Shown here: positions 1 to 44,824 of the stretch, piece after piece | Position numbering within the stretch: the first letter of the stretch is position 1 | How the letters are laid out: every line of letters begins with the position of its first letter | Virus record (IMG/VR): IMGVR_UViG_647533158_000002 | Direction: 5' to 3' (one strand) | Length of the DNA: 44,824 nt | DNA from: a virus | Taxonomy: Duplodnaviria; Heunggongvirae; Uroviricota; Caudoviricetes | Position numbers and translations under genes: made by a program | The notes under the pieces: generated by a model | The model's input: the letters and a program-made list of their open reading frames with translations, nothing else | Told to the model about the DNA's origin: nothing | The model's database searches: none

Positions 1-1164
1 TTACGCCTTCTTTATATCCTCCATAATTCCAGAGTGGGACATATTTGGGACATTATCACCAAAAATGTCGTCTATTTTCCTCGCATGCTCTGTCAAATGA
101 TTAGGCGCAAGGTGAGCATACCTACGAACCATTTCTATGGACTCCCATCCGCCCATTTCCTGAAGCACTGATAATGGGACGCCTGACTGAATCAGCCAGC
201 TTGCCCAGGTGTGTCTGAGGTCATGGAAACGGAAATCTTCAATTCCTGCACGACGACAAGCTGATAGCCATGATGTCTTGCTGTCGATGCGCATCTTCCT
301 GACCGCAGGCGTTGATGTTCCATCTGCTCGCTTAGCCGCCTTGGTATGTACAAACACCCATTTGTGATGCTTGCCTATTTGATCACGCAACACTTTACAG
401 GCGGTATCGTTCAGCGCCACACCAATGGCGCGGTTTGATTTGCTCTCTTCTGGATTCACCCAGGCAACTCGTCGCTGCATGTCGATTTGTTGCCATTCCA
501 GATTTATGATGTTCGACTTTCTCAGACCAGTTGCCAGCGCAAACTTGACGACAGATTTCAGTGGTTCGGGGCACTCATCAATAAGGCGTTTTGCTTCCTC
601 CTTTTCCAGCCATCTGACTCGCTTGTTTCTGACCGCTGGTATCTTGATGACAGGCGCTTTTTCCAGCCACTTCCAGTCGCGTTCTGCAGCACGGAGAATG
701 GCCTTTATCATGGCAAGATGCTTTGCCTTTGTCTGAGTTGATACTGGCTTTGGTTCATAAACAGGCGGTTCTTTACCTTTCCTGATGGCGGCCTGAACTT
801 TCTGTTTCCATATTTCTTTCGTCTTTCTGTTATGCATTCTGCTTACAGCAGAGTAAATCTTTGCCTCCGAGATATCTTTAAGCCTTATACCCTCAAAATG
901 TTCAAGCCAGAACTCAATCCGGCTTTTATCTGAATCGAGAGATTTTTTATCAGCTTTTTCCTCAAGCCATCTTAGGCAGGCCTCTTCAAAAGTGACATCA
1001 GGTAAATCCCCTAGCTTTTCTACTCGCCAGAGTTCTGCTTTTCGCTTGTCGTGCAACTCCTGAGCTTGCCGCTTGTCCTTTGTGCCAAGAGATTCCTTAA
1101 TTCGTTTCCCGCCCGGGAGCGAATACGAGGCATACCATATTTCATTTCTGCGGAAGAGTGACAT
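1..1164 (-). CDS. int: tyrosine-type site-specific integrase (lambdoid, DLP12-type Int)
   Basis: 387 aa ORF; C-terminal HDLRHT...RYAH tyrosine-recombinase motifs; ATG at 1162-1164 with upstream AGGAAAG RBS; stop is first codon of window; recognised from memory as DLP12-type integrase. Confidence 0.9.
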
Positions 1165-1391
1165 TTTCTTTCCTCTGTTATGCCATCACCCGCGCTCACC
1201 TGGACAGTATGCAGCGGAGACTGAAGCGCCGCAATGCAGGCTTGCCGTGTTGTGAGGTAAGGAGATTTTGGCTTGGTTGGATCTTTACGTGTTGCCTGTA
1301 GGCGGCCTGTTCGTATCCAGTTGGTGGCGGTTGGTCTGGATATCTTAAGAAACTGACAGGCCTCATCGAGTGTGAGGCTGTATGATTCCAT
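1020..1391 (-). CDS. xis: excisionase-like HTH protein (Xis); 3' end overlaps int
   Basis: ATG at 1391 preceded by GAGG; N-terminal [31 protein letters not shown] is an AlpA/Xis-type HTH; lies immediately upstream of int as in lambda; frame stays open about 145 nt into int, so the true 3' end is uncertain. Confidence 0.55.
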
Positions 1392-1641
1392 GGTTACCTC
1401 TGCTTTTTGAACGCATGTCACGTAACTTCTTAATGTGTTCTGCCGTTTCGATCTCTTCTGCTATCCGATCTGCATCAGCTTTATTCACAGGTTCAAAGTC
1501 ATGATTAAAGCGGAACATGCTGGCGATACATGTTCTGCCTTTTCGGATGTAGTGAACTTTGTTGTGGGTAGAACGCAGGATTTTGCAGGGAGTGCCGTGG
1601 TGGTCGACGTACCAGGTGTTAGGAAAAATGATTCTGAACAT
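1363..1641 (-). CDS. hypothetical protein (early-left operon)
   Basis: 92 aa ORF, ATG at 1641 with GAGGTG RBS 6 nt upstream; co-directional with flanking pL-operon genes. Confidence 0.5.
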   Translation of the reverse strand: MFRIIFPNTWYVDHHGTPCKILRSTHNKVHYIRKGRTCIASMFRFNHDFEPVNKADADRIAEEIETAEHIKKLRDMRSKSRGNHGIIQPHTR

Positions 1642-1688
1642 TTTTACACCTCAGTTGGACGATGTTGAAATTTGCTGCTTTGAGGCCA

Positions 1689-1907
1689 TCACAGTCCCCA
1701 TTGTTTGTTCTTAAGTTCGATCTCCTCCTGGCAACTTGCACAAGTCCGACAACCCTGAACAGCCAGGCGTCTTCGCTCATCTATCGGATCGCCACACTCA
1801 CAACAATGAGTTGCGGATACAGTCTGGTAGTTCAGACGACGCATTTTTATTGCTGTATTGCGCTGTAATTCTTCGATTTCTGATGCCGAATCAATGATGT
1901 CTGCCAT
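1689..1907 (-). CDS. TraR/DksA-family C4 zinc-finger protein
   Basis: 72 aa; CxxC...CxxC pair (CCECGDPIDERRR...CRTCASC) typical of phage TraR-like proteins. Confidence 0.7.
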   Translation of the reverse strand: MADIIDSASEIEELQRNTAIKMRRLNYQTVSATHCCECGDPIDERRRLAVQGCRTCASCQEEIELKNKQWGL

Positions 1908-2005
1908 CTTCCATTAATCCCTGAATTGTTGGTTAATACGCTTGAGGATGAATGCGAACAATAAAAAAGGAGCCTGTAGCTCCCTGATGATTTTGCTTTT
2001 CATGT

Positions 2006-2221
2006 TCACCGTTCCTTAAAGACGCCGTTTAACATGCCGATCGCCAGGCTTAAATGAGTCGGTGTGAATCCCATCAGCGTTACCGTTTCGCGGTGCTTCT
2101 TCAGTACGCTACGGCAAATGTCATCGACGTTTTTATCCGGAAACTGCTGTCTGGCTTTTTTGATTTCAGAATTAGCCTGACGGGCAATGCTGCGAAGGGC
2201 GTTTTCCTGCTGAGGTGTCAT
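2006..2221 (-). CDS. hypothetical protein (small lambda early-left ORF-like)
   Basis: ORF in early-left block; internal ATG at 2221 (MTPQQENALRS...) chosen over the longer alternative-start form to avoid overlap with the next gene. Confidence 0.4.
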   Translation of the reverse strand: MTPQQENALRSIARQANSEIKKARQQFPDKNVDDICRSVLKKHRETVTLMGFTPTHLSLAIGMLNGVFKER

Positions 2222-2297
2222 TGAACAAGTCCCATGTCGGCAAGCATAAGCACACAGAATATGAAGCCCGCTGCCAGAAAAATGCATTCCGTGGTTG

Positions 2298-2489
2298 TCA
2301 TACCTGGTCTCTCTCATCTGCTTCTGCTTTCGCCACCATCATTTCCAGCTTTTGTGAAAGGGATGCGGCTAACGTATGAAATTCTTCGTCTGTTTCTACT
2401 GGTATTGGCACAAACCTGGCTCCAATTTGAGCGAGGCTATGTGCCATCTCGATACTCGTTCTTAACTCAACGGGAGATGCTTTGTGCAT
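2298..2489 (-). CDS. hypothetical protein, lambda orf63-like
   Basis: 63 aa [26 protein letters not shown]...; position and sequence resemble lambda orf63 from memory. Confidence 0.5.
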   Translation of the reverse strand: MHKASPVELRTSIEMAHSLAQIGARFVPIPVETDEEFHTLAASLSQKLEMMVAKAEADERDQV

Positions 2490-2650
2490 ACAGCTCCCCG
2501 TTTATTATTTATCTCCTCAGCCAGCCGCTGTGCTTTCAGGGGATTTCGGATAACAGAAAGGCCGGGAAATACCCAGCCTCGCTTCGTAACGGAGTAGACG
2601 AAAGTGATCGTGCCTACGCGGATATTATCGTGAGGATGTTTCATCGCCAT
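2462..2650 (-). CDS. hypothetical protein, lambda orf60a-like
   Basis: 62 aa ORF immediately upstream of exo, overlapping the exo start by a few nt as in lambda. Confidence 0.45.
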
Positions 2651-3321
2651 TGCTCCCCAAATACAAAACCAATTTCAGCCAGTGCCTCGTCCATTTTTTC
2701 GATGAACTCCGGCACCATCTCGTCAAAACTCGCTATATACTTTTCATTCCGCTCAATCACGACATAATGCAGGCCTTCACGCTTCATACGCGGGTCATAG
2801 TTGGCAAAGTACCAGGCATCTTTTCGCGTCACCCACATGCTGTACTGCACCTGGGCCATGTAAGCCGACTTTATGGCCTCGAAACCACCGAGCCGGAATT
2901 TCATGAAATCCCGGGAGGTAAACGGGCATTTCAGCTCAAGGCCATTGCCGTCACTGCATAAACCATCGGGAGAGCAGGCGGTGCGCATACTTTCGTCGCG
3001 ATAGATGATCGGGGATTCAATAACATTTACGCCGGAAGTGAACTCAAACAGGGTTCTGGCGTCGTTCTCGTACTGTTTTCCCCAGGCCAGCGCTTTAGCG
3101 TTAACTTCCGGAGCCACACCGGTGCAAACCTCAGCCAGCAGGGTGTGGAAGTAGGACATTTTCATGTCAGGCCACTTCTTTCCTGATCGGGGCTTTGCTA
3201 TCACGTTGTGAACTTCTGAAGCGGTGATGACGCCGAGCCGTAATTTGTGCCATGCATCATCCCCCTGTTCGACAGCTCTCACGTCGATCCCGGTACGCTG
3301 CAGGATAATGTACGGTGTCAT
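2641..3321 (-). CDS. exo: lambda exonuclease (Red-alpha)
   Basis: 226 aa; translation [40 protein letters not shown]... recognised as lambda Exo; 4-nt overlap with bet. Confidence 0.95.
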
Positions 3322-4103
3322 GCTGCCACCTTCTGCTCAGTGGCTTTCTGTTTCAGGAATCCAAGAGCTTTCACTGCTTCGGCCTGTGTCAGTTCTGACG
3401 ATGCACGAATGTCGCGGCGAAATATCTGGGAACAGAGCGGCAATAAGTCGTCATCCCATGTTTTATCCAGGGCGATCAGCAGAGTGTTAATCTCCTGCAT
3501 GGTTTCATCGTTAACCGGAGTGATGTCGCGTTCCGGCTGACGTTCTGCAGTGTATGCAGTATTTTCGACAATGCGCTCGGCTTCATCCTTGTCATAGATA
3601 CCAGCAAATCCGAAGGCCAGACGGGCACACTGAATCATGGCTTTATGCCGTAACATCCGTTTGGGATGCGACTGCCACGGCCCCGTAATTTCTCTGCCTT
3701 CGCGGGTTTTGAATGGTTCGCGGCGGCATTCATCCATCCACTCGGTAACGCAGATCGGATGATTGCGGTCCTTGCGGTAAATCCGGCATGTACAGGATTC
3801 GTTGTCCTGCTCAAAGTCCATGCCATCAAACTGCTGGTTTTCATTGATGATGCGGGACCAGCCATCAACGCCCACCACCGGAACGATGCCATTCTGCTTA
3901 TCAGGAAAGGCGTAAATTTCTTTCGTCCATGGATTAAGGCCGTACTGGTTGGCAACGATCAGTAATGCGATGAACTGCGCATCGCTGGCATCACCTTTAA
4001 ATGCCGTCTGGCGAAGAGTGGTGATCAGTTCCTGTGGGTCGACAGAATCCATGCCGACACGTTCAGCCAGCTTCCCTGCCAGCGTTGCGAGTGCTGTACT
4101 CAT
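3318..4103 (-). CDS. bet: single-strand annealing protein Bet (Red-beta)
   Basis: 261 aa; [59 protein letters not shown]... recognised as lambda Bet. Confidence 0.95.
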
Positions 4104-4108
4104 CCGTT

Positions 4109-4405
4109 TTATACCTCTGAATCAATATCAACCTGGTGGTGAGCAATGGTTTCAACCATGTACTGGATGTGTTCTGCCATGCGCTCCTGAAACTCAACAT
4201 CGTCATCAAACGCACGGGTAATGGCTTTTTTGCTGGCCCCGTGGCGTTGCAAATGATCGATGCATAGCGATTCAAACAGGTGCTGGGGCAGGCCTTTTTC
4301 CATGTCGTCTGCCAGTTCTGCCTCTTTCTCTTCACGGGCGATCTGCTGGTAGTGACGCGCCCAGCTCTGAGCCTCAAGACGATCCTGAATGTAATAAGCG
4401 TTCAT
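4109..4405 (-). CDS. gam: host RecBCD nuclease inhibitor Gam
   Basis: 98 aa; [44 protein letters not shown]... recognised as lambda Gam (short form); AGGAGG RBS upstream. Confidence 0.9.
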
Positions 4406-4480
4406 GGCTGACCTCCTGAAAATGGCTGTGAAAATATCGCCCGCGAAATGCCAGGCTGATTAGGAAAACAGGAAAGGGGA

Positions 4481-4858
4481 TTAGTGATTCAGGCCGTTAC
4501 CGCGTCCGTCGAGAAAAACTTCCACGAGCAAATCACGGGTATAAGTGCGCTCGATGCCGCGATGCAGATAAAGCCGTCCGCGTAAATTAGCTGATGCAGT
4601 CCAGGTACCATCTTTGTGTTTGACCAGCATTCCTGGCATGACCGCACCTCGATTAACGGTCTGCGTTCCATAATGTTGATGAACCATAAAAACTCCTGCC
4701 CGTAAGCTGGGCTGCTGAACATATAGAGACTTCTGCGCGTATTCAGGCGGTGGATGGCCGCCGGTTGTCATAACTAAGCCGCCTCGTTGAAGCGACTGAG
4801 GTATGAAGTGTTGAGTTGATTTCAGCTGGTCACACCGACGTTCACGCGTCCGCTTCAC
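4481..4858 (-). CDS. hypothetical protein in the N slot; possible N-like antiterminator (Arg-rich N-terminus)
   Basis: Only ORF between the putative pL/OL region and gam; from GTG at 4858 (GGAG 7 nt upstream) the N-terminus reads MKRTRERR..., resembling the lambda N arginine-rich motif; rest of protein not recognisable; start codon and function uncertain. Confidence 0.3.
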
Positions 4859-4959
4859 CCCTCGCACTCCCCGGAGCCTGCTGAAATTCAAGCTGCGGAT
4901 CTAAGCGGTCATCGCAACGGTGAATCAGGTGGTTGCCGTATCGTTGTGTTGTTGCGATG

Positions 4960-5060
4960 AATTTATTTAAAACTATAGTTGTTTTATCGTCAACAACAAA
5001 AGTTGTTTTATTGGTTGTTTTAGATGTAACTGGTTGTATTTAGGATGGGTTTATTTTGTG
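4960..5060 (-). promoter_or_regulatory. putative pL promoter with OL-like operator repeats
   Basis: Minus strand: -35 TTGACG (plus 4988-4993), 17-nt spacer, -10 TTAAAT (plus 4965-4970); overlapping repeats GTTGTT / AACAAC-aaaa-GTTGTT and TGGTTGTT that recur in the OR region. Confidence 0.4.
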
Positions 5061-5130
5061 ACTTGCATCGCATAGCGATAACTGAAGGGAGATTGTGGTG
5101 GTTTTTTGAACGGTATATGTGATGAGGGGA

Positions 5131-5163
5131 GGGGATAAAAGAAAACCCGGCACGGTGGCCGGG
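5131..5163 (-). terminator. rho-independent terminator closing the cI-kinase-phosphatase transcription unit
   Basis: Minus strand CCCGGCCACCGTGCCGGG hairpin followed by TTTTCTTTT, directly after the phosphatase stop. Confidence 0.6.
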
Positions 5164-5167
5164 AAGT

Positions 5168-5911
5168 TTACAAATACTTTACATTTACCGCTATAAGAGA
5201 ATAATCGTCAGTCGGGCCTTTTGTCTCTATTCTTCGCATTAGGCTGGAGGCAAACCTTGATGCGGTTGACAATGTACGGTAAGAAAATCGTGGGCGTTGC
5301 TCCCAAAAGGTATGCGCGCCATCAGACATGATGAATAGAGATAGAACACCATCGTCAAGAGGAAGTTCATCTTTATCAATATTTATGACTTGATGTTGAA
5401 GGGGGATCTTGGCAGCAAGTGCAGTTGTAATAATATTTTTACCTTTTGCATTTTTGAGCTGTCGAGCTGTATAAATACCGCTATCTATCAACATTTGATG
5501 TTGAGTATGATCTGTTGTTAATTGGATTAGCTTATTTCCATTTTTTAAATAAACACGACAGTCACCTACATGTATAATTGTTAGACCTTGATTGTGAAGT
5601 AGGCACATTGTTAAAGTTGTAGCAGCAGATGCTAATTCTTTATCAACTGACGAAAGAGATGCCACCTTTTCTTGTAGGGTCTTAAGTAAGGATAAGACAT
5701 TGTCTTCATGAGTGAAGCTGTCTTTAATACTATACAAATGATTTATTACTGCTGCAGATGCTTCTTTTCCTCCTTTATAACCACCAACCCCATCAGCTAT
5801 AGCCATAAGATAACCATTTGGTGTTTGAAGTGGATAAAGCACGCTATCTTGATTTTCCCTGCCATTATGTTTTGGTACAGAAAATATGGATGATGAGAGT
5901 ATGCTAATCAT
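5168..5911 (-). CDS. PP2C-family (PPM) Ser/Thr protein phosphatase
   Basis: 247 aa; PP2C motifs visible: AIADGVGG, HVGDCRVY, LIDSG, MSDGAH; ATG overlaps the kinase TGA stop (ATGA) indicating translational coupling; AT-rich codon usage. Confidence 0.8.
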   Translation of the reverse strand: MISILSSSIFSVPKHNGRENQDSVLYPLQTPNGYLMAIADGVGGYKGGKEASAAVINHLYSIKDSFTHEDNVLSLLKTLQEKVASLSSVDKELASAATTLTMCLLHNQGLTIIHVGDCRVYLKNGNKLIQLTTDHTQHQMLIDSGIYTARQLKNAKGKNIITTALAAKIPLQHQVINIDKDELPLDDGVLSLFIMSDGAHTFWEQRPRFSYRTLSTASRFASSLMRRIETKGPTDDYSLIAVNVKYL

Positions 5912-6633
5912 AAGCGTTTCAACTCCAATTCCTCAAAGATCTGCTCTACGGTCAGGAATCTTTTGTTAAGTTGTCTATGCGTACATTTGTTTATTATATC
6001 ATCAAAACCATCAATATTTAATTCTTCAATTAAAATACCAATTGAATATATATCTGATTGTTTTGAATATCCGTTGAGGAAAACGTTGTAATCAAAGTAT
6101 TTAGGAGTAGCGGGGTATTGGCCAATTTGTGTTAATAGCTGTGTATTGGCATCTGGTGACACATTTTTTGCAAGGCCGAAGTCAGATAACTTATAAATTC
6201 CATCTTTAAATTTTAGTACATTTAGTGGTTTTATATCCCGATGAAGATATCCTTTCTTATGAATCCATCCGACGGCATTTAGTACCATTTTTACAATAGA
6301 GATTTTTTCAGCCTTTGTAAGAGTTCCACTTTTTATTTCTTCTTCAAGATTTGTTTCTGCTAGTTCCATTACGAACCAAGGCTGAGCATTCTGTAAGTGG
6401 CATATGAATATTTGGACAATATTAGTATGCAGGCATTCAGTTTGATATCTTACTTCTCGTTCAAATCTGGTAAAGAGTTCAGGATCTGTTGCATCAGGTC
6501 GTAAAATTTTTCTGGCATATAGACCACAAATTTTTCTTTGTGAGTTATATAACCTTATTTTTTCTACAAGGCCAAAACCGCCAGAACCAATTACTTCTAG
6601 GGGTTCTATTAGGTAATTCCCACGTTCTTCCAT
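5908..6633 (-). CDS. Hanks-type (eukaryotic-like) Ser/Thr protein kinase
   Basis: 241 aa; Gly-rich loop IGSGGFGLV, catalytic loop HRDIKPLN, DFG motif (LSDFGLAK); AAGGA RBS 7 nt upstream of ATG at 6633; AT-rich relative to flanks. Confidence 0.85.
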   Translation of the reverse strand: MEERGNYLIEPLEVIGSGGFGLVEKIRLYNSQRKICGLYARKILRPDATDPELFTRFEREVRYQTECLHTNIVQIFICHLQNAQPWFVMELAETNLEEEIKSGTLTKAEKISIVKMVLNAVGWIHKKGYLHRDIKPLNVLKFKDGIYKLSDFGLAKNVSPDANTQLLTQIGQYPATPKYFDYNVFLNGYSKQSDIYSIGILIEELNIDGFDDIINKCTHRQLNKRFLTVEQIFEELELKRL

Positions 6634-6728
6634 TGTTCATCCTTTTAAGTTAGACAAAAGGAAAAATATAATGCAATGTTATCGATGCTTTTTTGAAGCC
6701 AAAGTTAACTTGTTGAATTTATGTCGAA

Positions 6729-7418
6729 TTATCCATGCTTCCTATACGTCTGCGGCATGCTCCCGATGACTTTCCCGAAGATGAATACCCGGTTCATCTC
6801 GTCTTTCTCGATTGGGTCCCACGGTGAGTAGCTCTTGTTATCAGAGATAACCAGCAGTTTATCCTTCATCATTTGCAGGCGCTTTACATGGGCTGTGTCG
6901 TCGTACAGAAACGCATAGATACCATCACCGTCGAAAGATTTAACCGTGATATCAACGAACAGCAGATCACCTGGTTCGATCGTTCCTGACATGCTGTCAC
7001 CGCGTACGTTAATGATACGGATATTTTCCGCCTTCCTGCCATCGAACATGTGACGAGCATCGTCAAACGAATACTCAACCGAACGTAGAACTTCTACAAA
7101 CTCACGGTTGATGACTCCCGGCCCGGCACTCACTTCGATATCAAGAACGTCAATCTTAAAGTATTTGGAATGGCTGACAGTTGTTTGTATTGGTTGCACT
7201 GTACTGTCTGACATATTTCCAACGCCAGAAGATAACCATTCTGCGCGCACACCCAAAGCGTTCGCGATCTCCACGATTTTAGTTGTTTGGTTAGCTTTCC
7301 CTGTTTCGATTTTCTGAATAGCTGCTTGGCTAACCCCGACCAAATCCCCAAGCGCCTTTTGTGTAAGGCCTCGCGCTAATCTGGCTTCTTTAAGTCTTTC
7401 TGAGAGTGTTGTTTTCAT
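6729..7418 (-). CDS. cI: CI-type prophage repressor (HTH_XRE N-domain + S24 LexA-like peptidase C-domain)
   Basis: HTH LTQKALGDLVGVSQAAIQKIE; Ala-Gly cleavage site (SAGPG); catalytic GDSM and VKRL motifs; start placed at ATG 7418 (MKTTLSE...) rather than upstream alternative start so that an operator region remains. Confidence 0.85.
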   Translation of the reverse strand: MKTTLSERLKEARLARGLTQKALGDLVGVSQAAIQKIETGKANQTTKIVEIANALGVRAEWLSSGVGNMSDSTVQPIQTTVSHSKYFKIDVLDIEVSAGPGVINREFVEVLRSVEYSFDDARHMFDGRKAENIRIINVRGDSMSGTIEPGDLLFVDITVKSFDGDGIYAFLYDDTAHVKRLQMMKDKLLVISDNKSYSPWDPIEKDEMNRVFIFGKVIGSMPQTYRKHG

Positions 7419-7522
7419 AGTCCAAATGTACAACCAAGGTTTTATTTCATCAAACGAAAATGGTTGTTGACTAAAAACAACCATGGTTTTAATCTTGATT
7501 CAAATTAACCACGGAGGTTGTT
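7419..7522. promoter_or_regulatory. OR-like operator/promoter region (divergent pRM / pR)
   Basis: Between divergent cI and cro; inverted repeats AACC-aa-GGTT (7432-7441), TGGTTGTT-n7-AACAACCA (7461-7484), CAACCATGGTT (7479-7489); plus-strand -35 TTGACT at 7467-7472 with candidate -10 TAATCT 17 nt downstream; cro RBS GGAGG. Confidence 0.5.
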
Positions 7523-7753
7523 ATGAACCCAGCCATCAAAACAGCGATCAATATCGTTGGTTCACAAAAGAAACTAGGCGCTGCCTGCGAAGTTTCACAG
7601 CAGGCCGTCTATAAGTGGCTTCACAACAAAGCAAAGGTATCCCCTGAACATGTCGGCAGCATTGTTACGGCTACTGGTGGAGTAGTGAAGGCATACCAGA
7701 TTCGCCCGGATCTTCCGAAGTTGTTTCCACACACTGAAAAGAACGCAGCTTAA
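7523..7753 (+). CDS. cro: Cro-like HTH repressor
   Basis: 76 aa, HTH (QKKLGAACEVSQQAVYKW), divergent from cI, strong RBS. Confidence 0.8.
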   Translation: MNPAIKTAINIVGSQKKLGAACEVSQQAVYKWLHNKAKVSPEHVGSIVTATGGVVKAYQIRPDLPKLFPHTEKNAA

Positions 7754-7822
7754 ATTTCCATTTCACGCTCTTTAACAATAAGCAATCAACTTAACAGTCA
7801 ATTCAAACTAAAGGAGTCAATT

Positions 7823-8362
7823 ATGCAACCACTTACATACCAACAGACTAGCGGATTTAGCCCGACTGCGGTGATAAATCGTTCTCAAACAAAACAAGCT
7901 CCAGGCCACGAAAAAATCCGTGATGCCGTCCGCGCCTGGTCGGCTGTAGATAATCAGGATGTCGTTGCCGCACTCATTGTGAATGAGTATCGGGAGCAGG
8001 GCGGCGGCACCATCGATTTCCCTGATGATGTCAGCCGTGCACGCCAGAAGCTGTTCCGCTTCCTCGATAACAAATTCGATTCTGAAAAATACAGAAATAA
8101 CGTGCGTGAACTGACCCCGGCAATTCTGGCGGTACTACCGCTGGAATATCGCGGTTACCTAGTTGAGCAGGATAGCTTCATGGCTCGGCTGGCTGAAATG
8201 GAAAAGGAACTCAGTGAGGCAAAGCAGGCGGTCATTCTCAACGCACCACGCCACCAGAAACTGAAGGAGATGAGTGAAGGCATTGTGTCGATGTTTCGAG
8301 TAGACCCGGATCTGGCTGGTCCACTGATGGCAATGGTCACCACCATGCTGGGGGCAATATGA
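7823..8362 (+). CDS. cII-slot protein (CII/YdaT-like family suspected), function uncertain
   Basis: 179 aa ORF with AAGGAG RBS between cro and O where lambda has cII; not similar to lambda CII by eye. Confidence 0.55.
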   Translation: MQPLTYQQTSGFSPTAVINRSQTKQAPGHEKIRDAVRAWSAVDNQDVVAALIVNEYREQGGGTIDFPDDVSRARQKLFRFLDNKFDSEKYRNNVRELTPAILAVLPLEYRGYLVEQDSFMARLAEMEKELSEAKQAVILNAPRHQKLKEMSEGIVSMFRVDPDLAGPLMAMVTTMLGAI

Positions 8363-8448
8363 CAGGTTCAGAAATGGCGAAAGCCGGTCTGCTGGAACAG
8401 AACCGACTTTCAGGTGCAAATCGTAACACACTCATTGCGGGAGGAATT

Positions 8449-9378
8449 ATGGCAAACACTGCTGAGATATTCAATTTTCCAGTGCCGGATGCGGCACAAA
8501 AGGAGCCGCGCGTGGCAGATCTCGATGATGGTTATACGCGCATTGCAAATGAGTTGCTGGAAGCTGTGATGCTGGCCGGATTAACACAGCACCAGCTTCT
8601 GGTCTTTCTGGCTGTCATGCGCAAAACATATGGCTTTAATAAAAAACTGGATTGGGTTAGCAACGAGCAACTTTCCGAATTAACCGGGATATTGCCGCAC
8701 AAGTGTTCTGCTGCAAAAAGTGTTCTGGTAAAGCGTGGGATTTTTATTCAGAGCGGGCGGAATACCGGCATTAATAATGTGGTCAGTGAATGGTCAACAT
8801 TACCCGAATCAGGTAAGAAAAATAAAGTTTACCTGAAAGAGGTAAATTTACCTGAATCAGGTAAAAAAAGTTTACCCAAATCAGGTAAAGGCGTTTACCC
8901 GAATCAGGTAAACACAAAAGACAAACTAACAAAAGACAATATAAAACCTTTTTCGTCCGAGAATTCTGGCGAATCCTCTGACCAACCAGAAAACGATCTT
9001 CCTGTGGTGAAACCGGATGCTGCAATTCAGAGCGGCAGCAAGTGGGGGACAGCAGAAGACCTGACCGCCGCAGAGTGGATGTTTGACATGGTGAAGACCA
9101 TCGCGCCATCAGCCAGAAAACCGAATTTTGCAGGGTGGGCTAACGATATCCGCCTGATGCGTGAACGTGACGGACGTAACCACCGCGACATGTGCGTGCT
9201 GTTCCGCTGGGCATGCCAGGACAACTTCTGGTCCGGTAACGTGCTAAGTCCGGCCAAACTCCGCGACAAGTGGACCCAACTCGAAATCAACCGTAACAAG
9301 CAACAGGCAGGCGTGACAGCTAGCAAACCAAAACTCGACCTGACAAACACAGACTGGATTTACGGGGTGGATCTATGA
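8449..9378 (+). CDS. O: replication initiator protein O (lambda O-like)
   Basis: N-terminal ...ADLDDGY.RI.N.LLEA...KTYG.NK... matches lambda O; contains the ori iterons in-frame; GGAGG RBS before ATG 8449; 4-nt overlap with P. Confidence 0.85.
   Translation: MANTAEIFNFPVPDAAQKEPRVADLDDGYTRIANELLEAVMLAGLTQHQLLVFLAVMRKTYGFNKKLDWVSNEQLSELTGILPHKCSAAKSVLVKRGIFIQSGRNTGINNVVSEWSTLPESGKKNKVYLKEVNLPESGKKSLPKSGKGVYPNQVNTKDKLTKDNIKPFSSENSGESSDQPENDLPVVKPDAAIQSGSKWGTAEDLTAAEWMFDMVKTIAPSARKPNFAGWANDIRLMRERDGRNHRDMCVLFRWACQDNFWSGNVLSPAKLRDKWTQLEINRNKQQAGVTASKPKLDLTNTDWIYGVDL
8800..8950. repeat. replication origin: about five iterons (TTTACCYGAATCAGGTAA-like) followed by an AT-rich stretch
   Basis: Direct repeats at 8800-8816, 8828-8845, 8848-8865, 8871-8888, 8894-8911 with about 23 bp period, then A-rich region 8912-8950; lies inside O as ori-lambda does. 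Confidence 0.75.
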
Positions 9379-10076
9379 AAAACATCGCCGCACAGATGAT
9401 TAACTTTGACCGTGAGCAGATGCGTCGGATCGCCAACAACATGCCGGAACAGTACGACGAAAAGCCGCAGGTACAGCAGGTAGCGCAGATAATCAACGGT
9501 GTATTCAGCCAGTTACTGGCAACTTTCCCGGCGAGCCTGGCTAATCGTGACCAGAACGAACTGAACGAAATCCGCCGCCAGTGGGTTCTGGCTTTCCGGG
9601 AAAACGGGATCACCACGATGGAACAGGTGAGCGCCGGAATGCGTGTTGCCCGTCGGCAGAATAGACCATTTCTGCCATCACCCGGGCAGTTTGTTGCATG
9701 GTGCCGGGAAGAAGCATCCGTTACCGCCGGGCTGCCAAACGTCAGCGAGCTGGTTGATATGGTTTACGAGTATTGCCGGAAGCGTGGTCTGTATCCGGAT
9801 GCAGAGTCTTATCCGTGGAAATCAAACGCGCACTACTGGCTGGTTACCAACCTGTATCAGAACATGCGGGCCAATGCGTTGACTGACGCGGAATTACGGC
9901 GCAAGGCTGCCGATGAACTGTCCTGTATGACCGCGCGAATTAACCGTGGTGAGGCGATACCTGAACCAGTAAAACAACTTCCTGTCATGGGCGGTAGACC
10001 TCTAAATCGTGCACAGGCTCTGGCGAAGATCGCAGAAATCAAAGCTAAGTTCGGACTGAAAGGAGCAAGTGTATGA
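9375..10076 (+). CDS. P: replication protein P (DnaB helicase loader)
   Basis: 233 aa; MKNIAAQMINFDREQMRRIANNMPEQYDEKPQVQQVAQIINGVFSQLL... recognised as lambda P. Confidence 0.95.
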   Translation: MKNIAAQMINFDREQMRRIANNMPEQYDEKPQVQQVAQIINGVFSQLLATFPASLANRDQNELNEIRRQWVLAFRENGITTMEQVSAGMRVARRQNRPFLPSPGQFVAWCREEASVTAGLPNVSELVDMVYEYCRKRGLYPDAESYPWKSNAHYWLVTNLYQNMRANALTDAELRRKAADELSCMTARINRGEAIPEPVKQLPVMGGRPLNRAQALAKIAEIKAKFGLKGASV

Positions 10077-10375
10077 CGGGTAAAGAGGCAATTATTCATT
10101 ACCTGGGGACGCATAAGAGCTTCTGTGCACAGGACGTTGCCGCGGTAACAGGCGCAACCGTAACCAGCATAAATCAGGCTGCGGCTAAAATGGCGCGGGC
10201 AGGAATCCTGGTCGTTGATGGTAAGGTCTGGCGAACGGTGTATTACCGGTTCGCTACCAGAGAAGAACGGGAAGGAAAGGTGAGCACGAATCTGATTTTT
10301 AAGGAGTGTCGCCAGAGTGCCGCGATGAAACGGGTACTGAGGGTATATAAAAGAACATCAATGGGAACACAATGA
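10073..10375 (+). CDS. ren: Ren protein
   Basis: 100 aa; MTGKEAIIHYLGTHKSFCAQDVAAVTGATVTSINQAAAKMARAG... recognised as lambda Ren. Confidence 0.85.
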   Translation: MTGKEAIIHYLGTHKSFCAQDVAAVTGATVTSINQAAAKMARAGILVVDGKVWRTVYYRFATREEREGKVSTNLIFKECRQSAAMKRVLRVYKRTSMGTQ

Positions 10376-10442
10376 TGAAACAGGTGAGTTGAGTTCAAAC
10401 TGTAGTACAATTCTCTCCAGTTTGAACAGGAAAGAATATGCT

Positions 10443-10775
10443 ATGAACCCTTATATTTATCTTGGTGGTGCAATACTTGCAGAGGTCATTGGTACAACCT
10501 TAATGAAGTTTTCAGAAGGTTTTACACGGTTATGGCCATCTGTTGGTACAATTATTTGTTATTGTGCATCATTCTGGTTATTAGCTCAGACGCTGGCTTA
10601 TATTCCTACAGGGATTGCTTATGCTATCTGGTCAGGAGTCGGTATTGTCCTGATTAGCTTACTGTCATGGGGATTTTTCGGCCAACGGCTGGACCTGCCA
10701 GCCATTATAGGCATGATGTTGATTTGTGCCGGTGTGTTGGTTATTAATTTATTGTCACGAAGCACACCACATTAA
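10443..10775 (+). CDS. emrE: small multidrug resistance efflux transporter EmrE
   Basis: 110 aa from ATG 10443; MNPYIYLGGAILAEVIGTTLMKFSEGFTRLWPSVGTIICYCASFWLLAQ... recognised as EmrE; four hydrophobic helices. Confidence 0.9.
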   Translation: MNPYIYLGGAILAEVIGTTLMKFSEGFTRLWPSVGTIICYCASFWLLAQTLAYIPTGIAYAIWSGVGIVLISLLSWGFFGQRLDLPAIIGMMLICAGVLVINLLSRSTPH

Positions 10776-10804
10776 AATAATTTGTTTCTAAACGACTAAA
10801 ATAT

Positions 10805-10837
10805 GGAGGCTCTTATATTTATATGAGCCTCGTTTTA
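10805..10837 (+). terminator. rho-independent terminator after emrE
   Basis: GGAGGCTC...GAGCCTC inverted repeat followed by GTTTTAT. Confidence 0.5.
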
Positions 10838-11029
10838 TGCTTTTTGTTAATGTCTTTATTTTTTATGTATTCTTTTGTGCTTTCAAGATTATGGCGTAAG
10901 AAAATTGCAATACGATTATTGTTGTATATTCAAGATAATGTGACCTTAATTGTCTTTTTAAATAAAAATTAAACAAAAATTATATCCCACCACTAAGGTT
11001 TATAAAAGCATACGTTAGCAGGTGTCACC

Positions 11030-12556
11030 ATGAAAAAAGCCATAGCATATATGCGATTTTCATCACCAGGTCAGATGTCTGGCGACTCATTAAACCGACA
11101 GAGAAGACTTATTGCTGAATGGTTAAAGGTAAATAGTGATTATTATCTTGATACCATAACATATGAAGATTTAGGATTAAGTGCATTCAAAGGAAAGCAT
11201 GCACAATCAGGAGCTTTTTCGGAATTTTTAGATGCTATAGAGCATGGTTATATATTGCCAGGAACTACATTGTTAGTTGAAAGTCTGGACAGACTTTCAA
11301 GAGAAAAAGTCGGTGAAGCGATTGAACGTCTGAAATTGATTTTGAATCACGGTATTGATGTTATAACTCTTTGCGACAATACAGTCTATAATATTGACTC
11401 TTTGAATGAGCCATATTCATTAATAAAAGCCATACTTATAGCACAAAGGGCAAATGAAGAAAGCGAGATAAAGTCAAGTCGGGTTAAATTATCATGGAAG
11501 AAAAAACGGCAGGATGCACTGGAATCAGGTACGATTATGACGGCGTCTTGTCCGAGATGGCTCTCCTTAGATGACAAAAGAACGGCTTTTGTTCCAGACC
11601 CCGACAGGGTGAAAACTATTGAGCTAATTTTTAAACTCAGGATGGAAAGGCGCTCATTGAATGCAATAGCCAAGTATTTAAATGATCATGCTGTAAAGAA
11701 TTTCTCAGGAAAAGAAAGTGCATGGGGACCTTCTGTAATTGAAAAATTATTAGCGAATAAAGCTCTGATAGGTATATGCGTACCTTCATATCGTGCAAGA
11801 GGGAAAGGGATAAGTGAAATCGCTGGCTATTATCCCAGAGTCATATCAGATGATTTGTTTTACGCTGTACAGGAAATTCGGTTGGCACCTTTTGGTATTA
11901 GCAATAGTAGCAAGAATCCTATGCTAATAAATCTACTTCGAACAGTTATGAAGTGTGAGGCTTGTGGTAATACCATGATTGTTCATGCGGTATCTGGAAG
12001 TTTGCATGGCTATTATGTTTGTCCGATGAGAAGATTACATCGATGTGACAGGCCATCAATAAAAAGAGATTTGGTTGATTATAATATCATTAATGAATTG
12101 CTTTTTAATTGTAGCAAAATTCAACCAGTTGAAAACAAGAAAGATGCTAATGAAACTTTAGAGTTAAAAATTATTGAGCTTCAGATGAAAATTAATAATT
12201 TAATCGTTGCATTGTCTGTCGCGCCTGAAGTTACCGCTATAGCAGAGAAAATAAGACTATTAGATAAGGAATTACGAAGGGCTTCGGTATCATTGAAAAC
12301 TTTGAAGAGTAAAGGTGTAAATTCATTCAGTGATTTTTATGCTATTGACTTAACCAGTAAAAATGGACGAGAGTTATGCCGTACACTTGCCTATAAAACA
12401 TTCGAAAAAATCATAATTAATACGGATAATAAAACCTGTGATATCTATTTTATGAATGGCATTGTTTTTAAACACTATCCTTTAATGAAAGTAATATCCG
12501 CCCAGCAGGCGATAAGTGCTCTCAAATATATGGTTGATGGTGAGATTTATTTCTAA
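11030..12556 (+). CDS. ybcK: large serine recombinase (DLP12 YbcK-like)
   Basis: 508 aa; N-terminal resolvase-type domain (AIAYMRFSSPGQ... with active-site Ser region), C-terminal Cys cluster (CEACGN...C...C); AT-rich. Confidence 0.85.
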   Translation: MKKAIAYMRFSSPGQMSGDSLNRQRRLIAEWLKVNSDYYLDTITYEDLGLSAFKGKHAQSGAFSEFLDAIEHGYILPGTTLLVESLDRLSREKVGEAIERLKLILNHGIDVITLCDNTVYNIDSLNEPYSLIKAILIAQRANEESEIKSSRVKLSWKKKRQDALESGTIMTASCPRWLSLDDKRTAFVPDPDRVKTIELIFKLRMERRSLNAIAKYLNDHAVKNFSGKESAWGPSVIEKLLANKALIGICVPSYRARGKGISEIAGYYPRVISDDLFYAVQEIRLAPFGISNSSKNPMLINLLRTVMKCEACGNTMIVHAVSGSLHGYYVCPMRRLHRCDRPSIKRDLVDYNIINELLFNCSKIQPVENKKDANETLELKIIELQMKINNLIVALSVAPEVTAIAEKIRLLDKELRRASVSLKTLKSKGVNSFSDFYAIDLTSKNGRELCRTLAYKTFEKIIINTDNKTCDIYFMNGIVFKHYPLMKVISAQQAISALKYMVDGEIYF

Positions 12557-13020
12557 ATAATGATCTCGGATTTTAAGTTATGCTATGGTGATAAAGTGCA
12601 AGACAGAATTAATTATCTTTGACGAAACTTAATGGGTAATTACTTTGTTTGCTCCCACAAGCGAGTTTTGTACGGCTGTATTGGGGTAGTAAATGAGCTA
12701 TACAATCTTAATCATTTGTTAGGTGAGAACTCTTGGTCGCAGATTCAAATACTGAAAATACGTGACAAATTATTATGAGCAAAATGGTGTATGTCACGTA
12801 TTTTGAATGGTAGGTTAAAAAATAACACCGACTTTCGTAGGTATTACTAATAATAAAGCAGAGTTTTTAGATAGTATCAATGTGCTTTGTGTATATTGTG
12901 GCAAATAATTGGGTTGGGGGTACAATTGTGATTGCTTTTGCATGAACATTGCGCCTTTATGCATAATGAGATAAAGGAATATCAAATAAAATAACGATAG
13001 GTCATAACAAAGAGGTTTTT

Positions 13021-13572
13021 ATGAAAACACTTATCGTTTCAACTGTATTGGCATTCATAACATTTTCTGCGCAGGCTGCAGCATTTCAGGTCACTAGTAA
13101 TGAAATAAAAACAGGAGAGCAACTTACAACGTCTCATGTCTTTTCTGGATTTGGGTGTGAAGGTGGTAATACATCGCCCTCATTAACCTGGTCTGGTGTT
13201 CCTGAAGGTACCAAAAGCTTTGCCGTAACTGTATATGATCCAGATGCACCTACAGGCAGTGGTTGGTGGCATTGGACTGTTGTTAATATTCCAGCAACAG
13301 TAACATATTTGCCCGTTGATGCAGGGAGACGTGATGGAACAAAACTGCCGACTGGTGCTGTTCAAGGCCGAAATGATTTTGGCTATGCTGGGTTTGGTGG
13401 CGCATGTCCTCCTAAAGGAGATAAACCACATCATTACCAGTTTAAAGTATGGGCTCTAAAAACTGAAAAGATTCCTGTAGATTCTAACTCCAGCGGAGCG
13501 TTAGTTGGTTATATGCTTAATGCTAATAAAATCGCAACCGCTGAGATAACACCAGTTTATGAGATAAAGTAG
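13021..13572 (+). CDS. ybcL: PEBP/YbhB-family periplasmic protein (YbcL-like)
   Basis: 183 aa with signal peptide (MKTLIVSTVLAFITFSAQAAAF); PEBP-like motifs DPDAP and HHY. Confidence 0.85.
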   Translation: MKTLIVSTVLAFITFSAQAAAFQVTSNEIKTGEQLTTSHVFSGFGCEGGNTSPSLTWSGVPEGTKSFAVTVYDPDAPTGSGWWHWTVVNIPATVTYLPVDAGRRDGTKLPTGAVQGRNDFGYAGFGGACPPKGDKPHHYQFKVWALKTEKIPVDSNSSGALVGYMLNANKIATAEITPVYEIK

Positions 13573-13581
13573 GGTGAGAGT

Positions 13582-14379
13582 ATGCTGGCAAGAGGTAAGA
13601 CTAACTTAAAGATCGAAGAAATACGGATGCATAAACATCATGAGATTCATAGGGTTAAGCCTCTTATGCCAGCTTTGTGTCGTATCCGTCAGGGAAAGAA
13701 AGTTATCAATTGGGAGACGCATACTTTAACTGTTGATAATAATCAAATAATATTATTTCCTTGTGGTTATGAATTTTATATTGAGAATTATCCTGAAGCA
13801 GGGCTTTATCTTGCAGAAATGCTTTACTTACCCATTGATTTAATTGAGAGTTTCCAAAAACTTTATACGGTAACTGATCAAATACGTAACAAAACAAGTT
13901 TATTTTTACCTCAGAATCCTGAGTTAATATATTGTTGGGAGCAACTAAAAACATCTGTTTCCCGAGGCTTCTCAACTAAAATTCAGGAGCACTTAGCAAT
14001 GGGCGTTCTACTTTCGTTAGGAGTGAATCATGTTAATCATTTACTTTTATCATATAGTAAACAATCATTGATAAGTCGTTGTTATAACCTGCTGCTATCC
14101 GAACCCGGCACAAAATGGACAGCAAACAAGGTTGCTCGATATCTCTACATTTCTGTTTCTACATTACATCGCCGTCTAGCAAGCGAGGGGGTAAGTTTCC
14201 AAAGTATACTGGACGATGTGAGGTTAAATAATGCGTTGTCTGCTATACAAACGACGGTAAAACCTATAAGCGAGATTGCCAGAGAAAATGGTTATAAGTG
14301 TCCTTCTCGTTTTACTGAAAGATTTCATAATCGTTTTAATATAACACCAAGAGAGATAAGAAAAGCTTCCAGAGAGTAA
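13582..14379 (+). CDS. ybcM: AraC-family transcriptional regulator (YbcM-like)
   Basis: 265 aa; C-terminal AraC-type HTH region; start codon choice (13582 vs 13627) uncertain. Confidence 0.75.
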
Positions 14380-14593
14380 AAGTGTTTTAAGAAGGAGCAA
14401 TTCTATCGATTTTGATTTTGGGAAATCAACACGGCATAATTATGTCACCGGAGCCTGAACAACTCCGGTGACTTCTGCGCTAAACGGGGACGTTTATGCG
14501 CACATACAATCCAAACTCTCTTCTCCCTTCACAGATGCAGAAATGCACCTGCAATTCTTTGCATCTAGCGTTTGACCTCTGCGGAGGTGAAGC

Positions 14594-15049
14594 GTGAACC
14601 TCTCACAAGACGGCATCAAATTACATCGCGGCAACTTCACCGCTATCGGTCGGCAGATCCAGCCTTATCTGGAGGAGGGCAAATGCTTTCGCATGGTGCT
14701 TAAACCGTGGCGTGAGAAACGCAGTCTTTCCCAGAATGCACTCAGCCACATGTGGTACAGCGAAATCAGTGAATACCTCATCAGCAGGGGTAAAACGTTC
14801 GCCACTCCAGCTTGGGTAAAAGATGCTCTCAAACACACATATCTCGGTTATGAAACCAAAGACCTGGTTGATGTCGTAACCGGTGATATCACCACTATCC
14901 AGTCGTTACGCCATACCTCCGATCTTGATACCGGAGAGATGTATGTCTTCCTGTGTAAGGTTGAAGCCTGGGCGGTGAATATTGGCTGCCACCTGACTAT
15001 TCCGCAGAGCTGCGAGTTCCAGCTGCTCCGCGACAAGCAGGAGGCGTAA
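14594..15049 (+). CDS. ybcN: nin-region protein YbcN-like
   Basis: 151 aa ORF from GTG 14594 with GGAGG RBS 5 nt upstream; recognised from memory as DLP12 YbcN. Confidence 0.75.
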
Positions 15050-15219
15050 TGGCTACACCGCTTATTCGTGTCATGAACGGACACATCTACAGAGTATCAA
15101 ATCGTCGTAAGCGTAAGCCTGAGCTGAAGCCATCCGAAATACCAACACTGCTCGGATATACCGCTAGCCTGGTTGATAAAAAATGGTTGCGACTGGCAGC
15201 AAGGAGGAATCATGGCTGA
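15049..15219 (+). CDS. ninE: NinE-like small basic protein
   Basis: 56 aa [32 protein letters not shown]...; ATG overlaps ybcN stop (TAATG); below the ORF-track size cutoff, called by hand. Confidence 0.6.
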   Translation: MATPLIRVMNGHIYRVSNRRKRKPELKPSEIPTLLGYTASLVDKKWLRLAARRNHG

Positions 15220-15502
15220 TTTGAGAAAAGCAGCGCGTGGTCGGGAATGCCAGGTAAGAATCCCTGGCGTATGTAATGGCAATTCTGAAACGTCTGTACT
15301 GGCACATATCCGGCTGGCTGGATTGTGCGGTACCGGTATCAAACCGCCAGACCTGATTGCCACCATTGCATGTTCTGCCTGCCACGACGAAATCGACCGC
15401 CGCACACATTTTGTCGATGCTGCATATGCAAAAGAATGCGCGCTGGAAGGTATGGCGAGAACACAGGTTATCTGGCTGAAAGAGGGGGTTATTAAGGCGT
15501 GA
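15212..15502 (+). CDS. ybcO: nin-region protein YbcO-like (putative nuclease)
   Basis: 96 aa from ATG 15212 preceded by AGGAGG; Cys/His-rich (CQVRIPGVC...CSACHDE). Confidence 0.75.
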
Positions 15503-15861
15503 ATACCTACAGTATCACATTACCCTGGCCTCCGAGCAATAATCGCTATTACCGCCATAATCGCGGGCGCACGCACGTCAGTGCAGAGGGGCAGGCATAC
15601 CGCGATAACGTCGCCCGAATCATTAAAAACGCAATGCTGGATATCGGCCTGGCTATGCCTGTGAAAATCCGCATTGAGTGCCACATGCCGGATCGCCGTC
15701 GCCGTGACCTGGATAATCTGCAAAAAGCCGCTTTTGACGCACTCACCAAAGCAGGTTTCTGGCTGGATGATGCTCAGGTCGTTGATTACCGCGTTGTGAA
15801 GATGCCTGTTACCAAAGGTGGGAGGCTGGAACTGACCATCACCGAAATGGGGAATGAATGA
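15499..15861 (+). CDS. rusA: Holliday junction resolvase RusA
   Basis: 120 aa; [38 protein letters not shown]... recognised as RusA. Confidence 0.95.
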
Positions 15862-15998
15862 TGTTTGAGTTTTATATGGCAGAACTTCTTCGCCACCGCT
15901 GGGGGCATCTGCGCTTATATCGTTTCCCCGGTTCTGTTTTGACCGATTACCGAATACTGAAGAATTACGCCAAAACCCTGACAGGAGCAGGAGTATGA
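15858..15998 (+). CDS. ylcG: small nin-region protein YlcG-like
   Basis: 46 aa [26 protein letters not shown]... overlapping rusA stop; too short for ORF track, called by hand. Confidence 0.45.
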
Positions 15999-16083
15999 AG
16001 TCAGAGATAACAATCAACTAATACTGTTTTGTTGATTTTTGCTTGTAATTGGCGTTCTGGTCTGATTTTTGTGGAGTAAGTTG

Positions 16084-16467
16084 ATGCGTGATATTCAGAT
16101 GGTTCTTGAGCGTTGGGGAGCGTGGGCGGCTAATAATCATGAAGATGTGACCTGGTCGTCCATTGCCGCCGGTTTTAAGGGATTAATTACTTCAAAAGTA
16201 AAATCTCGCCCGCAATGTTGTGACGATGACGCGATGATTATTTGCGGGTGCATGGCCCGTCTGAAAAAGAACAACAGCGATTTGCACGATTTATTAGTAG
16301 ATTATTATGTAGTCGGTATGACATTCATGTCACTAGCAGGTAAGCATTGCTGCTCTGATGGTTATATCGGGAAAAGGTTACAGAAGGCTGAGGGCATAAT
16401 TGAAGGGATGTTAATGGCATTAGATATCCGGTTAGAGATGGATATCGTTGTTAATAACTCTAATTAA
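16084..16467 (+). CDS. quuD: late-gene antiterminator Q (QuuD / phage 82-21-type)
   Basis: ATG 16084 ([17 protein letters not shown]...) preceded by GGAGTAAG; Cys-rich region; position upstream of lysis cassette. Confidence 0.85.
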
Positions 16468-16477
16468 TATGCCAATT

Positions 16478-16518
16478 GTTTACTAAAAATTATTAAAAAT
16501 GGGGCGTTGCAACGCCCC
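16478..16518 (-). terminator. terminator hairpin downstream of nmpC (palindromic, possibly bidirectional)
   Basis: Perfect palindrome GGGGCGTTGCAACGCCCC at 16501-16518; T-run follows on the minus strand. Confidence 0.5.
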
Positions 16519-16655
16519 CAAAAATAAAGGGTAATATATAACAGAAGGTTTATATAGTTAGAAGCAAGGTTGTGCTCCTAAAGGAAGTGGCTTGAGGGAG
16601 CCACTTATATGTTGGGGAGGCAAAGCCTCCCGCAACATATCTTTTAGTAATCAAA

Positions 16656-17738
16656 TTAGAACTGGTAAACCATACCTACAGCAACGATATCATCGGTAGC
16701 AACGCCAGATGCTTTCGTGAAATCGCTCTTATCAATCAGGTTGATTTTGTAATCAACAAAAGTGGACATATTTTTGTTGAAGTAATAGGTTGCACCTACA
16801 TCAATATATTCAACCAGGTCCTGATCACCCCACGCACCCAAGTCTTTTCCTTTAGATTGCAGGTAAGCAACGGACGGACGCAGACCGAAGTCGAACTGAT
16901 ATTGTGCAACTACTTCGAAGTTTTGTGCTTTGTTGGCAATATGGTTATTACCAAAAACAGTCATGTTCTGGGTTTCAGAATAGGTGGTAGCCAGATAGAT
17001 GTTGTTCGCATCATATTTCAGACCAGCTGCCCATACTTCAGCATTTTGACCAGATGCATTCAGGCTGTTGTTACCGTAGATAACCTGATTATTAGTGCGG
17101 TCAGATTTAGCATAGGTTGCACCTACACCGAATCCTTCATACTCATAAGTAGTGGAGAAACCGAAACCATCACCATTAGCTTCAGTTACGTCAGTGCGGT
17201 CATTTTTACCCTGATACTGAGCAGCAAAGTTCAGACCATCAACCAGACCAAAGAAGTCGTTGTTACGATAAGTTGCAACACCAGTGGTGCGACCAGTCAT
17301 GAACACATCTGTTTGGGTCCAGGTATCGCCACCGAATTCTGGCAGAACGTCAGTCCACGCACCGATGTCATATGCTACACCGTAGTTACGGCCGTAATCG
17401 ATTGAGCCGTAGTCCCCGAATTTCAGGCCTGCAAATGCAAGACGGGTTTTGTCTTTGGAGGAGCCTTGAGATTCAGCGCGGTTGCCTTTGAATTCATATT
17501 CCCACTGACCGAAACCAGTCAGTTGATCGTTGATTTGGGTTTCACCTTTGAAGCCAAGACGGGCATAAGTAGTATCACCATCATCTGCATCATTAGAGGA
17601 GAAGTAGTGCTTGGCATTAACTTTCCCATATAGATCCAGCTTGTTACTGTCTTTATTATAAATTTCAGCTGCCTGAGCAGACATCGCCATCAGTACTGAT
17701 GCAGCTACAGCAGAAATTGCCACTGTTAATTTTTTCAT
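16656..17738 (-). CDS. nmpC: outer-membrane general porin NmpC (OmpC/OmpF family)
   Basis: Signal peptide [23 protein letters not shown], beta-barrel porin sequence ending in YQF; start set at ATG 17738 rather than upstream alternative start. Confidence 0.9.
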
Positions 17739-18326
17739 CGTGAGCCCTTTTTTTGAACTATTATTAAAAAATGATGTCACTGCGCGATAAATATTCATCT
17801 AATCAATGTGATTATTTCAAGATGTAAGTTTTGGTTTCTCGTTTGATTTGTGAAGTAGATCTCTATTTTTATCTGAACTTTTTTCTATCGAATCCTATTC
17901 ATGGATCTTGGCTGAATAAAAATAAATCTATTAGCCAATTTATATTAACGGCTGTTATTTATAAGTGCTCTGTAATTTGAAGGTTCAATTTAAATCGGCT
18001 AAAAATAACACTGGAAATTATTTGTTGGTTATTTGTTGAGATTTGCTTATGTATTTGTAGTGGTGTTTTCAATACTCGGTAGCATTCTCGCAAATATCAT
18101 TTTGTGGTTTACGTACGTAAAAAATTGGTTATGCTGTTAAGAGTGGTTACTTCGTCACACAGCTTAAACCCGCCGTCGAGCGGGTTTTTCCATTTTTTGA
18201 GTCTCGATATTAGCTGATAACCCAATACCTGAGTTATTCACTGACTCCGAGTCTGTTACGTTTCTGCTTTTTTGCGATACGTTGTATTCCCTCAATTTAC
18301 ACCCGCTTTGTCTGCGAGGTGGGGTT

Positions 18327-18542
18327 ATGAAATCCATGGATAAGTTAACAACGGGTGTCGCCTATGGCACCTCAGCAGGTAGTGCCGGTTACTGGTTTTT
18401 ACAGCTGCTCGATAAAGTCACGCCCTCACAGTGGGCAGCAATAGGTGTGCTGGGTAGCCTGGTATTTGGCCTGCTGACGTACCTGACAAACCTTTATTTC
18501 AAGATTAAAGAAGATAAGCGCAAGGCTGCGAGAGGTGAATAA
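18327..18542 (+). CDS. essD: class II holin (phage 21 S21-type pinholin), dual-start MKSM
   Basis: 71 aa [29 protein letters not shown]...; two TM segments; GAGGTGGGG RBS; stop overlaps endolysin start (TAATG). Confidence 0.85.
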
Positions 18543-19039
18543 TGCCTCCATCATTACGAAAAGCCGTTGCTGCTGCTATTGGTGGCGGAGCAATTGCTAT
18601 AGCATCAGTGTTAATCACTGGCCCAAGTGGTAACGATGGTCTGGAAGGTGTCAGCTACATACCATACAAAGATATTGTTGGTGTATGGACTGTATGTCAC
18701 GGGCATACAGGAAAAGACATCATGCTCGGTAAAACGTATACCAAAGCAGAATGCAAAGCCCTCCTGAATAAAGACCTTGCCACGGTCGCCAGACAAATTA
18801 ACCCGTACATCAAAGTCGATATACCGGAAACAATGCGCGGCGCTCTTTACTCATTCGTTTACAACGTGGGTGCTGGCAATTTCAGAACATCGACGCTTCT
18901 TCGCAAAATAAACCAGGGCGATATCAAAGGCGCATGTGATCAGCTACGTCGCTGGACATATGCTGGCGGTAAGCAATGGAAAGGTCTCATGACTCGTCGT
19001 GAGATTGAGCGTGAAATCTGTTTGTGGGGTCAGCAATGA
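18542..19039 (+). CDS. rrrD: SAR-endolysin (lysozyme, phage 21 R21-type)
   Basis: 165 aa; N-terminal Gly/Ala-rich signal-anchor-release segment ([20 protein letters not shown]) then lysozyme domain. Confidence 0.9.
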
Positions 19040-19497
19040 ACAGAGTAACCGCGATTATCTCCGCTCTGGTTATCTGCATCATCGTCTGCCTGTCATGGGC
19101 TGTTAATCATTACCGTGATAACGCCATTACCTACAAAGCCCAGCGCGACAAAAATGCCAGAGAACTGAAGCTGGCGAACGCGGCAATTACTGACATGCAG
19201 ATGCGTCAGCGTGATGTTGCTGCGCTCGATGCAAAATACACGAAGGAGTTAGCTGATGCGAAAGCTGAAAATGATGCTCTGCGTGATGATGTTGCCGCTG
19301 GTCGTCGTCGGTTGCACATCAAAGCAGTCTGTCAGTCAGTGCGTGAAGCCACCACCGCCTCCGGCGTGGATAATGCAGCCTCCCCCCGACTGGCAGACAC
19401 CGCTGAACGGGATTATTTCACCCTCAGAGAGAGGCTGATCACTATGCAAAAACAACTGGAAGGAACCCAGAAGTATATTAATGAGCAGTGCAGATAG
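19036..19497 (+). CDS. rzpD: i-spanin Rz
   Basis: N-terminal TM segment, coiled-coil periplasmic domain; start at ATG 19036 (MNRVTAII...) overlapping endolysin stop. Confidence 0.85.
19256..19438 (+). CDS. rzoD: o-spanin Rz1 (lipoprotein embedded in +1 frame of Rz)
   Basis: 60 aa; lipobox LVVVGC, Pro-rich (PPPPP); wholly nested inside Rz in another frame. Confidence 0.8.
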
Positions 19498-19528
19498 AGC
19501 TGCCCATATCGATGGGCAACTCATGCAA

Positions 19529-19822
19529 TTATTGTGAGCAATACACACGCGCTTCCAGCGGAGTATAAATGCCTAAAGTAATAAAACCGAGAAATCCATT
19601 TACGAATGTTTGCTGGGTTTCTGTTTTAACAACATTTTCTGCGCCGCCACAAATTTTGGCTGCATCAACAGTTTTCTCCTGTCCAATTCCCGAAACGAAG
19701 AAATGATGGGTGATGGTTTCCTTTGGTGTTACTGCTGTCGGTTTGTTTCCAACAGTAAACGTCTGTTGAGCACATCCTGTAATAAGCATTGCCAGAGCGG
19801 CAGAAAACAACATTTTTTTCAT
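19529..19822 (-). CDS. borD: Bor lipoprotein (serum-resistance-associated)
   Basis: MKKMLFSAALAMLITGCAQQTFTV... lipobox ITGC; recognised as lambda Bor-like; start at internal ATG 19822. Confidence 0.9.
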   Translation of the reverse strand: MKKMLFSAALAMLITGCAQQTFTVGNKPTAVTPKETITHHFFVSGIGQEKTVDAAKICGGAENVVKTETQQTFVNGFLGFITLGIYTPLEARVYCSQ

Positions 19823-20182
19823 CTTATTATCCTGCATTGTTAAAAACGGCAGAATCCTATGTGACAACAATTAAACGATAGTTAAATGGATTGATGAAAA
19901 TTAAAACTATATAGGTGGATGCTCAGCCTATTGGAGGAGGGGGGGCACTCAGAATCCTGTGGAATGAAATAAACCGCTCTATCTGTCCATTACCCTTTTA
20001 GCTGCGCTGTATCGTCGCCGTATTCCCGCATTAACCATGACCGTAGCCCGACGGGGAATTCCTTCTGCGTGAGTGTGCGGGAATAATCAAAAACGATGCA
20101 CACCGGGTTTTACTGTGCTGACAGACGCAGGGTTACCCTCATAGTCGCTTTTCCGGTGCGATGGTGGAAGAAACCGGGATGT

Positions 20183-20377
20183 TCATCCATCATCACTTTG
20201 GATTGATGTATATGCTCTCTTTTCTGACGTTAGTCTCCGACGGCAGGCTTCAATGACCCAGGCTGAGAAATTCCCAGACCCTTTTTGCTCAAGAGCGATG
20301 TTAATTTGTTCAATCATTTGGTTAGGAAAGCGGATGTTGCGGGTTGTTGTTCTGCGGGTTCTGTTCTTCGTTGACAT
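20183..20377 (-). CDS. ylcI: small DUF3950-type protein (YlcI-like)
   Basis: 64 aa ORF MSTKNRTRRTTTRNIRFPNQMIEQINIALEQKG...; position between bor and cos. Confidence 0.6.
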   Translation of the reverse strand: MSTKNRTRRTTTRNIRFPNQMIEQINIALEQKGSGNFSAWVIEACRRRLTSEKRAYTSIQSDDG

Positions 20378-20559
20378 GAGGTTGCCCCGTATTCAGTGTC
20401 GCTGATTTGTATTGTCTGAAGTTGTTTTTACGTTAAGTTGATGCAGATCAATTAATACGATACCTGCGTCATAATTGATTATTTGACGTGGTTTGATGGC
20501 GTAGATGCACGTTGTGACATGTAGATGATAATTATTATCATTTTTGCGGGTCCTTTCCG

Positions 20560-20766
20560 GCGATCCGACAGGTTACGGGGCGGCGACCTCGCGGGTTTTC
20601 GCTATTTATGAAAATTTTCCGGTTTAAGGTGTTTCCGTTCTTCTTCGTCGTAACTTAATGTTTTTATTTAAAATACCCCCTGAAAAGAAAGGAAACGACA
20701 GGTGCTGAAAACGGGCTTTTTGGCCTTTGTCGTTTCCTTTCTCTGTTTTTGTCCGTGGAATGAACA
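20560..20766 (+). other. cos site: cosN cohesive end GGGCGGCGACCT (20578-20589) followed by cosB up to the nu1 start
   Basis: Sequence ...CGATCCGACAGGTTACG|GGGCGGCGACCTCGCGGGTTTTCGCTATTTATGAAAATTTTCCGG... reads as the lambda right-end / left-end junction. Confidence 0.9.
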
Positions 20767-21286
20767 ATGGAAGTCAACAAAAAGCAGCTGGCTGACATTT
20801 TCGGTGCGAGTATCCGTACCATTCAGAACTGGCAGGAACAGGGAATGCCCGTTCTGCGAGGCGGTGGCAAGGGTAATGAGGTGCTTTATGACTCTGCCGC
20901 CGTTATAAAATGGTATGCCGAAAGGGATGCTGAAATTGAGAACGAAAAGCTGCGCCGGGAAGTTGAAGAACTGCGGCAGGCCAGCGAGACAGATCTCCAG
21001 CCAGGGACTATTGAGTACGAACGCCATCGACTTACGCGTGCGCAGGCCGACGCACAGGAACTGAAGAATGCCAGAGACTCCGCTGAAGTGGTGGAAACCG
21101 CATTCTGTACTTTCGTGCTGTCGCGGATCGCAGGTGAAATTGCCAGTATTCTCGACGGGATCCCCCTGTCGGTGCAGCGGCGTTTTCCGGAACTGGAAAA
21201 CCGACATGTTGATTTCCTGAAACGGGATATCATCAAAGCCATGAACAAAGCAGCCGCGCTGGATGAACTGATACCGGGGTTGCTGA

Positions 21287-21312
<26 letters not shown>
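20767..21312 (+). CDS. nu1: terminase small subunit Nu1
   Basis: 181 aa; MEVNKKQLADIFGASIRTIQNWQEQGMPVLRGGGKGNEVLYD... recognised as lambda Nu1. Confidence 0.95.
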
Positions 21313-24993
<3,681 letters not shown>

Positions 24994-25013
<20 letters not shown>

Positions 25014-26313
25014 TCTCCCGCATATTGCCAGCATGGCTTTTAATGAGCCGCTGATGCTTGAACCCGCCTATGCGCGGGTTTTCTTTTGTGCGCTTGCAGG
25101 CCAGCTTGGGATCAGCCGCCTGACGGATGCAGTATCCGGCGACAGCCTGACTGCCGGAGAGGCACCCGCGGCGCTGGCGTTATCCGGTGATGATGACGGA
25201 CCACGACAGGCCCGCAGTTATCAGGTCATGAACGGCATCGCCGTGCTGCCGGTGTCCGGTACGCTGGTCAGTCGGACGCGGGCGCTGCAGCCGTATTCGG
25301 GAATGACCGGTTACAACGGCATTATCGCCCGTCTGCAACAGGCTGCCAGTGACCCGATGGTGGACGGCATTCTGCTCGATATGGATACGCCAGGCGGAAT
25401 GGTGGCGGGGGCATTTGACTGCGCTGACATCATCGCCCGTGTGCGTGACATAAAGCCGGTATGGGCGCTGGCCAATGACATGAACTGCAGCGCAGGTCAG
25501 CTGCTTGCCAGTGCCGCCTCCCGGCGTCTGGTCACGCAGACCGCCCGGACAGGCTCCATCGGCGTCATGATGGCTCACAGTAATTACGGCGCTGCGCTGG
25601 AGAAACAGGGCGTGGAAATCACGCTGATTTACAGCGGCAGCCATAAGGTGGATGGCAACCCCTACAGCCATCTACCGGATGATGTCCGGGAAACACTGCA
25701 GTCCCGGATGGATGCAACCCGCCGGATGTTTGCACAGAAGGTGTCGGCATATACCGGCCTGTCTGTGCAGGCTGTGCTGGATACCGAGGCTGCAGTGTAC
25801 AGCGGTCAGGAGGCCATTGATGCCGGACTGGCTGATGAACTTGTTAACAGTACCGATGCGATCACCGTCATGCGTGATGCACTGGATGCACGTAAATCCC
25901 GTCTCTCAGGAGGGCGAATGACCAAAGAGACTCAATCAACAACTGTTTCAGCCACTGCTTCGCAGGCTGACGTTACTGGCGTGGTGCAAGCGACGGAGGG
26001 CGAGAACGCCAGCGCGGCGCAGCCGGACGTAAACGCGCAGATCACCGCAGCGGTTGCGGCAGAAAACAGTCGCATTATGGGGATCCTCAACTGTGAGGAG
26101 GCTCACGGACGTGAAGAACAGGCACGCGTGCTGGCCGAAACCCCCGGTATGACCGTGGAAACGGCCCGCCGCATTCTGGCAGCTGCACCACAGAGTGCAC
26201 AGGCGCGCAGTGACACTGCGCTGGATCGTCTGATGCAGGGGGCACCGGCACCGCTGGCTGCAGGTAACCCGGCATCTGATGCCGTTAACGATTTGCTGAA
26301 CACACCAGTGTAA
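24994..26313 (+). CDS. C: head maturation protease / scaffold C (GTG start)
   Basis: GTG at 24994 preceded by GAGGAGGAGAAGA; VTAELRNLPHIASMAFNEPLMLEP... matches lambda gpC N-terminus; ClpP-like fold region. Confidence 0.85.
25918..26313 (+). CDS. nu3: scaffolding protein Nu3 (in-frame C-terminal product nested in C)
   Basis: Internal ATG 25918 (MTKETQSTTVSATASQ...) preceded by GGAGGG; lambda produces Nu3 from the same frame. Confidence 0.6.
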   Translation: MTKETQSTTVSATASQADVTGVVQATEGENASAAQPDVNAQITAAVAAENSRIMGILNCEEAHGREEQARVLAETPGMTVETARRILAAAPQSAQARSDTALDRLMQGAPAPLAAGNPASDAVNDLLNTPV

Positions 26314-26322
26314 GGGATGTTT

Positions 26323-26655
26323 ATGACGAGCAAAGAAACCTTTACCCATTACCAACCGCTGGGCAACAGTGACCCGGCACATACGGCAACCGCGCCCGGC
26401 GGATTGAGTGCGAAAGCGCCTGCAATGACCCCGCTGATGCTGGATACCTCCACCCGTAAGCTGGTTGCGTGGGATGGCACCACCGACGGTGCTGCCGTTG
26501 GCATTCTGGCGGTTGATGCTGACCAGACCAGCACCACGCTGACGTACTACAAGTCCGGCACGTTCCGTTATGAGGATGTGCTCTGGCCGGAGGCTGCCAG
26601 CGACGAGACGAAAAAACGGACCGCGTTTGCCGGAACGGCAATCAGCATCGTTTAA
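26323..26655 (+). CDS. D: head decoration protein D
   Basis: 110 aa [27 protein letters not shown]... recognised as lambda gpD. Confidence 0.9.
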
Positions 26656-26676
26656 CCTTACCCTTCATCACTAAAG

Positions 26677-26697
26677 GCCGCCTGTGCGGCTTTTTTT
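26677..26697 (+). terminator. hairpin + T-run between D and E (attenuator/terminator-like)
   Basis: GCCGCCTGTGCGGC followed by TTTTTTT. Confidence 0.5.
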
Positions 26698-26710
26698 ACG
26701 GGATTTTTTT

Positions 26711-27736
26711 ATGTCGATGTACACAACCGCCCAGCTGCTGGCGGCAAATGAGAAGAAATTTAAGTTTGATCCGCTGTTTCTGCGTCTCTTTTTCCGTGAG
26801 AGCTATCCCTTCACCACGGAGAAAGTCTATCTCTCACAAATTCCGGGACTGGTAAACATGGCGCTGTACGTTTCGCCGATTGTTTCCGGTGAGGTTATCC
26901 GCTCCCGTGGCGGCTCCACCTCTGAATTTACACCGGGATATGTCAAACCCAAGCATGAGGTGAATCCGCAGATGACCCTGCGTCGCCTGCCGGATGAAGA
27001 TCCACAGAATCTGGCGGACCCGGCTTACCGCCGCCGTCGCATCATCCTGCAGAACATGCGAGACGAAGAGCTGGCCATTGCTCAGGTCGAAGAGATGCAG
27101 GCAGTTTCTGCCGTGCTTAAGGGCAAATACACCATGACCGGTGAAGCCTTCGATCCGGTTGAAGTGGATATGGGCCGCAGTGTGGCGAACAACATCACGC
27201 AGTCCGGCGGTACGGAGTGGAGCAAGCGTGACAAGTCCACGTATGACCCGACCGACGATATCGAAGCCTACGCGCTGAACGCCAGCGGTGTGGTGAATAT
27301 CATCGTGTTTGATCCGAAAGGCTGGGCGCTGTTCCGTTCCTTCAAAGCCGTCAAGGAGAAGCTGGATACCCGTCGCGGCTCTAATTCCGAGCTGGAGACA
27401 GCGGTAAAAGACCTGGGCGAAGCGGTGTCCTATAAGGGGATGTATGGCGATACGGCGATCGTCGTGTATTCCGGACAGTATGTGGAAAACGACGTCAAAA
27501 AGAACTTCCTTCCGGACAACACGATGGTGCTGGGGAACACTCAGGCACGCGGTCTGCGCACCTATGGCTGCATTCAGGATGCGGACGCACAGCGCGAAGG
27601 TATTAACGCCTCTGCCCGCTACCCGAAAAACTGGGTGACCACCGGCGATCCGGCGCGTGAGTTCACCATGATTCAGTCAGCACCGCTGATGCTGCTGGCT
27701 GACCCTGATGCGTTCGTGTCCGTACAACTGGCGTAA
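26711..27736 (+). CDS. E: major capsid protein E
   Basis: 341 aa from ATG 26711 (MSMYTTAQLLAANEKKFKFDPLFLRLFF...) recognised as lambda gpE. Confidence 0.95.
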   Translation: MSMYTTAQLLAANEKKFKFDPLFLRLFFRESYPFTTEKVYLSQIPGLVNMALYVSPIVSGEVIRSRGGSTSEFTPGYVKPKHEVNPQMTLRRLPDEDPQNLADPAYRRRRIILQNMRDEELAIAQVEEMQAVSAVLKGKYTMTGEAFDPVEVDMGRSVANNITQSGGTEWSKRDKSTYDPTDDIEAYALNASGVVNIIVFDPKGWALFRSFKAVKEKLDTRRGSNSELETAVKDLGEAVSYKGMYGDTAIVVYSGQYVENDVKKNFLPDNTMVLGNTQARGLRTYGCIQDADAQREGINASARYPKNWVTTGDPAREFTMIQSAPLMLLADPDAFVSVQLA

Positions 27737-27738
27737 TC

Positions 27739-27760
27739 ATGGCCCTTCGGGGCCATTTTC
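27739..27760 (+). terminator. stable hairpin after E (UUCG-type loop)
   Basis: ATGGCCC-TTCG-GGGCCAT then TTTTC. Confidence 0.4.
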
Positions 27761-27777
27761 TCTCTGTGGAGGAGTCC

Positions 27778-28173
27778 ATGACGAAAGATGAACTGATTGC
27801 CCGTCTTCAGGTGCTGGGTGAGCAACTGAACCGTGATGTCAGCCTGACGGGGACGAAAGAAGAACTGGCACTCCGTGTGGCAGAGCTGGAAGAGGAGCTT
27901 GATGACACGGATGACGCTGCCGGTCAGGACACATCTGTCAGCCCGGAAAATGCGCTGACCGGGCATGAAAATGAGGTGGTATCAGCGCAGCCGGATACCG
28001 TGATTGATACGGCTGCTCTGGTCACGGTCGTGGCACTGGTGACGCTGCATACTGATGCACTTCACGCCACGCGGGATGAGCCTGTGGCATTTGTGCTGCC
28101 GGGAACGGCGTTTCGTGTCTCTGCCGGTGTGGCAGCCGAAATGACAGAACATGGCCTGGCCAGAATGCAATAA
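27778..28173 (+). CDS. FI: DNA packaging protein FI
   Basis: 131 aa from ATG 27778 (MTKDELIARLQVLGEQLNRDVSLTGTKEELALRVAELEEEL...). Confidence 0.85.
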   Translation: MTKDELIARLQVLGEQLNRDVSLTGTKEELALRVAELEEELDDTDDAAGQDTSVSPENALTGHENEVVSAQPDTVIDTAALVTVVALVTLHTDALHATRDEPVAFVLPGTAFRVSAGVAAEMTEHGLARMQ

Positions 28174-28184
28174 CGGGAGGCGCT

Positions 28185-28538
28185 GTGGCTGATTCCGATA
28201 ACCTGTTCGATGCTGCCATTGCCCGCGCCGATGAAACGATACGCGGGTACATGGGAACGTCAGCCACCATGACATCCGGTGAGCTGTCCGGTGCTGTGAT
28301 ACGTGGTGTTTTTGATGACCCTGAAAATATCAGCTATGCCGGACAGGGGGTGCGCGTTGAAGGCTCCAGCCCGTCCCTGTTTGTCCGGACTGATGATGTG
28401 CGGCAGCTGCGGCGTGGAGACACACTGACCATCGGCGAGGAAAACTTCTGGGTGGACCGGATTTCGCCGGATGATGGCGGAAGCTGTCATCTCTGGCTTG
28501 GGCGGGGCGTACCGCCTGCCGTTAACCGTCGCCGCTGA
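28185..28538 (+). CDS. FII: head completion protein FII
   Basis: 117 aa MADSDNLFDAAIARADETIRGYMG... recognised as lambda gpFII. Confidence 0.9.
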   Translation: MADSDNLFDAAIARADETIRGYMGTSATMTSGELSGAVIRGVFDDPENISYAGQGVRVEGSSPSLFVRTDDVRQLRRGDTLTIGEENFWVDRISPDDGGSCHLWLGRGVPPAVNRRR

Positions 28539-28549
28539 AAGGGGGATGT

Positions 28550-29128
28550 ATGGCCATAAAAGGTCTTGAGCAGGCCGTTGAAAACCTCAGCCGTATCAGC
28601 AGAACGGCGGTGCCCGGTGCCGCCGCAATGGCCATTAACCGCGTTGCTTCATCCGCGATATCGCAGTCGGCGTCACAGGTTGCCCGTGAGACAAAGGTAC
28701 GCCGGAAACTGGTAAAGGAAAGGGCCAGGCTGAAAAGGGCCACGGTCAAAAATCCGCAGGCCAGAATCAAGGTTAACCGGGGGGATTTGCCCGTAATAAA
28801 GCTGGGTAACGCGCGGATTGTCCTGTCCCGACGCAGGCGTCGTAAAAAGGGGCAGCGTTCAGCCCTGAAAGGTGGCGGCAGCGTGCTTGTGGTGGGAAAC
28901 CGTCGTATTCCCGGCGCGTTTATTCAGCAACTGAAAAATGGCCGGTGGCATGTCATGCAGCGTGTGGCCGGGAAAAACCGTTACCCCATTGATGTGGTGA
29001 AAATCCCGATGGCGGTGCCGCTGACCACGGCGTTTAAACAAAATATTGAGCGGATACGGCGTGAACGTCTTCCGAAAGAGCTGGGCTATGCGCTGCAGCA
29101 TCAACTGAGGATGGTAATAAAGCGATGA
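28550..29128 (+). CDS. Z: tail completion protein Z
   Basis: 192 aa recognised as lambda gpZ. Confidence 0.9.
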   Translation: MAIKGLEQAVENLSRISRTAVPGAAAMAINRVASSAISQSASQVARETKVRRKLVKERARLKRATVKNPQARIKVNRGDLPVIKLGNARIVLSRRRRRKKGQRSALKGGGSVLVVGNRRIPGAFIQQLKNGRWHVMQRVAGKNRYPIDVVKIPMAVPLTTAFKQNIERIRRERLPKELGYALQHQLRMVIKR

Positions 29129-29520
29129 AACATACTGAACTCCGTGCAGCCGTACTGGATGCACTGGAGAAGCATGACACCGGGGCGACGTTTTTTGATG
29201 GTCGCCCCGCTGTTTTTGATGAGGCGGATTTTCCGGCAGTTGCCGTTTATCTCACCGGCGCTGAATACACGGGCGAAGAGCTGGACAGCGATACCTGGCA
29301 GGCGGAGCTGCATATCGAAGTTTTCCTGCCTGCTCAGGTGCCGGATTCAGAGCTGGATGCGTGGATGGAGTCCCGGATTTATCCGGTGATGAGCGATATC
29401 CCGGCACTGTCAGATTTGATCACCAGTATGGTGGCCAGCGGCTATGACTACCGGCGCGACGATGATGCGGGCCTGTGGAGTTCAGCCGATCTGACTTATG
29501 TCATTACCTATGAAATGTGA
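29125..29520 (+). CDS. U: tail terminator protein U
   Basis: 131 aa [33 protein letters not shown]... recognised as lambda gpU. Confidence 0.9.
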
Positions 29521-29527
29521 GGACGCT

Positions 29528-30268
29528 ATGCCTGTACCAAATCCTACAATGCCGGTGAAAGGTGCCGGGACCACCCTGTGGGTTTATAAGGGGAGCGGTG
29601 ACCCTTATGCGAATCCGCTTTCAGACGTTGACTGGTCGCGTCTGGCAAAAGTTAAAGACCTGACGCCCGGCGAACTGACCGCTGAGTCCTATGACGACAG
29701 CTATCTCGATGATGAAGATGCAGACTGGACTGCGACCGGGCAGGGGCAGAAATCTGCCGGAGATACCAGCTTCACGCTGGCGTGGATGCCCGGAGAGCAG
29801 GGGCAGCAGGCGCTGCTGGCGTGGTTTAATGAAGGCGATACCCGTGCCTATAAAATCCGCTTCCCGAACGGCACGGTCGATGTGTTCCGTGGCTGGGTCA
29901 GCAGTATCGGTAAGGCGGTGACGGCGAAGGAAGTGATCACCCGCACGGTGAAAGTCACCAATGTGGGACGTCCGTCGATGGCAGAAGATCGCAGCACGGT
30001 AACAGCGGCAACCGGCATGACCGTGACGCCTGCCAGCACCTCGGTGGTGAAAGGGCAGAGCACCACGCTGACCGTGGCCTTCCAGCCGGAGGGCGTAACC
30101 GACAAGAGCTTTCGTGCGGTGTCTGCGGATAAAACAAAAGCCACCGTGTCGGTCAGTGGTATGACCATCACCGTGAAAGGCGTTGCTGCAGGTAAGGTCA
30201 ACATTCCGGTTGTATCCGGTAATGGTGAACTTGCTGCGGTTGCAGAAATCACTGTCACCGACAGTTAA
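29528..30268 (+). CDS. V: major tail tube protein V (with C-terminal Ig-like domain)
   Basis: 246 aa from ATG 29528 ([22 protein letters not shown]...). Confidence 0.9.
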
Positions 30269-30283
30269 TCCGGAGAGTCAGCG

Positions 30284-30706
30284 ATGTTCCTGAAAACCGA
30301 ATCATTTGAACATAACGGCGTGACCGTCACGCTTTCTGAACTGTCAGCCCTGCAGCGTATTGAGCATCTCGCCCTGATGAAACGGCAGGCAGAACAGGCG
30401 GAGTCAGACAGCAACCGGAAGTTTACTGTGGAAGACGCCATCAGAACCGGTGCTTTTGTGGTGGCTATGTCCCTGTGGCATAACCATCCGCAGAAGACAA
30501 AGCAGCCTTCCATGAATGAAGCCGTTAAACAGATTGAGCAGGAAGTGCTTACCACCTGGCCCACAGAGGCAATTTCTCATGCTGAAAACGTGGTGTACCG
30601 GCTGTCCGGTATGTATGAGTTTGTGGTGAATGATGCCCCTGAACAGGCAGAGGACGCCGGGCCTGCAGAGCCTGTTTCTGCGGGAAAGTGTTCGACGGTG
30701 AGCTGA
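30284..30706 (+). CDS. G: tail assembly chaperone G
   Basis: 140 aa MFLKTESFEHNGVTVTLSELSALQRIEHLALMKRQ...; contains slippery site near 3' end. Confidence 0.9.
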   Translation: MFLKTESFEHNGVTVTLSELSALQRIEHLALMKRQAEQAESDSNRKFTVEDAIRTGAFVVAMSLWHNHPQKTKQPSMNEAVKQIEQEVLTTWPTEAISHAENVVYRLSGMYEFVVNDAPEQAEDAGPAEPVSAGKCSTVS

Positions 30707-31122
30707 GCTTTGCCCTGAAACTGGCGCGCGAGATGGGGCGACCCGACTGGCGTGCCATGCTTGCCGGGATGTCATCCACGGAGTATGCCGACTGGCACCG
30801 CTTTTACAGTACCCATTATTTTCATGATGTTCTGCTGGATATGCACTTTTCCGGGCTGACGTACACCGTGCTCAGCCTGTTTTTCAGCGATCCGGATATG
30901 CATCCGCTGGATTTCAGTCTGCTGAACCGGCGTGAGGCTGACGAAGAGCCTGAAGATGATGTGCTGATGCAGAAAGCGGCAGGGCTTGCCGGAGGCGTCC
31001 GCTTTGGCCCGGACGTGAATGAAGTTATCCCCGTTTCCCCGGATGAGGCGGACATGACGGAGGATGACGTAATGCTGATGACAGTATCAGAAGGGATCGC
31101 AGGAGGAGTCCGGTATGGCTGA
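30688..31122 (+). CDS. T: T portion of tail assembly chaperone G-T (expressed by -1 programmed frameshift from G)
   Basis: Slippery heptamer G_GGA_AAG at 30682-30688 in the G frame; the -1 frame continues VFDGELSFALKLAREMGRPDWRAMLAG... to 31122 with no independent RBS/ATG. Confidence 0.8.
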   Translation: MFDGELSFALKLAREMGRPDWRAMLAGMSSTEYADWHRFYSTHYFHDVLLDMHFSGLTYTVLSLFFSDPDMHPLDFSLLNRREADEEPEDDVLMQKAAGLAGGVRFGPDVNEVIPVSPDEADMTEDDVMLMTVSEGIAGGVRYG

Positions 31123-33676
31123 ACCGGTAGGCGATCTGGTCGTTGATTTAAGTCTGGATGCGGCCAGATTTGACGAGCAGATGGCCAGAGTCAGGCGTCA
31201 TTTTTCCAGTACGGAAAGTGATGCGAAAAAAACAGCGGCAGTCGTTGAACAGTCGCTGAGCCGACAGGCGCTGGCTGCACAGAAAGCGGGGATTTCCGTC
31301 GGGCAGTATAAAGCTGCCATGCGTATGCTGCCTGCGCAGTTCACCGACGTGGCCACGCAGCTTGCAGGCGGGCAAAGTCCGTGGCTGATCCTGCTGCAAC
31401 AGGGTGGTCAGGTGAAGGACTCCTTCGGCGGGATGATCCCCATGTTCAGGGGGCTTGCCGGTGCGATCACCCTGCCGATGGTCGGGGCCACCTCGCTGGC
31501 GGTGGCGACCGGTGCGCTGGCGTATGCCTGGTATCAGGGCAACTCAACCCTGTCCGATTTCAACAAAACGCTGGTCCTTTCCGGCAATCAGTCGGGTCTG
31601 ACGGCAGATCGTATGCTGGTCCTGTCCAGAGCCGGGCAGGCGGCAGGGCTGACGTTTAACCAGACCAGCGAGTCACTCAGCGCACTGGTTAAGGCGGGAG
31701 TAAGCGGTGAGGCTCAGATTGCATCCATCAGCCAGAGTGTGGCGCGTTTCTCCTCTGCATCCGGCGTGGAGGTGGACAAGGTCGCTGAAGCCTTCGGGAA
31801 GCTGACCACAGACCCGACGTCAGGGCTGACAGCGATGGCACGCCAGTTCCATAACGTGACGGCGGAGCAGATTGCGTATGTTGCTCAGTTGCAGCGTTCC
31901 GGCGATGAAGCCGGGGCATTGCAGGCGGCGAACGAGGCCGCGACGAAAGGGTTTGATGACCAGACCCGCCGCCTGAAAGAGAACATGGGTACGCTGGAGA
32001 CCTGGGCAGACAGGACAGCGCGGGCATTCAAATCCATGTGGGATGCGGTGCTGGATATTGGTCGTCCTGATACCGCTCAGGAGATGCTGATTAAGGCAGA
32101 GGCTGCGTTTAAGAAAGCGGACGACATCTGGAGTCTGCGCAAGGATGATTATTTTGTTAACGATGAAGCGCGGGCGCGTTACTGGGATGATCGTGAAAAG
32201 GCCCGTCTTGCGCTTGAAGCCGCGAGAAAGAAGGCTGAACAGCAGAGTCAACAGGACAAAAATGCGCAGCAGCAGAGCGATACTGAAGCGTCACGGCTGA
32301 AATATACCGAAGAGGCGCAGAAAGCTTACGAACGGCTGCAGACGCCGCTGGAGAAATATACCGCCCGTCAGGAAGAACTGAACAAGGCACTGAAGGACGG
32401 GAAAATTCTGCAGGCAGATTACAACACGCTGATGGCGGCGGCGAAAAAGGACTATGAAGCGACGCTGAAAAAGCCGAAACAGTCCGGCGTGAAGGTGTCT
32501 GCGGGCGATCGTCAGGAAGACAGTGCTCATGCTGCCCTGCTGACGCTTCAGGCTGAACTCCGGACGCTGGAGAAGCATGCCGGAGCAAATGAGAAAATCA
32601 GCCAGCAGCGCCGGGATTTGTGGAAGGCGGAGAGTCAGTTCGCGGTACTGGAGGAGGCGGCGCAACGTCGCCAGCTGTCTGCACAGGAGAAATCCCTGCT
32701 GGCGCATAAAGATGAGACGCTGGAGTACAAACTCCAGCTGGCTGCACTTGGCGACAAGGTTACGTATCAGGAGCGCCTGAACGCGCTGGCGCAGCAGGCG
32801 GATAAATTCGCACAGCAGCAACGGGCAAAACGGGCCGCCATTGATGCGAAAAGCCGGGGGCTGACTGACCGGCAGGCAGAACGGGAAGCCACGGAACAGC
32901 GCCTGAAGGAACAGTATGGCGATAATCCGCTGGCGCTGAATAACGTCATGTCAGAGCAGAAAAAGACCTGGGCGGCTGAAGACCAGCTTCGCGGGAGCTG
33001 GATGGCAGGCCTGAAGTCCGGCTGGAGTGAGTGGGAAGAGAGCGCCACGGACAGTATGTCGCAGGTAAAAAGTGCAGCCACGCAGACCTTTGATGGTATT
33101 GCACAGAATATGGCGGCGATGCTGACCGGCAGTGAGCAGAACTGGCGCAGCTTCACCCGTTCCGTGCTGTCCATGATGACAGAAATTCTGCTTAAGCAGG
33201 CAATGGTGGGGATTGTCGGGAGTATCGGCAGCGCTATTGGCGGGGCTGTTGGTGGCGGCGCATCCGCGTCAGGCGGTACAGCCATTCAGGCCGCTGCGGC
33301 GAAATTCCATTTTGCAACCGGAGGATTTACGGGAACCGGCGGCAAATATGAGCCAGCGGGGATTGTTCACCGTGGTGAATTTGTCTTCACAAAGGAGGCA
33401 ACCAGCCGGATTGGCGTGGGGAATCTCTACCGGCTGATGCGCGGCTATGCCACCGGTGGTTATGTCGGTACACCGGGCAGTCTGGCTGACAGCCGGTCGC
33501 AGGCGTCTGGGACGTTTGAGCAGAATAACCATGTGGTGATTAACAACGACGGCACGAACGGGCAGATAGGTCCGGCTGCTCTGAAGGCGGTGTATGACAT
33601 GGCCCGCAAGGGTGCCCGTGATGAAATTCAGACACAGATGCGTGATGGTGGACTGTTCTCCGGAGGTGGACGATGA
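31115..33676 (+). CDS. H: tail tape-measure protein H
   Basis: 853 aa, coiled-coil/Ala-rich, recognised as lambda gpH. Confidence 0.95.
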   Translation: MAEPVGDLVVDLSLDAARFDEQMARVRRHFSSTESDAKKTAAVVEQSLSRQALAAQKAGISVGQYKAAMRMLPAQFTDVATQLAGGQSPWLILLQQGGQVKDSFGGMIPMFRGLAGAITLPMVGATSLAVATGALAYAWYQGNSTLSDFNKTLVLSGNQSGLTADRMLVLSRAGQAAGLTFNQTSESLSALVKAGVSGEAQIASISQSVARFSSASGVEVDKVAEAFGKLTTDPTSGLTAMARQFHNVTAEQIAYVAQLQRSGDEAGALQAANEAATKGFDDQTRRLKENMGTLETWADRTARAFKSMWDAVLDIGRPDTAQEMLIKAEAAFKKADDIWSLRKDDYFVNDEARARYWDDREKARLALEAARKKAEQQSQQDKNAQQQSDTEASRLKYTEEAQKAYERLQTPLEKYTARQEELNKALKDGKILQADYNTLMAAAKKDYEATLKKPKQSGVKVSAGDRQEDSAHAALLTLQAELRTLEKHAGANEKISQQRRDLWKAESQFAVLEEAAQRRQLSAQEKSLLAHKDETLEYKLQLAALGDKVTYQERLNALAQQADKFAQQQRAKRAAIDAKSRGLTDRQAEREATEQRLKEQYGDNPLALNNVMSEQKKTWAAEDQLRGSWMAGLKSGWSEWEESATDSMSQVKSAATQTFDGIAQNMAAMLTGSEQNWRSFTRSVLSMMTEILLKQAMVGIVGSIGSAIGGAVGGGASASGGTAIQAAAAKFHFATGGFTGTGGKYEPAGIVHRGEFVFTKEATSRIGVGNLYRLMRGYATGGYVGTPGSLADSRSQASGTFEQNNHVVINNDGTNGQIGPAALKAVYDMARKGARDEIQTQMRDGGLFSGGGR

Positions 33677-34002
33677 AAACCTTCCGCTGGAAAGTGAAAC
33701 CCGGTATGGATGTGGCTTCGGCCCCTTCTGTAAGAAAGGTGCGCTTTGGTGATGGCTATTCCCAGCGAGCGCCTGCCGGGCTGAATGCCAACCTGAAAAC
33801 GTACAGCGTGACGCTTTCTGTCCCCCGTGAGGAGGCCACGGTACTGGAGTCGTTTCTGGAAGAGCACGGGGGCTGGAAAGCCTTTCTGTGGACGCCGCCT
33901 TATGAGTGGCGGCAGATAAAGGTGACCTGCGCAAAATGGTCGTCGCGGGTCAGTATGCTGCGTGTTGAGTTCAGCGCAGAGTTTGAACAGGTGGTGAACT
34001 GA
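33673..34002 (+). CDS. M: tail tip protein M
   Basis: 109 aa MKTFRWKVKPGMDVASAPSVRKVRFGDGYSQRAPAGLNAN... Confidence 0.9.
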   Translation: MKTFRWKVKPGMDVASAPSVRKVRFGDGYSQRAPAGLNANLKTYSVTLSVPREEATVLESFLEEHGGWKAFLWTPPYEWRQIKVTCAKWSSRVSMLRVEFSAEFEQVVN

Positions 34003-34700
34003 TGCAGGATATCCGGCAGGAAACACTGAATGAATGCACCCGTGCGGAGCAGTCGGCCAGCGTGGTGCTCTGGGAAATCGACCTGACAGAGGTCGGTGGA
34101 GAACGTTATTTTTTCTGTAATGAGCAGAACGAAAAAGGTGTGCCGGTCACCTGGCAGGGGCGACAGTATCAGCCGTATCCCATTCAGGGGAGTGGTTTTG
34201 AACTGAATGGCAAAGGCACCAGTACGCGCCCCACGCTGACGGTTTCTAACCTGTACGGTATGGTCACCGGGATGGCGGAAGATCTGCAGAGTCTGGTCGG
34301 CGGAACGGTGGTCCGGCGTAAGGTTTACGCCCGTTTTCTGGATGCGGTGAACTTCGTCAACGGAAACAGTGACGCCGATCCGGAGCAGGAGGTGATCAGC
34401 CGCTGGCGCATCGAGCAGTGCAGCGAACTGAGCGCGGTGAGTGCCTCCTTTGTACTGTCCACGCCGACGGAAACGGATGGCGCTGTTTTTCCGGGACGTA
34501 TCATGCTGGCCAACACCTGCACTTGGACCTATCGCGGTGATGAGTGCGGTTATCACGGTCCGGCAGTCGCGGATGAATATGACCAGCCGACGTCCGATAT
34601 CACGAAGGATAAATGCAGCAAATGCCTGAGCGGCTGTAAGTTTCGCAATAACGTCGGCAACTTTGGCGGCTTCCTTTCCATTAACAAACTTTCGCAGTAA
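34002..34700 (+). CDS. L: tail tip protein L
   Basis: 232 aa with C-terminal Cys cluster (CSKCLSGCKF). Confidence 0.9.
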   Translation: MQDIRQETLNECTRAEQSASVVLWEIDLTEVGGERYFFCNEQNEKGVPVTWQGRQYQPYPIQGSGFELNGKGTSTRPTLTVSNLYGMVTGMAEDLQSLVGGTVVRRKVYARFLDAVNFVNGNSDADPEQEVISRWRIEQCSELSAVSASFVLSTPTETDGAVFPGRIMLANTCTWTYRGDECGYHGPAVADEYDQPTSDITKDKCSKCLSGCKFRNNVGNFGGFLSINKLSQ

Positions 34701-34704
34701 TCCC

Positions 34705-35348
34705 ATGACAGAGACAGAATCAGCGATTCTGGCGCACGCCCGGCGATGTGCGCCAGCGGAGTCGTGCGGCTTCGTGGTGAGAGCGCCGGAGGGGGAAAGA
34801 TATTTTCCCTGCGTGAATATTTCCGGTGAGCCGGAGGATTATTTCCGGATGGCTCCGGAGGACTGGCTGCAGGCAGAGATGCAGGGTGAGATTGTGGCAC
34901 TGGTCCACAGTCATCCCGGTGGTCTGCCCTGGCTGAGTGAGGCTGACCGGCGGCTGCAGGTGCAGAGTGATTTGCCGTGGTGGCTGGTCTGCCGGGGGGC
35001 GATTCACAAGTTCCGCTGTGTGCCGCATCTCACCGGGCGGCGCTTTGAGCACGGGGTGACGGACTGTTACACGCTGTTCCGGGATGCTTATCATCTGGCG
35101 GGGATTGAGATGCCGGATTTTCATCGCGGGGATGACTGGTGGCGTCACGGTCAGAATCTCTATCTGGATAATCTGGAGGCCACAGGGCTGTATCAGGTGC
35201 CGTTGTCATCAGCACAACCGGGCGATGTGCTGCTGTGCTGTTTTGGTTCATCGGTGCCGAATCATGCCGCCATTTACTGTGGTGATGGCGAGCTGCTGCA
35301 CCATATTCCTGAACAACTGAGCAAACGAGAGAGGTATACCGACAAATG
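34705..35348 (+). CDS. K: tail tip assembly protein K (3' end lost in N-run)
   Basis: ATG 34705 (MTETESAILAHARRCAPAESCGFVV...); HSHPGG JAMM/MPN-like motif then NlpC/P60-like region; ORF runs into gap at 35349. Confidence 0.8.
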
Positions 35349-35621
35349 NNNNNNNNNNNNNNNNNNNNNNNNNNNNNNNNNNNNNNNNNNNNNNNNNNNN
35401 NNNNNNNNNNNNNNNNNNNNNNNNNNNNNNNNNNNNNNNNNNNNNNNNNNNNNNNNNNNNNNNNNNNNNNNNNNNNNNNNNNNNNNNNNNNNNNNNNNNN
35501 NNNNNNNNNNNNNNNNNNNNNNNNNNNNNNNNNNNNNNNNNNNNNNNNNNNNNNNNNNNNNNNNNNNNNNNNNNNNNNNNNNNNNNNNNNNNNNNNNNNN
35601 NNNNNNNNNNNNNNNNNNNNN
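35349..35621. other. run of 273 N (unresolved or masked sequence) spanning the K/I junction
   Basis: Literal n characters in the sequence. Confidence 1.
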
Positions 35622-36213
35622 CGCCGCATCGACCTTCGTGTGAAAACGGGGGCGTGAAGCCATCCGCGCACTGGCCACACAGCTCCCGGCGTTTCGTCAG
35701 AAACTGAGCGACGGCTGGTATCAGGTACGGATTGCCGGGCAGGATGTCAGCACGTCCGGATTAACGGCGCAGTTACATGAGACTCTGCCTGATGGCGCTG
35801 TGATTCATATTGTTCCCAGAGTCGCCGGGGCCAAGTCAGGTGGTGTATTCCAGATTGTCCTGGGAGCAGCCGCCATTGCCGGATCATTCTTTACCGCCGG
35901 AGCCACCCTTACAGCATGGGGGGCAGCCATTGGGGCCGGTGGTATGACCGGCATCCTGTTTTCTCTCGGTGCCAGTATGGTGCTCGGTGGTGTGGCGCAG
36001 ATGCTGGCACCGAAAGCCCGGACGCCCACAGCGACCAGCACGGATAACGGTAAGCAGAACACCTATTTTTCATCACTGGATAACATGGTTGCCCAGGGCA
36101 ATGTTCTGCCTGTTCTGTACGGTGAAATGCGCGTGGGGTCACGCGTGGTTTCTCAGGAGATCAGCACGGCAGACGAAGGGGATGGTGGTCAGGTTGTGGT
36201 GATTGGTCGCTGA
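35622..36213 (+). CDS. I: tail tip assembly protein I (5' end in N-run; apparent +1 frame disruption at about 35655)
   Basis: Frame 0 reads RRIDLRVKTGA then stop (35655-35657); frame 1 continues EAIRALATQLPAFRQKLSDGWYQVRIAGQDV... to 36213; the two pieces look like one contiguous lambda gpI sequence separated by a single extra base. Confidence 0.65.
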
Positions 36214-36273
36214 TGCAAAATGTTTTATGTGAAACCGCCTGCGGGAGGTTTTGTCGTTTATGGAGCGTGAGGA

Positions 36274-39898
<3,625 letters not shown>

Positions 39899-39915
39899 AT
39901 TTTATAACCCATAAC

Positions 39916-39941
39916 GGGCGTCAGAAATGACGCCTTTTTTA
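39916..39941 (+). terminator. rho-independent terminator after J
   Basis: GGGCGTCA-gaaa-TGACGCC followed by TTTTTTATT. Confidence 0.7.
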
Positions 39942-39964
39942 TTGCAGAAAAGCGAGAGGTAATT

Positions 39965-40564
39965 ATGCGTAAACTTTATGCCGCCATTTTGTCCGCAGCC
40001 ATTTGTCTGGCCGTATCCGGTGCGCCTGCATGGGCGTCTGAACATCAGTCCACGCTGAGCGCGGGGTATCTTCATGCCTCGACGAACGTTCCCGGCAGCG
40101 ATGATCTGAACGGGATTAACGTGAAATACCGTTATGAGTTTACGGACACACTGGGGATGGTGACGTCATTCAGCTATGCAGGAGACAAGAATCGCCAGCT
40201 GACCCATTACAGCGATACCCGCTGGCATGAAGATTCCGTGCGTAACCGCTGGTTCAGCGTGATGGCGGGGCCGTCTGTGCGCGTGAATGAATGGTTCAGC
40301 GCGTATGCGATGGCGGGTGTGGCTTACAGCCGTGTGTCGACTTTCTCCGGGGATTATCTTCGCGTAACTGACAACAAGGGGAAAACGCACGATGTGCTGA
40401 CCGGAAGTGATGACGGTCGCCACAGCAACACGTCTCTGGCGTGGGGAGCTGGCGTGCAGTTTAACCCGACCGAATCCGTGGCCATTGATATTGCTTATGA
40501 AGGTTCCGGCAGTGGCGACTGGCGCACTGACGGTTTCATCGTGGGTGTCGGTTATAAGTTCTGA
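39965..40564 (+). CDS. lom: Lom outer-membrane protein (Ail/Lom family)
   Basis: 199 aa with signal peptide, beta-barrel pattern ending in GYKF; GAGAGG RBS. Confidence 0.9.
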   Translation: MRKLYAAILSAAICLAVSGAPAWASEHQSTLSAGYLHASTNVPGSDDLNGINVKYRYEFTDTLGMVTSFSYAGDKNRQLTHYSDTRWHEDSVRNRWFSVMAGPSVRVNEWFSAYAMAGVAYSRVSTFSGDYLRVTDNKGKTHDVLTGSDDGRHSNTSLAWGAGVQFNPTESVAIDIAYEGSGSGDWRTDGFIVGVGYKF

Positions 40565-40590
40565 TTAGCCAGGTAACACAGTGTTATGAC

Positions 40591-40617
40591 AGCCCGCCGG
40601 TTCAGGCGGGCTTTTTT
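40591..40617 (+). terminator. rho-independent terminator after lom
   Basis: AGCCCGCC-ggttca-GGCGGGCT followed by TTTTTTG. Confidence 0.75.
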
Positions 40618-40628
40618 GTGGGGTGAAT

Positions 40629-43600
40629 ATGGCAGTAAAGATTTCAGGTGTACTGAAAGACGGCACAGGAAAACCGGTACAGAACTGCACAATCCAGCTG
40701 AAAGCAAAACGTAACAGCACCACGGTGGTGGTGAACACGCTGGCCTCAGAAAATCCGGATGAAGCCGGGCGTTACAGCATGGACGTTGAGTACGGTCAGT
40801 ACAGCGTTATTCTGTTGGTGGAAGGATTCCCGCCGTCACATGCCGGGACCATCACCGTGTATGAAGATTCTCAACCCGGTACGCTGAATGATTTTCTCGG
40901 TGCCATGACGGAGGATGATGCCCGTCCGGAGGCACTGCGCCGTTTTGAACTGATGGTGGAAGAGGTGGCGCGTAACGCGTCCGCGGTGGCACAGAACACG
41001 GCAGCCGCGAAGAAGTCAGCCAGTGATGCCAGCACATCAGCCCGTGAGGCGGCAACCCATGCGGCTGATGCTGCGGACTCAGCACGCGCAGCCAGCACGT
41101 CAGCCGGACAGGCCGCGTCGTCGGCTCAGTCAGCGTCTTCCAGCGCAGGAACGGCATCAACAAAGGCCACTGAAGCATCAAAAAGTGCTGCCGCTGCAGA
41201 GTCCTCAAAAAGCGCGGCGGCCACCAGTGCCGGTGCGGCGAAAACGTCAGAAACGAATGCTTCAGCGTCACAACAATCAGCAGCCACATCTGCATCCACC
41301 GCGACCACGAAGGCATCAGAAGCTGCGACCTCGGCCCGGGATGCGGCGGCCTCAAAAGAGGCGGCAAAATCATCAGAAACGAGCGCAGCCTCGAGCGCCA
41401 GTAGTGCAGCTTCCTCGGCAACGGCGGCAGGAAATTCCGCGAAGGCGGCAAAAACGTCCGAGACGAACGCCAGGTCTTCTGAAACGGCAGCGGGACAGAG
41501 CGCCTCAGCTGCGGCAGGCTCAAAAACAGCGGCTGCGTCGTCTGCCAGTGCAGCGTCAACAAGTGCCGGGCAGGCCTCANNNNNNNNNNNNNNNNNNNNN
41601 NNNNNNNNNNNNNNNNNNNNNNNNNNNNNNNNNNNNNNNNNNNNNNNNNNNNNNNNNNNNNNNNNNNNNNNNNNNNNNNNNNNNNNNNNNNNNNNNNNNN
41701 NNNNNNNNNNNNNNNNNNNNNNNNNNNNNNNNNNNNNNNNNNNNNNNNNNNNNNNNNNNNNNNNNNNNNNNNNNNNNNNNNNNNNNNNNNNNNNNNNNNN
41801 NNNNNNNNNNNNNNNNNNNNAGGCCTCAGCCAGTGCCACCGCCGCCGGAAAATCGGCAGAAAGCGCTGCATTGTCCGCTTCAACAGCCACAACGAAGGCT
41901 GGCGAAGCCGCTGAACAGGCCAGCGCAGCAGCGAGGTCTGCATCCGCAGCGAAGACATCCGAAACGAACGCGAAAGCGTCGGAAACCAGCGCAGAATCCT
42001 CAAAAACGGCAGCGGCATCGTCTGCCAGTTCGGCGGCGTCATCGGCATCATCTGCGTCTGCTTCAAAAGATGAGGCGACCAGACAGGCGTCAGCAGCGAA
42101 GGGCAGCGCCACGACGGCATCCACGAAGGCGACAGAGGCTGCTGGCAGTGCGACAGCGGCAGCACAGAGCAAAAGTACGGCGGAATCCGCGGCAACGCGC
42201 GCCGAGACAGCAGCTAAACGGGCAGAGGATATTGCATCCGCCGTGGCGCTTGAGGATGCAAGTACGACGAAAAAGGGGATAGTACAGCTCAGCAGTGCGA
42301 CCAACAGTACGTCTGAAACGCTGGCGGCAACGCCAAAGTCAGTAAAATCAGCCTATGACAATGCAGAGAAACGTCTGCAGAAAGACCAGAACGGCGCTGA
42401 TATACCCGATAAGGGACGCTTCCTGAACAACATTAACGCGGTCAGTAAAACAGACTTTGCTGATAAGCGTGGTATGCGTTATGTGCGGGTTAACGCTCCT
42501 GCAGGTGCAACATCTGGAAAATATTACCCTGTTGTTGTTATGCGTTCTGCTGGCTCAGTAAGCGAACTGGCATCAAGGGTCATTATCACCACGGCAACGC
42601 GAACCGCAGGCGATCCGATGAATAACTGCGAGTTTAACGGATTTGTTATGCCTGGTGGCTGGACTGACAGGGGGCGTTATGCTTATGGAATGTTCTGGCA
42701 ATATCAAAACAATGAACGAGCCATCCACTCAATAATGATGAGTAATAAGGGCGATGATTTGCGCTCTGTGTTCTATGTTGATGGCGCTGCTTTCCCTGTT
42801 TTTGCGTTTATCGAAGATGGCCTGTCAATATCCGCACCTGGTGCTGATCTCGTTGTTAATGATACGACCTATAAGTTTGGGACAACAATTCCAGCGACTG
42901 AATGTATCGCGGCGGACGTTATCCTTGATTTTAAGAGTGGGCGTGGTTTTTATGAGTCCCATTCGTTAATCGTTAACGATAACTTGTCGTGCAAAAAACT
43001 TTTTGCCACAGACGAAATTGTAGCGCGTGGTGGTAATCAGATTCGAATGATAGGTGGGGAGTATGGGGCATTATGGCGTAATGATGGCGCTAAAACTTAC
43101 CTGCTGCTTACCAATCAAGGTGATGTTTATGGTGGCTGGAATACATTAAGACCGTTTGCTATTGATAACGCAACCGGCGAACTGGTTATTGGAACCAAAC
43201 TGTCTGCAAGTCTGAACGGTAACGCATTGACAGCAACAAAGCTGCAAACGCCAAGACTGGTTTCTGGGGTTGAGTTTGATGGTTCAAAAGATATTACTTT
43301 AACCGCCGCGCATGTGGCTGCTTTTGCCAGAAGGGCAACGGATACATATGCCGATGCGGATGGTGGCGTTCCCTGGAATGCCGAATCAGGCGCTTACAAT
43401 GTCACCCGCTCTGGCGACAGCTATATTCTGGTTAACTTCTATACCGGAGTCGGAAGTTGCCGGACCCTGCAGATGAAGGCGCATTACAGAAATGGAGGTC
43501 TGTTCTACCGTTCCTCAAGAGATGGCTATGGTTTTGAGGAAGGCTGGGCAGAAGTTTATACCTCGAAAAATCTTCCACCAGAAAGCTACCCAGTTGGCGC

Positions 43601-44240
43601 ACCAATTCCGTGGCCATCAGATACCGTTCCGTCTGGTTATGCCCTGATGCAGGGGCAGACTTTTGACAAATCTGCATACCCGAAACTTGCAGTTGCTTAT
43701 CCGTCAGGCGTGATCCCTGATATGCGTGGCTGGACGATTAAGGGCAAGCCCGCCAGTGGTCGTGCCGTATTGTCTCAGGAACAGGACGGCATTAAATCGC
43801 ACACCCACAGCGCCAGCGCATCCAGTACGGATTTGGGTACGAAAACCACATCGTCGTTTGATTACGGCACTAAATCTACGAATAACACCGGGGCACATAC
43901 ACACAGTGTGAGCGGCTCTACAAACTCGGCTGGAGCACACACACACTCACTAGCCAACGTGAACACGGCTAGTGCTAACTCCGGTGCTGGTAGTGCATCA
44001 ACAAGATTGTCTGTTGTGCATAATCAAAACTATGCAACATCATCTGCTGGCGCACATACCCACTCACTGTCCGGCACTGCTGCAAGCGCAGGTGCACACG
44101 CACATACTGTCGGTATTGGTGCTCATACGCACTCGGTTGCGATTGGCTCACATGGACACACCATCACCGTTAACGCTGCTGGTAACGCGGAAAACACCGT
44201 CAAAAACATCGCATTTAACTATATTGTGAGGCTTGCATAA
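40629..44240 (+). CDS. stf: side tail fibre protein Stf (interrupted by N-run 41580-41820)
   Basis: N-terminus [32 protein letters not shown]... matches lambda Stf; long Ala/Ser/Thr-rich repeat region; C-terminal His-rich GAHTHS repeats ending [11 protein letters not shown]; frame is continuous across the N-run. Confidence 0.9.
41580..41820. other. run of 241 N inside the stf repeat region
   Basis: Literal n characters; both flanks carry the same CAGGCCTCA motif. Confidence 1.
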
Positions 44241-44824
44241 TGGCATTCAGAATGAGTGAACAACCACGGACCATAAAAATTTATAATCTGCTGGCCGGAA
44301 CTAATGAATTTATTGGTGAAGGTGACGCATATATTCCGCCTCATACAGGTCTGCCAGCAAACAGTACCGATATTGCACCGCCAGATATTCCGGCTGGCTT
44401 TGTGGCTGTTTTCAACAGTGATGAGGCATCGTGGCATCTCGTTGAAGACCATCGGGGTAAAACCGTCTATGACGTGGCTTCCGGCGACGCGTTATTTATT
44501 TCTGAACTCGGCTCATTACCGGAAAATGTCACCTGGTTATCCCCGGAAGGGGAGTTTCAGAAGTGGAACGGCACAACCTGGGTGAAAGATGCAGAAGCAG
44601 AAAAACTGTTCCGGATCCGGGAGGCGGAAGAAACAAAAAACAGCCTGATGCAGGTAGCCAGTGAGCATATTGCGCCACTTCAGGATGCTGCAGATCTGGA
44701 AATCGCAACGGAGGGAGAAACCTCGTTGCTGGAAGCCTGGAAAAAGTATCGGGTGTTGCTGAACCGTGTTGATATATCAACTGCACCTGATATTGAGTGG
44801 CCTACGAACCCTGTCAGGGAGTAA
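44240..44824 (+). CDS. tfa: tail fibre assembly protein Tfa
   Basis: 194 aa [44 protein letters not shown]...; ATG overlaps stf stop; stop is the last codon of the window. Confidence 0.9.

What the first reader, a model, noticed from the sequence alone, without database searches (positions are those of the whole stretch)
5168..6633. Eukaryotic-like Ser/Thr kinase + PP2C phosphatase operon occupying the rexAB slot downstream of cI
Directly downstream of the cI repressor on the same strand, where lambda carries rexA-rexB, sit a 241-aa Hanks-type kinase (GSGGFG loop, HRDIKPLN, DFG) and a 247-aa PP2C phosphatase (ADGVGG, GDCR, DSG, SDG). They are translationally coupled (ATGA overlap) and closed by a terminator at 5131-5163. 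The block is visibly AT-rich versus the lambda-like flanks, suggesting a horizontally acquired moron. Being co-transcribed with cI, it would be expressed in the lysogen, which is the classic layout of prophage superinfection-exclusion genes. A kinase with a cognate phosphatase suggests a held-in-check toxic kinase released on infection (abortive infection). From memory, a prophage kinase Stk of phage 933W in a comparable position has been reported to exclude HK97; a coupled PP2C partner would extend that idea, but I cannot verify homology here.
Basis: partly seen in the sequence, partly recalled or inferred. Interest (0 to 1): 0.9.

Follow-up and report, generated by a model that had tools for sequence, protein, structure and literature searches.

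The report
Prophage kinase–phosphatase pair beside cI
A lambda-like E. coli prophage carries, in the cargo slot just after its repressor gene, an overlapping two-gene pair encoding a small Ser/Thr kinase and a PP2C phosphatase, which is probably an untested relative of known kinase-based anti-phage systems.

Summary
ORF 5908-6633(-) is a complete 241-aa Hanks-type kinase and ORF 5168-5911(-) a complete 247-aa PP2C phosphatase. Both have intact catalytic residues and confident fold models. They overlap by ATGA, lie between cI and a terminator, and have 33-39% GC against about 50% in the flanks.

The pair is a fixed two-gene cassette. In all 52 related loci the PP2C directly follows the kinase, nearly always overlapping it, and the two proteins co-diverge (r=0.87). 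The cassette moves between prophage cargo slots: after cI, after Q, between lysis genes and terminase, between head and tail genes, and in P4-like elements.

In this lineage the cI-to-pL slot (cargo 5165-6728) is hypervariable. Sister prophages hold HipA-kinase/DUF3037 and GevT/GevA toxin-antitoxin pairs, SIR2, DUF4411, or nothing. The terminator belongs to the shared backbone.

Most likely (about 0.5) this is a lysogen-expressed toxin/antidote-type exclusion module, like the published kinase-kinase-phosphatase system KKP or 933W Stk. It fails KKP's defining architecture and is only 26% identical to Stk. Function is untested. RefSeq already names both genes generically.

I rate it a new variant of a known kind, of moderate interest.

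The parts
5908..6633 (-). Kinase gene: 241-aa bare Hanks-type Ser/Thr kinase catalytic domain with no accessory domain.
   Evidence: ORF. Pfam Pkinase 2.5e-32. Family-invariant G18, G21, K42, E60, H131-R132-D133, K135, N138, D151-F152-G153, T168, D194, R225. AlphaFold2 model pLDDT 87, pTM 0.86, with only the activation loop 155-171 at low confidence. Foldseek matches to PknB and FGFR2 kinase domains, TM-score 0.75-0.82.
5168..5911 (-). Phosphatase gene: 247-aa PP2C/PPM Ser/Thr phosphatase.
   Evidence: ORF. Pfam PP2C_2 4.8e-12 and PP2C 1.1e-7. PDB sequence matches to PstP at 1.8e-13, and to tPphA over the full length at 5e-12. Invariant D22, D40-G41, G43, G116-D117, R119, D134, D197-G198, D235-D236. 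AlphaFold2 model pLDDT 91. Foldseek matches to PstP, Stp1 and tPphA, TM-score 0.72-0.82.
5908..5911 (-). ATGA overlap of the kinase stop codon and the PP2C start codon, suggesting translational coupling.
   Evidence: Sequence ...CGC TTA TGA TTA GC.... An overlap is conserved in 23 of 24 non-redundant family loci: 4 nt in 17, and 1, 8 or 17 nt in 6 more.
6634..6728 (-). 95-nt spacer between cI and the kinase, belonging to the cargo, with a Shine-Dalgarno AAGGA at 6640-6644.
   Evidence: Sequence. No terminator-like or consensus promoter-like site on the minus strand here. Homology with sister prophages resumes only at 6729/6730.
5165..6728 (-). The whole variable cargo cassette: spacer, kinase and PP2C.
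   Evidence: Breakpoints against an empty-slot prophage (L167) and the GevTA and HipA/D prophages (L165, L166): homology covers 4400-5164 and 6729/30-7800 at 96-98%. GC 0.36 against 0.49 in the flanks.
5136..5163 (-). Intrinsic terminator closing the cI operon. It is a backbone feature shared by all cargo types.
   Evidence: Stem of 6 G-C pairs, 6-nt loop, then TTTTCTTTTA. It lies inside the conserved flank, which ends at 5164.
6729..7418 (-). cI-type repressor (HTH + S24 autopeptidase), the first gene of the presumed operon.
   Evidence: Pfam Peptidase_S24 1.5e-18 and HTH_3 6.5e-13. RefSeq annotates a 229-aa S24 family peptidase at the equivalent position.
4965..5011 (-). Candidate OL/pL region just downstream of the terminator.
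   Evidence: Two 17-nt operator-like repeats, AACTATAGTTGTTTTAT and AACAAAAGTTGTTTTAT, spaced 24 nt apart. TTGACG-17 nt-TTAAAT read by eye. This is inference; the consensus scan did not report it.

Best explanation
The block is a mobile two-gene 'kinase-then-PP2C' cassette (K-P module) carried as a moron in the cargo slot between cI and the immunity-operon terminator of a lambdoid E. coli prophage integrated next to icd.

Shown here:
- Both proteins are catalytically intact.
- They are always inherited together.
- Their genes overlap, consistent with translational coupling.
- The slot in sister prophages holds toxin-antitoxin or defence cargo.

Inferred mechanism:
1. The pair is transcribed with cI from pRM in the lysogen.
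2. The kinase autophosphorylates its activation loop, where T168 is invariant. If unchecked, it would phosphorylate essential host or phage proteins.
3. The co-translated PP2C continuously reverses this, acting as an enzymatic (type VII-like) antidote.
4. A superinfecting phage tips the balance, either by inhibiting or outlasting the phosphatase or by stimulating the kinase.
5. The resulting hyperphosphorylation arrests the cell or the infection, giving exclusion or abortive infection that protects the lysogen population.
For: Enzyme identity and integrity.

Obligate pairing:
- The PP2C lies directly downstream of the kinase in 52 of 52 family loci.
- The genes overlap in 23 of 24 non-redundant loci.
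- Pairwise identities of kinase and PP2C correlate, r=0.87.

Moron behaviour:
- Cassette GC is below flank GC in 24 of 24 loci.
- The cassette is present in only 15 of 5426 complete E. coli genomes, while the flanks are common.
- It occupies at least six different prophage or satellite slots.

Slot logic:
- The cargo sits between the cI stop codon and a backbone terminator, with no intervening terminator.
- The same slot elsewhere holds HipA_2 kinase + DUF3037, GevT + an ASCH-domain protein, SIR2, or DUF4411 + ImmA. The first two pairs are deposited as toxin-first toxin-antitoxin pairs.

Precedents:
- KKP is a prophage kinase/PP2C toxin-antitoxin system that defends when a phage protein inhibits the phosphatase (PMC11341870).
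- 933W Stk lies in the same slot and is cited as an HK97-activated exclusion kinase.
- The kinase matches the defence-kinase models of the PADLOC defence-system library: mad6 3e-39, PD-T4-6 1e-34, Stk2 2e-27.
- Relatives at 57% identity lie beside P4-like primase (DUF927) genes, the kind of element reported as a defence hotspot (PMC9122126, listed).
Against: - There are no functional data of any kind: no expression, toxicity or plating results.
- The PADLOC matches cover only the generic kinase domain.
- NCBIfam scores fall far below every curated cutoff, for example MAD6 at 66.8 bits against 460.
- The kinase has no sensor domain, so how infection would be sensed is unknown.
- Most relatives sit in late-operon positions: after Q, between Rz and terS, or between head and tail genes. 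A simple scan found no consensus promoter ahead of them, so in those phages the pair may be made during lytic growth rather than in lysogens.
- No promoter was detected for the cassette itself. Co-transcription with cI is therefore inferred only from the absence of a terminator.
Confidence: 0.5

Rival explanations
1. A lysogeny or host-physiology regulator rather than a defence. The kinase/phosphatase balance tunes phosphorylation of a host nucleoid protein, a transcription factor or the repressor circuit, setting the induction threshold of this or co-resident prophages. KKP does this through MvaU.
For: KKP controls prophage production through the kinase/phosphatase balance. The location inside the immunity operon couples dosage to cI. 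A reversible enzyme pair suits regulation.
Against: The same cassette works from at least six unrelated slots and in hosts ranging from Escherichia to Pseudomonas and Acinetobacter. That argues against a partner-specific regulatory role tied to one immunity region. Neighbouring cargo alternatives are toxin-antitoxin or defence types.
Confidence: 0.18
2. A phage-benefit weapon used in lytic growth. The kinase phosphorylates host proteins to take over the cell or disarm host defences, as reported for the T7 kinase. The PP2C limits the damage, resets the state or protects phage proteins.
For: Many relatives lie in late transcription units: downstream of Q and tR' in phiES15, between Rz and terS in Flotzy, and between head and tail genes. 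A 2026 paper reports that pervasive phosphorylation by the T7 kinase disarms defences (PMC13645617, listed; abstract only read).
Against: In this window the pair is on the repressor transcript, behind cI and before the immunity terminator. That position is silent-phase expression, not lytic. Carrying an obligate opposing phosphatase is odd for a pure weapon. Flotzy has a strong terminator immediately after the PP2C, which is moron-like.
Confidence: 0.14
3. A pure addiction (post-segregational killing) module that stabilises the prophage or satellite against loss and has no role against other phages.
For: Toxin-first, antidote-second coupled architecture, as in the neighbouring HipA/DUF3037 and GevT/GevA cargo. 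The cassette is always inherited as a pair.
Against: Addiction requires a labile antidote, and nothing here indicates that. Many prophage toxin-antitoxin modules turn out to be defensive. The position in several defence-type slots favours defence.
Confidence: 0.1
4. A selectively inert or decaying passenger with no current function.
For: It is rare: 15 of 5426 complete E. coli genomes. Some truncated or interrupted kinase copies exist: P0005 and P0007 at 200-202 aa, and L105 with the kinase cut at about residue 186.
Against: All catalytic residues of both enzymes are invariant across homologues down to 32-45% identity. The gene overlap is conserved. The 15 E. coli copies are 99.6-100% identical and annotated intact.
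Confidence: 0.03

Closest known systems
KKP (PfkA/PfkB/PfpC) kinase-kinase-phosphatase module of Pf6, P2, P4 and Mu-like prophages (Guo et al. 2024, PMC11341870)
   Same: Prophage-borne Hanks-type Ser/Thr kinase(s) plus a PP2C (PF13672) phosphatase in one operon. [quoted passage not shown]
Stk of Shiga-toxin phage 933W
   Same: A eukaryotic-like kinase in the same slot: downstream of cI on the pRM transcript, before the tM terminator and pL/N. It is cited as being activated by HK97 infection and causing exclusion (PMC3681748).
   Different: Only 25.7% identity over residues 21-236, E=3e-7. Stk is 348 aa, is described as a tyrosine kinase, is preceded by two other ORFs, and has no PP2C partner.
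Single-gene defence kinases PD-T4-6 (E. coli) and Stk2 (Staphylococcus), and MAD6 of the MADS system, as modelled in the PADLOC defence-system library
   Same: The kinase domain matches their models: mad6 3.1e-39, PD-T4-6 1.4e-34, Stk2 1.7e-27.
   Different: The matches cover only the catalytic domain, for example profile positions 53-249 of 659 and 129-352 of 500. Those proteins are longer and have no PP2C. The NCBIfam MAD6 score is 66.8 against a cutoff of 460.
Housekeeping PknB/PstP and Stk1/Stp1 pairs of Gram-positive bacteria
   Same: These are the closest solved structures for both proteins. They are a cognate kinase/PP2C pair in which the phosphatase dephosphorylates the kinase activation loop (established knowledge).
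   Different: Those operons run phosphatase then kinase (seen in loci L033-L076). Their kinases carry transmembrane and PASTA sensor domains, and they are core chromosomal genes rather than mobile AT-rich morons.
Lambda rexA-rexB
   Same: Same genomic position and presumed expression logic: the cI operon, expressed in lysogens, giving exclusion of other phages (established knowledge of lambda).
   Different: There is no sequence or fold relationship; the proteins here are enzymes.

Membership tests
Hanks-type (eukaryotic-like) protein kinase superfamily | Pfam Pkinase match above the gathering score | tested here: met
   112.8 bits against 31.7, E=2.5e-32.
Hanks-type (eukaryotic-like) protein kinase superfamily | Catalytic signature: Gly-rich loop, VAIK Lys, alpha-C Glu, HRDxKxxN, DFG | tested here: met
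   G16-x-G18-x-x-G21, K42, E60, H131-R132-D133-I-K135-x-x-N138 and D151-F152-G153 are all invariant in 29 family members. The K in HRDxK points to Ser/Thr specificity (established knowledge).
Hanks-type (eukaryotic-like) protein kinase superfamily | Bilobal kinase fold over the whole domain | tested here: met
   AlphaFold2 model pLDDT 87, pTM 0.86. Foldseek matches to PknB and FGFR2, TM-score 0.75-0.82, E about 1e-14.
Hanks-type (eukaryotic-like) protein kinase superfamily | Phosphotransfer activity | not testable with these tools
   Needs an in vitro kinase assay or phosphoproteomics.
PP2C / PPM phosphatases | Pfam PP2C or PP2C_2 match above the gathering score | tested here: met
   PF13672 46.3 against 24; PF00481 32.2 against 20.3.
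PP2C / PPM phosphatases | Metal-binding Asp residues of motifs 1, 2, 8 and 11, plus the GD(C/S)R motif | tested here: met
   D22, D40-G41, D197-G198, D235-D236 and G116-D117-x-R119 are invariant in two independent alignments. The protein aligns over its full length to tPphA and PstP.
PP2C / PPM phosphatases | PPM fold | tested here: met
   pLDDT 91. Matches to PstP, Stp1 and tPphA at TM-score 0.72-0.82.
KKP module (Guo et al. 2024) | Gene triplet: PP2C phosphatase followed by two kinases | tested here: not met
   There is one kinase, placed upstream of the PP2C. The flanking genes are cI and kil.
KKP module (Guo et al. 2024) | Kinases fused to a cold-shock domain (PfkA) and an FHA domain (PfkB) | tested here: not met
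   Only kinase-domain families match significantly: Pkinase and PK_Tyr_Ser-Thr, plus one sub-threshold unrelated hit. There is no PF00313 or PF00498 match, and at 241 aa there is no room for an extra domain.
KKP module (Guo et al. 2024) | Prophage location | tested here: met
   Lambdoid prophage next to icd. Relatives are in viral contigs.
KKP module (Guo et al. 2024) | Kinase toxicity neutralised by phosphatase activity; defence triggered by phage inhibition of the phosphatase | not testable with these tools
   Requires expression and plating experiments.
933W Stk family | Orthology to 933W Stk (close sequence similarity, similar length) | tested here: not met
   25.7% identity, E=3e-7, covering the kinase core only. 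Stk is 348 aa against 241 aa here.
933W Stk family | Location between cI and the immunity terminator | tested here: met
PD-T4-6 / Stk2 / MAD6 defence kinases | Full-length match to the system's model and the system's gene content | tested here: not met
   PADLOC matches are restricted to the kinase-domain portion of longer profiles. NCBIfam MAD6 scores 66.8 against 460. No MADS methyltransferase or partner genes lie nearby.
Moron (extra transcription unit in a lambdoid backbone) | Present in some and absent from other otherwise near-identical phages, at a fixed backbone junction | tested here: met
   Empty-slot and alternative-cargo relatives have 96-98% identical flanks and sharp breakpoints at 5164 and 6729.
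Moron (extra transcription unit in a lambdoid backbone) | Deviant base composition | tested here: met
   GC 0.36 against 0.49 here, and lower than the flanks in 24 of 24 loci.
Moron (extra transcription unit in a lambdoid backbone) | Own promoter and terminator | tested here: inconclusive
   No consensus promoter lies upstream of the kinase, and the terminator is backbone-encoded here. Flotzy has a terminator 5 nt after the PP2C, while L118 has none.
Toxin-antitoxin system (enzymatic antitoxin, type VII-like) | Toxin activity reversed by the partner's enzymatic activity | not testable with these tools
   Only the architecture is consistent with this: coupled pair, co-divergence r=0.87.

The most novel reading that the evidence does not exclude
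The K-P pair may be a dual-use phosphorylation device. From late-operon slots it would act during lytic growth as a broad host-takeover or counter-defence kinase, like the T7 kinase, with a built-in phosphatase for timing and self-protection. In the cI slot of this prophage the same cassette would be repurposed to run in the lysogen as an exclusion system. One minimal enzyme pair would then serve both offence and defence, depending only on where it is inserted.
Probability: 0.12. Interest if true: 0.75.

Novelty: new variant of a known kind. Interest (0 to 1): 0.5.

Why it matters
If the pair behaves as predicted, it would be the smallest phosphorylation-based toxin/antidote defence known: two bare catalytic domains with no sensor domain. 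It is widespread in prophages and satellites of Enterobacterales, and is also found in Pseudomonas, Xanthomonas and Acinetobacter.

It would show that the kinase/PP2C logic of KKP does not need two kinases or FHA and cold-shock domains. It would also raise a direct question: how can a domain-less kinase/phosphatase pair sense infection?

It adds a further cargo type to the cI-to-pL hotspot of a very common E. coli prophage lineage. Sister phages that differ only in slot content already exist, which makes isogenic comparisons easy.

Tried and rejected
- I suspected the two ORFs were a frameshift-split version of a fused kinase-phosphatase, because PHROG profiles 2361 and 5650 are long (415 and 565 positions) and the PP2C matched positions 276-519. 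Rejected: 52 of 52 loci have two separate overlapping ORFs, and 933W Stk is 348 aa with no PP2C.
- The genome-contig scan with the kinase alignment was swamped by generic kinases. Only L005 (Pseudomonas koreensis) belonged to the family. The viral-contig scan was the informative one.
- I compared the pair with the 'HipA/HipD' cargo of sister phage PhiR5_1 to test for hidden homology. There is none (E=0.4 and 0.28). That cargo is HipA_2 + DUF3037.
- Literature searches for the depositors' names (GevT/GevA, PhiR phages) and for PDC-M21/mad6 found no paper describing this slot or a two-gene kinase-PP2C system. The library is incomplete, so this is not proof of absence.
- Promoter scans did not exceed shuffled expectation anywhere, so they give no evidence for or against independent transcription.
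I repeated it with database homologues.
- NCBIfam gave no specific family for either protein.
Full report
**1. What is in the sequence**

On the minus strand, ORF 5908-6633 encodes 241 aa and ORF 5168-5911 encodes 247 aa.

The first is a protein kinase: Pfam Pkinase E=2.5e-32, 112.8 bits against a cutoff of 31.7. The second is a PP2C phosphatase: PP2C_2 E=4.8e-12 and PP2C E=1.1e-7, both above their cutoffs.

The kinase stop codon and the PP2C start codon overlap as ATGA at 5908-5911. An AAGGA Shine-Dalgarno sits 6 nt before the kinase ATG. A clean intrinsic terminator follows the PP2C stop: a 6 G-C-pair stem at 5146-5163, then TTTTCTTTT. GC is 0.33-0.39 across the block against about 0.50 on both sides.

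Directly upstream on the same strand is a cI-type repressor (HTH_3 + Peptidase_S24), annotated in RefSeq as 6729-7418 in window coordinates. No terminator-like site lies between cI and the kinase.

Just beyond the terminator lie two 17-nt operator-like repeats and a pL-like TTGACG-17-TTAAAT, followed by kil, gam, bet and exo.

**2. Where the window comes from**

The region is 100% identical to a lambdoid prophage integrated next to icd in E. coli SCU-113. The prophage runs from int/xis through exo/bet/gam/kil, the cassette, cI, cro and a YdaT-like cII analogue to O/P, Q, the lysis genes and terminase.

RefSeq's annotation pipeline (PGAP) already names the two genes 'serine/threonine-protein kinase' (WP_000392636.1) and 'PP2C family protein-serine/threonine phosphatase' (WP_000623547.1). 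The cassette occurs in 15 of 5426 complete E. coli genomes, always on the chromosome, at 99.6-100% identity.

**3. Are the enzymes intact?**

*Kinase.* Its close relatives form a distinct clade of 241-282-aa proteins (most 241-265 aa). In the database search they score from 542 down to 150 bits, and the scores then drop sharply to generic kinases at 116 bits or less.

In an alignment of 29 members reaching down to 40% identity, every catalytic residue is invariant: G18 and G21 of the Gly loop, K42, E60, H131-R132-D133, K135, N138, D151-F152-G153, D194 and R225. An activation-loop threonine, T168, is also invariant.

An AlphaFold2 model is confident (pLDDT 87, pTM 0.86). Only the activation loop (155-171) is at low confidence. 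The model superposes on whole kinase domains such as PknB and FGFR2 at TM-score 0.75-0.82. It is a complete but bare catalytic domain with no sensor or interaction domain.

*PP2C.* It aligns over its full length to tPphA, and strongly to PstP. Two independent family alignments keep D22, D40-G41, G116-D117-x-R119, D134, D197-G198 and D235-D236 invariant. These are the metal-binding residues of PPM phosphatases (established knowledge of PstP and tPphA).

The model has pLDDT 91 and matches PstP, Stp1 and tPphA at TM-score 0.72-0.82. The family also conserves a motif outside the canonical set (W203, R206-P207-R208-F209, T213, R227). Its role is unknown.

**4. The pair is a unit**

I collected 52 loci encoding kinases of this clade: 49 viral contigs, phages Flotzy and phiES15, and one Pseudomonas genome.

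- All 52 have the PP2C immediately downstream on the same strand.
- Among 24 non-redundant loci, the genes overlap by 4 nt in 17, and by 1, 8 or 17 nt in 6 more.
- Pairwise identities of the two proteins correlate strongly: Pearson r=0.87 over 276 pairs.

The order, kinase then phosphatase, is the reverse of the housekeeping Stp-Stk operons picked up in Firmicutes genomes.

**5. It is a mobile moron**

The cassette has lower GC than its flanks in 24 of 24 loci. It occupies many different slots:

| Slot | Loci |
|---|---|
| Downstream of a cI-type repressor | window, L088-L090 |
| Downstream of antiterminator Q, the Stx-like position | phiES15, L098, L113, L115 |
| Between the Rz spanin and small terminase | Flotzy, L111, L114 and others |
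| Between head-closure and tail-completion genes | L118-L125 |
| Beside P4-like primase (DUF927) genes | L093, L094 |
| Next to an integrase | L129 |
| Next to tail-fibre assembly genes | L096 |

Among deposited phage genomes, only Flotzy and phiES15 carry it.

**6. The slot**

I compared the window with sister prophages. Backbone homology (96-98%) ends at 5164 and resumes at 6729/6730, which is the cI stop codon. The cargo is therefore 5165-6728.

The terminator belongs to the backbone: whatever is inserted lands between cI and the operon terminator. This is the strongest sequence-level argument that the cargo is meant to ride on the cI transcript.

In other E. coli genomes the same slot holds one of the following:
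- nothing;
- GevT + an ASCH-domain 'GevA';
- a HipA_2 kinase + DUF3037 (deposited as 'HipA toxin / HipD antitoxin');
- DUF7946;
- DUF6932;
- a BamE-like lipoprotein;
- DUF4411 + ImmA/IrrE;
- a SIR2 protein.

Several of these are toxin-antitoxin or defence-type genes. Two are deposited as toxin-first, antitoxin-second pairs, the same polarity as here. The slot corresponds to lambda rexAB and to the 933W stk region, which runs cI, two ORFs, stk, the tM terminator, nutL and N.

**7. Best explanation and its status**

Shown by the sequence analysis:
- an intact kinase and an intact PP2C;
- obligate pairing with overlapping genes;
- horizontally mobile, AT-rich cargo;
- placement in a toxin-antitoxin/defence hotspot on the repressor operon.

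Inferred:
1. The pair is expressed in the lysogen.
2. The kinase is potentially harmful through autophosphorylation and broad substrate phosphorylation.
3. The PP2C holds it in check enzymatically.
4. A superinfecting phage shifts the balance, leading to exclusion or abortive infection.

The inference rests on two precedents and on profile matches. KKP is a prophage kinase/PP2C system shown to be a toxin-antitoxin and to defend when a phage replication protein inhibits the phosphatase (PMC11341870). 933W Stk is cited as activated by HK97 and as causing exclusion. The kinase also matches defence-kinase profiles in the PADLOC defence-system library.

I put this at about 0.5. Weighing against it:
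- There is no experiment.
- The profile matches are to the generic kinase domain only.
- There is no sensor domain.
- In most relatives the cassette sits in late operons with no detectable promoter of its own. This leaves room for a lytic-phase role, such as T7-kinase-like counter-defence (PMC13645617), or for a regulatory role like that of KKP.

**8. Comparison with known systems**

- **KKP.** It works like KKP on paper, but it fails KKP's definition. [quoted passage not shown] Here there is a single domain-less kinase placed upstream of the phosphatase.
- **933W Stk.** It is not an orthologue: 25.7% identity, 241 aa against 348 aa, and Stk has no PP2C partner.
- **PD-T4-6, Stk2 and MAD6.** It is not a member of these either: the matches are partial, the scores are below the cutoff, and the partner genes are missing.
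- **Literature.** I found no paper on a two-gene lambdoid kinase-PP2C module in the held library. That library is incomplete.

**9. Verdict**

This is a real, well-defined feature. Its identity is certain and its function is plausible but untested. I classify it as a new variant of a known kind: prophage kinase/phosphatase toxin-antidote or exclusion modules.

Interest is moderate (0.5). A specialist would not be surprised, but it is a compact, widespread and easily testable candidate, and natural isogenic controls exist in the form of sister prophages with empty or different slots.

Noticed in passing
window 10443-10775 (+): An EmrE-type SMR multidrug efflux gene lies inside the prophage, downstream of the ren-like gene. 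It matches NCBIfam NF042984 at 239.9 bits against a cutoff of 226. It sits at the start of a second AT-rich stretch with GC 0.31-0.40.
   Followed up: partly
window 11030-12556 (+): A 508-aa large serine recombinase-like ORF lies in the same AT-rich stretch. Its only match is a weak one to XisF, 1.9e-12 and well below the cutoff. It may mark a second inserted element within the prophage.
   Followed up: no
window 5907-5936 (-): A weak promoter-like site, TTGAGG-18-TATGAT (9 of 12 matches), lies at the 3' end of the kinase gene just before the PP2C start. It could in principle give a PP2C-only transcript, as pLIT does for rexB in lambda, but the number of such sites in the region is no higher than in shuffled sequence.
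   Followed up: no
window 5165-6728 slot; L165, L166, L167 and hits H115-H155: The cI-to-pL slot of this common E. coli prophage lineage is hypervariable. Contents include nothing, GevT/ASCH, HipA_2 kinase + DUF3037, DUF7946, DUF6932, a BamE-like lipoprotein, DUF4411 + ImmA and SIR2. All have the same breakpoints and share the terminator.
   Followed up: partly
window PP2C residues 200-230 (about 5222-5314): The PP2C family has a conserved motif outside the canonical PPM motifs: W203, R206-P207-R208-F209, T213 and R227. It is invariant or nearly so in 25-27 homologues. It might be a kinase-docking or regulatory surface.
   Followed up: no
L105 1-2534; proteins P0005, P0007, P0123: Some copies have a damaged kinase but a retained PP2C. 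In L105 the kinase is cut at about residue 186 and two ORFs are inserted before the PP2C. Truncated E. coli kinases of 200-202 aa also exist. This is anecdotal, but it is the asymmetry expected if the kinase is the harmful partner.
   Followed up: no
window 4688-4964: No N-like antiterminator ORF is evident between the pL-like region and kil. This prophage lineage may not use an N-type early antiterminator at this position.
   Followed up: no
L093 and L094 (Klebsiella-type relatives, 57% identity): Here the K-P cassette lies near P4-like primase/helicase genes (Zn_Ribbon_Prim + Toprim_3 + DUF927) and a T5orf172 protein, that is, in satellite-like elements rather than lambdoid phages.
   Followed up: partly

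Follow-up and report, generated by a model that had tools for sequence, protein, structure and literature searches.

The immunity region and its setting

The DNA analysed (44,824 bp in all, hereafter the window) comes from E. coli and represents a lambdoid prophage that occupies the tRNA-Arg (argU)/DLP12 site. Its left part, read rightward, carries int, an xis-region, exo, bet, gam and the gene for a Kil-type division inhibitor, and then a non-coding stretch that holds the left operator region, OL (Table 1). The initial annotation had taken the ORF next to this stretch as the occupant of the N slot; related records annotate it as Kil or a cell-division inhibitor, and no N gene is present. To the right of OL lie a phosphatase and a kinase gene and the repressor gene cI, followed by the cI-cro intergenic region that holds the right operator region, OR. 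Beyond cro and a YdaT-family gene the plus strand continues with O, P and ren, which are annotated in an identical E. coli locus. The region thus has the composition of a lambdoid immunity region, with an S24-bearing cI, a divergent cro and replication genes downstream. An intrinsic-terminator-like hairpin between the phosphatase gene and OL is kept in the phages PhiR47_2 and Lambda_4C10 and in PhiR34_1, which is devoid of cargo.

Table 1. Genes, predicted promoters and candidate operator sites of the immunity region. Mismatches are relative to ACAAC-N4-GTTGT.
Feature	Coordinates	Strand	Sequence or elements	Remarks
Kil-type division inhibitor	4481-4687	minus		annotation in related records
OL cassette, immunity-specific	4958-5053			Lambda_4C10 diverges here and is near-identical on either side
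Predicted pL	4965-4993	minus	-35 TTGACG (4993-4988), 17-nt spacer, -10 TTAAAT (4970-4965)	
OL1	4969-4982		ACAACTATAGTTTT (pL strand)	one mismatch; within pL spacer
OL2	4993-5006		ACAACAAAAGTTGT	zero mismatches; promoter-side base is first T of pL -35
Proximal solitary half-site	5012-5018	minus	ACAACCA (pL strand)	12 bp upstream of OL2 start
Distal solitary half-site	5031-5037	minus	ACAACCA (pL strand)	31 bp upstream of OL2 start
Intrinsic-terminator-like hairpin	5146-5163	minus		closes cI-kinase-phosphatase operon ahead of OL
PP2C phosphatase	5168-5911	minus		cargo between OL and cI
Ser/Thr kinase	5908-6633	minus		cargo between OL and cI
cI repressor	6729-7418	minus	229 aa	HTH_3 N-terminal domain (helix SQAAIQKIE) and S24 autocleavage domain
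Predicted pRM	7425-7453	minus	-35 TTGATG (7453-7448), 17-nt spacer, -10 TACATT (7430-7425)	
OR3	7430-7443		ACAACCAAGGTTTT	one mismatch; within predicted pRM spacer
OR2	7454-7467		ACGAAAATGGTTGT	two mismatches; right half alone consensus
Predicted pR	7467-7495	plus	-35 TTGACT (7467-7472), 17-nt spacer, -10 TAATCT (7490-7495)	
OR1	7477-7490		ACAACCATGGTTTT	in pR spacer; final T is first base of -10
Site 4, candidate fourth operator	7508-7521		ACCACGGAGGTTGT	one mismatch; overlaps cro Shine-Dalgarno GGAGG (7513-7517)
Cro	7523-7753	plus	76 aa	YdaS family; helix SQQAVYKW
YdaT-family gene	7823-8362	plus		cII slot; PF06254 at 1.4e-29

The immunity type is present in ~28% of complete E. coli genomes, the OL segment being found in 1,486 and the OR segment in 1,521 of 5,426. 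No annotated feature lies beneath the OL segment in any of the 12 matches listed among these genomes. Queries spanning OL (4940-5060) and OR (7400-7540) matched E. coli 2012C-4221 at 100%, where the cargo between OL and cI differs and consists of an ASCH-domain gene and a hypothetical gene. The same immunity occurs in the recently deposited phages IdasGreatGrand, Turner, PhiR5_1, PhiR26_1, PhiR34_1 and PhiR47_2, and among these too the cI-to-OL cargo varies.

A putative 14-bp operator unit at both ends of the immunity region

A motif search bore out the proposal that the two ends of the immunity region share a vocabulary of half-sites. The pentamer GTTGT/ACAAC occurs 88 times in the 44,824 bp (0.2 per 100 bp), and it clusters most densely in the cI-cro gap and to the left of the cI operon, with the richest 100-bp windows starting at 4938 (seven copies) and 7418 (four copies). 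The GTTGT copies at 4943-4953 lie in flanking sequence shared with the heteroimmune phage Lambda_4C10 and are therefore not immunity-specific. When OL (4958-5053) was compared with OR (7419-7522), 13 7-mers were common to both against a null expectation of 2.8 ± 2.1, a number reached in 0 of 500 shuffles, and eight 8-mers were common against a null of 0.75; all of these words belong to the ACAACCA/AAAACAAC/GTTGTTGA family.

The individual strings quoted in the initial annotation are all in place, at OR as AACCAAGGTT (7432-7441), TGGTTGTT-n7-AACAACCA (7461-7483) and CAACCATGGTT (7478-7488), and at OL as GTTGTT (4978-4983, 5002-5007 and 5014-5019), AACAAC-aaaa-GTTGTT (4992-5007) and TGGTTGTT (5012-5019). 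The way in which they had been grouped into repeats needs revision. The operator unit is best read as a 14-bp palindrome, ACAAC-N4-GTT(G/T)T, a candidate binding site for cI and Cro. The repeats AACC-aa-GGTT and CAACCATGGTT are real but are merely the cores of OR3 and OR1, and TGGTTGTT-n7-AACAACCA does not correspond to one operator, being composed of the right half of OR2 and the left half of OR1 on either side of the pR -35.

Searching the whole window for ACAACNNNNGTTGT at no more than one mismatch gave five matches, all five within OL or OR: OL1, OL2 (perfect), OR3, OR1 and the candidate site 4. As a count this is only modestly above chance (1.46 ± 1.24 in shuffled sequence, i.e. a ~3-fold excess, with 1 of 100 shuffles reaching five); what is improbable about the matches is their location, not their number.

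Conservation of the putative operators across phages and genera

Lambda_4C10 serves as a heteroimmune comparison. Its flanks are near-identical to those of the window, and it diverges exactly over 4958-5053, without a change in length, and again over OR and the N-terminal coding region of cI, so that OL and OR form immunity cassettes bounded by sequence common to both phages. There is no match to ACAAC-N4-GTTGT in Lambda_4C10, whose own OL and OR have a different common vocabulary (CAATAGCA and related words), and in OL/OR cross-comparisons between the window and Lambda_4C10 the sharing of words was at chance.

To follow the operator unit more widely, species-representative genomes were scanned with cI, which gave 35 loci. 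An 11-locus set was tabulated, consisting of the window, loci from Klebsiella, Kosakonia, Providencia, Morganella, Photorhabdus and Xenorhabdus, and the phages Klebsiella phage ST101-KPC2phi6.1 and Providencia phage PSTCR7lys. All 11 have the cI helix SQAAIQKIE and the Cro helix (S/T)QQAV(Y/F)KW, and matches with at most one mismatch are found almost only at OR and at an OL downstream of cI, at varying distance and whatever the cargo between. Among the 44 strong sites of these loci, positions A1, A3, A4, G10, T11, T12 and T14 are conserved in 100% and C2 and C5 in 98%, position 13 is G or T and positions 6-9 are variable; the gap between inward-facing arms is N4 in all 49 arm pairs. These counts are not independent, as many of the related loci share a common ancestry.

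In 22 more loci, from Enterobacter, Izhakiella, Pectobacterium, Samsonia, Brenneria, Erwinia, Symbiopectobacterium, Enterobacillus, Serratia, Pantoea and Klebsiella sp., the overall identity of cI falls to 33-41%, the helix is kept and ACAAC-N4-GTT(G/T)T stands 11 nt from the start codon. Where the helix changes, the operator changes with it: in PA28 and HK639, where the helix is SQPAIQKM, the homologous OR positions and OL carry ATAAC-N4-GTTAT, and a locus that combines a 4C10-type N-terminal domain with a similar C-terminal domain (L005) has 4C10-type operators. Across these loci, operator specificity is thus seen to covary with the cI recognition helix. Among E. coli copies, the bases that vary belong to site centres or spacers or, in the 5012-5018 half-site, to arm position 13, where G and T are both tolerated; the arms of OR1-3, OL1-2 and the distal half-site are unchanged.

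The pairing of helix and operator extends to a Pectobacterium repressor with the same helix, which has a perfect site before its own gene and an O1-type site, ACAACTATAGTTTT, ~95 nt upstream of a Mor-family gene. No cro is visible in the 125 nt upstream of this repressor gene, and sites that occur without a visible cro point to the cI-type protein as their reader. Taken together, these comparisons back the earlier proposal, in which the half-sites that recur at either end of the immunity region identify pL and pR and define this cI's specificity.

Predicted promoters and the OR sites

The promoters pR, pL and pRM were placed from sequence and from comparative conservation of their hexamers and are given as predictions; in a consensus promoter scan all three fell below threshold and none was called. 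The TTGACT noted earlier as a -35 is in place at 7467-7472 and is assigned to the predicted pR, whose counterparts in related loci have TTGAnT together with TAATCT, TATTAT, TAATAT or TATAAT in the same places. Conservation across genera also extends to the pL hexamers, TTGACn and TT(A/T)AAT, and the -10 of the window (TTAAAT) is without the consensus A at position 2. The predicted pL mirrors pR in its relation to the operators: at each promoter the first T of the -35 is also the final base of O2, while O1 occupies the spacer and extends with its GTTTT arm into the -10.

The ATG of cI, at 7418, lies 7 nt past the -10 of the predicted pRM and has no Shine-Dalgarno sequence, and therefore the cI mRNA is probably leaderless, starting at 7418. 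In related loci inspected by eye, a TAnnnT hexamer likewise stands 6-7 nt ahead of the cI ATG without a Shine-Dalgarno sequence. Leaderless repressor genes have been documented for lambda cI and for paaR2 of CP-933P (PMC8630535).

Successive OR sites in the window start 24 bp (OR3-OR2) and 23 bp (OR2-OR1) apart. More than 30 loci with the helix SQAAIQKIE have a site at the OR3 position, 11 nt from the cI ATG, with invariant arms and a variable centre. OR2 adjoins the pRM -35 and reaches one base into the pR -35, covering its first T; the start-to-start distance from OR2 is 23 bp to OR1 in 11 of 11 loci and 24-25 bp to OR3, and the left half of OR2 is degenerate in every locus. OR1 keeps the form ACAAC-YWWR-GTTTT in all 11 loci. 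With two full sites, a half-degenerate one and a possible fourth, the inventory at OR falls short of three full operators. Because OR1 and OR3 differ at one central base only, a lambda-like filling order is not readable from the sequence.

The candidate fourth operator overlies the ribosome-binding site of cro. It is present at no more than one mismatch in all 11 tabulated loci and in three others (L014, L031 and L033), and degenerate versions are seen in Izhakiella, Brenneria, Erwinia, Symbiopectobacterium and Pantoea. Of the 10 specified positions, 7 are accounted for by the ribosome-binding context ACGGAGGTTGT alone, which is conserved. The chances that site 4 is a real operator appear evenly balanced.

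OL sites and solitary half-sites

OL1 and OL2 start 24 bp apart in 11 of 11 loci, and OL2 is conserved among related loci. Upstream of OL2, AAAACAACCA is found in a single orientation in 12 of 12 loci. Four of these, from the window, Klebsiella and Kosakonia, have it at -31, and eight have it at -41 to -43, offsets of about three or four helical turns; a matching second arm was found in none of the 12. This distal half-site (5031-5037 in the window) may be a weak or degenerate OL3, a looping anchor or a Cro site. A copy as near OL2 as -12/-13, like the proximal half-site of the window, is seen elsewhere only in the locus L008. No full OL3 occurs at OL within two mismatches, so the inventory here, two full sites and solitary half-sites, again stops short of three full operators.

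The cI and Cro proteins

The repressor combines an HTH_3 domain (Pfam, 5.5e-13) with a Peptidase_S24 domain (1.2e-18). The best solved relative of its N-terminal domain is the 434 repressor DNA-binding domain (phmmer against PDB, 1per_L, E = 4.5e-9), and cI residues 5-68 align without gaps to residues 2-65 of 434 repressor, residue n corresponding to 434 residue n-3. The description of the operator vocabulary as distinct from lambda holds, and the vocabulary is not a new one: its outer ACAA...TTGT fits the 434 operators, and among solved structures the cI N-terminal domain is nearest to 434 repressor. Cro matches YdaS_toxin (PF15943, 4e-17) and P22_Cro (8e-5), and its best solved relative is the Cro protein 3bd1 (E = 7e-4). 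In the gap between cro and the ydaT-like gene no copy of the YdaT site TTGATT-N6-AATCAA was seen by eye, and a repeat search there returned only a direct repeat, AGTCAATT, in two copies and a weak inverted repeat.

In the recognition helix (SQAAIQK, against TQQSIEQ in 434) Gln28 is kept, Gln29 and Ser30 are each replaced by Ala, and Gln33 is replaced by Lys. In 434 co-crystal work Gln28 reportedly reads A1, Gln29 base pairs 2-3 and Gln33 base pairs 4-5, and the operator changes at positions 2 and 5 would fit this picture of contacts. As both the helix and operator position 5 differ from those of 434, the immunity specificity is predicted to differ as well, which would make the two heteroimmune.

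A proposed 434-style switch and alternative readings

We read the repeats as the cI/Cro operators of a lambdoid, 434-style immunity switch at pR and pL, and assign this reading a probability of about 85%. A cI dimer, and probably a Cro dimer, would recognise the 14-bp two-fold symmetric site by direct reading of the outer five base pairs (ACAAC/GTT(G/T)T), the central four not being conserved. Repressor on OR1 and OR2 would shut pR, and with it cro, the ydaT-type cII gene, O and P, and could activate pRM; OR2, being half-degenerate, would presumably depend on cooperative binding, as would the half-sites upstream at OL. Repressor or Cro on OR3 would shut pRM and hence production of the putatively leaderless cI mRNA. 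At the other end, OL1 and OL2 would flank the pL -35 in mirror layout and shut leftward transcription of kil, gam, bet and exo, with the phased upstream half-site as a possible weak OL3, and site 4 might form an added roadblock just downstream of the predicted start of pR. With its S24 domain the repressor should be cleavable on RecA activation, which would lead to SOS induction. For protein binding, the order of occupancy, cooperative contacts, OL-OR looping and the points where transcription would start, we take 434, lambda and CP-933P as models.

It is very improbable that the sites are read mainly by the YdaS-family Cro or by some other factor, with cI reading something else in the region. 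The Cro helix SQQAVYKW also starts Ser-Gln and is conserved alongside the operators, and the footprints of YdaS and repressor in CP-933P overlap (PMC8630535). Yet the motif tracks the cI helix even where no cro start is visible, as in the Pectobacterium rdgA-like loci, and it changes along with that helix in PA28 and HK639. To our knowledge, operators are common to repressor and Cro in every lambdoid switch studied, which makes a Cro reader more a complement than a rival to the 434-style reading. We consider it very unlikely, and slightly less probable than a Cro reader, that TGGTTGTT-n7-AACAACCA is a single 23-bp site centred on the pR -35 and bound by one dimer or a tetramer. The inverted repeat in question is perfect over 9 bp (7460-7484), and by eye its 8-bp version is perfect in 6 of 11 loci. 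Nevertheless, outward-facing 5-mers in the window stand 9 nt apart at OR but 10 nt apart at OL, and their separation is scattered across the 11 loci, as against the uniform inward-facing N4; in more than 30 loci, moreover, OR3 stands alone and has no partner so spaced, and a 434-like domain spans 14 bp.

Palindromes of this kind could also act as RNA or DNA hairpins, for instance by terminating or attenuating a leftward establishment transcript that crosses OR, or by sequestering the cro Shine-Dalgarno sequence. The segment 7455-7490 does fold at -9 to -10.9 kcal/mol (z = -3.2 and -3.8), and a scan flagged it as terminator-like on both strands, but its stem has three G-C pairs only and lies upstream of the pR start and downstream of the pRM start, and so would need an unproven upstream promoter. 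Since the arms are operator half-sites, their complementarity is expected as a by-product. As to sequestration, a site-4 RNA hairpin is no better than shuffled sequence (z = -0.05), and in 10 of 11 loci its arms are mismatched, at positions that vary between loci, with no compensating change seen. Rfam at gathering threshold gave nothing at OL, OR or the pL leader, its sole match being IS009 at 44583-44781; an E-value scan added only a chance CRISPR-DR match (E = 0.39), and the 271-nt pL leader shows no unusual degree of structure (z = -0.64). We accordingly regard the hairpin reading as highly unlikely, a step below the single 23-bp site. There is scarcely any likelihood that the enrichment reflects compositional chance in A/T-rich intergenic DNA. 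The ~3-fold excess of near-matches over shuffles would by itself permit such a view, which is effectively refuted by the comparative data, namely the location of the sites, their fixed spacing, their conservation across genera and the heteroimmune controls.

Relation to known switches

The 434-style switch proposed here has a close parallel in 434 itself, whose operators, taken from the annotated genome OL657226.1, are 14-bp sites of the form ACAA-N6-TTGT with starts 22-23 bp apart and 31 bp between OL2 and OL3. The two systems have in common a homologous N-terminal domain that aligns without gaps, 14-bp two-fold symmetric sites with outer ACAA/TTGT and a centre that is not conserved, three OR sites in 22-24 bp steps with OR3 in the pRM spacer, a LexA-like autocleavage domain and a distance of 31 bp from OL2 to the distal OL element. 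They differ at operator position 5, which is C in 98% of strong sites here and G, T or A in all twelve 434 half-sites (six operators), and the present system has only one good half at OR2 and a lone half-site in place of OL3. The pR -35 lies between OR2 and OR1 here and between OR3 and OR2 in 434, and, unlike 434 cI, for which a ribosome-binding site is annotated, cI here is apparently leaderless. The YdaS/P22-Cro-like Cro, the YdaT-family protein in the cII slot and the possible fourth site also set the present system apart from 434.

In architecture, the region resembles CP-933P of E. coli O157:H7 (PMC8630535, PMC9986795), which has YdaS in the Cro slot, YdaT in the cII slot, a leaderless repressor gene and an OL/pL copy beyond cargo co-transcribed with the repressor. 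OR of CP-933P has four palindromes in a ~100-bp intergenic region, two of them well conserved, over pRM and pR, and two (IR2 and IR4) without a left half-site (PMC8630535). Here OR3 and OR1 resemble the two good sites and OR2, which lacks its left half, resembles the incomplete ones, with site 4 as a partly supported candidate for the fourth. The CP-933P palindromes are 18 bp long and equally spaced, however, with a consensus, GTTTAGTAA, unrelated to the present sites, which are 14 bp long with start steps of 24, 23 and 31 bp; and its cargo is a toxin-antitoxin pair in place of a kinase and phosphatase. We therefore rejected CP-933P PaaR2 as a member of the same immunity type and treat it as an architectural parallel only.

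The cI group of HK639 and the Stx-phage PA28 is 56-58% identical in the N-terminal domain and has the same 14-bp architecture, an equal distance from the cI start and three OR sites 24-25 bp apart, but differs in helix (SQPAIQKM) and operators (ATAAC-N4-GTTAT) and has no site 4. Lambda is similar in overall logic, with its divergent pRM and pR, three tandem operators and leaderless cI, in the cargo downstream of cI (the rexAB slot), in an OL ~2.4 kb away and in RecA-dependent cleavage; unlike the present sites, its operators are 17 bp long and unrelated in sequence, its repressor has an N-terminal domain of another type, and its pL slot holds the N gene absent here.

Implications for prophage immunity

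Full-text searches of the literature with the operator strings and phage names found no description of the operators of this immunity type: the exact strings returned unrelated papers only, and the PhiR and IdasGreatGrand names gave nothing on immunity. In the sequence records of related phages and prophages that were inspected, these operators likewise carry no annotation. The operator specificity is thus apparently uncharacterised though very common, and the mechanism is apparently of the textbook 434/lambda type. The present operators leave the understanding of how such switches work unchanged.

Only tentatively do we propose a four-site OR combined with an OL of two full sites and a phased half-site, and cross-regulation between prophage and host SOS circuits; both are possible but doubtful. 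If true, a four-site layout shared with the unrelated PaaR2/YdaS system of CP-933P would suggest a general design for switches of the YdaS/YdaT type. As for cross-regulation, the pair of helix and operator is common to prophages of more than 30 Enterobacterales species and to chromosomal Pectobacterium loci with an rdgA-like repressor and a Mor-family activator, and prophage repressors and host SOS-inducible circuits could on this ground regulate each other.

With the operator defined and tied to the helix SQAAIQKIE, homo- and heteroimmunity between prophages should become predictable from sequence, and pR, pL and pRM can be placed in many genomes. The operator also delimits the variable slot for cargo between cI and OL, a home of defence genes. 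Finally, 434 with ACAA(G/T/A), the present group with ACAAC and HK639/PA28 with ATAAC would make up a natural series of 434-type specificities.

Genes between cI and OL

The slot that holds rexAB in lambda is occupied in the window by genes for a Ser/Thr kinase and a PP2C phosphatase (see table). The kinase matches Pfam Pkinase (2.5e-32) as well as the PADLOC models PD-T4-6 (1.4e-34) and mad6 (3e-39). Other phages of the same immunity carry GevT/GevA, HipD/HipA, RexA/RexB or no cargo at this spot, and because the cargo thus differs behind a common immunity, we regard the cI-OL interval, from its gene content, as a hot spot for variable cargo or defence genes. The ∼90 bp from the OL cassette to the operon terminator (window 5054-5145) are kept in homoimmune and heteroimmune relatives, including PhiR34_1, a homoimmune phage without cargo.

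Positions of features in the window and in related phages (own coordinates)
Feature	Position	Strand	Remarks
Ser/Thr kinase and PP2C phosphatase genes	window 5168-6633	minus	between cI and OL, lambda rexAB slot
Terminator, conserved	window 5146-5163		after kinase/phosphatase genes
Kil / cell-division inhibitor, 68 aa	window 4481-4687	minus	annotation of related records
Imperfect inverted repeat, 9 nt	window 7718-7726 / 7784-7792		
Direct repeat AGTCAATT, two copies	window 7796-7822		starts 19 bp apart
Serine recombinase, ybcK-like	window 11030-12556		
PA28 (L042) operators	3421-3483 and 4672-4710		OR 3, OL 2
HK639 (L043) operators	3421-3483 and 6028-6087		OR 3, OL 3

The pL leader and kil

The ORF that the initial annotation had placed in the N slot carries the annotation kil in related records, and N is absent between pL and kil (window 4481-4958, minus strand). 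The pL leader of ∼270 nt is common to the window and the heteroimmune sibling Lambda_4C10; an Rfam scan of this leader gave no match and structure prediction nothing unusual. For HK639, a phage with a cI from the family of the window's cI, a putL-like RNA is annotated.

Mosaicism right of cro

The ydaT-like gene in the cII slot has the AGTCAATT repeat just ahead of, and overlapping, its ribosome-binding site. An establishment promoter or an operator for YdaT may lie in this region; the YdaT site of the O157:H7 prophage CP-933P (TTGATT-N6-AATCAA) was not seen there by eye. A window-type OR/cro module recurs in E. coli KCJ3K291 (L046 190-1513) at 86% identity with every operator arm intact, but there it adjoins a longer XRE-type repressor gene, and a lambda-CII-family gene replaces the YdaT-family gene, an arrangement that shows mosaic exchange directly right of cro. 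Further along, ren is followed (window 10389-14379) by emrE, a serine recombinase and two further genes, one ybcL-like and one of AraC type, as in DLP12; these are predicted ORFs, with emrE and ren named from the annotated E. coli 2012C-4221 locus. Near the window end, Rfam IS009 matches 44583-44781 (225.6 bits).

Operator specificity in other phages and in Pectobacterium

Stx-phage PA28 and phage HK639 combine the cI helix SQPAIQKM with ATAAC-N4-GTTAT operators, which, compared at the sequence level with those of the window, represent an apparent natural one-base specificity switch. Chromosomal loci (L015 3873-5528 of Pectobacterium zantedeschiae; also L016-L027) encode a cI-like repressor with a recognition helix identical to that of the window cI, and a perfect ACAACCTAGGTTGT precedes the repressor's own gene. 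At L015, a Mor-family gene (Pfam Mor, 5e-40) is preceded, at a distance of ∼95 nt, by the O1-type site ACAACTATAGTTTT, and the Pectobacterium locus holds four operator motif matches where 0.2 are expected. This repressor/Mor-family pair presumably resembles the SOS-inducible rdgA-rdgB pectin-lyase circuit; if it is that circuit, the circuit would use the same operator as the E. coli prophage of the window.

Follow-up and report, generated by a model that had tools for sequence, protein, structure and literature searches.

The locus analysed here lies in a 44,824-nucleotide stretch of viral DNA (Caudoviricetes; IMG/VR record IMGVR_UViG_647533158_000002), referred to in the following as the window, and it raises the question of which kind of regulator takes the place of lambda CII when the slot between cro and O is filled by a gene for a protein of 179 amino acids. 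The original prediction, made from the sequence by eye, held that this protein does not resemble lambda CII, that it may be a CII-like or YdaT-like regulator fused to another domain, and that the lysis-lysogeny wiring differs from that of lambda. The open reading frame was found exactly as described, at 7823..8362 on the plus strand. It starts with ATG, 5 nt downstream of a Shine-Dalgarno sequence AAGGAG (7812..7817, +), and homologues with unrelated upstream contexts also show a strong Shine-Dalgarno sequence before codon 1. Since a length of 179-180 amino acids and both termini are kept in homologues from many Enterobacteriaceae genera, the frame represents a real full-length gene and neither a chance reading frame nor a local fusion. 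An internal start at codon 17 was also considered; the phrog_163 profile begins at this residue and the codon is always NTG, which might hint at such a start, but it is unlikely because codon 17 is CTG in 7 of 42 homologues and because the strong Shine-Dalgarno sequences stand before codon 1 in otherwise unrelated contexts. An exact 8-nt direct repeat, AGTCAATT, lies on either side of the ribosome-binding site (7796-7803 and 7815-7822) and is present only in the cro-cII spacer of the E. coli lineage.

The HMM searches proposed for this gene placed it firmly in the YdaT family. Pfam YdaT (PF06254) matches residues 67-154 with 102.8 bits, far above the cutoff of 21 (E=1.4e-29), and positions 1-90 of the 92 positions of the profile are covered; phrog_163, described as "CII-like transcriptional activator", matches residues 17-179 (E=4.6e-67). 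Phage_CII was not among the Pfam hits at E<=1, and comparison with lambda CII (taken from NC_001416) by BLASTP yielded only E=0.11 over an irrelevant stretch of 28 residues, so that the claimed dissimilarity from lambda CII was borne out together with the YdaT-like assignment. In a protein-level search of phage genomes, φ80 cII was 67% identical over its full length; this homologue carries the name cII both in the 1988 record X13065 and in the complete genome. The name CII is also given to the homologues of mEp237, HK639 and HK225 (52-67% identity to the window protein), and homologues are annotated as decision-making protein. In inducible E. coli phages, genes annotated as cII encode products 96-99% identical to the 179-aa protein, 16 deposited E. 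coli phages have the gene at 94-97% DNA identity, most of them annotating it as cII, and 2214 of 5426 complete E. coli genomes contain a DNA copy with at least 90% identity. The gene is a φ80-type cII whose product is a YdaT-family regulator with no sequence relationship to lambda CII. This type of gene received the name cII in φ80 decades ago, a connection that the original prediction had not made, and the copy in the window is an ordinary member and not novel; its presence here carries little weight as a discovery, given that the YdaT family has been the subject of recent structural and functional papers.

Structural modeling supported this assignment. A first AF2 model based on a shallow alignment of 26 sequences gave a pLDDT of 54 for residues 1-100 and was replaced by one based on 70 sequences, an alignment that took in the Rac branch; the latter model of the 179-aa protein reached a pLDDT of 83.7, with values above 90 for the helix-turn-helix (HTH) domain at residues 29-113. 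Helices are predicted at residues 29-43, 45-58, 70-82, 88-104, 107-113, 119-138, 143-160 and 162-175. When the model was compared to the PDB using Foldseek, only 3c4r and 8bt1 matched (probability 1.00; target TM 0.71-0.73, rmsd about 3.1 Å, about 27% identity), the rest being noise, and a profile of the subfamily likewise retrieved 8bt1, the structure of CP-933P YdaT, at E=5e-8 with the match starting at residue 24. As in these two structures, the predicted fold consists of a POU-like five-helix HTH DNA-binding domain (residues 29-113; 7907..8161, +) followed by a long helix. Within this domain, the predicted recognition helix (residues 70-82; 8030-8068, +) contains R79, which is invariant in the subfamily and aligns with the DNA-contacting R57 of Rac YdaT; the next residue, F80, is aromatic. 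Three C-terminal helices follow (residues 119-175; 8177..8347, +), of which the first (residues 119-138) corresponds to the YdaT oligomerisation helix. By analogy, the helical C-terminal region may serve in oligomerisation and the protein may form a tetramer.

Compared to Rac YdaT with its 140 residues, the extra length is made up of about 27 residues at the N-terminus, most of which are predicted to be disordered, and about 37 residues at the C-terminus, predicted to be helical. The N-terminal extension (codons 1-27; 7823..7903, +) is absent from Rac YdaT and lies outside the match to 8bt1, and its residues 1-23 are predicted to be disordered with a pLDDT below 50. The C-terminal extension, roughly residues 143-179, is specific to the subfamily and nearly identical even in homologues that are 39% identical overall. 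Both extensions are conserved throughout the φ80-type subfamily, and a second Pfam domain is not present in the 179-aa protein. The suggested fusion to another domain is therefore the part of the original prediction that did not stand: judged from these comparisons, the extensions are features of the subfamily and no foreign domain has been added.

The gene is embedded in the order cI(-)/cro/cII/O/P/ren, with the repressor gene divergent from cro. The upstream partner of cII is a cro gene of the YdaS family (7523..7753, +; 76 aa; PF15943, E=4e-17; phrog_35), which also matches the Pfam family P22_Cro, if weakly. The presumed regulatory target of the φ80-type CII is the cI repressor (6729..7418, -), a protein with HTH_3 and LexA-like Peptidase_S24 domains. 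The longest cI frame, 6729-7484 (-), would encode 251 residues; relatives have a 690-bp cI annotated with 229 residues, and translation from the internal Met at 7418, which is the likely start, gives the same length. The gap between cI and cro (7430-7491) contains the repeats ACAACCAAGGTTTTA and ACAACCATGGTTTTA and the inverted repeat ATGGTTGTT/AACAACCAT, which are probably the OR operators. On the 3' side of cII, a lambda-like O (Phage_rep_O), a lambda-like P (Phage_lambda_P) and a ren-like frame follow. In the O gene (8359/8449..9378), the ATG at 8449 opens the lambda-like N-terminal sequence MANTAEIFNF, and the public annotation of O starting at 8359 is probably too long. At the cII-O junction, a promoter scan and folding (z=-2.6) point to a candidate antisense RNA of the oop/M3 type together with its promoter (8365..8474, -): the putative promoter reads TTGAAT-17-CATAAT with a TG element (8474-8446), and a strong hairpin is located at about 8378-8412 (-). 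At the same junction φ80 and HK639 annotate M3 RNA, the homologue of oop, which lambda has at this position.

With regard to the surrounding region, the window seems to represent an intact lambdoid prophage of the DLP12 type, such as those induced from ECOR strains. An intD-like integrase is encoded at 1-1164 and the genes ren-emrE-ylcJ-ybcK at 10389-12556 are arranged as in DLP12. On chromosomes, the nearest context is that of a DLP12-like prophage adjoining tRNA-Arg/intD, and this prophage, the inducible ECOR phage PhiR47_2 and the window have the order cI-cro-cII-O-P-ren-emrE-ybcK in common. The two genes immediately left of cI (5168-6633, -) form a pair that encodes a Ser/Thr protein kinase (Pkinase, E=2.5e-32) together with a PP2C phosphatase. 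In close relatives, this slot is taken by another two-gene cassette annotated as GevT/GevA or as ASCH plus hypothetical, and it resembles a site for exchangeable accessory or defence genes. Neither an N-sized frame between kil and the genes left of cI (4891-5168) nor a cIII-sized frame left of cI was seen in the window. Near the right end, Rfam gives a full-length IS009 match (225.6 bits, 44583-44781).

How such a protein might act is suggested by its characterized relatives. YdaS and YdaT have long been flagged as equivalents of Cro and CII (PMC5917428). CP-933P YdaT activates the PRE-like promoter PRE933P and was described as "homologous to CII from Phi80" (PMC8630535); the protein, which contains a POU-like HTH domain, forms a tetramer and binds TTGATT-N6-AATCAA (PMC9986795). 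The box bound by Rac YdaT, ATGATT-N6-AATCAA, overlaps the start codon of its own gene, and acting through this site the protein activates a reverse racR promoter 29-fold; the Rac and CP-933P proteins cross-bind each other's boxes (PMC11879457). By analogy, the φ80-type CII of the window would be transcribed from pR after cro, would bind palindromes of the type TTGAT(T/A)-N6-(A/T)ATCAA and would stimulate leftward transcription of cI from a pRE-like promoter, leading to the establishment of lysogeny. We consider it very likely that this YdaT-family protein takes over the function of lambda CII, to which its sequence is unrelated. In line with the claim that the wiring departs from that of lambda, the direct repeats TTGC-N6-TTGC that constitute the lambda CII sites do not occur anywhere in the window, and hence the proposed CII-dependent element of this kind upstream of cI or int is lacking; the same search in lambda recovered the pRE, pI and paQ sites.

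We then asked where the DNA targets of the protein might be located; in the literature searched, neither a binding site nor a pRE has been found published for φ80 CII. The spacer between cro and cII gave little indication. Its best match to the canonical YdaT box has three mismatches, which is within chance, a consensus promoter scan revealed no leftward, pRE-like promoter between cro and cII, and footprinting of the upstream spacer across 61 homologous loci showed a mosaic and not a conserved sequence from which a pRE site could be derived. Rfam returned nothing relevant for the cII region. The spacer does contain an rrn-like boxA, CGCTCTTTAACAA, at 7766-7778, where lambda has nutR, followed by no obvious boxB hairpin, and a YdaT-like site with two mismatches, TTGATTCAAATTAACCAC, lies at 7495-7512 over the ribosome-binding site of cro.

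A candidate resides within cII itself. Comparison of homologues revealed an imperfect palindrome resembling the YdaT box at codons 17-22 (GTGATA-AATCGT-TCTCAA, 7871..7888), of which the window's copy keeps the TGAT...TCA core and matches the consensus at 8 of 12 positions. In homologues, the same codons read ATGATA-AATCGC-AATCAA, TTGATT-TTTGAA-AATCAG or TTGATA-TCTCAG-AATCAG. Among 42 de-duplicated homologues of φ80-type cII, which also served for an analysis of synonymous sites, codon 17 is NTG in all 42 (Met, Leu or Val), Ile18 is always encoded by ATA or ATT, ATC being absent, and codon 21 has the form NNT in all 42 across seven different amino acids. Synonymous codon identity is 0.71-0.73 over codons 1-16 and averages 0.65 over codons 2-24, compared to 0.49 elsewhere (p=7.6e-5), and this conservation peaks at the N-terminus, the very part that has the lowest amino-acid identity and is predicted to be disordered. 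Because both lambda CII and Rac YdaT have operators at the 5' end of their genes, the palindrome, though degenerate, might be a pRE-type or autoregulatory operator of φ80-type CII.

A second candidate was found about 6.5 kb downstream of the first. The sequence TTGATT-TTGGGA-AATCAA at 14412..14429 is the only TTGATT-N6-AATCAA without mismatch in the window, and it marks the left edge of the nin block, as the homology of the ylcH/ybcN nin block begins exactly at this palindrome. Perfect palindromes with different spacers occupy the same position in 2012C-4221, PhiR47_2, HK639 and CobraSix, and DLP12 of K-12 (572,284-572,301; 7285 in locus coordinates) and phage 82 have a perfect palindrome with the same spacer as the window. 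In φ80 (8719 in locus coordinates) and HK225 the site reads TTGATA-AAACAC-TATCAA, a symmetric T-to-A and A-to-T change of both half-sites, and a single position deviates in mEp237; at the nin edge of lambda, HK97 and HK022 the palindrome is absent. Across the compared loci, invariant half-sites are thus combined with about 15 different spacers. Among IMG/VR contigs with at least 8 kb downstream, which derive from closely related prophages, a perfect palindrome was present at this place in 43 of 50 loci with φ80-type CII (13 spacer variants) versus none of 43 with lambda-type CII. The CII type is itself tightly linked to a ybcN-type nin block (49 of 50 φ80-type loci versus 1 of 43 lambda-type loci), so that the association between palindrome and CII type could reflect shared ancestry, given the linked nin block and the close relatedness of the prophages; in the single lambda-type locus with a ybcN block, a different promoter-like element replaces the palindrome. 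That the palindrome might be a general feature of the YdaT family was rejected, as the complete Rac-type phage Rac-SA53 has a leader hairpin at its nin edge and no palindrome.

The left half-site doubles as a plausible -35 hexamer of a promoter-like sequence, TTGATT-17-CATAAT (14412-14440, +), which reads into ylcH/ybcN, and the palindrome overlaps the -35 element and the spacer. In record X92588 of phage 82, this place is already marked with a putative -35/-10 and with a "possible regulator-binding site"; the latter corresponds to a conserved leader hairpin (14444-14472, +; fold z=-4.5) that also reads into ylcH/ybcN and is followed by a second hairpin at 14478-14500. The loop of the leader hairpin, (C)CUGAACAAC, is almost invariant and its stem covaries (CCGGAG/CUCCGG, CUGCCAG/CUGGCAG, CGGU/ACCG, GCCAG/CUGGC). 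It precedes ninB/ybcN-type genes in φ80-type and Rac-type phages and, in locus coordinates, is located at 8753-8781 in φ80, at about 37778 in mEp237 and at about 10045-10067 in Rac-SA53.

As the half-sites of the palindrome are invariant, the spacers are free and the covariation is symmetric, the site has the properties of an operator bound by a dimer, and φ80-type CII is the obvious candidate for the binding protein since the site equals the experimentally defined YdaT box and the recognition helix is conserved. On this sequence evidence we infer that φ80-type CII binds the nin-edge palindrome, where it might act as a brake or as a switch on the nin and Q genes. No YdaT box that might correspond to pI or paQ was found near int or Q in the window. 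DLP12 keeps the site and its immunity region is gone; therefore, Rac YdaT could cross-regulate nin genes of DLP12 such as rusA. Taken together, we tentatively propose two operators that have not been described before, one within the disordered N-terminal extension of cII and one gating entry into nin and Q, although the odds are somewhat against this proposal. If it is true, the disordered N-terminal extension of CII would exist largely to carry an operator site, and the lysogeny regulator would exert direct control over access to the late-gene activator Q, a mechanism that differs from the paQ antisense promoter of lambda. These two predictions are the only part of our analysis that might be new, and they concern a subfamily whose DNA targets were not found mapped in the literature searched.

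The distribution of candidate sites also bears on the question of whether pRE-type activation of cI is the main role of the protein. As the best operator match of the window is located at the nin edge, over a promoter-like -35 element and spacer, as the consensus scan found no pRE-like promoter, and as Rac YdaT also regulates the host gene rcsA (PMC11879457), it might be argued that this YdaT-family regulator mainly controls nin/Q entry, its own gene or host genes. We regard this as improbable: the φ80 homologue is named cII and homologues are annotated as decision-making proteins, both characterized YdaT proteins activate leftward transcription of the repressor gene (PMC11879457, PMC8630535), and the box-like palindrome is kept at the nucleotide level in the 5' end of cII, where a pRE-type site would be expected. 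More doubtful still, and in our view very improbable, is a role of the protein as the toxin in a toxin-antitoxin pair formed by YdaS and YdaT. This reading is encouraged by the Pfam names YdaT_toxin and, for the neighbouring gene, YdaS_toxin, by the PGAP label "toxin YdaT domain-containing protein", which stands in every record among the E. coli matches listed, and by the toxicity of Rac YdaT upon over-expression (PMC11879457). Against it, toxicity was not seen for CP-933P YdaT (PMC8630535), the literature argues for analogues of Cro and CII and not for a toxin-antitoxin pair (PMC5917428, PMC8630535), the predicted fold is that of a DNA-binding HTH protein, and the φ80-type gene resides in the cII slot of inducible, plaque-forming phages. 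The PGAP label is misleading for this gene, which is here the lysogeny regulator of the phage. The further reading as a homologue of lambda CII that has diverged and acquired an additional domain by fusion, as might be supposed from the identical gene position and from a local likeness of the recognition helices (R57/W58 in Rac YdaT and R43/W44 in lambda CII; PMC11879457), is effectively refuted by the failure of both Phage_CII and BLASTP to connect the proteins, by the lack of a second domain and by a fold search that finds only YdaT structures.

The φ80-type CII of the window can finally be compared to four known systems. Lambda CII, a Phage_CII protein of 97 residues, has no detectable sequence similarity to the window protein, but occupies the same slot with the same presumed role, is followed by the oop antisense RNA and has its operator inside its own 5' coding region (lambda 38369-38382), to which the candidate operator at codons 17-22 of the window's gene would be analogous. 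Rac YdaT (K-12 b1358) is 35% identical over residues 29-122 (E=4e-12, hhalign probability 97%) and has the DNA-contacting arginine in common with the window protein; its box extends over the start of ydaT, and the protein activates the reverse repressor promoter. It is shorter, and its recognition helix has His-Arg-Trp where the window protein has Phe-Arg-Phe. CP-933P YdaT (8bt1), like 3c4r, belongs to the same Pfam family and has the same fold, and its recognition helix is very similar (QKIFRWLD compared to QKLFRFLD in the window protein); with about 141 residues it is devoid of the N- and C-terminal extensions, and its box is located at the end of ydaS, whereas the candidate box of the window lies inside cII. 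The closest counterpart is φ80 CII (NC_021190 35671..36213, 180 aa), which falls into the same length class, has the same N- and C-terminal extensions and is encoded at the same position between cro and an O-like gene, followed by the antisense RNA of the oop/M3 type. The CII genes of φ80, mEp237, HK639 and HK225 are paired with cI and cro immunity genes different from those of the window, and φ80 has its nin-edge palindrome at the same place as the window, with the half-site TTGATA instead of TTGATT.

Follow-up and report, generated by a model that had tools for sequence, protein, structure and literature searches.

Large serine integrases, including SprA of SPbeta and TnpX of Tn4451, have a domain order like that of YbcK, a protein encoded by the defective prophage DLP12 of Escherichia coli K-12, and serine integrases are valued tools for genome engineering. 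In the integrases of phiC31, Bxb1, A118/LI and TP901-1, as in YbcK, a catalytic domain is followed by a recombinase domain and then by a zinc ribbon with a coiled coil, and the Ser/Arg/Asp catalytic set of these enzymes is also found in YbcK. Unlike integrases of the phiC31/Bxb1 type, however, YbcK is not encoded at a prophage end, is not the integrase of its phage and carries an extra C-terminal domain. The literature that we searched held nothing specific on the function of YbcK.

A second group of related systems is formed by the accessory and defence hotspots of temperate phages, such as those of P2/P4 (PMC9122126) and of prophages (PMC9519451), in which conserved flanks enclose swappable, unrelated cargo. 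The slot between ren and ybcN resembles these hotspots in its flanks, in its atypical composition and in having anti-phage genes (BstA, PD-lambda-1) among its cargo. It differs from them in that the cargo of the phage studied here is not recognisably defensive according to PADLOC. A ren-ninB slot was not found as a named hotspot in the literature searched.

An AT-rich gene block between ren and ybcN

The window, which is the whole stretch of 44,824 nt that was analysed, has a GC content of 36.3% at positions 10376-14410 compared with 50.9% in the remainder, and this is the GC minimum among its 4-kb stretches. A first-pass annotation made from the letters had described four DLP12-type AT-rich cargo genes between ren and ybcN. 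Pfam matches and identity to K-12 and to the inducible phage PhiR68_2 confirm this description, and the break in composition that it presumed is real. PhiR68_2 is 100% identical over 10000-14800, as are several E. coli chromosomes, while identity to K-12 MG1655 is 99.9% over 10376-12630 and 99.8% over 12560-13020. DLP12 and the window have the same genes in the same order and with matching sequence (emrE-ybcK-ybcL-ybcM-ylcH-ybcN, with ylcJ and ylcH in both), but the window represents an apparently intact relative, with full-length O, P and ren, head and tail genes, and a tyrosine integrase of its own at 1-1164. The block itself is already well known as the AT-rich accessory genes of DLP12-like lambdoid E. 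coli phages and is part of the textbook K-12 annotation. Its features are as follows.

10336..10375, + strand: left mosaic boundary, where the 3′ end of ren varies; sister phages that carry other cargo cease to be homologous at 10335 or 10348
10393..10427, + strand: hairpin/palindrome in the emrE leader, arms of 10-13 bp; fold z-score only -1.9
10443..10775, + strand: emrE, predicted SMR efflux pump, 110 aa (PF00893, E 2e-35)
10783..12865, + strand: ybcK-bearing segment, 2,083 bp; missing at the fliE-yedF locus, which has 4 nt instead
10806..10835, + strand: terminator-like hairpin followed by a T-run, directly 3′ of emrE and within the ybcK segment
10823..10972, + strand: ylcJ, hydrophobic small ORF of 49 aa (RefSeq annotation)
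10896..11029, + strand: conserved non-coding patch 5′ of ybcK; types a and b diverge at ~2% of its positions
11030..12556, + strand: ybcK, predicted large serine recombinase, 508 aa (PF00239, PF07508 and PF13408)
12755..12804, no strand assigned: 50-bp palindrome within the ybcK-segment tail; its 13-bp arms are perfect and enclose a 24-nt centre
13021..13572, + strand: ybcL, predicted secreted PEBP-family protein (PF01161, E 3e-42), signal-peptide-like N-terminus
13582..14379, + strand: ybcM, predicted AraC-type regulator (PF12833, E 1e-16; PF00165)
14411..14593, + strand: conserved right flank, common to all cargo variants; ybcN comes next

All four genes of the block lie on the + strand, with spacers of 254 nt (27% GC) and 464 nt (33% GC), whereas only 9 nt separate ybcL from ybcM, a pairing also found in E. 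albertii, Salmonella and Cedecea. The first-pass annotation began the block at 10389, which is an upstream TTG; the 110-aa EmrE begins at the ATG at 10443. Judged by full-length family domains, EmrE is an SMR pump, YbcL a PEBP protein and YbcM an AraC-type regulator; regulon data for YbcM are given in PMC8249747 and in a meeting abstract in PMC9966839. None of the four block proteins is matched by PADLOC, and an Rfam scan of 9500-16500 gave no match.

Several smaller elements surround these genes. The type-a and type-b sequences that were compared share an identical hairpin in the emrE leader, and the fliE-locus copy, which lacks ybcK, retains it with a single mismatch. Base changes of phage 4A7 in the hairpin 3′ of emrE keep the pairing through G-U wobble. 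Within the right flank, a promoter-like TTGATT-17-CATAAT overlaps the palindrome TTGATTT/AAATCAA; a strong hairpin lies at 14444-14472, and ylcH, a small ORF, at 14496-14597. Counts of promoter-like sites are not above chance level.

Exchange of unrelated cargo in the slot

Comparison with five sister phages reveals sharp breakpoints at 10335/10348, within the last ren codons, at 12597, and at 14410/14411, which is 31 nt past the ybcM stop. The edges that the first-pass annotation had proposed to define by such comparisons are sharp, and neither flanking repeats nor an empty site were found with them. Among the matches listed when the concatenated flanks were compared with phages and E. coli genomes, none had ren and ybcN flanks joined directly, and the smallest slot cargo was ~800 nt. 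In the sister phages the slot is occupied by, among others, an acyltransferase with a lipoprotein, Rha, PD-lambda-1, an esterase or BstA.

The slot, with ren on one side and the NinB-like ybcN on the other, is hypervariable. Sequences from ybcK to 14411 cluster into 11 groups, two of which are apparent 1,336-bp insertion derivatives, and about nine downstream cargo types other than ybcL-ybcM follow emrE-ybcK, even though the ybcK alleles differ by no more than 3% in protein. Cargo breakpoints 3′ of ybcK occur at several positions (~12597-12630, then +282, +338, +420 and +490), and the type-b junction cuts rha down to its P22_AR_C domain. The 14411 boundary is common to phages that have no ybcK.

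With conserved flanks, unrelated alternative cargo, atypical composition and terminator and promoter signals, the slot has the properties by which morons and accessory hotspots are recognised. Its cargo would be swapped by homologous or illegitimate recombination among related phages and not by YbcK, with exchange points in P/ren at the left, in the module of promoter, hairpin, ylcH and ybcN at the right, and at dispersed positions inside. Since anti-phage genes are known in the slots of sister phages, the slot is a place to seek new ones.

Composite origin of the block

The first-pass annotation treated the four genes as a single inserted island. The comparisons contradict this: the slot is always filled in the relatives examined, its right boundary is shared with ybcK-less phages, and emrE-ybcL-ybcM without ybcK, ybcL-ybcM alone, and emrE-ybcK with other downstream cargo all exist. 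In one genome that was inspected, the ybcK-less emrE-ybcL-ybcM trio with its right flank is located between fliE and yedF, and a match pattern of emrE only, at 90-95% identity, recurs in 2,263 records. On this evidence some 2,260 E. coli genomes probably have the ybcK-less trio at fliE-yedF, a count that combines the one inspected genome with the match pattern of the other records. In E. albertii a tyrosine integrase adjoins a ybcK-less emrE-ybcL-ybcM, and Salmonella and Cedecea have ybcL-ybcM only.

As seen directly in these loci, the block is composite, with at least two pieces that were acquired separately. The ybcL-ybcM pair would be an old two-gene unit, consisting of a secreted PEBP protein and its AraC-type regulator, that became joined to emrE in Escherichia. 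A separate 2.08-kb segment (10783-12865), holding the terminator hairpin, ylcJ, ybcK and a 309-nt tail, splits the emrE-ybcL spacer. The emrE-ybcL spacers of the fliE locus and of E. albertii correspond to empty sites for this segment. A precise deletion in the fliE-locus lineage would be a less probable reason for its absence there, one for which the ~10% divergence of the two loci leaves some room. The junction sequences inspected at the segment ends have no dyad symmetry, target duplication or shared core. A 13-nt repeat, with one copy at the segment's left junction (10780) and the other by the ybcK stop codon (12545), was considered as a core and rejected since the empty site does not have the arrangement B-core-B′.

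We consider it probable that the block is composite moron cargo of a DLP12/phage-82-type lambdoid phage and that YbcK is a captured integrase cassette rather than a mobiliser. A recombinase situated within a sharply bounded AT-rich block might also suggest that all four genes form one island, bounded at ~10389 and 14379, with YbcK as its integrase. This is already contradicted and is very improbable: the trio without ybcK and ybcK without ybcL-ybcM both occur, the boundaries are common to unrelated cargo, terminal repeats are at chance level, and ybcK is internal, whereas the recombinase of the islands in hofB described below is terminal. The separate histories of the cargo (emrE and ybcL-ybcM) and of the recombinase mean that the four genes should not be handled as one mobile island, a point to bear in mind wherever emrE or ybcL is counted as resistance or virulence cargo borne by phages.

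YbcK is intact and under purifying selection

By domain architecture and catalytic set, YbcK is a large serine recombinase (LSR). Pfam identifies the three LSR domains (PF00239 with E 5.5e-19, PF07508 and PF13408), and the catalytic residues R9, S11, D87, R88 and R91 as well as the zinc-ribbon residues C309, C312, C331 and C339 are invariant among 19 homologues and 36 allelic proteins. The catalytic serine on which the first-pass assignment depended is present, as S11. An AlphaFold2 model (pLDDT 80) predicts a coiled-coil hairpin at ~368-430, and the extra C-terminal domain spans 444-508. A phmmer search of YbcK against PDB sequences gave no match and a fold comparison was needed; with Foldseek, the model matches full-length serine integrases with E values of 4e-18 to 1e-10.

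About a quarter of complete E. coli genomes have the gene. Of 82 copies 81 are intact, and free-living phages, for example 4A7 and Turner, have kept it, as have induced phages. Its dN/dS is 0.064-0.077 over dS values of up to 0.18, similar to that of P (0.046-0.082). The gene is an evident orphan: it encodes a complete serine integrase and is under strong purifying selection.

These observations bear on the possibility, also raised by the first-pass annotation, that ybcK is the remnant of an integrated element, and on a stronger form of it in which the gene is functionless and is hitch-hiking in the phage. Part of that idea fits, in that the 2.08-kb segment was acquired separately and the family includes true island integrases. 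The fixed position of ybcK, the lack of any substrate sites or products found, the silencing of the gene in K-12 and the presence of another integrase in the phage would likewise agree with a relic. Signs of decay are absent, however, and low dN/dS, the near-uniform integrity of the copies, the invariant catalytic and zinc residues and the retention in free-living and induced phages make a functionless relic unlikely. Conservation is the basis on which we infer that YbcK, a probable captured cassette, may still be a working integrase on some pair of sites. Purifying selection despite a fixed position and no footprint in ~1,400 genomes could also indicate a function other than integration.

Absence of rearrangements around ybcK

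The suggestion that YbcK mobilises or inverts the island was not sustained. Segment order and orientation are the same in all 83 loci examined, the upstream junction of ybcK is intact in 1,403 of 1,406 genomes, and the ybcK-ybcL spacer is intact and co-linear in all but three of 678 (675/678); inverted, excised or alternative forms were not seen in ~1,400 genomes. Searches for terminal repeats, direct or inverted, at the edges of the block or of ybcK gave only short matches at chance level, and no att site, partner site or YbcK recombination product was found.

Because serine recombinases include invertases and the ybcK-ybcL spacer holds a 50-bp palindrome, YbcK might be imagined to flip a promoter or gene segment and so to cause phase variation of emrE or of ybcL-ybcM. 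The population data, with one orientation in 83 loci and a co-linear spacer, already contradict this, YbcK is of the integrase type with zinc ribbon and coiled coil and not of the Hin/Gin type, and no segment was found enclosed by paired inverted repeats. We find an invertase role scarcely credible.

Several candidate sites or junctions were set aside. Two partial matches (H141 and H165), which are the inspected exceptions to the intact genomes and could have been alternative junctions, both adjoin an IS1 copy and are read as IS1-associated deletions. The 50-bp palindrome, which is limited to the ybcL-ybcM (type a) form, was considered as an att site, but it is missing in type-b phages, no genome breaks there and no similar site is near family members. 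Finally, a ‘GATTA..GTTGTA’ motif common to the patch upstream of ybcK and an attP arm of the hofB type, noticed in a hand comparison, is at chance level in AT-rich DNA.

Relatives of YbcK in small islands

Members of the YbcK family serve as integrases of small islands in hofB/gspE genes of Serratia, Mixta, Leclercia and Rahnella. These recombinases are 39% identical to YbcK, are similar in length and have the same invariant residues, and their islands, like the ybcK locus, are compact and vary in the cargo found to the right of the recombinase gene. The ~7.3-kb island of Serratia interrupts hofB at the GHLVL|STLHTN motif and has the LSR at its end, and in Mixta the conserved unit of this island adjoins a gspE-type gene. 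Crossover in the hofB islands takes place ~78 nt 5′ of the ATG, and the attP arms, when reconstructed, make up an imperfect inverted repeat in which 10 of 14 positions match. Target halves, crossover and attP-like repeat can be reconstructed for these islands but not for ybcK, and the hofB/gspE relatives offer a route to the YbcK substrate.

Homology among related LSR copies begins 65-78 nt upstream of the ATG in three subgroups. In another lambdoid nin region (L173), an LSR-KGG-DinI unit is flanked by a 229-bp direct repeat, 83% identical, that corresponds to the 5′ part of a DUF1367 gene. In four further relatives (L087, L089, L091 and L174), the LSR is located at a prophage end, as viewed in 10 kb of flank.

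An alternative proposal is that ybcK and its downstream genes are, or recently were, a small serine-integrase island or cassette platform in the nin region, with attL in the upstream patch, attR near 14411 and YbcK generating the right-hand cargo diversity. In this family the LSR occupies the left end of islands and reads inward, and recombination falls 65-78 nt 5′ of its ATG, an arrangement that would suit such a platform, as would the many cargo types behind nearly identical ybcK alleles, the sharp boundary at 14410/14411, the conservation of the non-coding patch from -134 to -1, and the L173 unit. However, the 14411 boundary also exists in phages without ybcK, the breakpoints are scattered and one truncates rha, as illegitimate or homologous exchange would produce, the patch holds no dyad-symmetric site above chance, and no excised or empty form with emrE joined to the right flank was seen. 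We regard a YbcK-driven platform as distinctly unlikely. It is similarly doubtful, if slightly less so, that YbcK-family integrases in general drive very small piggy-back islands in phage accessory slots (nin region, tail-fibre end) and in hofB/gspE, with the DLP12 copy being active. If this were true, YbcK of DLP12 would provide a second, Int-independent recombination route or would capture the variable cargo to its right.

The ybcK leader

Type a and type b differ at ~2% of sites in the patch at 10896..11029, compared with ~13% at third codon positions of ybcK. By analogy with family members, whose crossovers fall ~65-78 nt 5′ of the start codon, any cis site would most probably lie in these conserved 134 nt 5′ of ybcK. 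A scan of the patch for dyad symmetry, which is a low-power sequence test, did not exceed shuffled controls.

In K-12, a Rho/NusG-dependent terminator has been described in the untranslated region upstream of ybcK (PMC4150792); this leader terminator keeps ybcK expression low, and the gene is silenced (PMC4150792, PMC10954037). Transcription of ybcK would occur only through N-antiterminated read-through from pR. The conserved patch lies in the same untranslated region as the published terminator, the two having been compared by region and not by coordinates.

The cargo block between ren and ybcN

The AT-rich block between ren and ybcN (10376-14410) is cargo of the DLP12 type, known both in itself and as a kind of system. 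The first-pass annotation had described four genes here, and that description is right: the ORF list and a Pfam scan place all four on the + strand. For emrE, the gene itself stands but not the start proposed at 10389, where an in-frame TTG lies upstream; the product of 110 aa begins at the ATG at 10443.

Genes of the block
10443-10775, + strand: emrE, SMR family (ORF list; Pfam E 2e-35)
11030-12556, + strand: ybcK, large serine recombinase (LSR; Pfam Resolvase, Recombinase and Zn_ribbon_recom)
13021-13572, + strand: ybcL (Pfam PEBP)
13582-14379, + strand: ybcM (Pfam AraC-type HTH)

A composition break is present as well. The block has 36.3% GC versus 50.9% for the remainder of the window, of which it is the lowest-GC 4-kb stretch, and its two long spacers have 27% and 33% GC.

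The link to DLP12 was also correctly drawn, since K-12 records are 99.9% identical over 10376-12630 and 99.8% identical over 12560-13020. Compared with DLP12, the window is the fuller relative, with intact O, P, ren, head and tail genes and a tyrosine integrase (1-1164, minus strand, PF00589). Over 10000-14800, several E. coli chromosomes match the window at 100% identity, as does phage PhiR68_2 (host E. coli ECOR13 according to its record), and 668 of 5,426 complete E. coli genomes contain at least 80% of this stretch.

As an efflux pump, EmrE has been studied extensively, and YbcL, going by paper titles, reportedly has a suggested connection with neutrophil migration. For YbcM, control of its own operon has been reported (PMC8249747), and a meeting abstract describes it as a repressor of motility that promotes biofilm (PMC9966839).

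The ren-ybcN cargo slot

Breakpoints were defined by BLAST against five sister phages. The left one aligns at 10335 or 10348, within the last codons of ren, while the right one falls at 14410/14411 in all comparisons. Phages with emrE-ybcK in common but other DNA downstream diverge at an internal breakpoint, 12597, ~40 nt past the ybcK stop. Within these flanks, PhiR30_1 carries an acyltransferase and a lipoprotein, PhiR5_1 small ORFs and Rha, and PhiR26_1 PD-lambda-1 and Rha; in 4A7 and Turner, emrE-ybcK is followed by an esterase and by small ORFs, respectively. A joined-flank query of phages and E. coli gave no match in which the flanks directly abut. Both flanks together in one place were covered by no phage record, and in the E. 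coli matches listed the flank pieces lie ~775-810 nt apart with other cargo between them.

Features of the right flank (14411-14593)
Start of the flank: promoter-like TTGATT-17-CATAAT, overlapping a TTGATTT/AAATCAA palindrome
14444-14472: strong hairpin without a T-run (z = -4.6)
14496-14597: ylcH

PhiR26_1 has a second copy of this module, 80% identical, ahead of another cargo module (3870-4024 of its locus, L005), as if the element were a module linker or start signal. Because varied cargo lies between the same flanks, no empty junction was found and a linker copy recurs in PhiR26_1, the ren-ybcN position is not a simple site of insertion but a slot for cargo that has conserved linkers.

The same slot in sister phages holds the abortive-infection gene BstA (locus L154, after ybcK; PADLOC E 4e-121), PD-lambda-1 (L005 2125-3627) and a secreted BD-FAE-type esterase (locus L002 4908-5951). 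Several further ORFs of its cargo (260, 168, 118, 105 and 90 aa) have no family match.

Composite origin of the block

We examined YbcK loci from 80 IMG/VR contigs (YbcK 97-100% identity) and three phages. Among these 83 loci, every one extending far enough upstream has P-ren-emrE-ybcK in one order and orientation, and the sequence from ybcK to 14411 falls into 11 clusters. Type a, with ybcL-ybcM after ybcK, accounts for 29 loci. Type-b forms have ~420 nt in common after ybcK, where a Rha/antirepressor protein is represented by its C-terminal P22_AR_C domain alone, and beyond this an esterase, BstA (PADLOC E 4e-121), a 260-aa Cys-rich protein, a 168-aa protein or others. Relative to PhiR5_1, type b has emrE-ybcK plus ~125 nt in place of everything from the 3′ end of ren to mid-rha, leaving rha truncated; such a substitution is the expected product of illegitimate or homologous exchange. 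Two of the 11 clusters consist of one contig each, which exceeds a common type by exactly 1,336 nt and probably derives from it by insertion.

The longer cargo-region copies are those of the IMG/VR contigs L117 and L170, and presumably their inserted end sequence resembles IS2.

When 10376-12630 was searched against E. coli genomes, the entire stretch was found in 1,399. A further 2,263 records had a best match of 90-95% identity, confined in the sampled rows to 10378-10781, which is emrE and its leader. The one emrE-only locus inspected, from an ST131 strain, reads fliE, emrE-ybcL-ybcM with the right flank, an IS200-family transposase and pseudogenes, and yedF. It aligns to 10367-10782 and 12866-14596, with 4 nt standing for 10783-12865. 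Extended from this one locus to the ~2,260 genomes with the emrE-only pattern, most E. coli would have emrE at fliE-yedF, not in DLP12. In E. albertii, a tyrosine integrase is followed by emrE-ybcL-ybcM, adjoining oppC; Salmonella and Cedecea have the ybcL-ybcM pair only, with gene spacing unchanged by called coordinates.

The ST131 fliE-yedF locus (L178 5989-8141) is a highly reduced prophage remnant in which only emrE-ybcL-ybcM and the right-flank module are kept.

These arrangements indicate that ybcL-ybcM is an old unit, that emrE was added within Escherichia and that ybcK sits on a separate segment of 2,083 bp. The proposal of one inserted island is therefore not borne out: the trio occurs without ybcK at fliE-yedF, ybcL-ybcM occurs alone elsewhere, and the right boundary is common to all comparisons.

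Features of the ybcK segment (10783-12865)
10782 side: outer edge ends ...AATAATT (emrE stop)
12866 side: outer edge opens TTTAGATAG
10806-10835: terminator hairpin just after emrE, brought by the segment
10823-10972: ylcJ, brought by the segment
Tail of 309 nt: holds the palindrome
12755-12804: 50-bp palindrome between ybcK and ybcL (13-bp arms, perfect; 24-nt centre, non-symmetric)

By inspection, the segment ends have no target duplication, common core or mutual symmetry. We consider insertion of the segment more likely than its deletion in the other lineage, because of how the YbcK family behaves elsewhere (see below); the segment may instead have been precisely deleted there, as the two loci are ~10% diverged. 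Good folding is predicted for either strand of the palindrome (z -4.0 and -4.8), which occurs only in the ybcL-ybcM form.

YbcK is an intact member of a family of integrases

The catalytic serine of YbcK, S11, is present, and R9, S11, D87, R88 and R91, together with the four zinc-ribbon cysteines, are invariant in 19 homologues (down to 29% identity) and 36 allelic proteins. The gene is intact in 81 of 82 copies. Measured against the allele of the window, dS goes up to 0.18 and dN/dS is 0.064-0.077; P, an essential replication gene, lies in the same range (0.046-0.082), and ren and ybcN are less tightly constrained. An AlphaFold2 model (mean pLDDT 80) has a catalytic domain, long E-helix, recombinase domain and zinc ribbon, and also predicts a helical hairpin (368-430) and an extra C-terminal domain. 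A sequence search against the PDB gave no matches; by Foldseek the model resembles full-length serine integrase structures, including phiC31, Bxb1 and a Listeria LSR (E 4e-18 to 1e-10), and PHROGs assigns YbcK to integrase family phrog_95 (E 4e-120). Thus, YbcK is not a decaying remnant. The earlier idea of a remnant of an integrated element survives in that ybcK was acquired separately, and is contradicted by the strong constraint on the gene.

YbcK homologues of 36-61% identity are spread across Enterobacterales. In Serratia fonticola, a ~7.3-kb island interrupts hofB at the conserved GHLVL|STLHTN motif (split point at the bar), with the LSR at the island end reading inward. The crossover lies ~78 nt upstream of the LSR ATG, around a common CTA, and reconstruction of attP gives arms that make up an imperfect inverted repeat (10/14 positions). 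The same conserved LSR unit adjoins a gspE-type gene inside a type II secretion cluster in Mixta, and near-identical units (91-96% nucleotide identity) are so placed in four genera. Some members lie at the extreme prophage end, past the tail-fibre assembly gene and adjoining host DNA, one of them, in an Atlantibacter-type assembly, next to ssrA. Others lie within the early/nin region of other lambdoid prophages, as in loci L173 and L008 of an Atlantibacter-type prophage (P ... SIR2 ... LSR-KGG-DinI-DUF1367-NinG-Q) and in a Pantoea prophage, which also encodes a tyrosine integrase of its own. In three subgroups, homology among related copies in different contexts starts 65-78 nt upstream of the ATG. 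On the basis of these placements and this common start, the family is one of true integrases that move as compact cassettes.

The small islands with a YbcK-family integrase are represented by loci L021-L024 (Mixta, Serratia, Leclercia and Rahnella; island at ~9920-17300 in L022), and the cargo of L021 and L022 includes two paralogous ~300-aa proteins and a small serine recombinase. In the L173 nin region, the LSR-KGG-DinI unit lies between 229-bp, 83% identical direct repeats (9623-9851 and 12609-12831). They cover the 5′ part of a DUF1367 gene, which is truncated in its upstream copy and complete in its downstream one, and may be the trace left by an element able to restore the gene it targets. 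In a lambdoid prophage of Candidatus Pantoea alvi (L027 9256-12859), an inverted YbcK-family LSR has a complete replication gene P on one side and, on the other, a second and diverged fragment of the P C-terminus.

Relation of YbcK to the block

We found no evidence that YbcK acts on the block. The suggestion that it might mobilise or invert the island is opposed by the lack of any inversion or permutation around ybcK in the 83 loci. The upstream junction region is intact in 1,403 of 1,406 genomes and the ybcK-ybcL spacer, palindrome included, in 675 of 678; the two partial cases inspected each adjoin an IS1 copy. Repeat and dyad-symmetry scans gave nothing beyond chance.

Judged from sequence comparisons, YbcK is most likely a captured serine-integrase cassette, functional on some site pair, in a slot that is reshaped as phages recombine with each other in the ordinary way. 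The main rival reading makes ybcK and the DNA to its right a present or former small LSR island or cassette platform; it agrees with the family architecture, but the shared right boundary and scattered breakpoints make it improbable.

Over the 134 nt upstream of ybcK (10896-11029), ~2% of sites differ between the type-a and type-b sequences compared, versus ~13% both at third codon positions of ybcK and over the neighbouring 10783-10895. The ybcK DNA is a polyphosphate-dependent Hfq binding site (PMC10954037), and in K-12 a Rho/NusG-dependent terminator in the ybcK upstream untranslated region keeps ybcK expression low (PMC4150792). The 134-nt patch falls within this same untranslated region, a match at the level of the region rather than by coordinates. 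In lambda, N-modified transcription from pR passes through such terminators, and from this we infer that YbcK would be made during infection or induction, through N-modified read-through from pR.

A second AT-rich slot near the repressor

A second AT-rich slot (5168-6633, minus strand, ~35% GC) lies directly left of the cI-like repressor and holds two genes.

5908-6633, minus strand: Ser/Thr protein kinase (best PADLOC matches mad6 and PD-T4-6, also Stk2)
5168-5911, minus strand: PP2C phosphatase

The kinase and phosphatase are a candidate anti-phage pair, and the position that they hold in the window is occupied in lambda by rexAB.

Follow-up and report, generated by a model that had tools for sequence, protein, structure and literature searches.

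The Porin Locus and Its Prophage

The locus described here comprises the late antiterminator gene quuD, an oppositely oriented porin gene, nmpC, with its own promoter region and a structured 3' UTR, and essD, the first gene of the lysis cassette. It is embedded in a window (the complete stretch of 44,824 nucleotides that was analysed) that extends from the integrase stop codon to the tail-fibre assembly gene and is colinear with the 44.6-kb phage PhiR34_1. The early part of the window has the gene order int, exo-bet-gam, cI-cro-cII, O-P-ren, emrE, ybcK, ybcL, ybcM, ybcN, ninE, ybcO, rusA and ylcG, and the late part continues with Q, the porin gene, S-R-Rz, bor, the terminase genes, the head and tail genes, lom, stf and tfa. 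The window is best described as a complete lambda-like Escherichia coli prophage and a relative of the K-12 remnant DLP12.

Three runs of N at 35349-35621, 37431-37753 and 41580-41820 (273, 323 and 241 nt) are located in tail genes, among them J and the gene for the side tail fibre, and an apparent J frameshift in the list of open reading frames (ORFs) is due to such a run, i.e., to a masked or unsequenced stretch. The C-terminus of J is 82% identical to that of phage 21, 57% to that of 434 and 53% to that of lambda; as the receptor is not inferable from it, a superinfection-exclusion benefit is not arguable from the sequence.

Several accessory genes accompany the porin gene. A Ser/Thr protein kinase gene (5911-6633, minus strand) matches Pfam Pkinase with an E-value of 2.5e-32 and the PADLOC models PD-T4-6, mad6 and Stk2 with E-values down to 3e-39, and it lies beside a PP2C phosphatase gene (5171-5911, minus strand; E 5e-12). 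The pair (5171-6633) is found directly downstream of cI (6732-7484), in the slot that is taken by rexAB in lambda, and the near-identical phage PhiR34_1 lacks this 1.5-kb segment. It probably constitutes a kinase-type phage-exclusion module. Other accessory genes at 10389-10775, 13021-14379, 19529-19870 and 39965-40564 have as products the SMR efflux protein EmrE, the periplasmic protein YbcL and the AraC-type regulator YbcM, a Bor/Iss lipoprotein, and Lom.

The porin locus is common in E. coli. Among the 5426 complete E. coli genomes, 2465 (roughly 45%) contain at least 80% of it, and the allele of the window is found at 99% identity or more in 141 records. The prophage integrated at the argU/DLP12 site of E. 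coli FCI51 has the same 1.9-kb locus with 100% identity, and its porin gene carries an annotation as an intact CDS. Likewise, at least 80% of the locus is contained in 36 lambdoid phage records, including PhiR34_1, PhiR68_2, PA-2, 434B and Perceval, and the arrangement with the porin gene between Q and S-R-Rz on the opposite strand is the same in these 36 records. The plaque-forming phages PhiR34_1 and PhiR68_2, which were propagated on MG1655 and ECOR13, are 99.9% identical to the window at this locus.

The Porin Gene nmpC

The nmpC coding sequence occupies positions 16656..17738 on the minus strand. With an ATG at 17738 and the end of the ORF at 16656, it comprises 1083 nt, corresponding to 360 codons and a stop codon, and the coordinates of the complete porin gene that a preliminary description of this DNA had proposed match the ORF list exactly. 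The encoded protein is identical to RefSeq WP_000737275.1, which is labelled "porin OmpC" in E. coli FCI51, to the porins of the phages PhiR34_1 and PhiR68_2, and to the head (P0002) of a cluster with 2741 member sequences.

The preliminary description had also considered the gene intact and had suggested a comparison with reference NmpC. For this purpose, the K-12 protein was rebuilt by removing IS5 and was aligned together with PA-2 Lc and the gene of the window. Start and stop are the same and the alignment is colinear from Met1 to Phe360, Met1 and the C-terminal VYQF being common to all three proteins. The porin shares 328 of its 360 residues with PA-2 Lc and with K-12 NmpC, from which it is distinguished by 32 substitutions and two in-frame deletions of 3 and 2 aa. 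Neither a frameshift nor a truncation of the coding sequence was found in the alignment to these two references.

A longer ORF of 380 aa starting at 17798 was rejected as an artefact of frame coincidence, because it depends on a run of seven instead of eight adenines at 17747-17754, and both RefSeq and the PA-2 record begin the porin at MKKLTV. This homopolymer in the nmpC 5' UTR, 9 nt 5' of the ATG, is variable among otherwise identical records and is the sole difference from PhiR68_2 over 1.9 kb. The A7 run places an upstream ATG in frame and thereby creates the 380-aa ORF in the window; the A7/A8 variation also explains why several phage records divide the porin into two CDS or give it an N-terminal extension of 20 aa.

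The assignment of the protein to the OmpC family and to NmpC, as proposed earlier, is borne out by profile matches and by the alignment to Lc and NmpC. Pfam Porin_1 (PF00267) is matched over the profile positions 1-337 of 337 with an E-value of 3.1e-153, which is far above chance, and the NCBIfam OmpC subfamily model yields 518 bits at a cutoff of 484, while the PhoE and OmpF equivalog cutoffs of NCBIfam are not reached. The N-terminal 23 residues (17670..17738, minus strand; cleavage AQA|AE) are identical to the sig_peptide annotated for lc in the PA-2 record, and thus the signal peptide that had been attributed to the gene is recovered, as a Sec signal peptide. From residue 24 onwards, the protein aligns end to end with the solved chains of OmpK37, OmpC, PhoE and OmpF. 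An AlphaFold2 (AF2) model that was based on 31 homologues is of medium confidence (mean pLDDT 67), so that loop boundaries are approximate; DSSP assigns 16 long strands to it. The loop L3 motif PEFGGD is present at residues 133-138, and the C-terminus VYQF places Phe last. Taken together, the profile match, the signal peptide and the predicted 16-stranded barrel characterize the protein as a general diffusion porin of the Enterobacteria type.

Allelic Variation

The surroundings of the porin gene (quuD, essD and the two intergenic regions) share 97-100% identity with K-12, whereas the 3' two-thirds of nmpC show only 62-95% identity per 60 nt. The differences are not evenly distributed over the protein: the alignment with K-12 NmpC has 36 columns with a difference, and 28 of them are located in the external loops L4, L5, L6 and L8 as predicted from the AF2 model with its pLDDT of 67 (Fisher p = 8e-9). 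Three allele classes can be distinguished among lambdoid phages. The first is represented by K-12, PA-2 and PhiR29_1 (365 aa), the second by the window and ev243 (360 aa), and the third by ev207, PhiR63_2 and Perceval (360 aa), which have other versions of L5, L7 and L8. Variation that is restricted to loops, as placed by the model, is the usual pattern for a surface protein under phage, colicin or antibody targeting.

The Promoter Region

The region upstream of the nmpC start codon contains the candidate promoter PnmpC (17739..17937, minus strand). In K-12, the corresponding 199 bp 5' of the nmpC start codon were reported to carry an active sigma-70 promoter with a transcription start site (TSS) 'G' mapped by 5' RACE. 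Two Crp sites for activation and sites for repression by OmpR, IHF and MprA were described for K-12 PnmpC, which also drives the IS5 transposase. The whole 588-bp intergenic region upstream of the ATG is 98-100% identical to K-12 and PA-2, and both CRP sites that are annotated in PA-2 (J02580) are present without mismatches. One is located within PnmpC (17846-17866); the second (18142..18162, 21 nt) is listed without a strand and overlaps the start of the late transcript. At the sequence level, the region thus has the two PA-2 CRP sites and the 98-100% identity to K-12 that mark a CRP-dependent promoter. The -35 element may correspond to TTGAAA at 17820-17815, which would place the TSS near 17785. 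As a generic promoter scan returned nothing in either intergenic region, the promoters are assigned by homology and from the literature, and both promoter activity and CRP control would be expected here by analogy with the near-identical loci. The upstream intergenic region has a GC content of 34.7%, compared to a fraction of 0.44 for the nmpC coding sequence, 0.35-0.38 for the flanks and 50.5% for the window.

The minus-strand sequence CAGUGGC at 17719-17725, covering nmpC codons 5-7, can presumably pair with the seed at the 5' end of the sRNA RybB. The nmpC mRNA has been reported as a RybB target in E. coli.

The 3' UTR and the Terminator

The porin gene had been credited with its own terminator, and the terminator scan indeed detects an intrinsic terminator on the minus strand, with a stem at 16518..16501 of seven pairs, six of them G-C, followed by a T run. 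The terminator of the nmpC-ipeX transcript (16493..16518, minus strand) reads GGGGCGTTGCAACGCCCC and then continues into the T run. It can be specified further as the end of a 167-nt structured 3' UTR (16489..16655, minus strand) containing several stem-loops, which by its position and sequence is assigned to the RNA element IpeX; the exact 167-nt boundaries were set from the stop codon and the terminator end. Folding of 16480-16660 predicts a series of hairpins with -66.9 kcal/mol (z = -8.6 versus shuffled sequences). Eight phage and prophage copies of ipeX, including those of K-12 DLP12 and PA-2, have a mean identity of 97% and are too alike for testing the hairpins by covariation. The ipeX stretch is 96-100% identical in 36 of 36 lambdoid phage records. 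No Rfam family covers the nmpC 3' UTR; the only Rfam match, a sub-threshold hit of Trp_leader over the late terminator tR', was taken as chance.

According to the literature, IpeX is a 167-nt RNA of DLP12 and PA-2 that is transcribed from the porin promoter, on the same transcript as the porin, and lowers OmpC and OmpF. It does so without obvious base pairing, and none was found with ompC. The near-identity of the loci suggests that ipeX may affect OmpC and OmpF in the same way here.

A bidirectional function of the terminator at 16501-16518 was ruled out, because the T run is present on the minus strand only; for the same reason, there is no canonical terminator for plus-strand read-through from quuD. 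ORF1, which is annotated in PA-2 antisense to the 3' end of lc, is not conserved in the window, where a stop codon follows after 12 codons.

Position Relative to Q and the Late Promoter

The gene upstream of the cassette, quuD (16084..16467, plus strand), encodes a late antiterminator Q of the Q21/H-19B type (127 aa; Pfam PF06530 Phage_antitermQ, E 3.5e-53). RefSeq annotates the identical Q locus as quuD, and the protein is 78% identical to Q of the Stx1 phage VT1-Sakai. It is separated from nmpC by a spacer of 188 nt. On the other side of the cassette, essD (18327..18542, plus strand) encodes an S21-type pinholin with the dual start MKSM (Pfam PF04971, E 2e-35; essD in RefSeq).

The late promoter was located by homology. 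When the sequence preceding essD was used in a sensitive search, positions 18107-18189 proved to match the region at the end of Q in many Stx phages, and they are 78% identical, in the same order, to the late promoter, the Q-utilization site and the pR' terminator of VT1-Sakai (a putative annotation). The window is colinear with VT1-Sakai in that 16082-16416 corresponds to the Q gene and 18107-18189 to pR'-qut-tR'; the gap between Q and pR' amounts to 88 nt in VT1-Sakai versus 1690 nt in the window. The predicted pR' (18108..18135, plus strand) has a -35 element TTTACG at 18108-18113 and a -10 element TATGCT at 18130-18135. The predicted tR' (18166..18199, plus strand, with 18166-18187 as the part placed by homology), the intrinsic terminator on which Q antitermination would act, is recognized both by homology to VT1-Sakai and by the terminator scan, with eight pairs and a T run. 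The same functions would be expected for both elements here.

In phage 21, which has no porin gene, pR' begins 7 bp after Q. A corresponding position directly after Q was rejected for the window, because ipeX and its terminator take up the spacer, and 18107-18189 is the segment with homology to pR'-tR' of VT1-Sakai. On this mapping the cassette lies between Q and pR', and not 3' of pR' as the stx genes do. The earlier placement of the porin between Q and the holin in antisense orientation therefore stands, and its link to the region of pR' and cargo genes is refined, since the cassette is located upstream of pR' and outside the slot that stx genes use. Late transcripts would thus miss the porin cassette. 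From the layout, the only transcription to enter it would be read-through from pR past Q, which would run antisense, given that the T run of the cassette terminator is confined to the minus strand.

The cassette has the features of a moron, namely its own terminator, a K-12-like promoter region, a deviating GC content, and related phages that lack the insert (VT1-Sakai and phage 21). The Shigella phage SfII (L015, 421-1714) contains the same pR'-tR' segment upstream of the holin gene, but preceded by two minus-strand hypothetical genes and no porin, which suggests that the same slot takes different antisense cargo. A further detail concerns the lysis-cassette leader between tR' and the essD start, where the 16 nt at 18264-18279 (CTGCTTTTTTGCGATA) are missing from K-12 DLP12 but kept in the window and PA-2. 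This is possibly a K-12-specific lesion.

Possible Functions of the Cassette

Considering the nmpC/lc cassette as a transcription unit of its own, its function is very probably lysogenic conversion by porin replacement. Lysogenic conversion had already been suggested in the preliminary description, and the literature interprets NmpC and the 90%-identical Lc of PA-2 in this way. The cassette would form a self-contained unit opposite to the late genes, consisting of a CRP-activated sigma-70 promoter, the porin gene, IpeX and the terminator. As a unit that is inserted between Q and pR', it would be transcribed in the lysogen independently of prophage induction and of Q. NmpC would be exported and assembled as trimers in the outer membrane like a general porin, while IpeX as part of the same transcript would lower OmpC and OmpF. 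Such a porin swap would alter permeability and the surface receptors that are open to phages and colicins. PA-2 uses OmpC as its receptor, and Lc lysogens reportedly lose OmpC, according to work by Schnaitman and Misra.

Alternative explanations differ in whether the gene is functional, whether it is expressed, and who profits from it. A pseudogene or an assembly artefact, i.e., a frameshifted, truncated or chimeric ORF, has a negligible probability and is already refuted. Some phage records (PhiR68_2, ev243) do split the porin into two CDS and the window does contain three runs of N, but the split calls stem from the A7/A8 run in the 5' UTR, outside the coding region, and every run of N lies beyond position 35349. 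Aligned to Lc and NmpC, the coding sequence is colinear and has in-frame gaps only, and an identical RefSeq protein and 2741 cluster members exist. The main rival is that nmpC is intact but quiescent, being silenced by nucleoid proteins or by OmpR, IHF and MprA, and without a phenotype unless activated. The GC content of the upstream intergenic region, which is low relative to the window, is compatible with silencing; K-12 PnmpC is reportedly repressed by these three regulators; and the title of a 1998 paper calls nmpC of E. coli B 'quiescent', so that an intact copy can stay silent in laboratory culture. In CFT073, NmpC is thermoregulated and low at 23 °C, but it was detected at the RNA and protein level at 37 °C. 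Moreover, K-12 PnmpC, whose sequence is nearly the same, yields a 5' RACE product and drives a transposase, and the porin of the Perceval prophage of LF82 is expressed 10-fold above the local background in LB. By analogy with these near-identical loci, expression in lysogens would be expected, and permanent silence appears improbable.

Two further proposals concern the purpose of the cassette. It might mainly benefit the host rather than serve phage exclusion, as a porin that is induced at 37 °C and helps against heat, host-associated or antibiotic stress, with the receptor change as a side effect. In accordance with this, a uropathogen expresses its nmpC homologues preferentially at 37 °C, and a contribution of NmpC to heat resistance has been reported for strain AW1.7. 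In addition, many of the 2465 genomes with the locus carry it in degraded prophages (e.g., FCI51 and K-12), which suggests retention after phage decay. Yet the K-12 copy is inactivated by IS5 without a reported cost, and variable surface loops between near-identical flanks fit phage, colicin or antibody pressure better. A primary benefit for the host is rather unlikely, and it is compatible with porin replacement. A switch that is coupled to the phage life cycle is a more speculative idea and should be given little weight. During lytic growth, N-antiterminated read-through past Q would run antisense over ipeX and nmpC, because the cassette is upstream of pR', convergent to quuD and closed by a one-directional terminator. 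The phage porin and IpeX would be shut off and OmpC and OmpF restored, while the lysogen would show a loop-variant NmpC. The allele classes in L4, L5 and L8 would then be receptor-escape variants that are kept apart by recombination within near-identical prophages.

Porin replacement, as the preferred reading, has consequences for annotation and for phenotype prediction. Pipelines label an intact and probably expressible phage porin as "OmpC" or "OmpD", and its 3' UTR is an unannotated IpeX. Porin and IpeX can change porin-dependent antibiotic uptake and the sensitivity to phages and colicins, and this concerns every complete E. coli genome with the locus, i.e., roughly 45% of them. With pR' downstream of the cassette, the porin cargo would be uncoupled from prophage induction, unlike stx.

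Comparison with Known Systems

Since the 1980s, nmpC/lc has served as a textbook case of an outer-membrane porin gene carried by a prophage. PA-2 lc (J02580) lies at the same place and in the same direction with respect to the lysis genes, and it shares the signal peptide and both CRP sites with the window; the mature residues 1-157 differ at two positions only, and the ipeX region is 96% identical. In contrast to the 365 aa of Lc, the porin of the window has 360 aa, because it lacks 3 aa in the predicted L4 and 2 aa in L5, and its substitutions are clustered in L4, L5, L6 and L8. The K-12 gene (DLP12, b0553) is found in the same gene order, ybcL-ybcM-ybcN-ninE-ybcO-rusA-ylcG-quuD-nmpC-essD-rrrD-rzpD-borD, with flanks that are 97-100% identical. 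It is, however, disrupted by IS5 near its 3' end and resides in a prophage remnant, whereas the gene of the window is uninterrupted and the head and tail genes of its prophage form a complete set.

The 3' UTR resembles IpeX of DLP12 and PA-2 in following directly after the porin stop codon, in ending at the terminator, in its near-identical sequence and in its strong predicted structure. It differs by a few point changes in loops and by one mismatch position in the first hairpin. Each of the 36 lambdoid phage records has an IpeX UTR behind its porin gene; no such UTR was found with the porins of P7, JL22 or Salmonella phages.

OmpD of Salmonella and Citrobacter is likewise a Porin_1 protein, with approximately 80% identity across the full length, and E. 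coli nmpC has been regarded as the counterpart of ompD. Nonetheless, ompD is a chromosomal core gene, while the E. coli gene is prophage-borne and has an IpeX 3' UTR.

The Stx1 module of VT1-Sakai/H-19B is similar in that a conversion gene follows Q and precedes the lysis genes, and Q and pR'-qut-tR' are each 78% identical. In Stx phages, however, pR' overlaps the end of Q, and stx is located 3' of pR' on the same strand and is induced with the late genes. In the phage of the window, the cargo occupies the opposite strand between Q and pR' and would be independent of late transcription.

In every respect that can be checked on the sequence, the feature is thus a known one, the classical lambdoid-phage porin cassette nmpC/lc of the DLP12 lineage. 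The present analysis refines this known cassette by the identity of its terminator region as IpeX, by its position upstream of pR', and by allele differences that are restricted to loops.

Follow-up and report, generated by a model that had tools for sequence, protein, structure and literature searches.

A surplus base splitting tail gene I of a lambda-type prophage is very probably a sequencing or assembly error

The tail gene I of a complete lambda-type prophage is broken in the deposited sequence by a single surplus base, G35654, which very probably came in as an error with draft assembly GCA_000163155.1 (scaffold GG749126.1) and would be missing from the phage DNA itself. In the real prophage gene I is most likely intact, reading ...GGGGGCTGAAGCC... 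as it does in all relatives, and the frame break, although true of the deposited record, is almost certainly not a biological feature. We favour an artefact because of the position of the base at a contig end, the mis-sized scaffold gaps, its uniqueness to the assembly and the precedent of Escherichia coli K-12 BW2952; the contig-end location, the uniqueness and the documented precedent are all established by the comparisons described below. The window, by which we mean the whole stretch of 44,824 nucleotides that was analysed, is 100% identical, N-runs included, to its counterpart in the 548-kb scaffold GG749126.1.

The reading frame of gene I

Translated from position 35622, frame 0 of the window gives RRIDLRVKTGA followed by a TGA, and the +1 frame, ...EAIRALATQLPAFRQ..., is open through to the stop at the end of the gene (Table 1). 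Alignment with lambda (J02459), ev207 and eight sister prophages identifies exactly one surplus base in the window, G35654, lying between C35653 and T35655, so that GGGGGCTGAAG, as it stands in lambda J02459 and in the nearest phage record, ev207 (NC_049949), becomes GGGGGCGTGAAG. The local context is GGGGGC-G-TGAAG, with the surplus G straight after a homopolymer of five Gs and a C. As deposited, the sequence does not encode gpI in a single uninterrupted frame; without G35654 it does, with a continuous reading of 196 codons from 35622 to 36213. The initial annotation described a frame disruption in I beside an N-run, and translation and alignment bear out its frames, its stop and the single surplus base. 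Its suggestion that removal of one base near GCG-T-GAA would give contiguous lambda gpI also proved correct, in that the 196-codon reading obtained by deleting G35654 matches PF06805. A chance test is not applicable here, because the surplus G is a specific difference from all of the relatives.

The repaired reading matches the Pfam profile PF06805 (Lambda_tail_I) with E = 7e-21 and 74.9 bits (cut-off 23.8), and is 96-100% identical at the DNA level to gene I of lambda, ev207 and the sister prophages. The gene order, M-L-K-I-J, was obtained by tblastn with the PhiR34_1 proteins together with the ev207 and lambda annotations, and it places I between K and J. The K product has Prok-JAB (3.4e-14) and NLPC_P60 (5.2e-10) domains by Pfam, and the first 214 codons of K are present with the last ~33 lying in the scaffold gap (tblastn match to residues 1-214 of the 247-aa PhiR34_1 K); the ev207 K gene is 744 nt long. 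In the junction alignment, lambda and ev207 read ...GACAAATG followed directly by GCAGCGACG... at the start of I, and lambda I is annotated from that ATG. The homologue of the gap at 35349-35621 comprises I codons 2-27 and the end of K.

In lambda, gpI residues 135-223 form a trimeric plug in the lumen of the tail tip that holds the tape-measure protein gpH (PMC10721106). The +1-frame part of gene I in the window includes the end of the Lambda_tail_I domain as well as this C-terminal plug region. There is also an internal GTG at 35800 that begins a 137-aa open reading frame corresponding to lambda residues ~87-223, which takes in the structurally resolved plug, and protein look-ups returned no entry on record for this 137-aa product. 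The fragment annotated in the source scaffold is 183 aa long, starts at an ATC (35662), and is recorded on no other contig.

Table 1. Positions of gene I, its neighbours and the prophage cargo genes in the window
Feature	Position	Strand	Basis or remark
SMR-type efflux protein (cargo, moron)	10443-10772		Intact
YbcK-like recombinase (cargo, moron)	11030-12553		Intact
OmpD/NmpC-like porin (cargo, moron)	16659-17738	-	Intact
bor (cargo, moron)	19532-19822	-	Intact
Gene K (tail tip assembly protein; JAB + NlpC/P60)	34705-35348	+	Pfam, tblastn
ATG matching the start codon of the 223-aa lambda I; final 3 bases before the N-run	35346-35348	+	Alignment with lambda and ev207
Scaffold gap, 273 N	35349-35621	.	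78 nt in ev207, lambda and the eight sisters
gpI codons 28-38 (RRIDLRVKTGA) in the original frame, with premature TGA (35655-35657)	35622-35657	+	Translation, alignment
Surplus G, putative sequencing or assembly error	35654	+	Only in the window and deposited BW2952
Rest of gene I (EAIRAL...VVIGR, stop 36211-36213), +1 frame	35656-36213	+	Translation, Pfam
lom (cargo, moron)	39965-40561		Intact

Scaffold gaps and state of the prophage

The window contains three N-runs, at 35349-35621 (273 nt), 37431-37753 (323 nt) and 41580-41820 (241 nt), with the preceding contigs breaking at 35348, 37430 and 41579. The first corresponds to 78 nt in ev207, lambda and the eight sisters, the second to 97 nt in relatives and the third to -8 nt, so that the gaps are oversized by 195, 226 and 249 nt. 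At the third gap the two flanks (41572-41579 and 41821-41828) share the 8 nt AGGCCTCA, and the two contigs abut. Excesses as alike as these point to scaffolding software whose gap sizes are biased, and the window is four contigs joined by guesswork. The first N-run stops 33 nt upstream of the surplus G, which is base 33 of the 1,809-nt contig 35622-37430, and the base therefore lies where confidence in the sequence is low, at a contig end and adjoining a mis-sized gap. This contig belongs to tail-gene sequence of which E. coli genomes often have several prophage copies. The adjacent stretch containing J, lom and stf (37754-41579) is present in a median of three and a maximum of 17 copies per E. 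coli genome, and it is because of this copy number that a short-read assembler broke there.

We also considered whether the N-runs could be exact masks over insertions, with the AGGCCTCA repeat at the third gap resembling a target-site duplication. This was rejected, as the three excess lengths are unequal, the first two gaps stand in place of reference sequence and add nothing to it, and the sisters run unbroken at these points.

An integrase gene on the minus strand (4-1164) marks one end of the prophage and tfa (44240-44812) the other, with the head and tail genes in between. Gene integrity was assessed by tblastn with the 59 annotated PhiR34_1 proteins, 56 of which are shared, and 52 of these 56 genes are complete and read in a single frame. 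The four that are not, namely K, I, J and stf, are precisely those hit by an N-run or by the surplus G. Over the 14.7 kb upstream (20627-35348) the window aligns with ev207 free of gaps and at 99.925% identity, and comparison with the closest relatives reveals no other indels in the late-gene coding sequence. A decaying cryptic prophage might be expected to have other lesions, or to share this one with its relatives. The only further interruptions are the N-runs, however, and the lesion is present in no sister and in no finished genome bar the erroneous BW2952. The prophage is probably complete and inducible, and not cryptic.

Two other features of the prophage are of note. One is a segment at 5165-6730, beside the repressor gene (cI, 6732-7484), that does not align with PhiR34_1 even though its flanks are 98-99% identical, and this is the usual lambdoid mosaicism. 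The other is the lambda G-T -1 frameshift heptamer GGGAAAG, which is conserved at 30682-30688 where gene G ends (30284-30703 for G, with T extending to 31119) and is a genuine, known recoding site of the same tail module.

Occurrence of the surplus base in other genomes

Contigs that encode a tape-measure protein identical to the 853-aa one of the window were taken as sister prophages, and these are present in eight assemblies besides GCA_000163155.1 (GCA_016404485, GCA_026135565, GCA_048934645, GCA_050821505, GCA_029426895, GCA_021079705, GCA_012792735 and GCA_012322125). All eight align with 35622-37430 without a mismatch and with a single gap, at G35654, the other 1,808 bases being identical; gene I is intact in each of them and is called at 190 or 210 aa. 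The lack of the surplus G in eight near-identical sisters is as expected for an artefact that is private to one assembly.

The insertion is similarly rare in larger collections. Among 5,426 finished E. coli genomes, a 64-nt query locates the region at 5,612 places in 3,634 genomes, and a 32-mer that requires the surplus base finds the insertion in just one, that of BW2952. Megablast with the insertion 32-mer found it in none of 50,697 phage records, 113 of which contain the region, and in none of the plasmids in PLSDB; among the phage matches listed, 30 of 30 align 592 query bases to 591. There are no exact matches to insertion-bearing 30- and 33-mers in IMG/VR viral contigs, GTDB genome contigs or JGI metagenome contigs, and the wild-type 29-mer is present in at least 120 of the IMG/VR viral contigs.

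Across the databases searched, the insertion is thus found just once more, in E. coli K-12 BW2952 (NC_012759 / CP001396), where it sits in the malG::lambda-placMu prophage, which has a lambda-proper backbone. Downstream of the site, at 13 nt and ~70 nt, the BW2952 prophage has SNPs of the lambda type that the window lacks, and because the backbones differ the same surplus base is found on two genetic backgrounds. Six sequencing errors of the BW2952 record came to light when a descendant strain was re-sequenced (Maharjan et al. 2013, BMC Genomics 14:441, PMC3708739), all of which were confirmed with Solexa reads and by PCR and Sanger sequencing of BW2952 itself (PMC3708739). One of these, in Table S1, is at position 4168988 ('C -> No C'), 10 bp before BWG_3738, and is given as a sequencing error (PMC3708739). 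Within GGGGG-C-GTGAAG of the BW2952 record, the C is 4168988 and the G that we call surplus is 4168989. Dropping either of the two restores the frame, but the published removal of the C yields GGGGGGTGAAG, with Gly (GGT), whereas lambda has GGGGGCTGAAG, with Ala (GCT), and removal of the G restores the lambda sequence. We regard this discrepancy with the published correction as a reporting detail. The other indel error in BW2952, at 4139083 ('T -> No T'), is also at a homopolymer, with TTT followed by ten Cs. The only other occurrence of the insertion is a demonstrated artefact, and the RefSeq record NC_012759.1 (4168957-4169548; positions 1501-2092 of our extract L003) retains the uncorrected base, with gene I annotated as a 183-aa 'tail assembly protein' starting at a non-canonical ATC.

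There are several other departures among the sister prophages. Three of them have a transposase gene (HTH_Tnp_1 and/or rve domains) immediately upstream of H, namely GCA_016404485 (contig L128, 4358-5843), GCA_029426895 (L133, 1-673) and GCA_021079705 (L134, 1-445). The T gene of L128 is shortened to 83 aa, which is a genuine inactivating lesion in a relative of the window prophage. In GCA_021079705, a ~557-nt segment of J (L134 7145-7701, corresponding to window 38081-38637) is reversed relative to the window, and this is either an inversion or a misassembly. The contig at 37754-41579, which contains the C-terminus of J, lom and the N-terminus of stf, has 17-20 differences from most sisters over the 2,345 nt compared (37754-40098), an identity of 99.1-99.3% for that interval. 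Recombination may have made a mosaic of this host-range region, or the contig may be a consensus drawn from prophage copies that were collapsed. A search for a finished genome of the same strain found none, the closest match to 37754-41579 having 99.6% identity.

Origin of the surplus base and comparison with known systems

The initial annotation left the choice between a pseudogene in a cryptic prophage and an error near a low-quality region. The second of these is supported by the contig end, the gap sizes, the uniqueness of the base and BW2952, and the first is disfavoured, as the other genes are intact and no clonal relative is affected. One mechanism for an error would be a homopolymer-associated miscall. 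In flow-based (454-type) sequencing with the flow order T-A-C-G, strands lagging at the fifth G would have the missing G added in the next G flow, right after the C, to give GGGGG-C-G-T. This mechanism, which we infer for both the window and BW2952, would account for reads of one strand only. The GG-prefixed scaffolds of 2010 are presumably Broad Institute 454/Newbler drafts, and the BW2952 laboratory probably used GS FLX at that time; the BW2952 descendant BW4005 was sequenced with both GS FLX and Solexa. Two observations speak against an error, namely that there is no further indel relative to the closest relatives over more than 20 kb, such that the assembly is not generally error-ridden, and that the published BW2952 correction names the C and not the G as spurious.

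A real, recent and private +1 insertion, with gpI ending after residue 38, no assembly of the tail tip and an otherwise intact prophage left tail-defective, is an unlikely explanation, although it is what the sequence says as deposited. The rest of the assembly is without other indel errors, and prophages do gain inactivating lesions, as illustrated by the sisters on L128, L133 and L134 with a transposase gene next to a truncated T. However, the insertion is in no other assembly, including the eight that are otherwise identical over 1.8 kb, ~5,600 finished-genome copies lack it, and a random mutation at the same spot as its sole other occurrence, a documented sequencing error, would have a chance of about 1 in 10^4-10^5. 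Neither is it a simple product of homopolymer or repeat slippage; it is 33 nt from a contig end that adjoins a mis-sized gap, and no further gene is damaged. If it were real, the plug residues 135-223 would be lost and the prophage would probably make no functional tails. We consider it highly improbable that the G is real and that gpI function is nonetheless kept, either through a low-level +1 slip on GGG_G or through a C-terminal plug domain made from the GTG at 35800; this would imply that the N-terminal Lambda_tail_I domain is dispensable or separable. The surplus G might also have come from a different, truly degraded lambdoid prophage copy elsewhere in the genome, by way of a chimeric or collapsed 1.8-kb contig built from reads of several co-resident lambdoid prophages, and both the multicopy J-lom-stf stretch and the three contig breaks, which are placed as expected of repeats, are in keeping with this. 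But with no finished-genome copy carrying the insertion bar the erroneous BW2952, and with a contig that is otherwise base-perfect against eight sisters and has no trace of mixing, we give this explanation almost no weight.

Programmed +1 frameshifting or recoding at GGG-GCG-UGA, producing full-length gpI and a 38-residue alternative product, is likewise extremely improbable. The site is superficially prfB-like, in that an in-frame UGA has a G-rich, Shine-Dalgarno-like GGGGG just upstream, and a +1 slip of tRNA-Gly on GGG_G would yield ...KTGREAIR... Real recoding sites are conserved, and this arrangement is not, being absent from the 113 phage records, at least 120 viral contigs and ~5,600 genomic copies bar the BW2952 error. 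The tRNA-Ala on the P-site GCG could not pair with CGU, its codon after a +1 shift, the GGG slip site precedes a common GCG codon and not a stop, and the G-run abuts the P-site codon instead of being 3 nt upstream. RNA folding indicates no unusual structure around the site (z = -0.21), and the genuine recoding site of this phage is the GGGAAAG at 30682.

With a sequencing or assembly error as the preferred explanation, the biological import is small, and tail gene I of the prophage should be taken as intact. The value is one of curation. The same spurious base is in two public records, GCA_000163155.1 and NC_012759.1 (the latter despite a published correction), and both contain a falsely split 'tail assembly protein' that would mislead pseudogene counts and judgements of prophage integrity. 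The junction of GGGGGC with T in lambda gene I is marked as a recurrent sequencing-error site.

The closest known parallel is the BW2952 error, which is in the same gene (lambda I), at the same spot and in the same string, GGGGGCGTGAAG, and gives the same 183-aa fragment from an ATC. It differs in having a lambda-proper backbone, the window prophage being ev207/PhiR34-like, and in that the error is proven in BW2952 by Illumina and PCR/Sanger sequencing and is inferred in the window. Relative to lambda gpI and the PF06805 family, gene I of the window as deposited departs in being split by one base and in having its first 27 codons in a scaffold gap. The programmed frameshifts of lambda G-T (-1, GGGAAAG) and prfB (+1, CUU UGA C) are similar in that a full-length product requires a change of frame, and prfB further in its in-frame UGA with an upstream G-run, but the window site lacks a slippery codon, the right spacing and conservation. 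Finally, the stf frameshift that distinguishes lambda PaPa from Ur-lambda is another instance of a frameshift disrupting a lambda tail gene in a reference sequence (PMC10721106), although that one is in stf and not in I, and is real and experimentally verified, with loss of the side tail fibres as its phenotype.

Follow-up and report, generated by a model that had tools for sequence, protein, structure and literature searches.

A reading frame of about 1205 codons near the end of a lambda-like prophage raises the question of whether its product is an unusually long side tail fibre with an extra domain inserted in its centre, as an earlier note on this DNA proposed, or a known fibre whose length is only apparent. 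We addressed this question by comparing the gene, within the 44,824-nt stretch of viral DNA that was analysed (the window), with complete E. coli genomes, lambdoid phages and fibre proteins of known structure. The gene and its neighbours are:

39965..40564, plus strand: lom, Ail/Lom outer-membrane protein gene, the upstream neighbour of stf (Pfam PF06316, E=2e-121; annotation of the closest relative)
40629..44240, plus strand: stf, stfR-type side tail fibre gene (gap-closed product colinear with K-12 StfR)
41572..41820, no strand: assembly artefact within stf, a duplicated 8 nt (AGGCCTCA) plus a 241-N scaffold gap, adding 83 spurious codons
44240..44824, plus strand: tfa, tail fibre assembly chaperone gene, 194 aa (Pfam Caudo_TAP PF02413, E=2e-43)

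Length and identity of the stf product

As written, the plus-strand frame is uninterrupted from GTG 40623 or ATG 40629, which lie in the same frame, to the stop codon at 44238-44240. The ATG is equivalent to the RefSeq start of stf, and the two starts give 1205 and 1203 codons, in frame across 241 Ns that are translated as 80 X codons. The gene follows J and lom and directly precedes a Tfa-type chaperone gene, as is characteristic of side tail fibre genes. This J-lom-stf-tfa order is canonical and is shared by the annotated relative. The tfa start overlaps the stf stop (ATGA), Tfa is 94% identical both to lambda Tfa and to K-12 TfaR, and the tfa stop is the last codon of the window, in which no tRNA was found.

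The record-like length of 1205 codons arises because an in-frame assembly gap lies within the gene. The Ns (41580-41820) are bracketed by two copies of AGGCCTCA, at 41572-41579 and 41821-41828. In E. coli 2012EL-2448, the closest complete genome (99.9% identity), and in K-12, the flanks are contiguous and have these 8 nt in common, leaving the window gene with a surplus of 249 nt (83 codons). When the gap is closed accordingly, the 500-nt junction matches 2012EL-2448 at 100% identity, and 3647 of 5426 complete E. coli genomes contain it in one ungapped piece. All of the 15 best E. coli matches span 4676-4677 nt where the window spans 4925 nt. The gap falls in a region rich in Ala and Ser, whose 7-residue register runs unbroken across the junction only if the gap is closed; with 83 residues added it slips by one position. 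Oversizing is also seen in the window's other two N runs, with 273 Ns (35349-35621) in place of 78 nt and 323 Ns (37431-37753) in place of 97 nt, excesses of 195 and 226 nt; as read, they interrupt the K/I and J tail gene frames. All three runs thus exceed the homologous sequence of 2012EL-2448 by 195-249 nt, so the Ns do not mask real bases one for one, a reading that we rejected. By this comparison all three are scaffold gaps, and the true stf product is most likely 1120 aa long.

Could the Ns instead conceal a real expansion of the Ala/Ser repeat by 83 codons, making the fibre truly 1203 aa long? The frame does stay open through the Ns, which has a chance of 1/3 for an arbitrary gap length, and this repetitive region is not of equal length in lambda and StfR. 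However, that natural difference is exactly 15 heptads, whereas 83 residues cannot be divided evenly into heptads, and adding them would disrupt a register that is strictly kept elsewhere across 350 aa. In addition, all three N runs are oversized by a similar amount, an insertion at the junction occurs in none of the 3647 sampled genomes, and the short form is present in 15 of 15 closest relatives. We therefore consider an expansion very improbable. It is just as hard to believe that the frame is a scaffolding chimera, with the contigs on either side of the Ns coming from different prophages of one genome: up to 7 places per E. coli genome match the region and, identity to the relative falls from 100% on one side of the J gap to ~95% on the other, making a mis-join somewhere in the window conceivable, but both flanks of the stf gap are identical to the single stfR gene of 2012EL-2448 over ~550 aligned nt, and the entire segment 39900-44824 is 99.9% identical to that genome.

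With the oversized gap closed, the protein aligns over residues 1-1120 to residues 1-1120 of StfR from the Rac cryptic prophage of E. coli K-12 (RefSeq stfR, WP_000279097.1, 1120 aa) with 98.75% identity, 14 substitutions and no indel. On this colinearity the gene is an ortholog of K-12 stfR, the name that RefSeq gives it in K-12 and in many matching E. coli genomes. The proposed unusual length is therefore not borne out, since stfR has this standard length of 1120 aa in K-12 and also in the 15 E. coli genomes that match best; the fibre is indeed much longer than lambda Stf (1120 vs 774 aa), but the ~1205 codons include 83 from the N gap. StfR-type side tail fibre genes are a common and already catalogued feature of lambda-like E. 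coli prophages. The K-12 gene likewise has lom upstream and tfa downstream, but it sits in the decayed Rac element, whereas the window gene belongs to an apparently complete lambda-like prophage; the prophage of the closest relative occupies the DLP12 site and is not the Rac element. A pinR-type invertase follows tfa in K-12 and in phage PhiR34_1 but not in the closest relative. Near-identical genes are present in the isolated phages ev099, mEp332, Kati, PhiR34_1, 2H10 and Chlobot (96-97% identical in DNA along their full length). We found no experiments on StfR-type fibres, or on the receptors of mEp332 or PhiR34_1, in the searchable literature; a paper on PinQ deals with StfE/StfP of e14 and does not mention StfR.

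Architecture of the fibre

From N- to C-terminus the protein comprises the following parts, with residues in gap-closed numbering:

40629..41030, plus strand: "prophage tail fibre N-terminal" domain, aa 1-134 (Pfam PF08400, E=1.1e-72, profile positions 1-134 of 134)
40944..42242, plus strand: Ala/Ser-rich heptad-repeat region, aa ~106-455, ~50 heptads (periodicity, alignment to lambda)
42243..42347, plus strand: conserved junction motif (Pfam Phage_fiber_2 PF03406, E=9e-20; Mu gpS residues 91-172 in PDB 8JU3/5YVQ)
42348..43589, plus strand: central module, aa 491-904, 414 aa (alignment to lambda Stf)
42432..42977, plus strand: sub-module A, globular all-beta domain, aa 519-700 (AlphaFold2 model; independent occurrence, conservation)
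42978..43322, plus strand: sub-module B, T4 gp34-like shaft domain plus GNAxTATKLQ...F(D/N)GS fibre repeat, aa ~701-815 (Pfam, PDB)
43311..43598, plus strand: sub-module C, domain like Mu gpS residues 321-415, aa ~812-907 (PDB 8JU3, domain E=1e-19)
43581..44237, plus strand: T4 gp37-type receptor-binding needle, aa 902-1120 (PDB 2XGF, E=1.1e-88; Pfam Collar, Phage_fiber)
43596-43739, plus strand: needle collar (Pfam Collar, E=3e-11)
Starts 43800, 43896, 43938, 44055, 44097, 44124 and 44151, plus strand: seven HxH motifs (count and spacing match T4 gp37)
~43956-44063, plus strand: distal tip, between the third and fourth HxH motifs

Five Pfam families match the product: PF08400, PF03406, PF21446, PF07484 and PF03335. 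The first of these (E=1e-72) confirms the lambda-Stf-like N-terminus that had been recognised from the sequence; aa 1-135 are identical to K-12 StfR, and the domain presumably attaches the fibre to the tail tip. The heptad region has a lag-7 autocorrelation of z=10.6, with Ala in 96-100% of heptads at one position and ~70% four residues further on. The periodicity is seen solely at the protein level, Tandem Repeats Finder detecting no DNA-level tandem repeat in stf. A pattern of this kind points to a trimeric alpha-helical coiled-coil shaft.

For comparison with lambda we joined by hand two translated frames at the known frameshift of lambda PaPa, in which Ur-lambda Stf is split into orf-401 and orf-314. 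The resulting 774-aa protein has in common with the window fibre the N-terminal domain and first 303 aa, the junction motif (also present in Mu gpS, and the final lambda-colinear segment before the sequences part), the collar, the HxH needle and the last ~40 aa. It lacks 105 aa (15 heptads) of the Ala/Ser coiled coil and, in place of the 414-aa central module, has 145 unrelated residues. It also has eight HxH motifs and a longer tip, as opposed to seven motifs in the window fibre. The alignment thus agrees that a central segment (42348-43589, against earlier bounds of 42300-43550) has no counterpart in canonical lambda Stf. The idea of an inserted domain, on the other hand, holds only in that the segment is missing from lambda; what the alignment reveals is that 414 aa have taken the place of 145 aa and that, separately, the coiled coil is 105 aa longer.

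The His-rich C-terminal repeats of the GAHTHS type are likewise present, and belong to a needle of the 2XGF type with seven HxH motifs. The likeness to T4 gp37 (E=1e-88 over 219 aa) extends to the collar, the seven motifs and an identical C-terminal strand; the remainder of gp37 is unrelated. The motifs, at aa 975, 1007 and 1021 and at aa 1060, 1074, 1083 and 1092, have the arrangement of three, tip and four, with spacings of 32, 14, 39, 14, 9 and 9 residues here vs 32, 14, 37, 14, 9 and 9 in T4 gp37. The T4 needle contains seven iron atoms and recognises OmpC and LPS, and the roles of the gp37 domains have been described (PMC6957217). The tip loop of the window fibre is unlike those of both T4 and lambda, so that receptor specificity cannot be transferred from either. 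A further difference lies in folding, since T4 uses the chaperones gp38 and gp57A (PMC6957217) and the window system a Tfa-type chaperone.

The central module and host range

Is the central module, then, a second receptor-binding or depolymerase domain that shifts host range relative to lambda? Its absence from lambda would fit such a role, as would the confidently predicted globular beta fold of sub-module A and a possible interaction of lambdoid side fibres with O-antigen (PMC11990801; PMC12312913). Sub-module A (182 aa) gave an AlphaFold2 model with a pLDDT of 83.6 and a pTM of 0.83, which matches tail fibres in BFVD with TM 0.7-0.88. It has no Pfam family and no significant PDB match, and a profile built from its alignment retrieved from the PDB only chance antibody matches (E>=0.07). 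It recurs within the fibres of many phages, mid-shaft in many unrelated ones, with invariant Cys, Glu, His-Ser and Ala-Phe-Pro motifs. Sub-module B matches Pfam Gp34_trimer (PF21446, E=8e-27, on aa 664-762) and gp34 residues 1036-1106 in PDB 4UXE/5NXF/5NXH/9X3R (E ~1e-11), and is independently shuffled, and repeated, in other fibres, in which sub-module C also occurs independently. The likeness to T4 gp34, the proximal half-fibre protein, is confined to that short module and the likeness to Mu gpS to residues 91-172 and 321-415; domain order and context differ from those of the window fibre, as is typical of mosaic fibre genes. By these homologies, the central module is a set of shuffled fibre-shaft modules, one T4 gp34-like, one Mu gpS-like and one all-beta domain.

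An AlphaFold2 monomer of the whole 415-aa module, built with 13 mostly close homologues, reached a pLDDT of only 39 and was not used, so that the usable model covers 182 of 414 aa. A poor result is expected when an obligate trimer is modelled as a monomer from a shallow alignment.

Against a second receptor-binding or enzymatic domain, neither single-sequence nor profile searches of Pfam, PHROGs and the PDB returned any enzyme, nor any glycanase, lyase or beta-helix family; all matches are to fibre interiors. The depolymerase-like domain that had been proposed is thus not borne out by any signature in these databases, and the 182 aa of sub-module A are far below the size of a beta-helix depolymerase. 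Host-range determinants are expected to vary as the C-terminal needle does, but the module is near-invariant: it is 98.8% identical in protein to both K-12 StfR and PhiR34_1 (98.1% in DNA to K-12 stfR), and 1306 of 5426 complete E. coli genomes contain at least 80% of its length. The needle, by contrast, does vary. The PhiR34_1 fibre, which has the central module in common and 12 extra residues, is 94.5% identical to the window fibre overall and 97-99% identical in the other segments, but identity is only 84% in the C-terminal needle with its tip, a divergence suggestive of another receptor specificity. We therefore regard a host-range-shifting central domain as improbable, and the step from the central segment to an altered host range is not supported: the homology to a known receptor-binding device lies in the gp37-type needle, the part that is also most divergent in PhiR34_1.

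A working model and its implications

Taken as a whole, an stfR ortholog with an oversized-gap artefact and a needle-tipped adsorption fibre is, in our view, very probably the right explanation. The StfR-type fibre would be a homotrimer anchored at the tail tip by its PF08400 domain, with the ~50 Ala/Ser heptads forming a coiled-coil shaft of ~50 nm (at 0.15 nm per residue), ~15 nm longer than that of lambda. The chain would continue with the uncharacterised beta domain, the T4 gp34-like domain and the Mu gpS-like domain, and end distally in the T4 gp37-type collar and needle. There, seven metal ions lying on the three-fold axis would be bound by the seven HxH motifs of each chain, the receptor-contacting tip would be the loop that links motifs three and four, and Tfa, encoded directly downstream, would act as chaperone for needle folding. 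Judged from its likeness to Ur-lambda Stf and T4 gp37, the task of the fibre would be a rapid, reversible first attachment to an outer-membrane porin and/or LPS, with irreversible binding of J to its receptor coming afterwards. Ur-lambda Stf mediates reversible adsorption via OmpC (10.1101/2022.09.30.509847) and may also help against O16 O-antigen (PMC11990801). Among fibres of the Stf/StfR type, it is for Ur-lambda only that the literature describes assembly into trimers at the tail tip and faster adsorption.

The value of the locus as a discovery is small, given that this common side fibre is already annotated as stfR in K-12 and many matching E. coli genomes. It does illustrate that reading frames crossing N runs in scaffolded assemblies can mimic unusually long genes; here each of the three N runs is ~200-250 nt longer than the real sequence that it stands for. 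The fibre is also a clear case of modular evolution, in which the coiled coil varies by whole heptads, shaft domains are shuffled and the gp37-type needle varies at its tip. Within it, the beta domain at aa 519-700 is uncharacterised and recurs in many phage fibres without a solved structure. It is unlikely, though conceivable, that this domain is a functional lateral binding domain (e.g. an O-antigen/LPS lectin, or a metal-dependent site) and not a passive spacer. If so, StfR-type fibres would gain a second site of contact, and this would be a trait of the whole widespread StfR family, not of the window alone.

Length of the side tail fibre gene and the runs of N

The side tail fibre gene stf is read uninterrupted on the + strand from a GTG at 40623 (ATG at 40629) to a stop at 44238-44240, and an earlier note on this DNA called it unusually long, at about 1205 codons. 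Its translation contains 80 X codons, and the last of the three runs of N in the window (35349-35621, 37431-37753 and 41580-41820) lies inside the frame, so that this count is reached by reading through 241 unknown bases. Five complete E. coli genomes match the region 39900-44824 at 99.9% identity, and in all 15 best matches the homologous stretch measures 4676-4677 nt, as compared to 4925 nt in the window. We aligned the flanks of the gap (...GCCGGGCAGGCCTCA before the Ns and AGGCCTCAGCC... after them) against E. coli 2012EL-2448, the closest relative, and K-12. The flanks are contiguous in both references with 8 nt in common, and hence the window has 249 extra positions, equal to 83 codons. 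At the other two runs, 273 N (35349-35621) and 323 N (37431-37753) stand against 78 nt and 97 nt, respectively, in a 99.9% relative. Judging from these alignments, all three runs are scaffold gaps, each oversized by a similar 195-249 nt.

As read, the first two runs disrupt the frames of the K/I-like and J tail genes, making ORF lengths in that part of the window unreliable. About 30 nt past the first run, at ~35651-35652, there is one G more than in 2012EL-2448 (AAAACGGGGGCGTGAAGCC vs. AAAACGGGGGC-TGAAGCC). The extra base is a sequencing error at a contig end or else a frameshift in the gene for I-like tail assembly. Within J (37250-37950), identity to the same genome is 100% upstream of the second run and ~95% downstream. 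The drop marks a mosaic boundary inside J or, alternatively, a place where scaffolding joined contigs of different prophages.

A 500-nt query with the stf gap closed is 100% identical to 2012EL-2448 and aligns in one piece, with no gap, to 3647 of the 5426 complete E. coli genomes; no insertion at the junction was seen with this query among sampled records of these genomes. Moreover, residues ~106-455 (gap-closed numbering; window 40944-42242) form an Ala/Ser-rich region with a strict 7-residue period that is nearly perfect over ~350 residues (lag-7 autocorrelation z = 10.6), Ala occupying one heptad position in 96-100% of cases and the position four residues further on in ~70%. The register is unbroken over the junction only when the gap is closed, as adding 83 residues shifts it by one. 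Given that the spans in relatives, the contiguous flanks, the other N runs, the junction query and the heptad register agree, the true stf is almost certainly 3363 nt and encodes 1120 aa, and the claim of unusual length is not supported.

Gene identity and prophage setting

Gap-closed Stf aligns from 1 to 1120 with residues 1-1120 of StfR, its homologue in the Rac prophage of K-12, and is 98.75% identical to it (14 substitutions, no indel). The RefSeq name of the homologous gene is stfR in K-12 and the closest relatives, and the isolated phages ev099, mEp332, Kati, PhiR34_1, 2H10 and Chlobot carry genes that are near-identical to it (96-97% in DNA). We conclude that stf is a known gene of an ordinary kind, and that its most striking feature, its length, arose as an artefact of assembly. 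Downstream of J come lom (Pfam Ail/Lom, E=2e-121), stf and tfa (Caudo_TAP, E=2e-43), in this order, with the tfa start overlapping the stf stop; Tfa is 94% identical to lambda Tfa and also 94% identical to K-12 TfaR. In K-12 Rac (L003 8614-9204) and phage PhiR34_1 (L001 7072-7662), a gene for a PinR-type serine invertase comes after stf-tfa, whereas 2012EL-2448 (L004 12649-13399) has a small hypothetical gene and then a SAM-dependent methyltransferase gene. The last position of the window is the tfa stop codon, placing the gene downstream of tfa outside it. Between lom and stf (~40591-40628), a G+C-rich hairpin is followed by a T run (GCCCGCCGGTTCAGGCGGGCTTTTTT) and, directly after it, GGGGTGA and the ATG at 40629. 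This element looks like a terminator, in which case stf and tfa would be expressed only if late transcription ran past it.

Elsewhere in the prophage, a kinase/phosphatase pair adjoins a cI-like repressor (region 5171-7484, - strand), and the early/late junction region holds three cargo genes:

5171-5911, - strand, PP2C phosphatase
5911-6633, - strand, eukaryotic-type Ser/Thr protein kinase
6732-7484, - strand, cI-like repressor (HTH + S24 peptidase)
11030-12553, + strand, large serine recombinase, 508 aa (cargo)
13582-14376, + strand, AraC-family regulator (cargo)
16659-17798, - strand, general porin (Porin_1, E=4e-153; cargo)

The porin is presumably nmpC-like, as in DLP12. Downstream of the prophage in the closest relative lie a methyltransferase gene, a truncated tfa pseudogene, ompT, envY, ybcH and nfrA, an arrangement that marks the DLP12 site. 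Together with the cargo genes, this location in the relative gives the window the appearance of an intact form of DLP12, a decayed prophage.

Shaft and C-terminal needle

For comparison with lambda, the 774-aa Ur-lambda Stf was reconstructed from two frames of lambda PaPa and aligned to gap-closed Stf.

Alignment of gap-closed Stf with Ur-lambda Stf
Stf 1-303: lambda 1-303, match
Stf 304-408: none in lambda, additional Ala/Ser heptads
Stf 409-490: lambda 304-385, match
Stf 491-904 (nt 42348-43589): lambda 386-530, unrelated; replacement
Stf 905-1120: lambda 531-774, 71% identity

The Ala/Ser regions differ in length by exactly 105 aa, or 15 heptads, suggesting that the coiled coil changes length by whole heptads. 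The longer of the two is the usual form, its junction sequence being that found in 3647 of 5426 E. coli genomes.

In a PDB sequence search, the His-rich C-terminus (residues 902-1120) matches the T4 gp37 needle, for which a crystal structure is available (2XGF, E=1e-88). Stf has exactly seven HxH motifs, spaced 32, 14, 39, 14, 9 and 9 residues apart as compared to 32, 14, 37, 14, 9 and 9 in gp37, whereas lambda Stf has eight. The HxH motifs of gp37 hold seven iron atoms, arranged along the axis of the trimer, and OmpC and LPS are bound by its distal tip (PMC6957217). The tip loop of the window's Stf is unlike those of both T4 and lambda, so that its receptor cannot be inferred from either. Divergence from PhiR34_1 Stf is greatest in the needle (84% identity, with 12 extra residues in PhiR34_1), whereas all segments outside it are 97-99% identical. 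This pattern fits the needle, and not the central segment (residues 491-904), as the putative host-range determinant, and argues against the earlier proposal that a central domain alters host range.

The fibre would be a homotrimer anchored by its PF08400 domain, continuing as a coiled coil of ~50 heptads, probably ~15 nm longer than that of lambda, and then as a chain of shaft domains leading to a metal-stapled, gp37-type needle whose folding may be aided by Tfa. By analogy, the needle tip would be the first to touch the cell, binding an outer-membrane component reversibly ahead of the irreversible binding by J. For Ur-lambda Stf, such a first-contact role has been described with OmpC (10.1101/2022.09.30.509847), and an interaction with O-antigen may also occur (PMC11990801).

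The central segment

The central segment had been described as an inserted domain not found in lambda Stf. Its absence from lambda Stf is confirmed by the alignment with the 774-aa protein, which shows that the segment replaces lambda sequence and is not inserted into it. There is nothing unusual about the segment: its DNA is 98.1% identical to K-12 stfR, and 80% or more of its length occurs in 1306 of the 5426 complete E. coli genomes. It has a Pfam match to Gp34_trimer (E=8e-27) and PDB sequence matches to T4 gp34 (residues 1036-1106) and Mu gpS (residues 91-172 and 321-415), and the PHROG matches are all to the interior of long tail-fibre profiles. When 1.8 billion representative proteins were searched, the segment resolved into three units (query residues ~29-208, ~217-325 and ~286-415), each independently present in other fibres.

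Modelling of the whole 415-aa segment with AlphaFold2 failed (pLDDT 39). Neither Pfam nor the PDB gave a sequence match for the first unit, residues 519-700, even when a profile built from 16 diverse members was used, and AlphaFold2 on the 16-member alignment gave a confident all-beta model (pLDDT 83.6, pTM 0.83). Among predicted viral structures, this model matches internal parts of the tail fibres of JenK1, Vibrio phi 3, Aeromonas phiAS4 (gp37), pAh6-C and navn (TM 0.7-0.88), and residues 519-700 are therefore a recurrent fibre domain. No depolymerase or receptor-binding-tip signature was found in it in Pfam, PHROGs, the PDB or predicted viral structures, and these searches gave no sign of the extra receptor-binding or depolymerase-like domain suggested previously. 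The role of the domain is a question for the whole StfR-type family and is not specific to this window.
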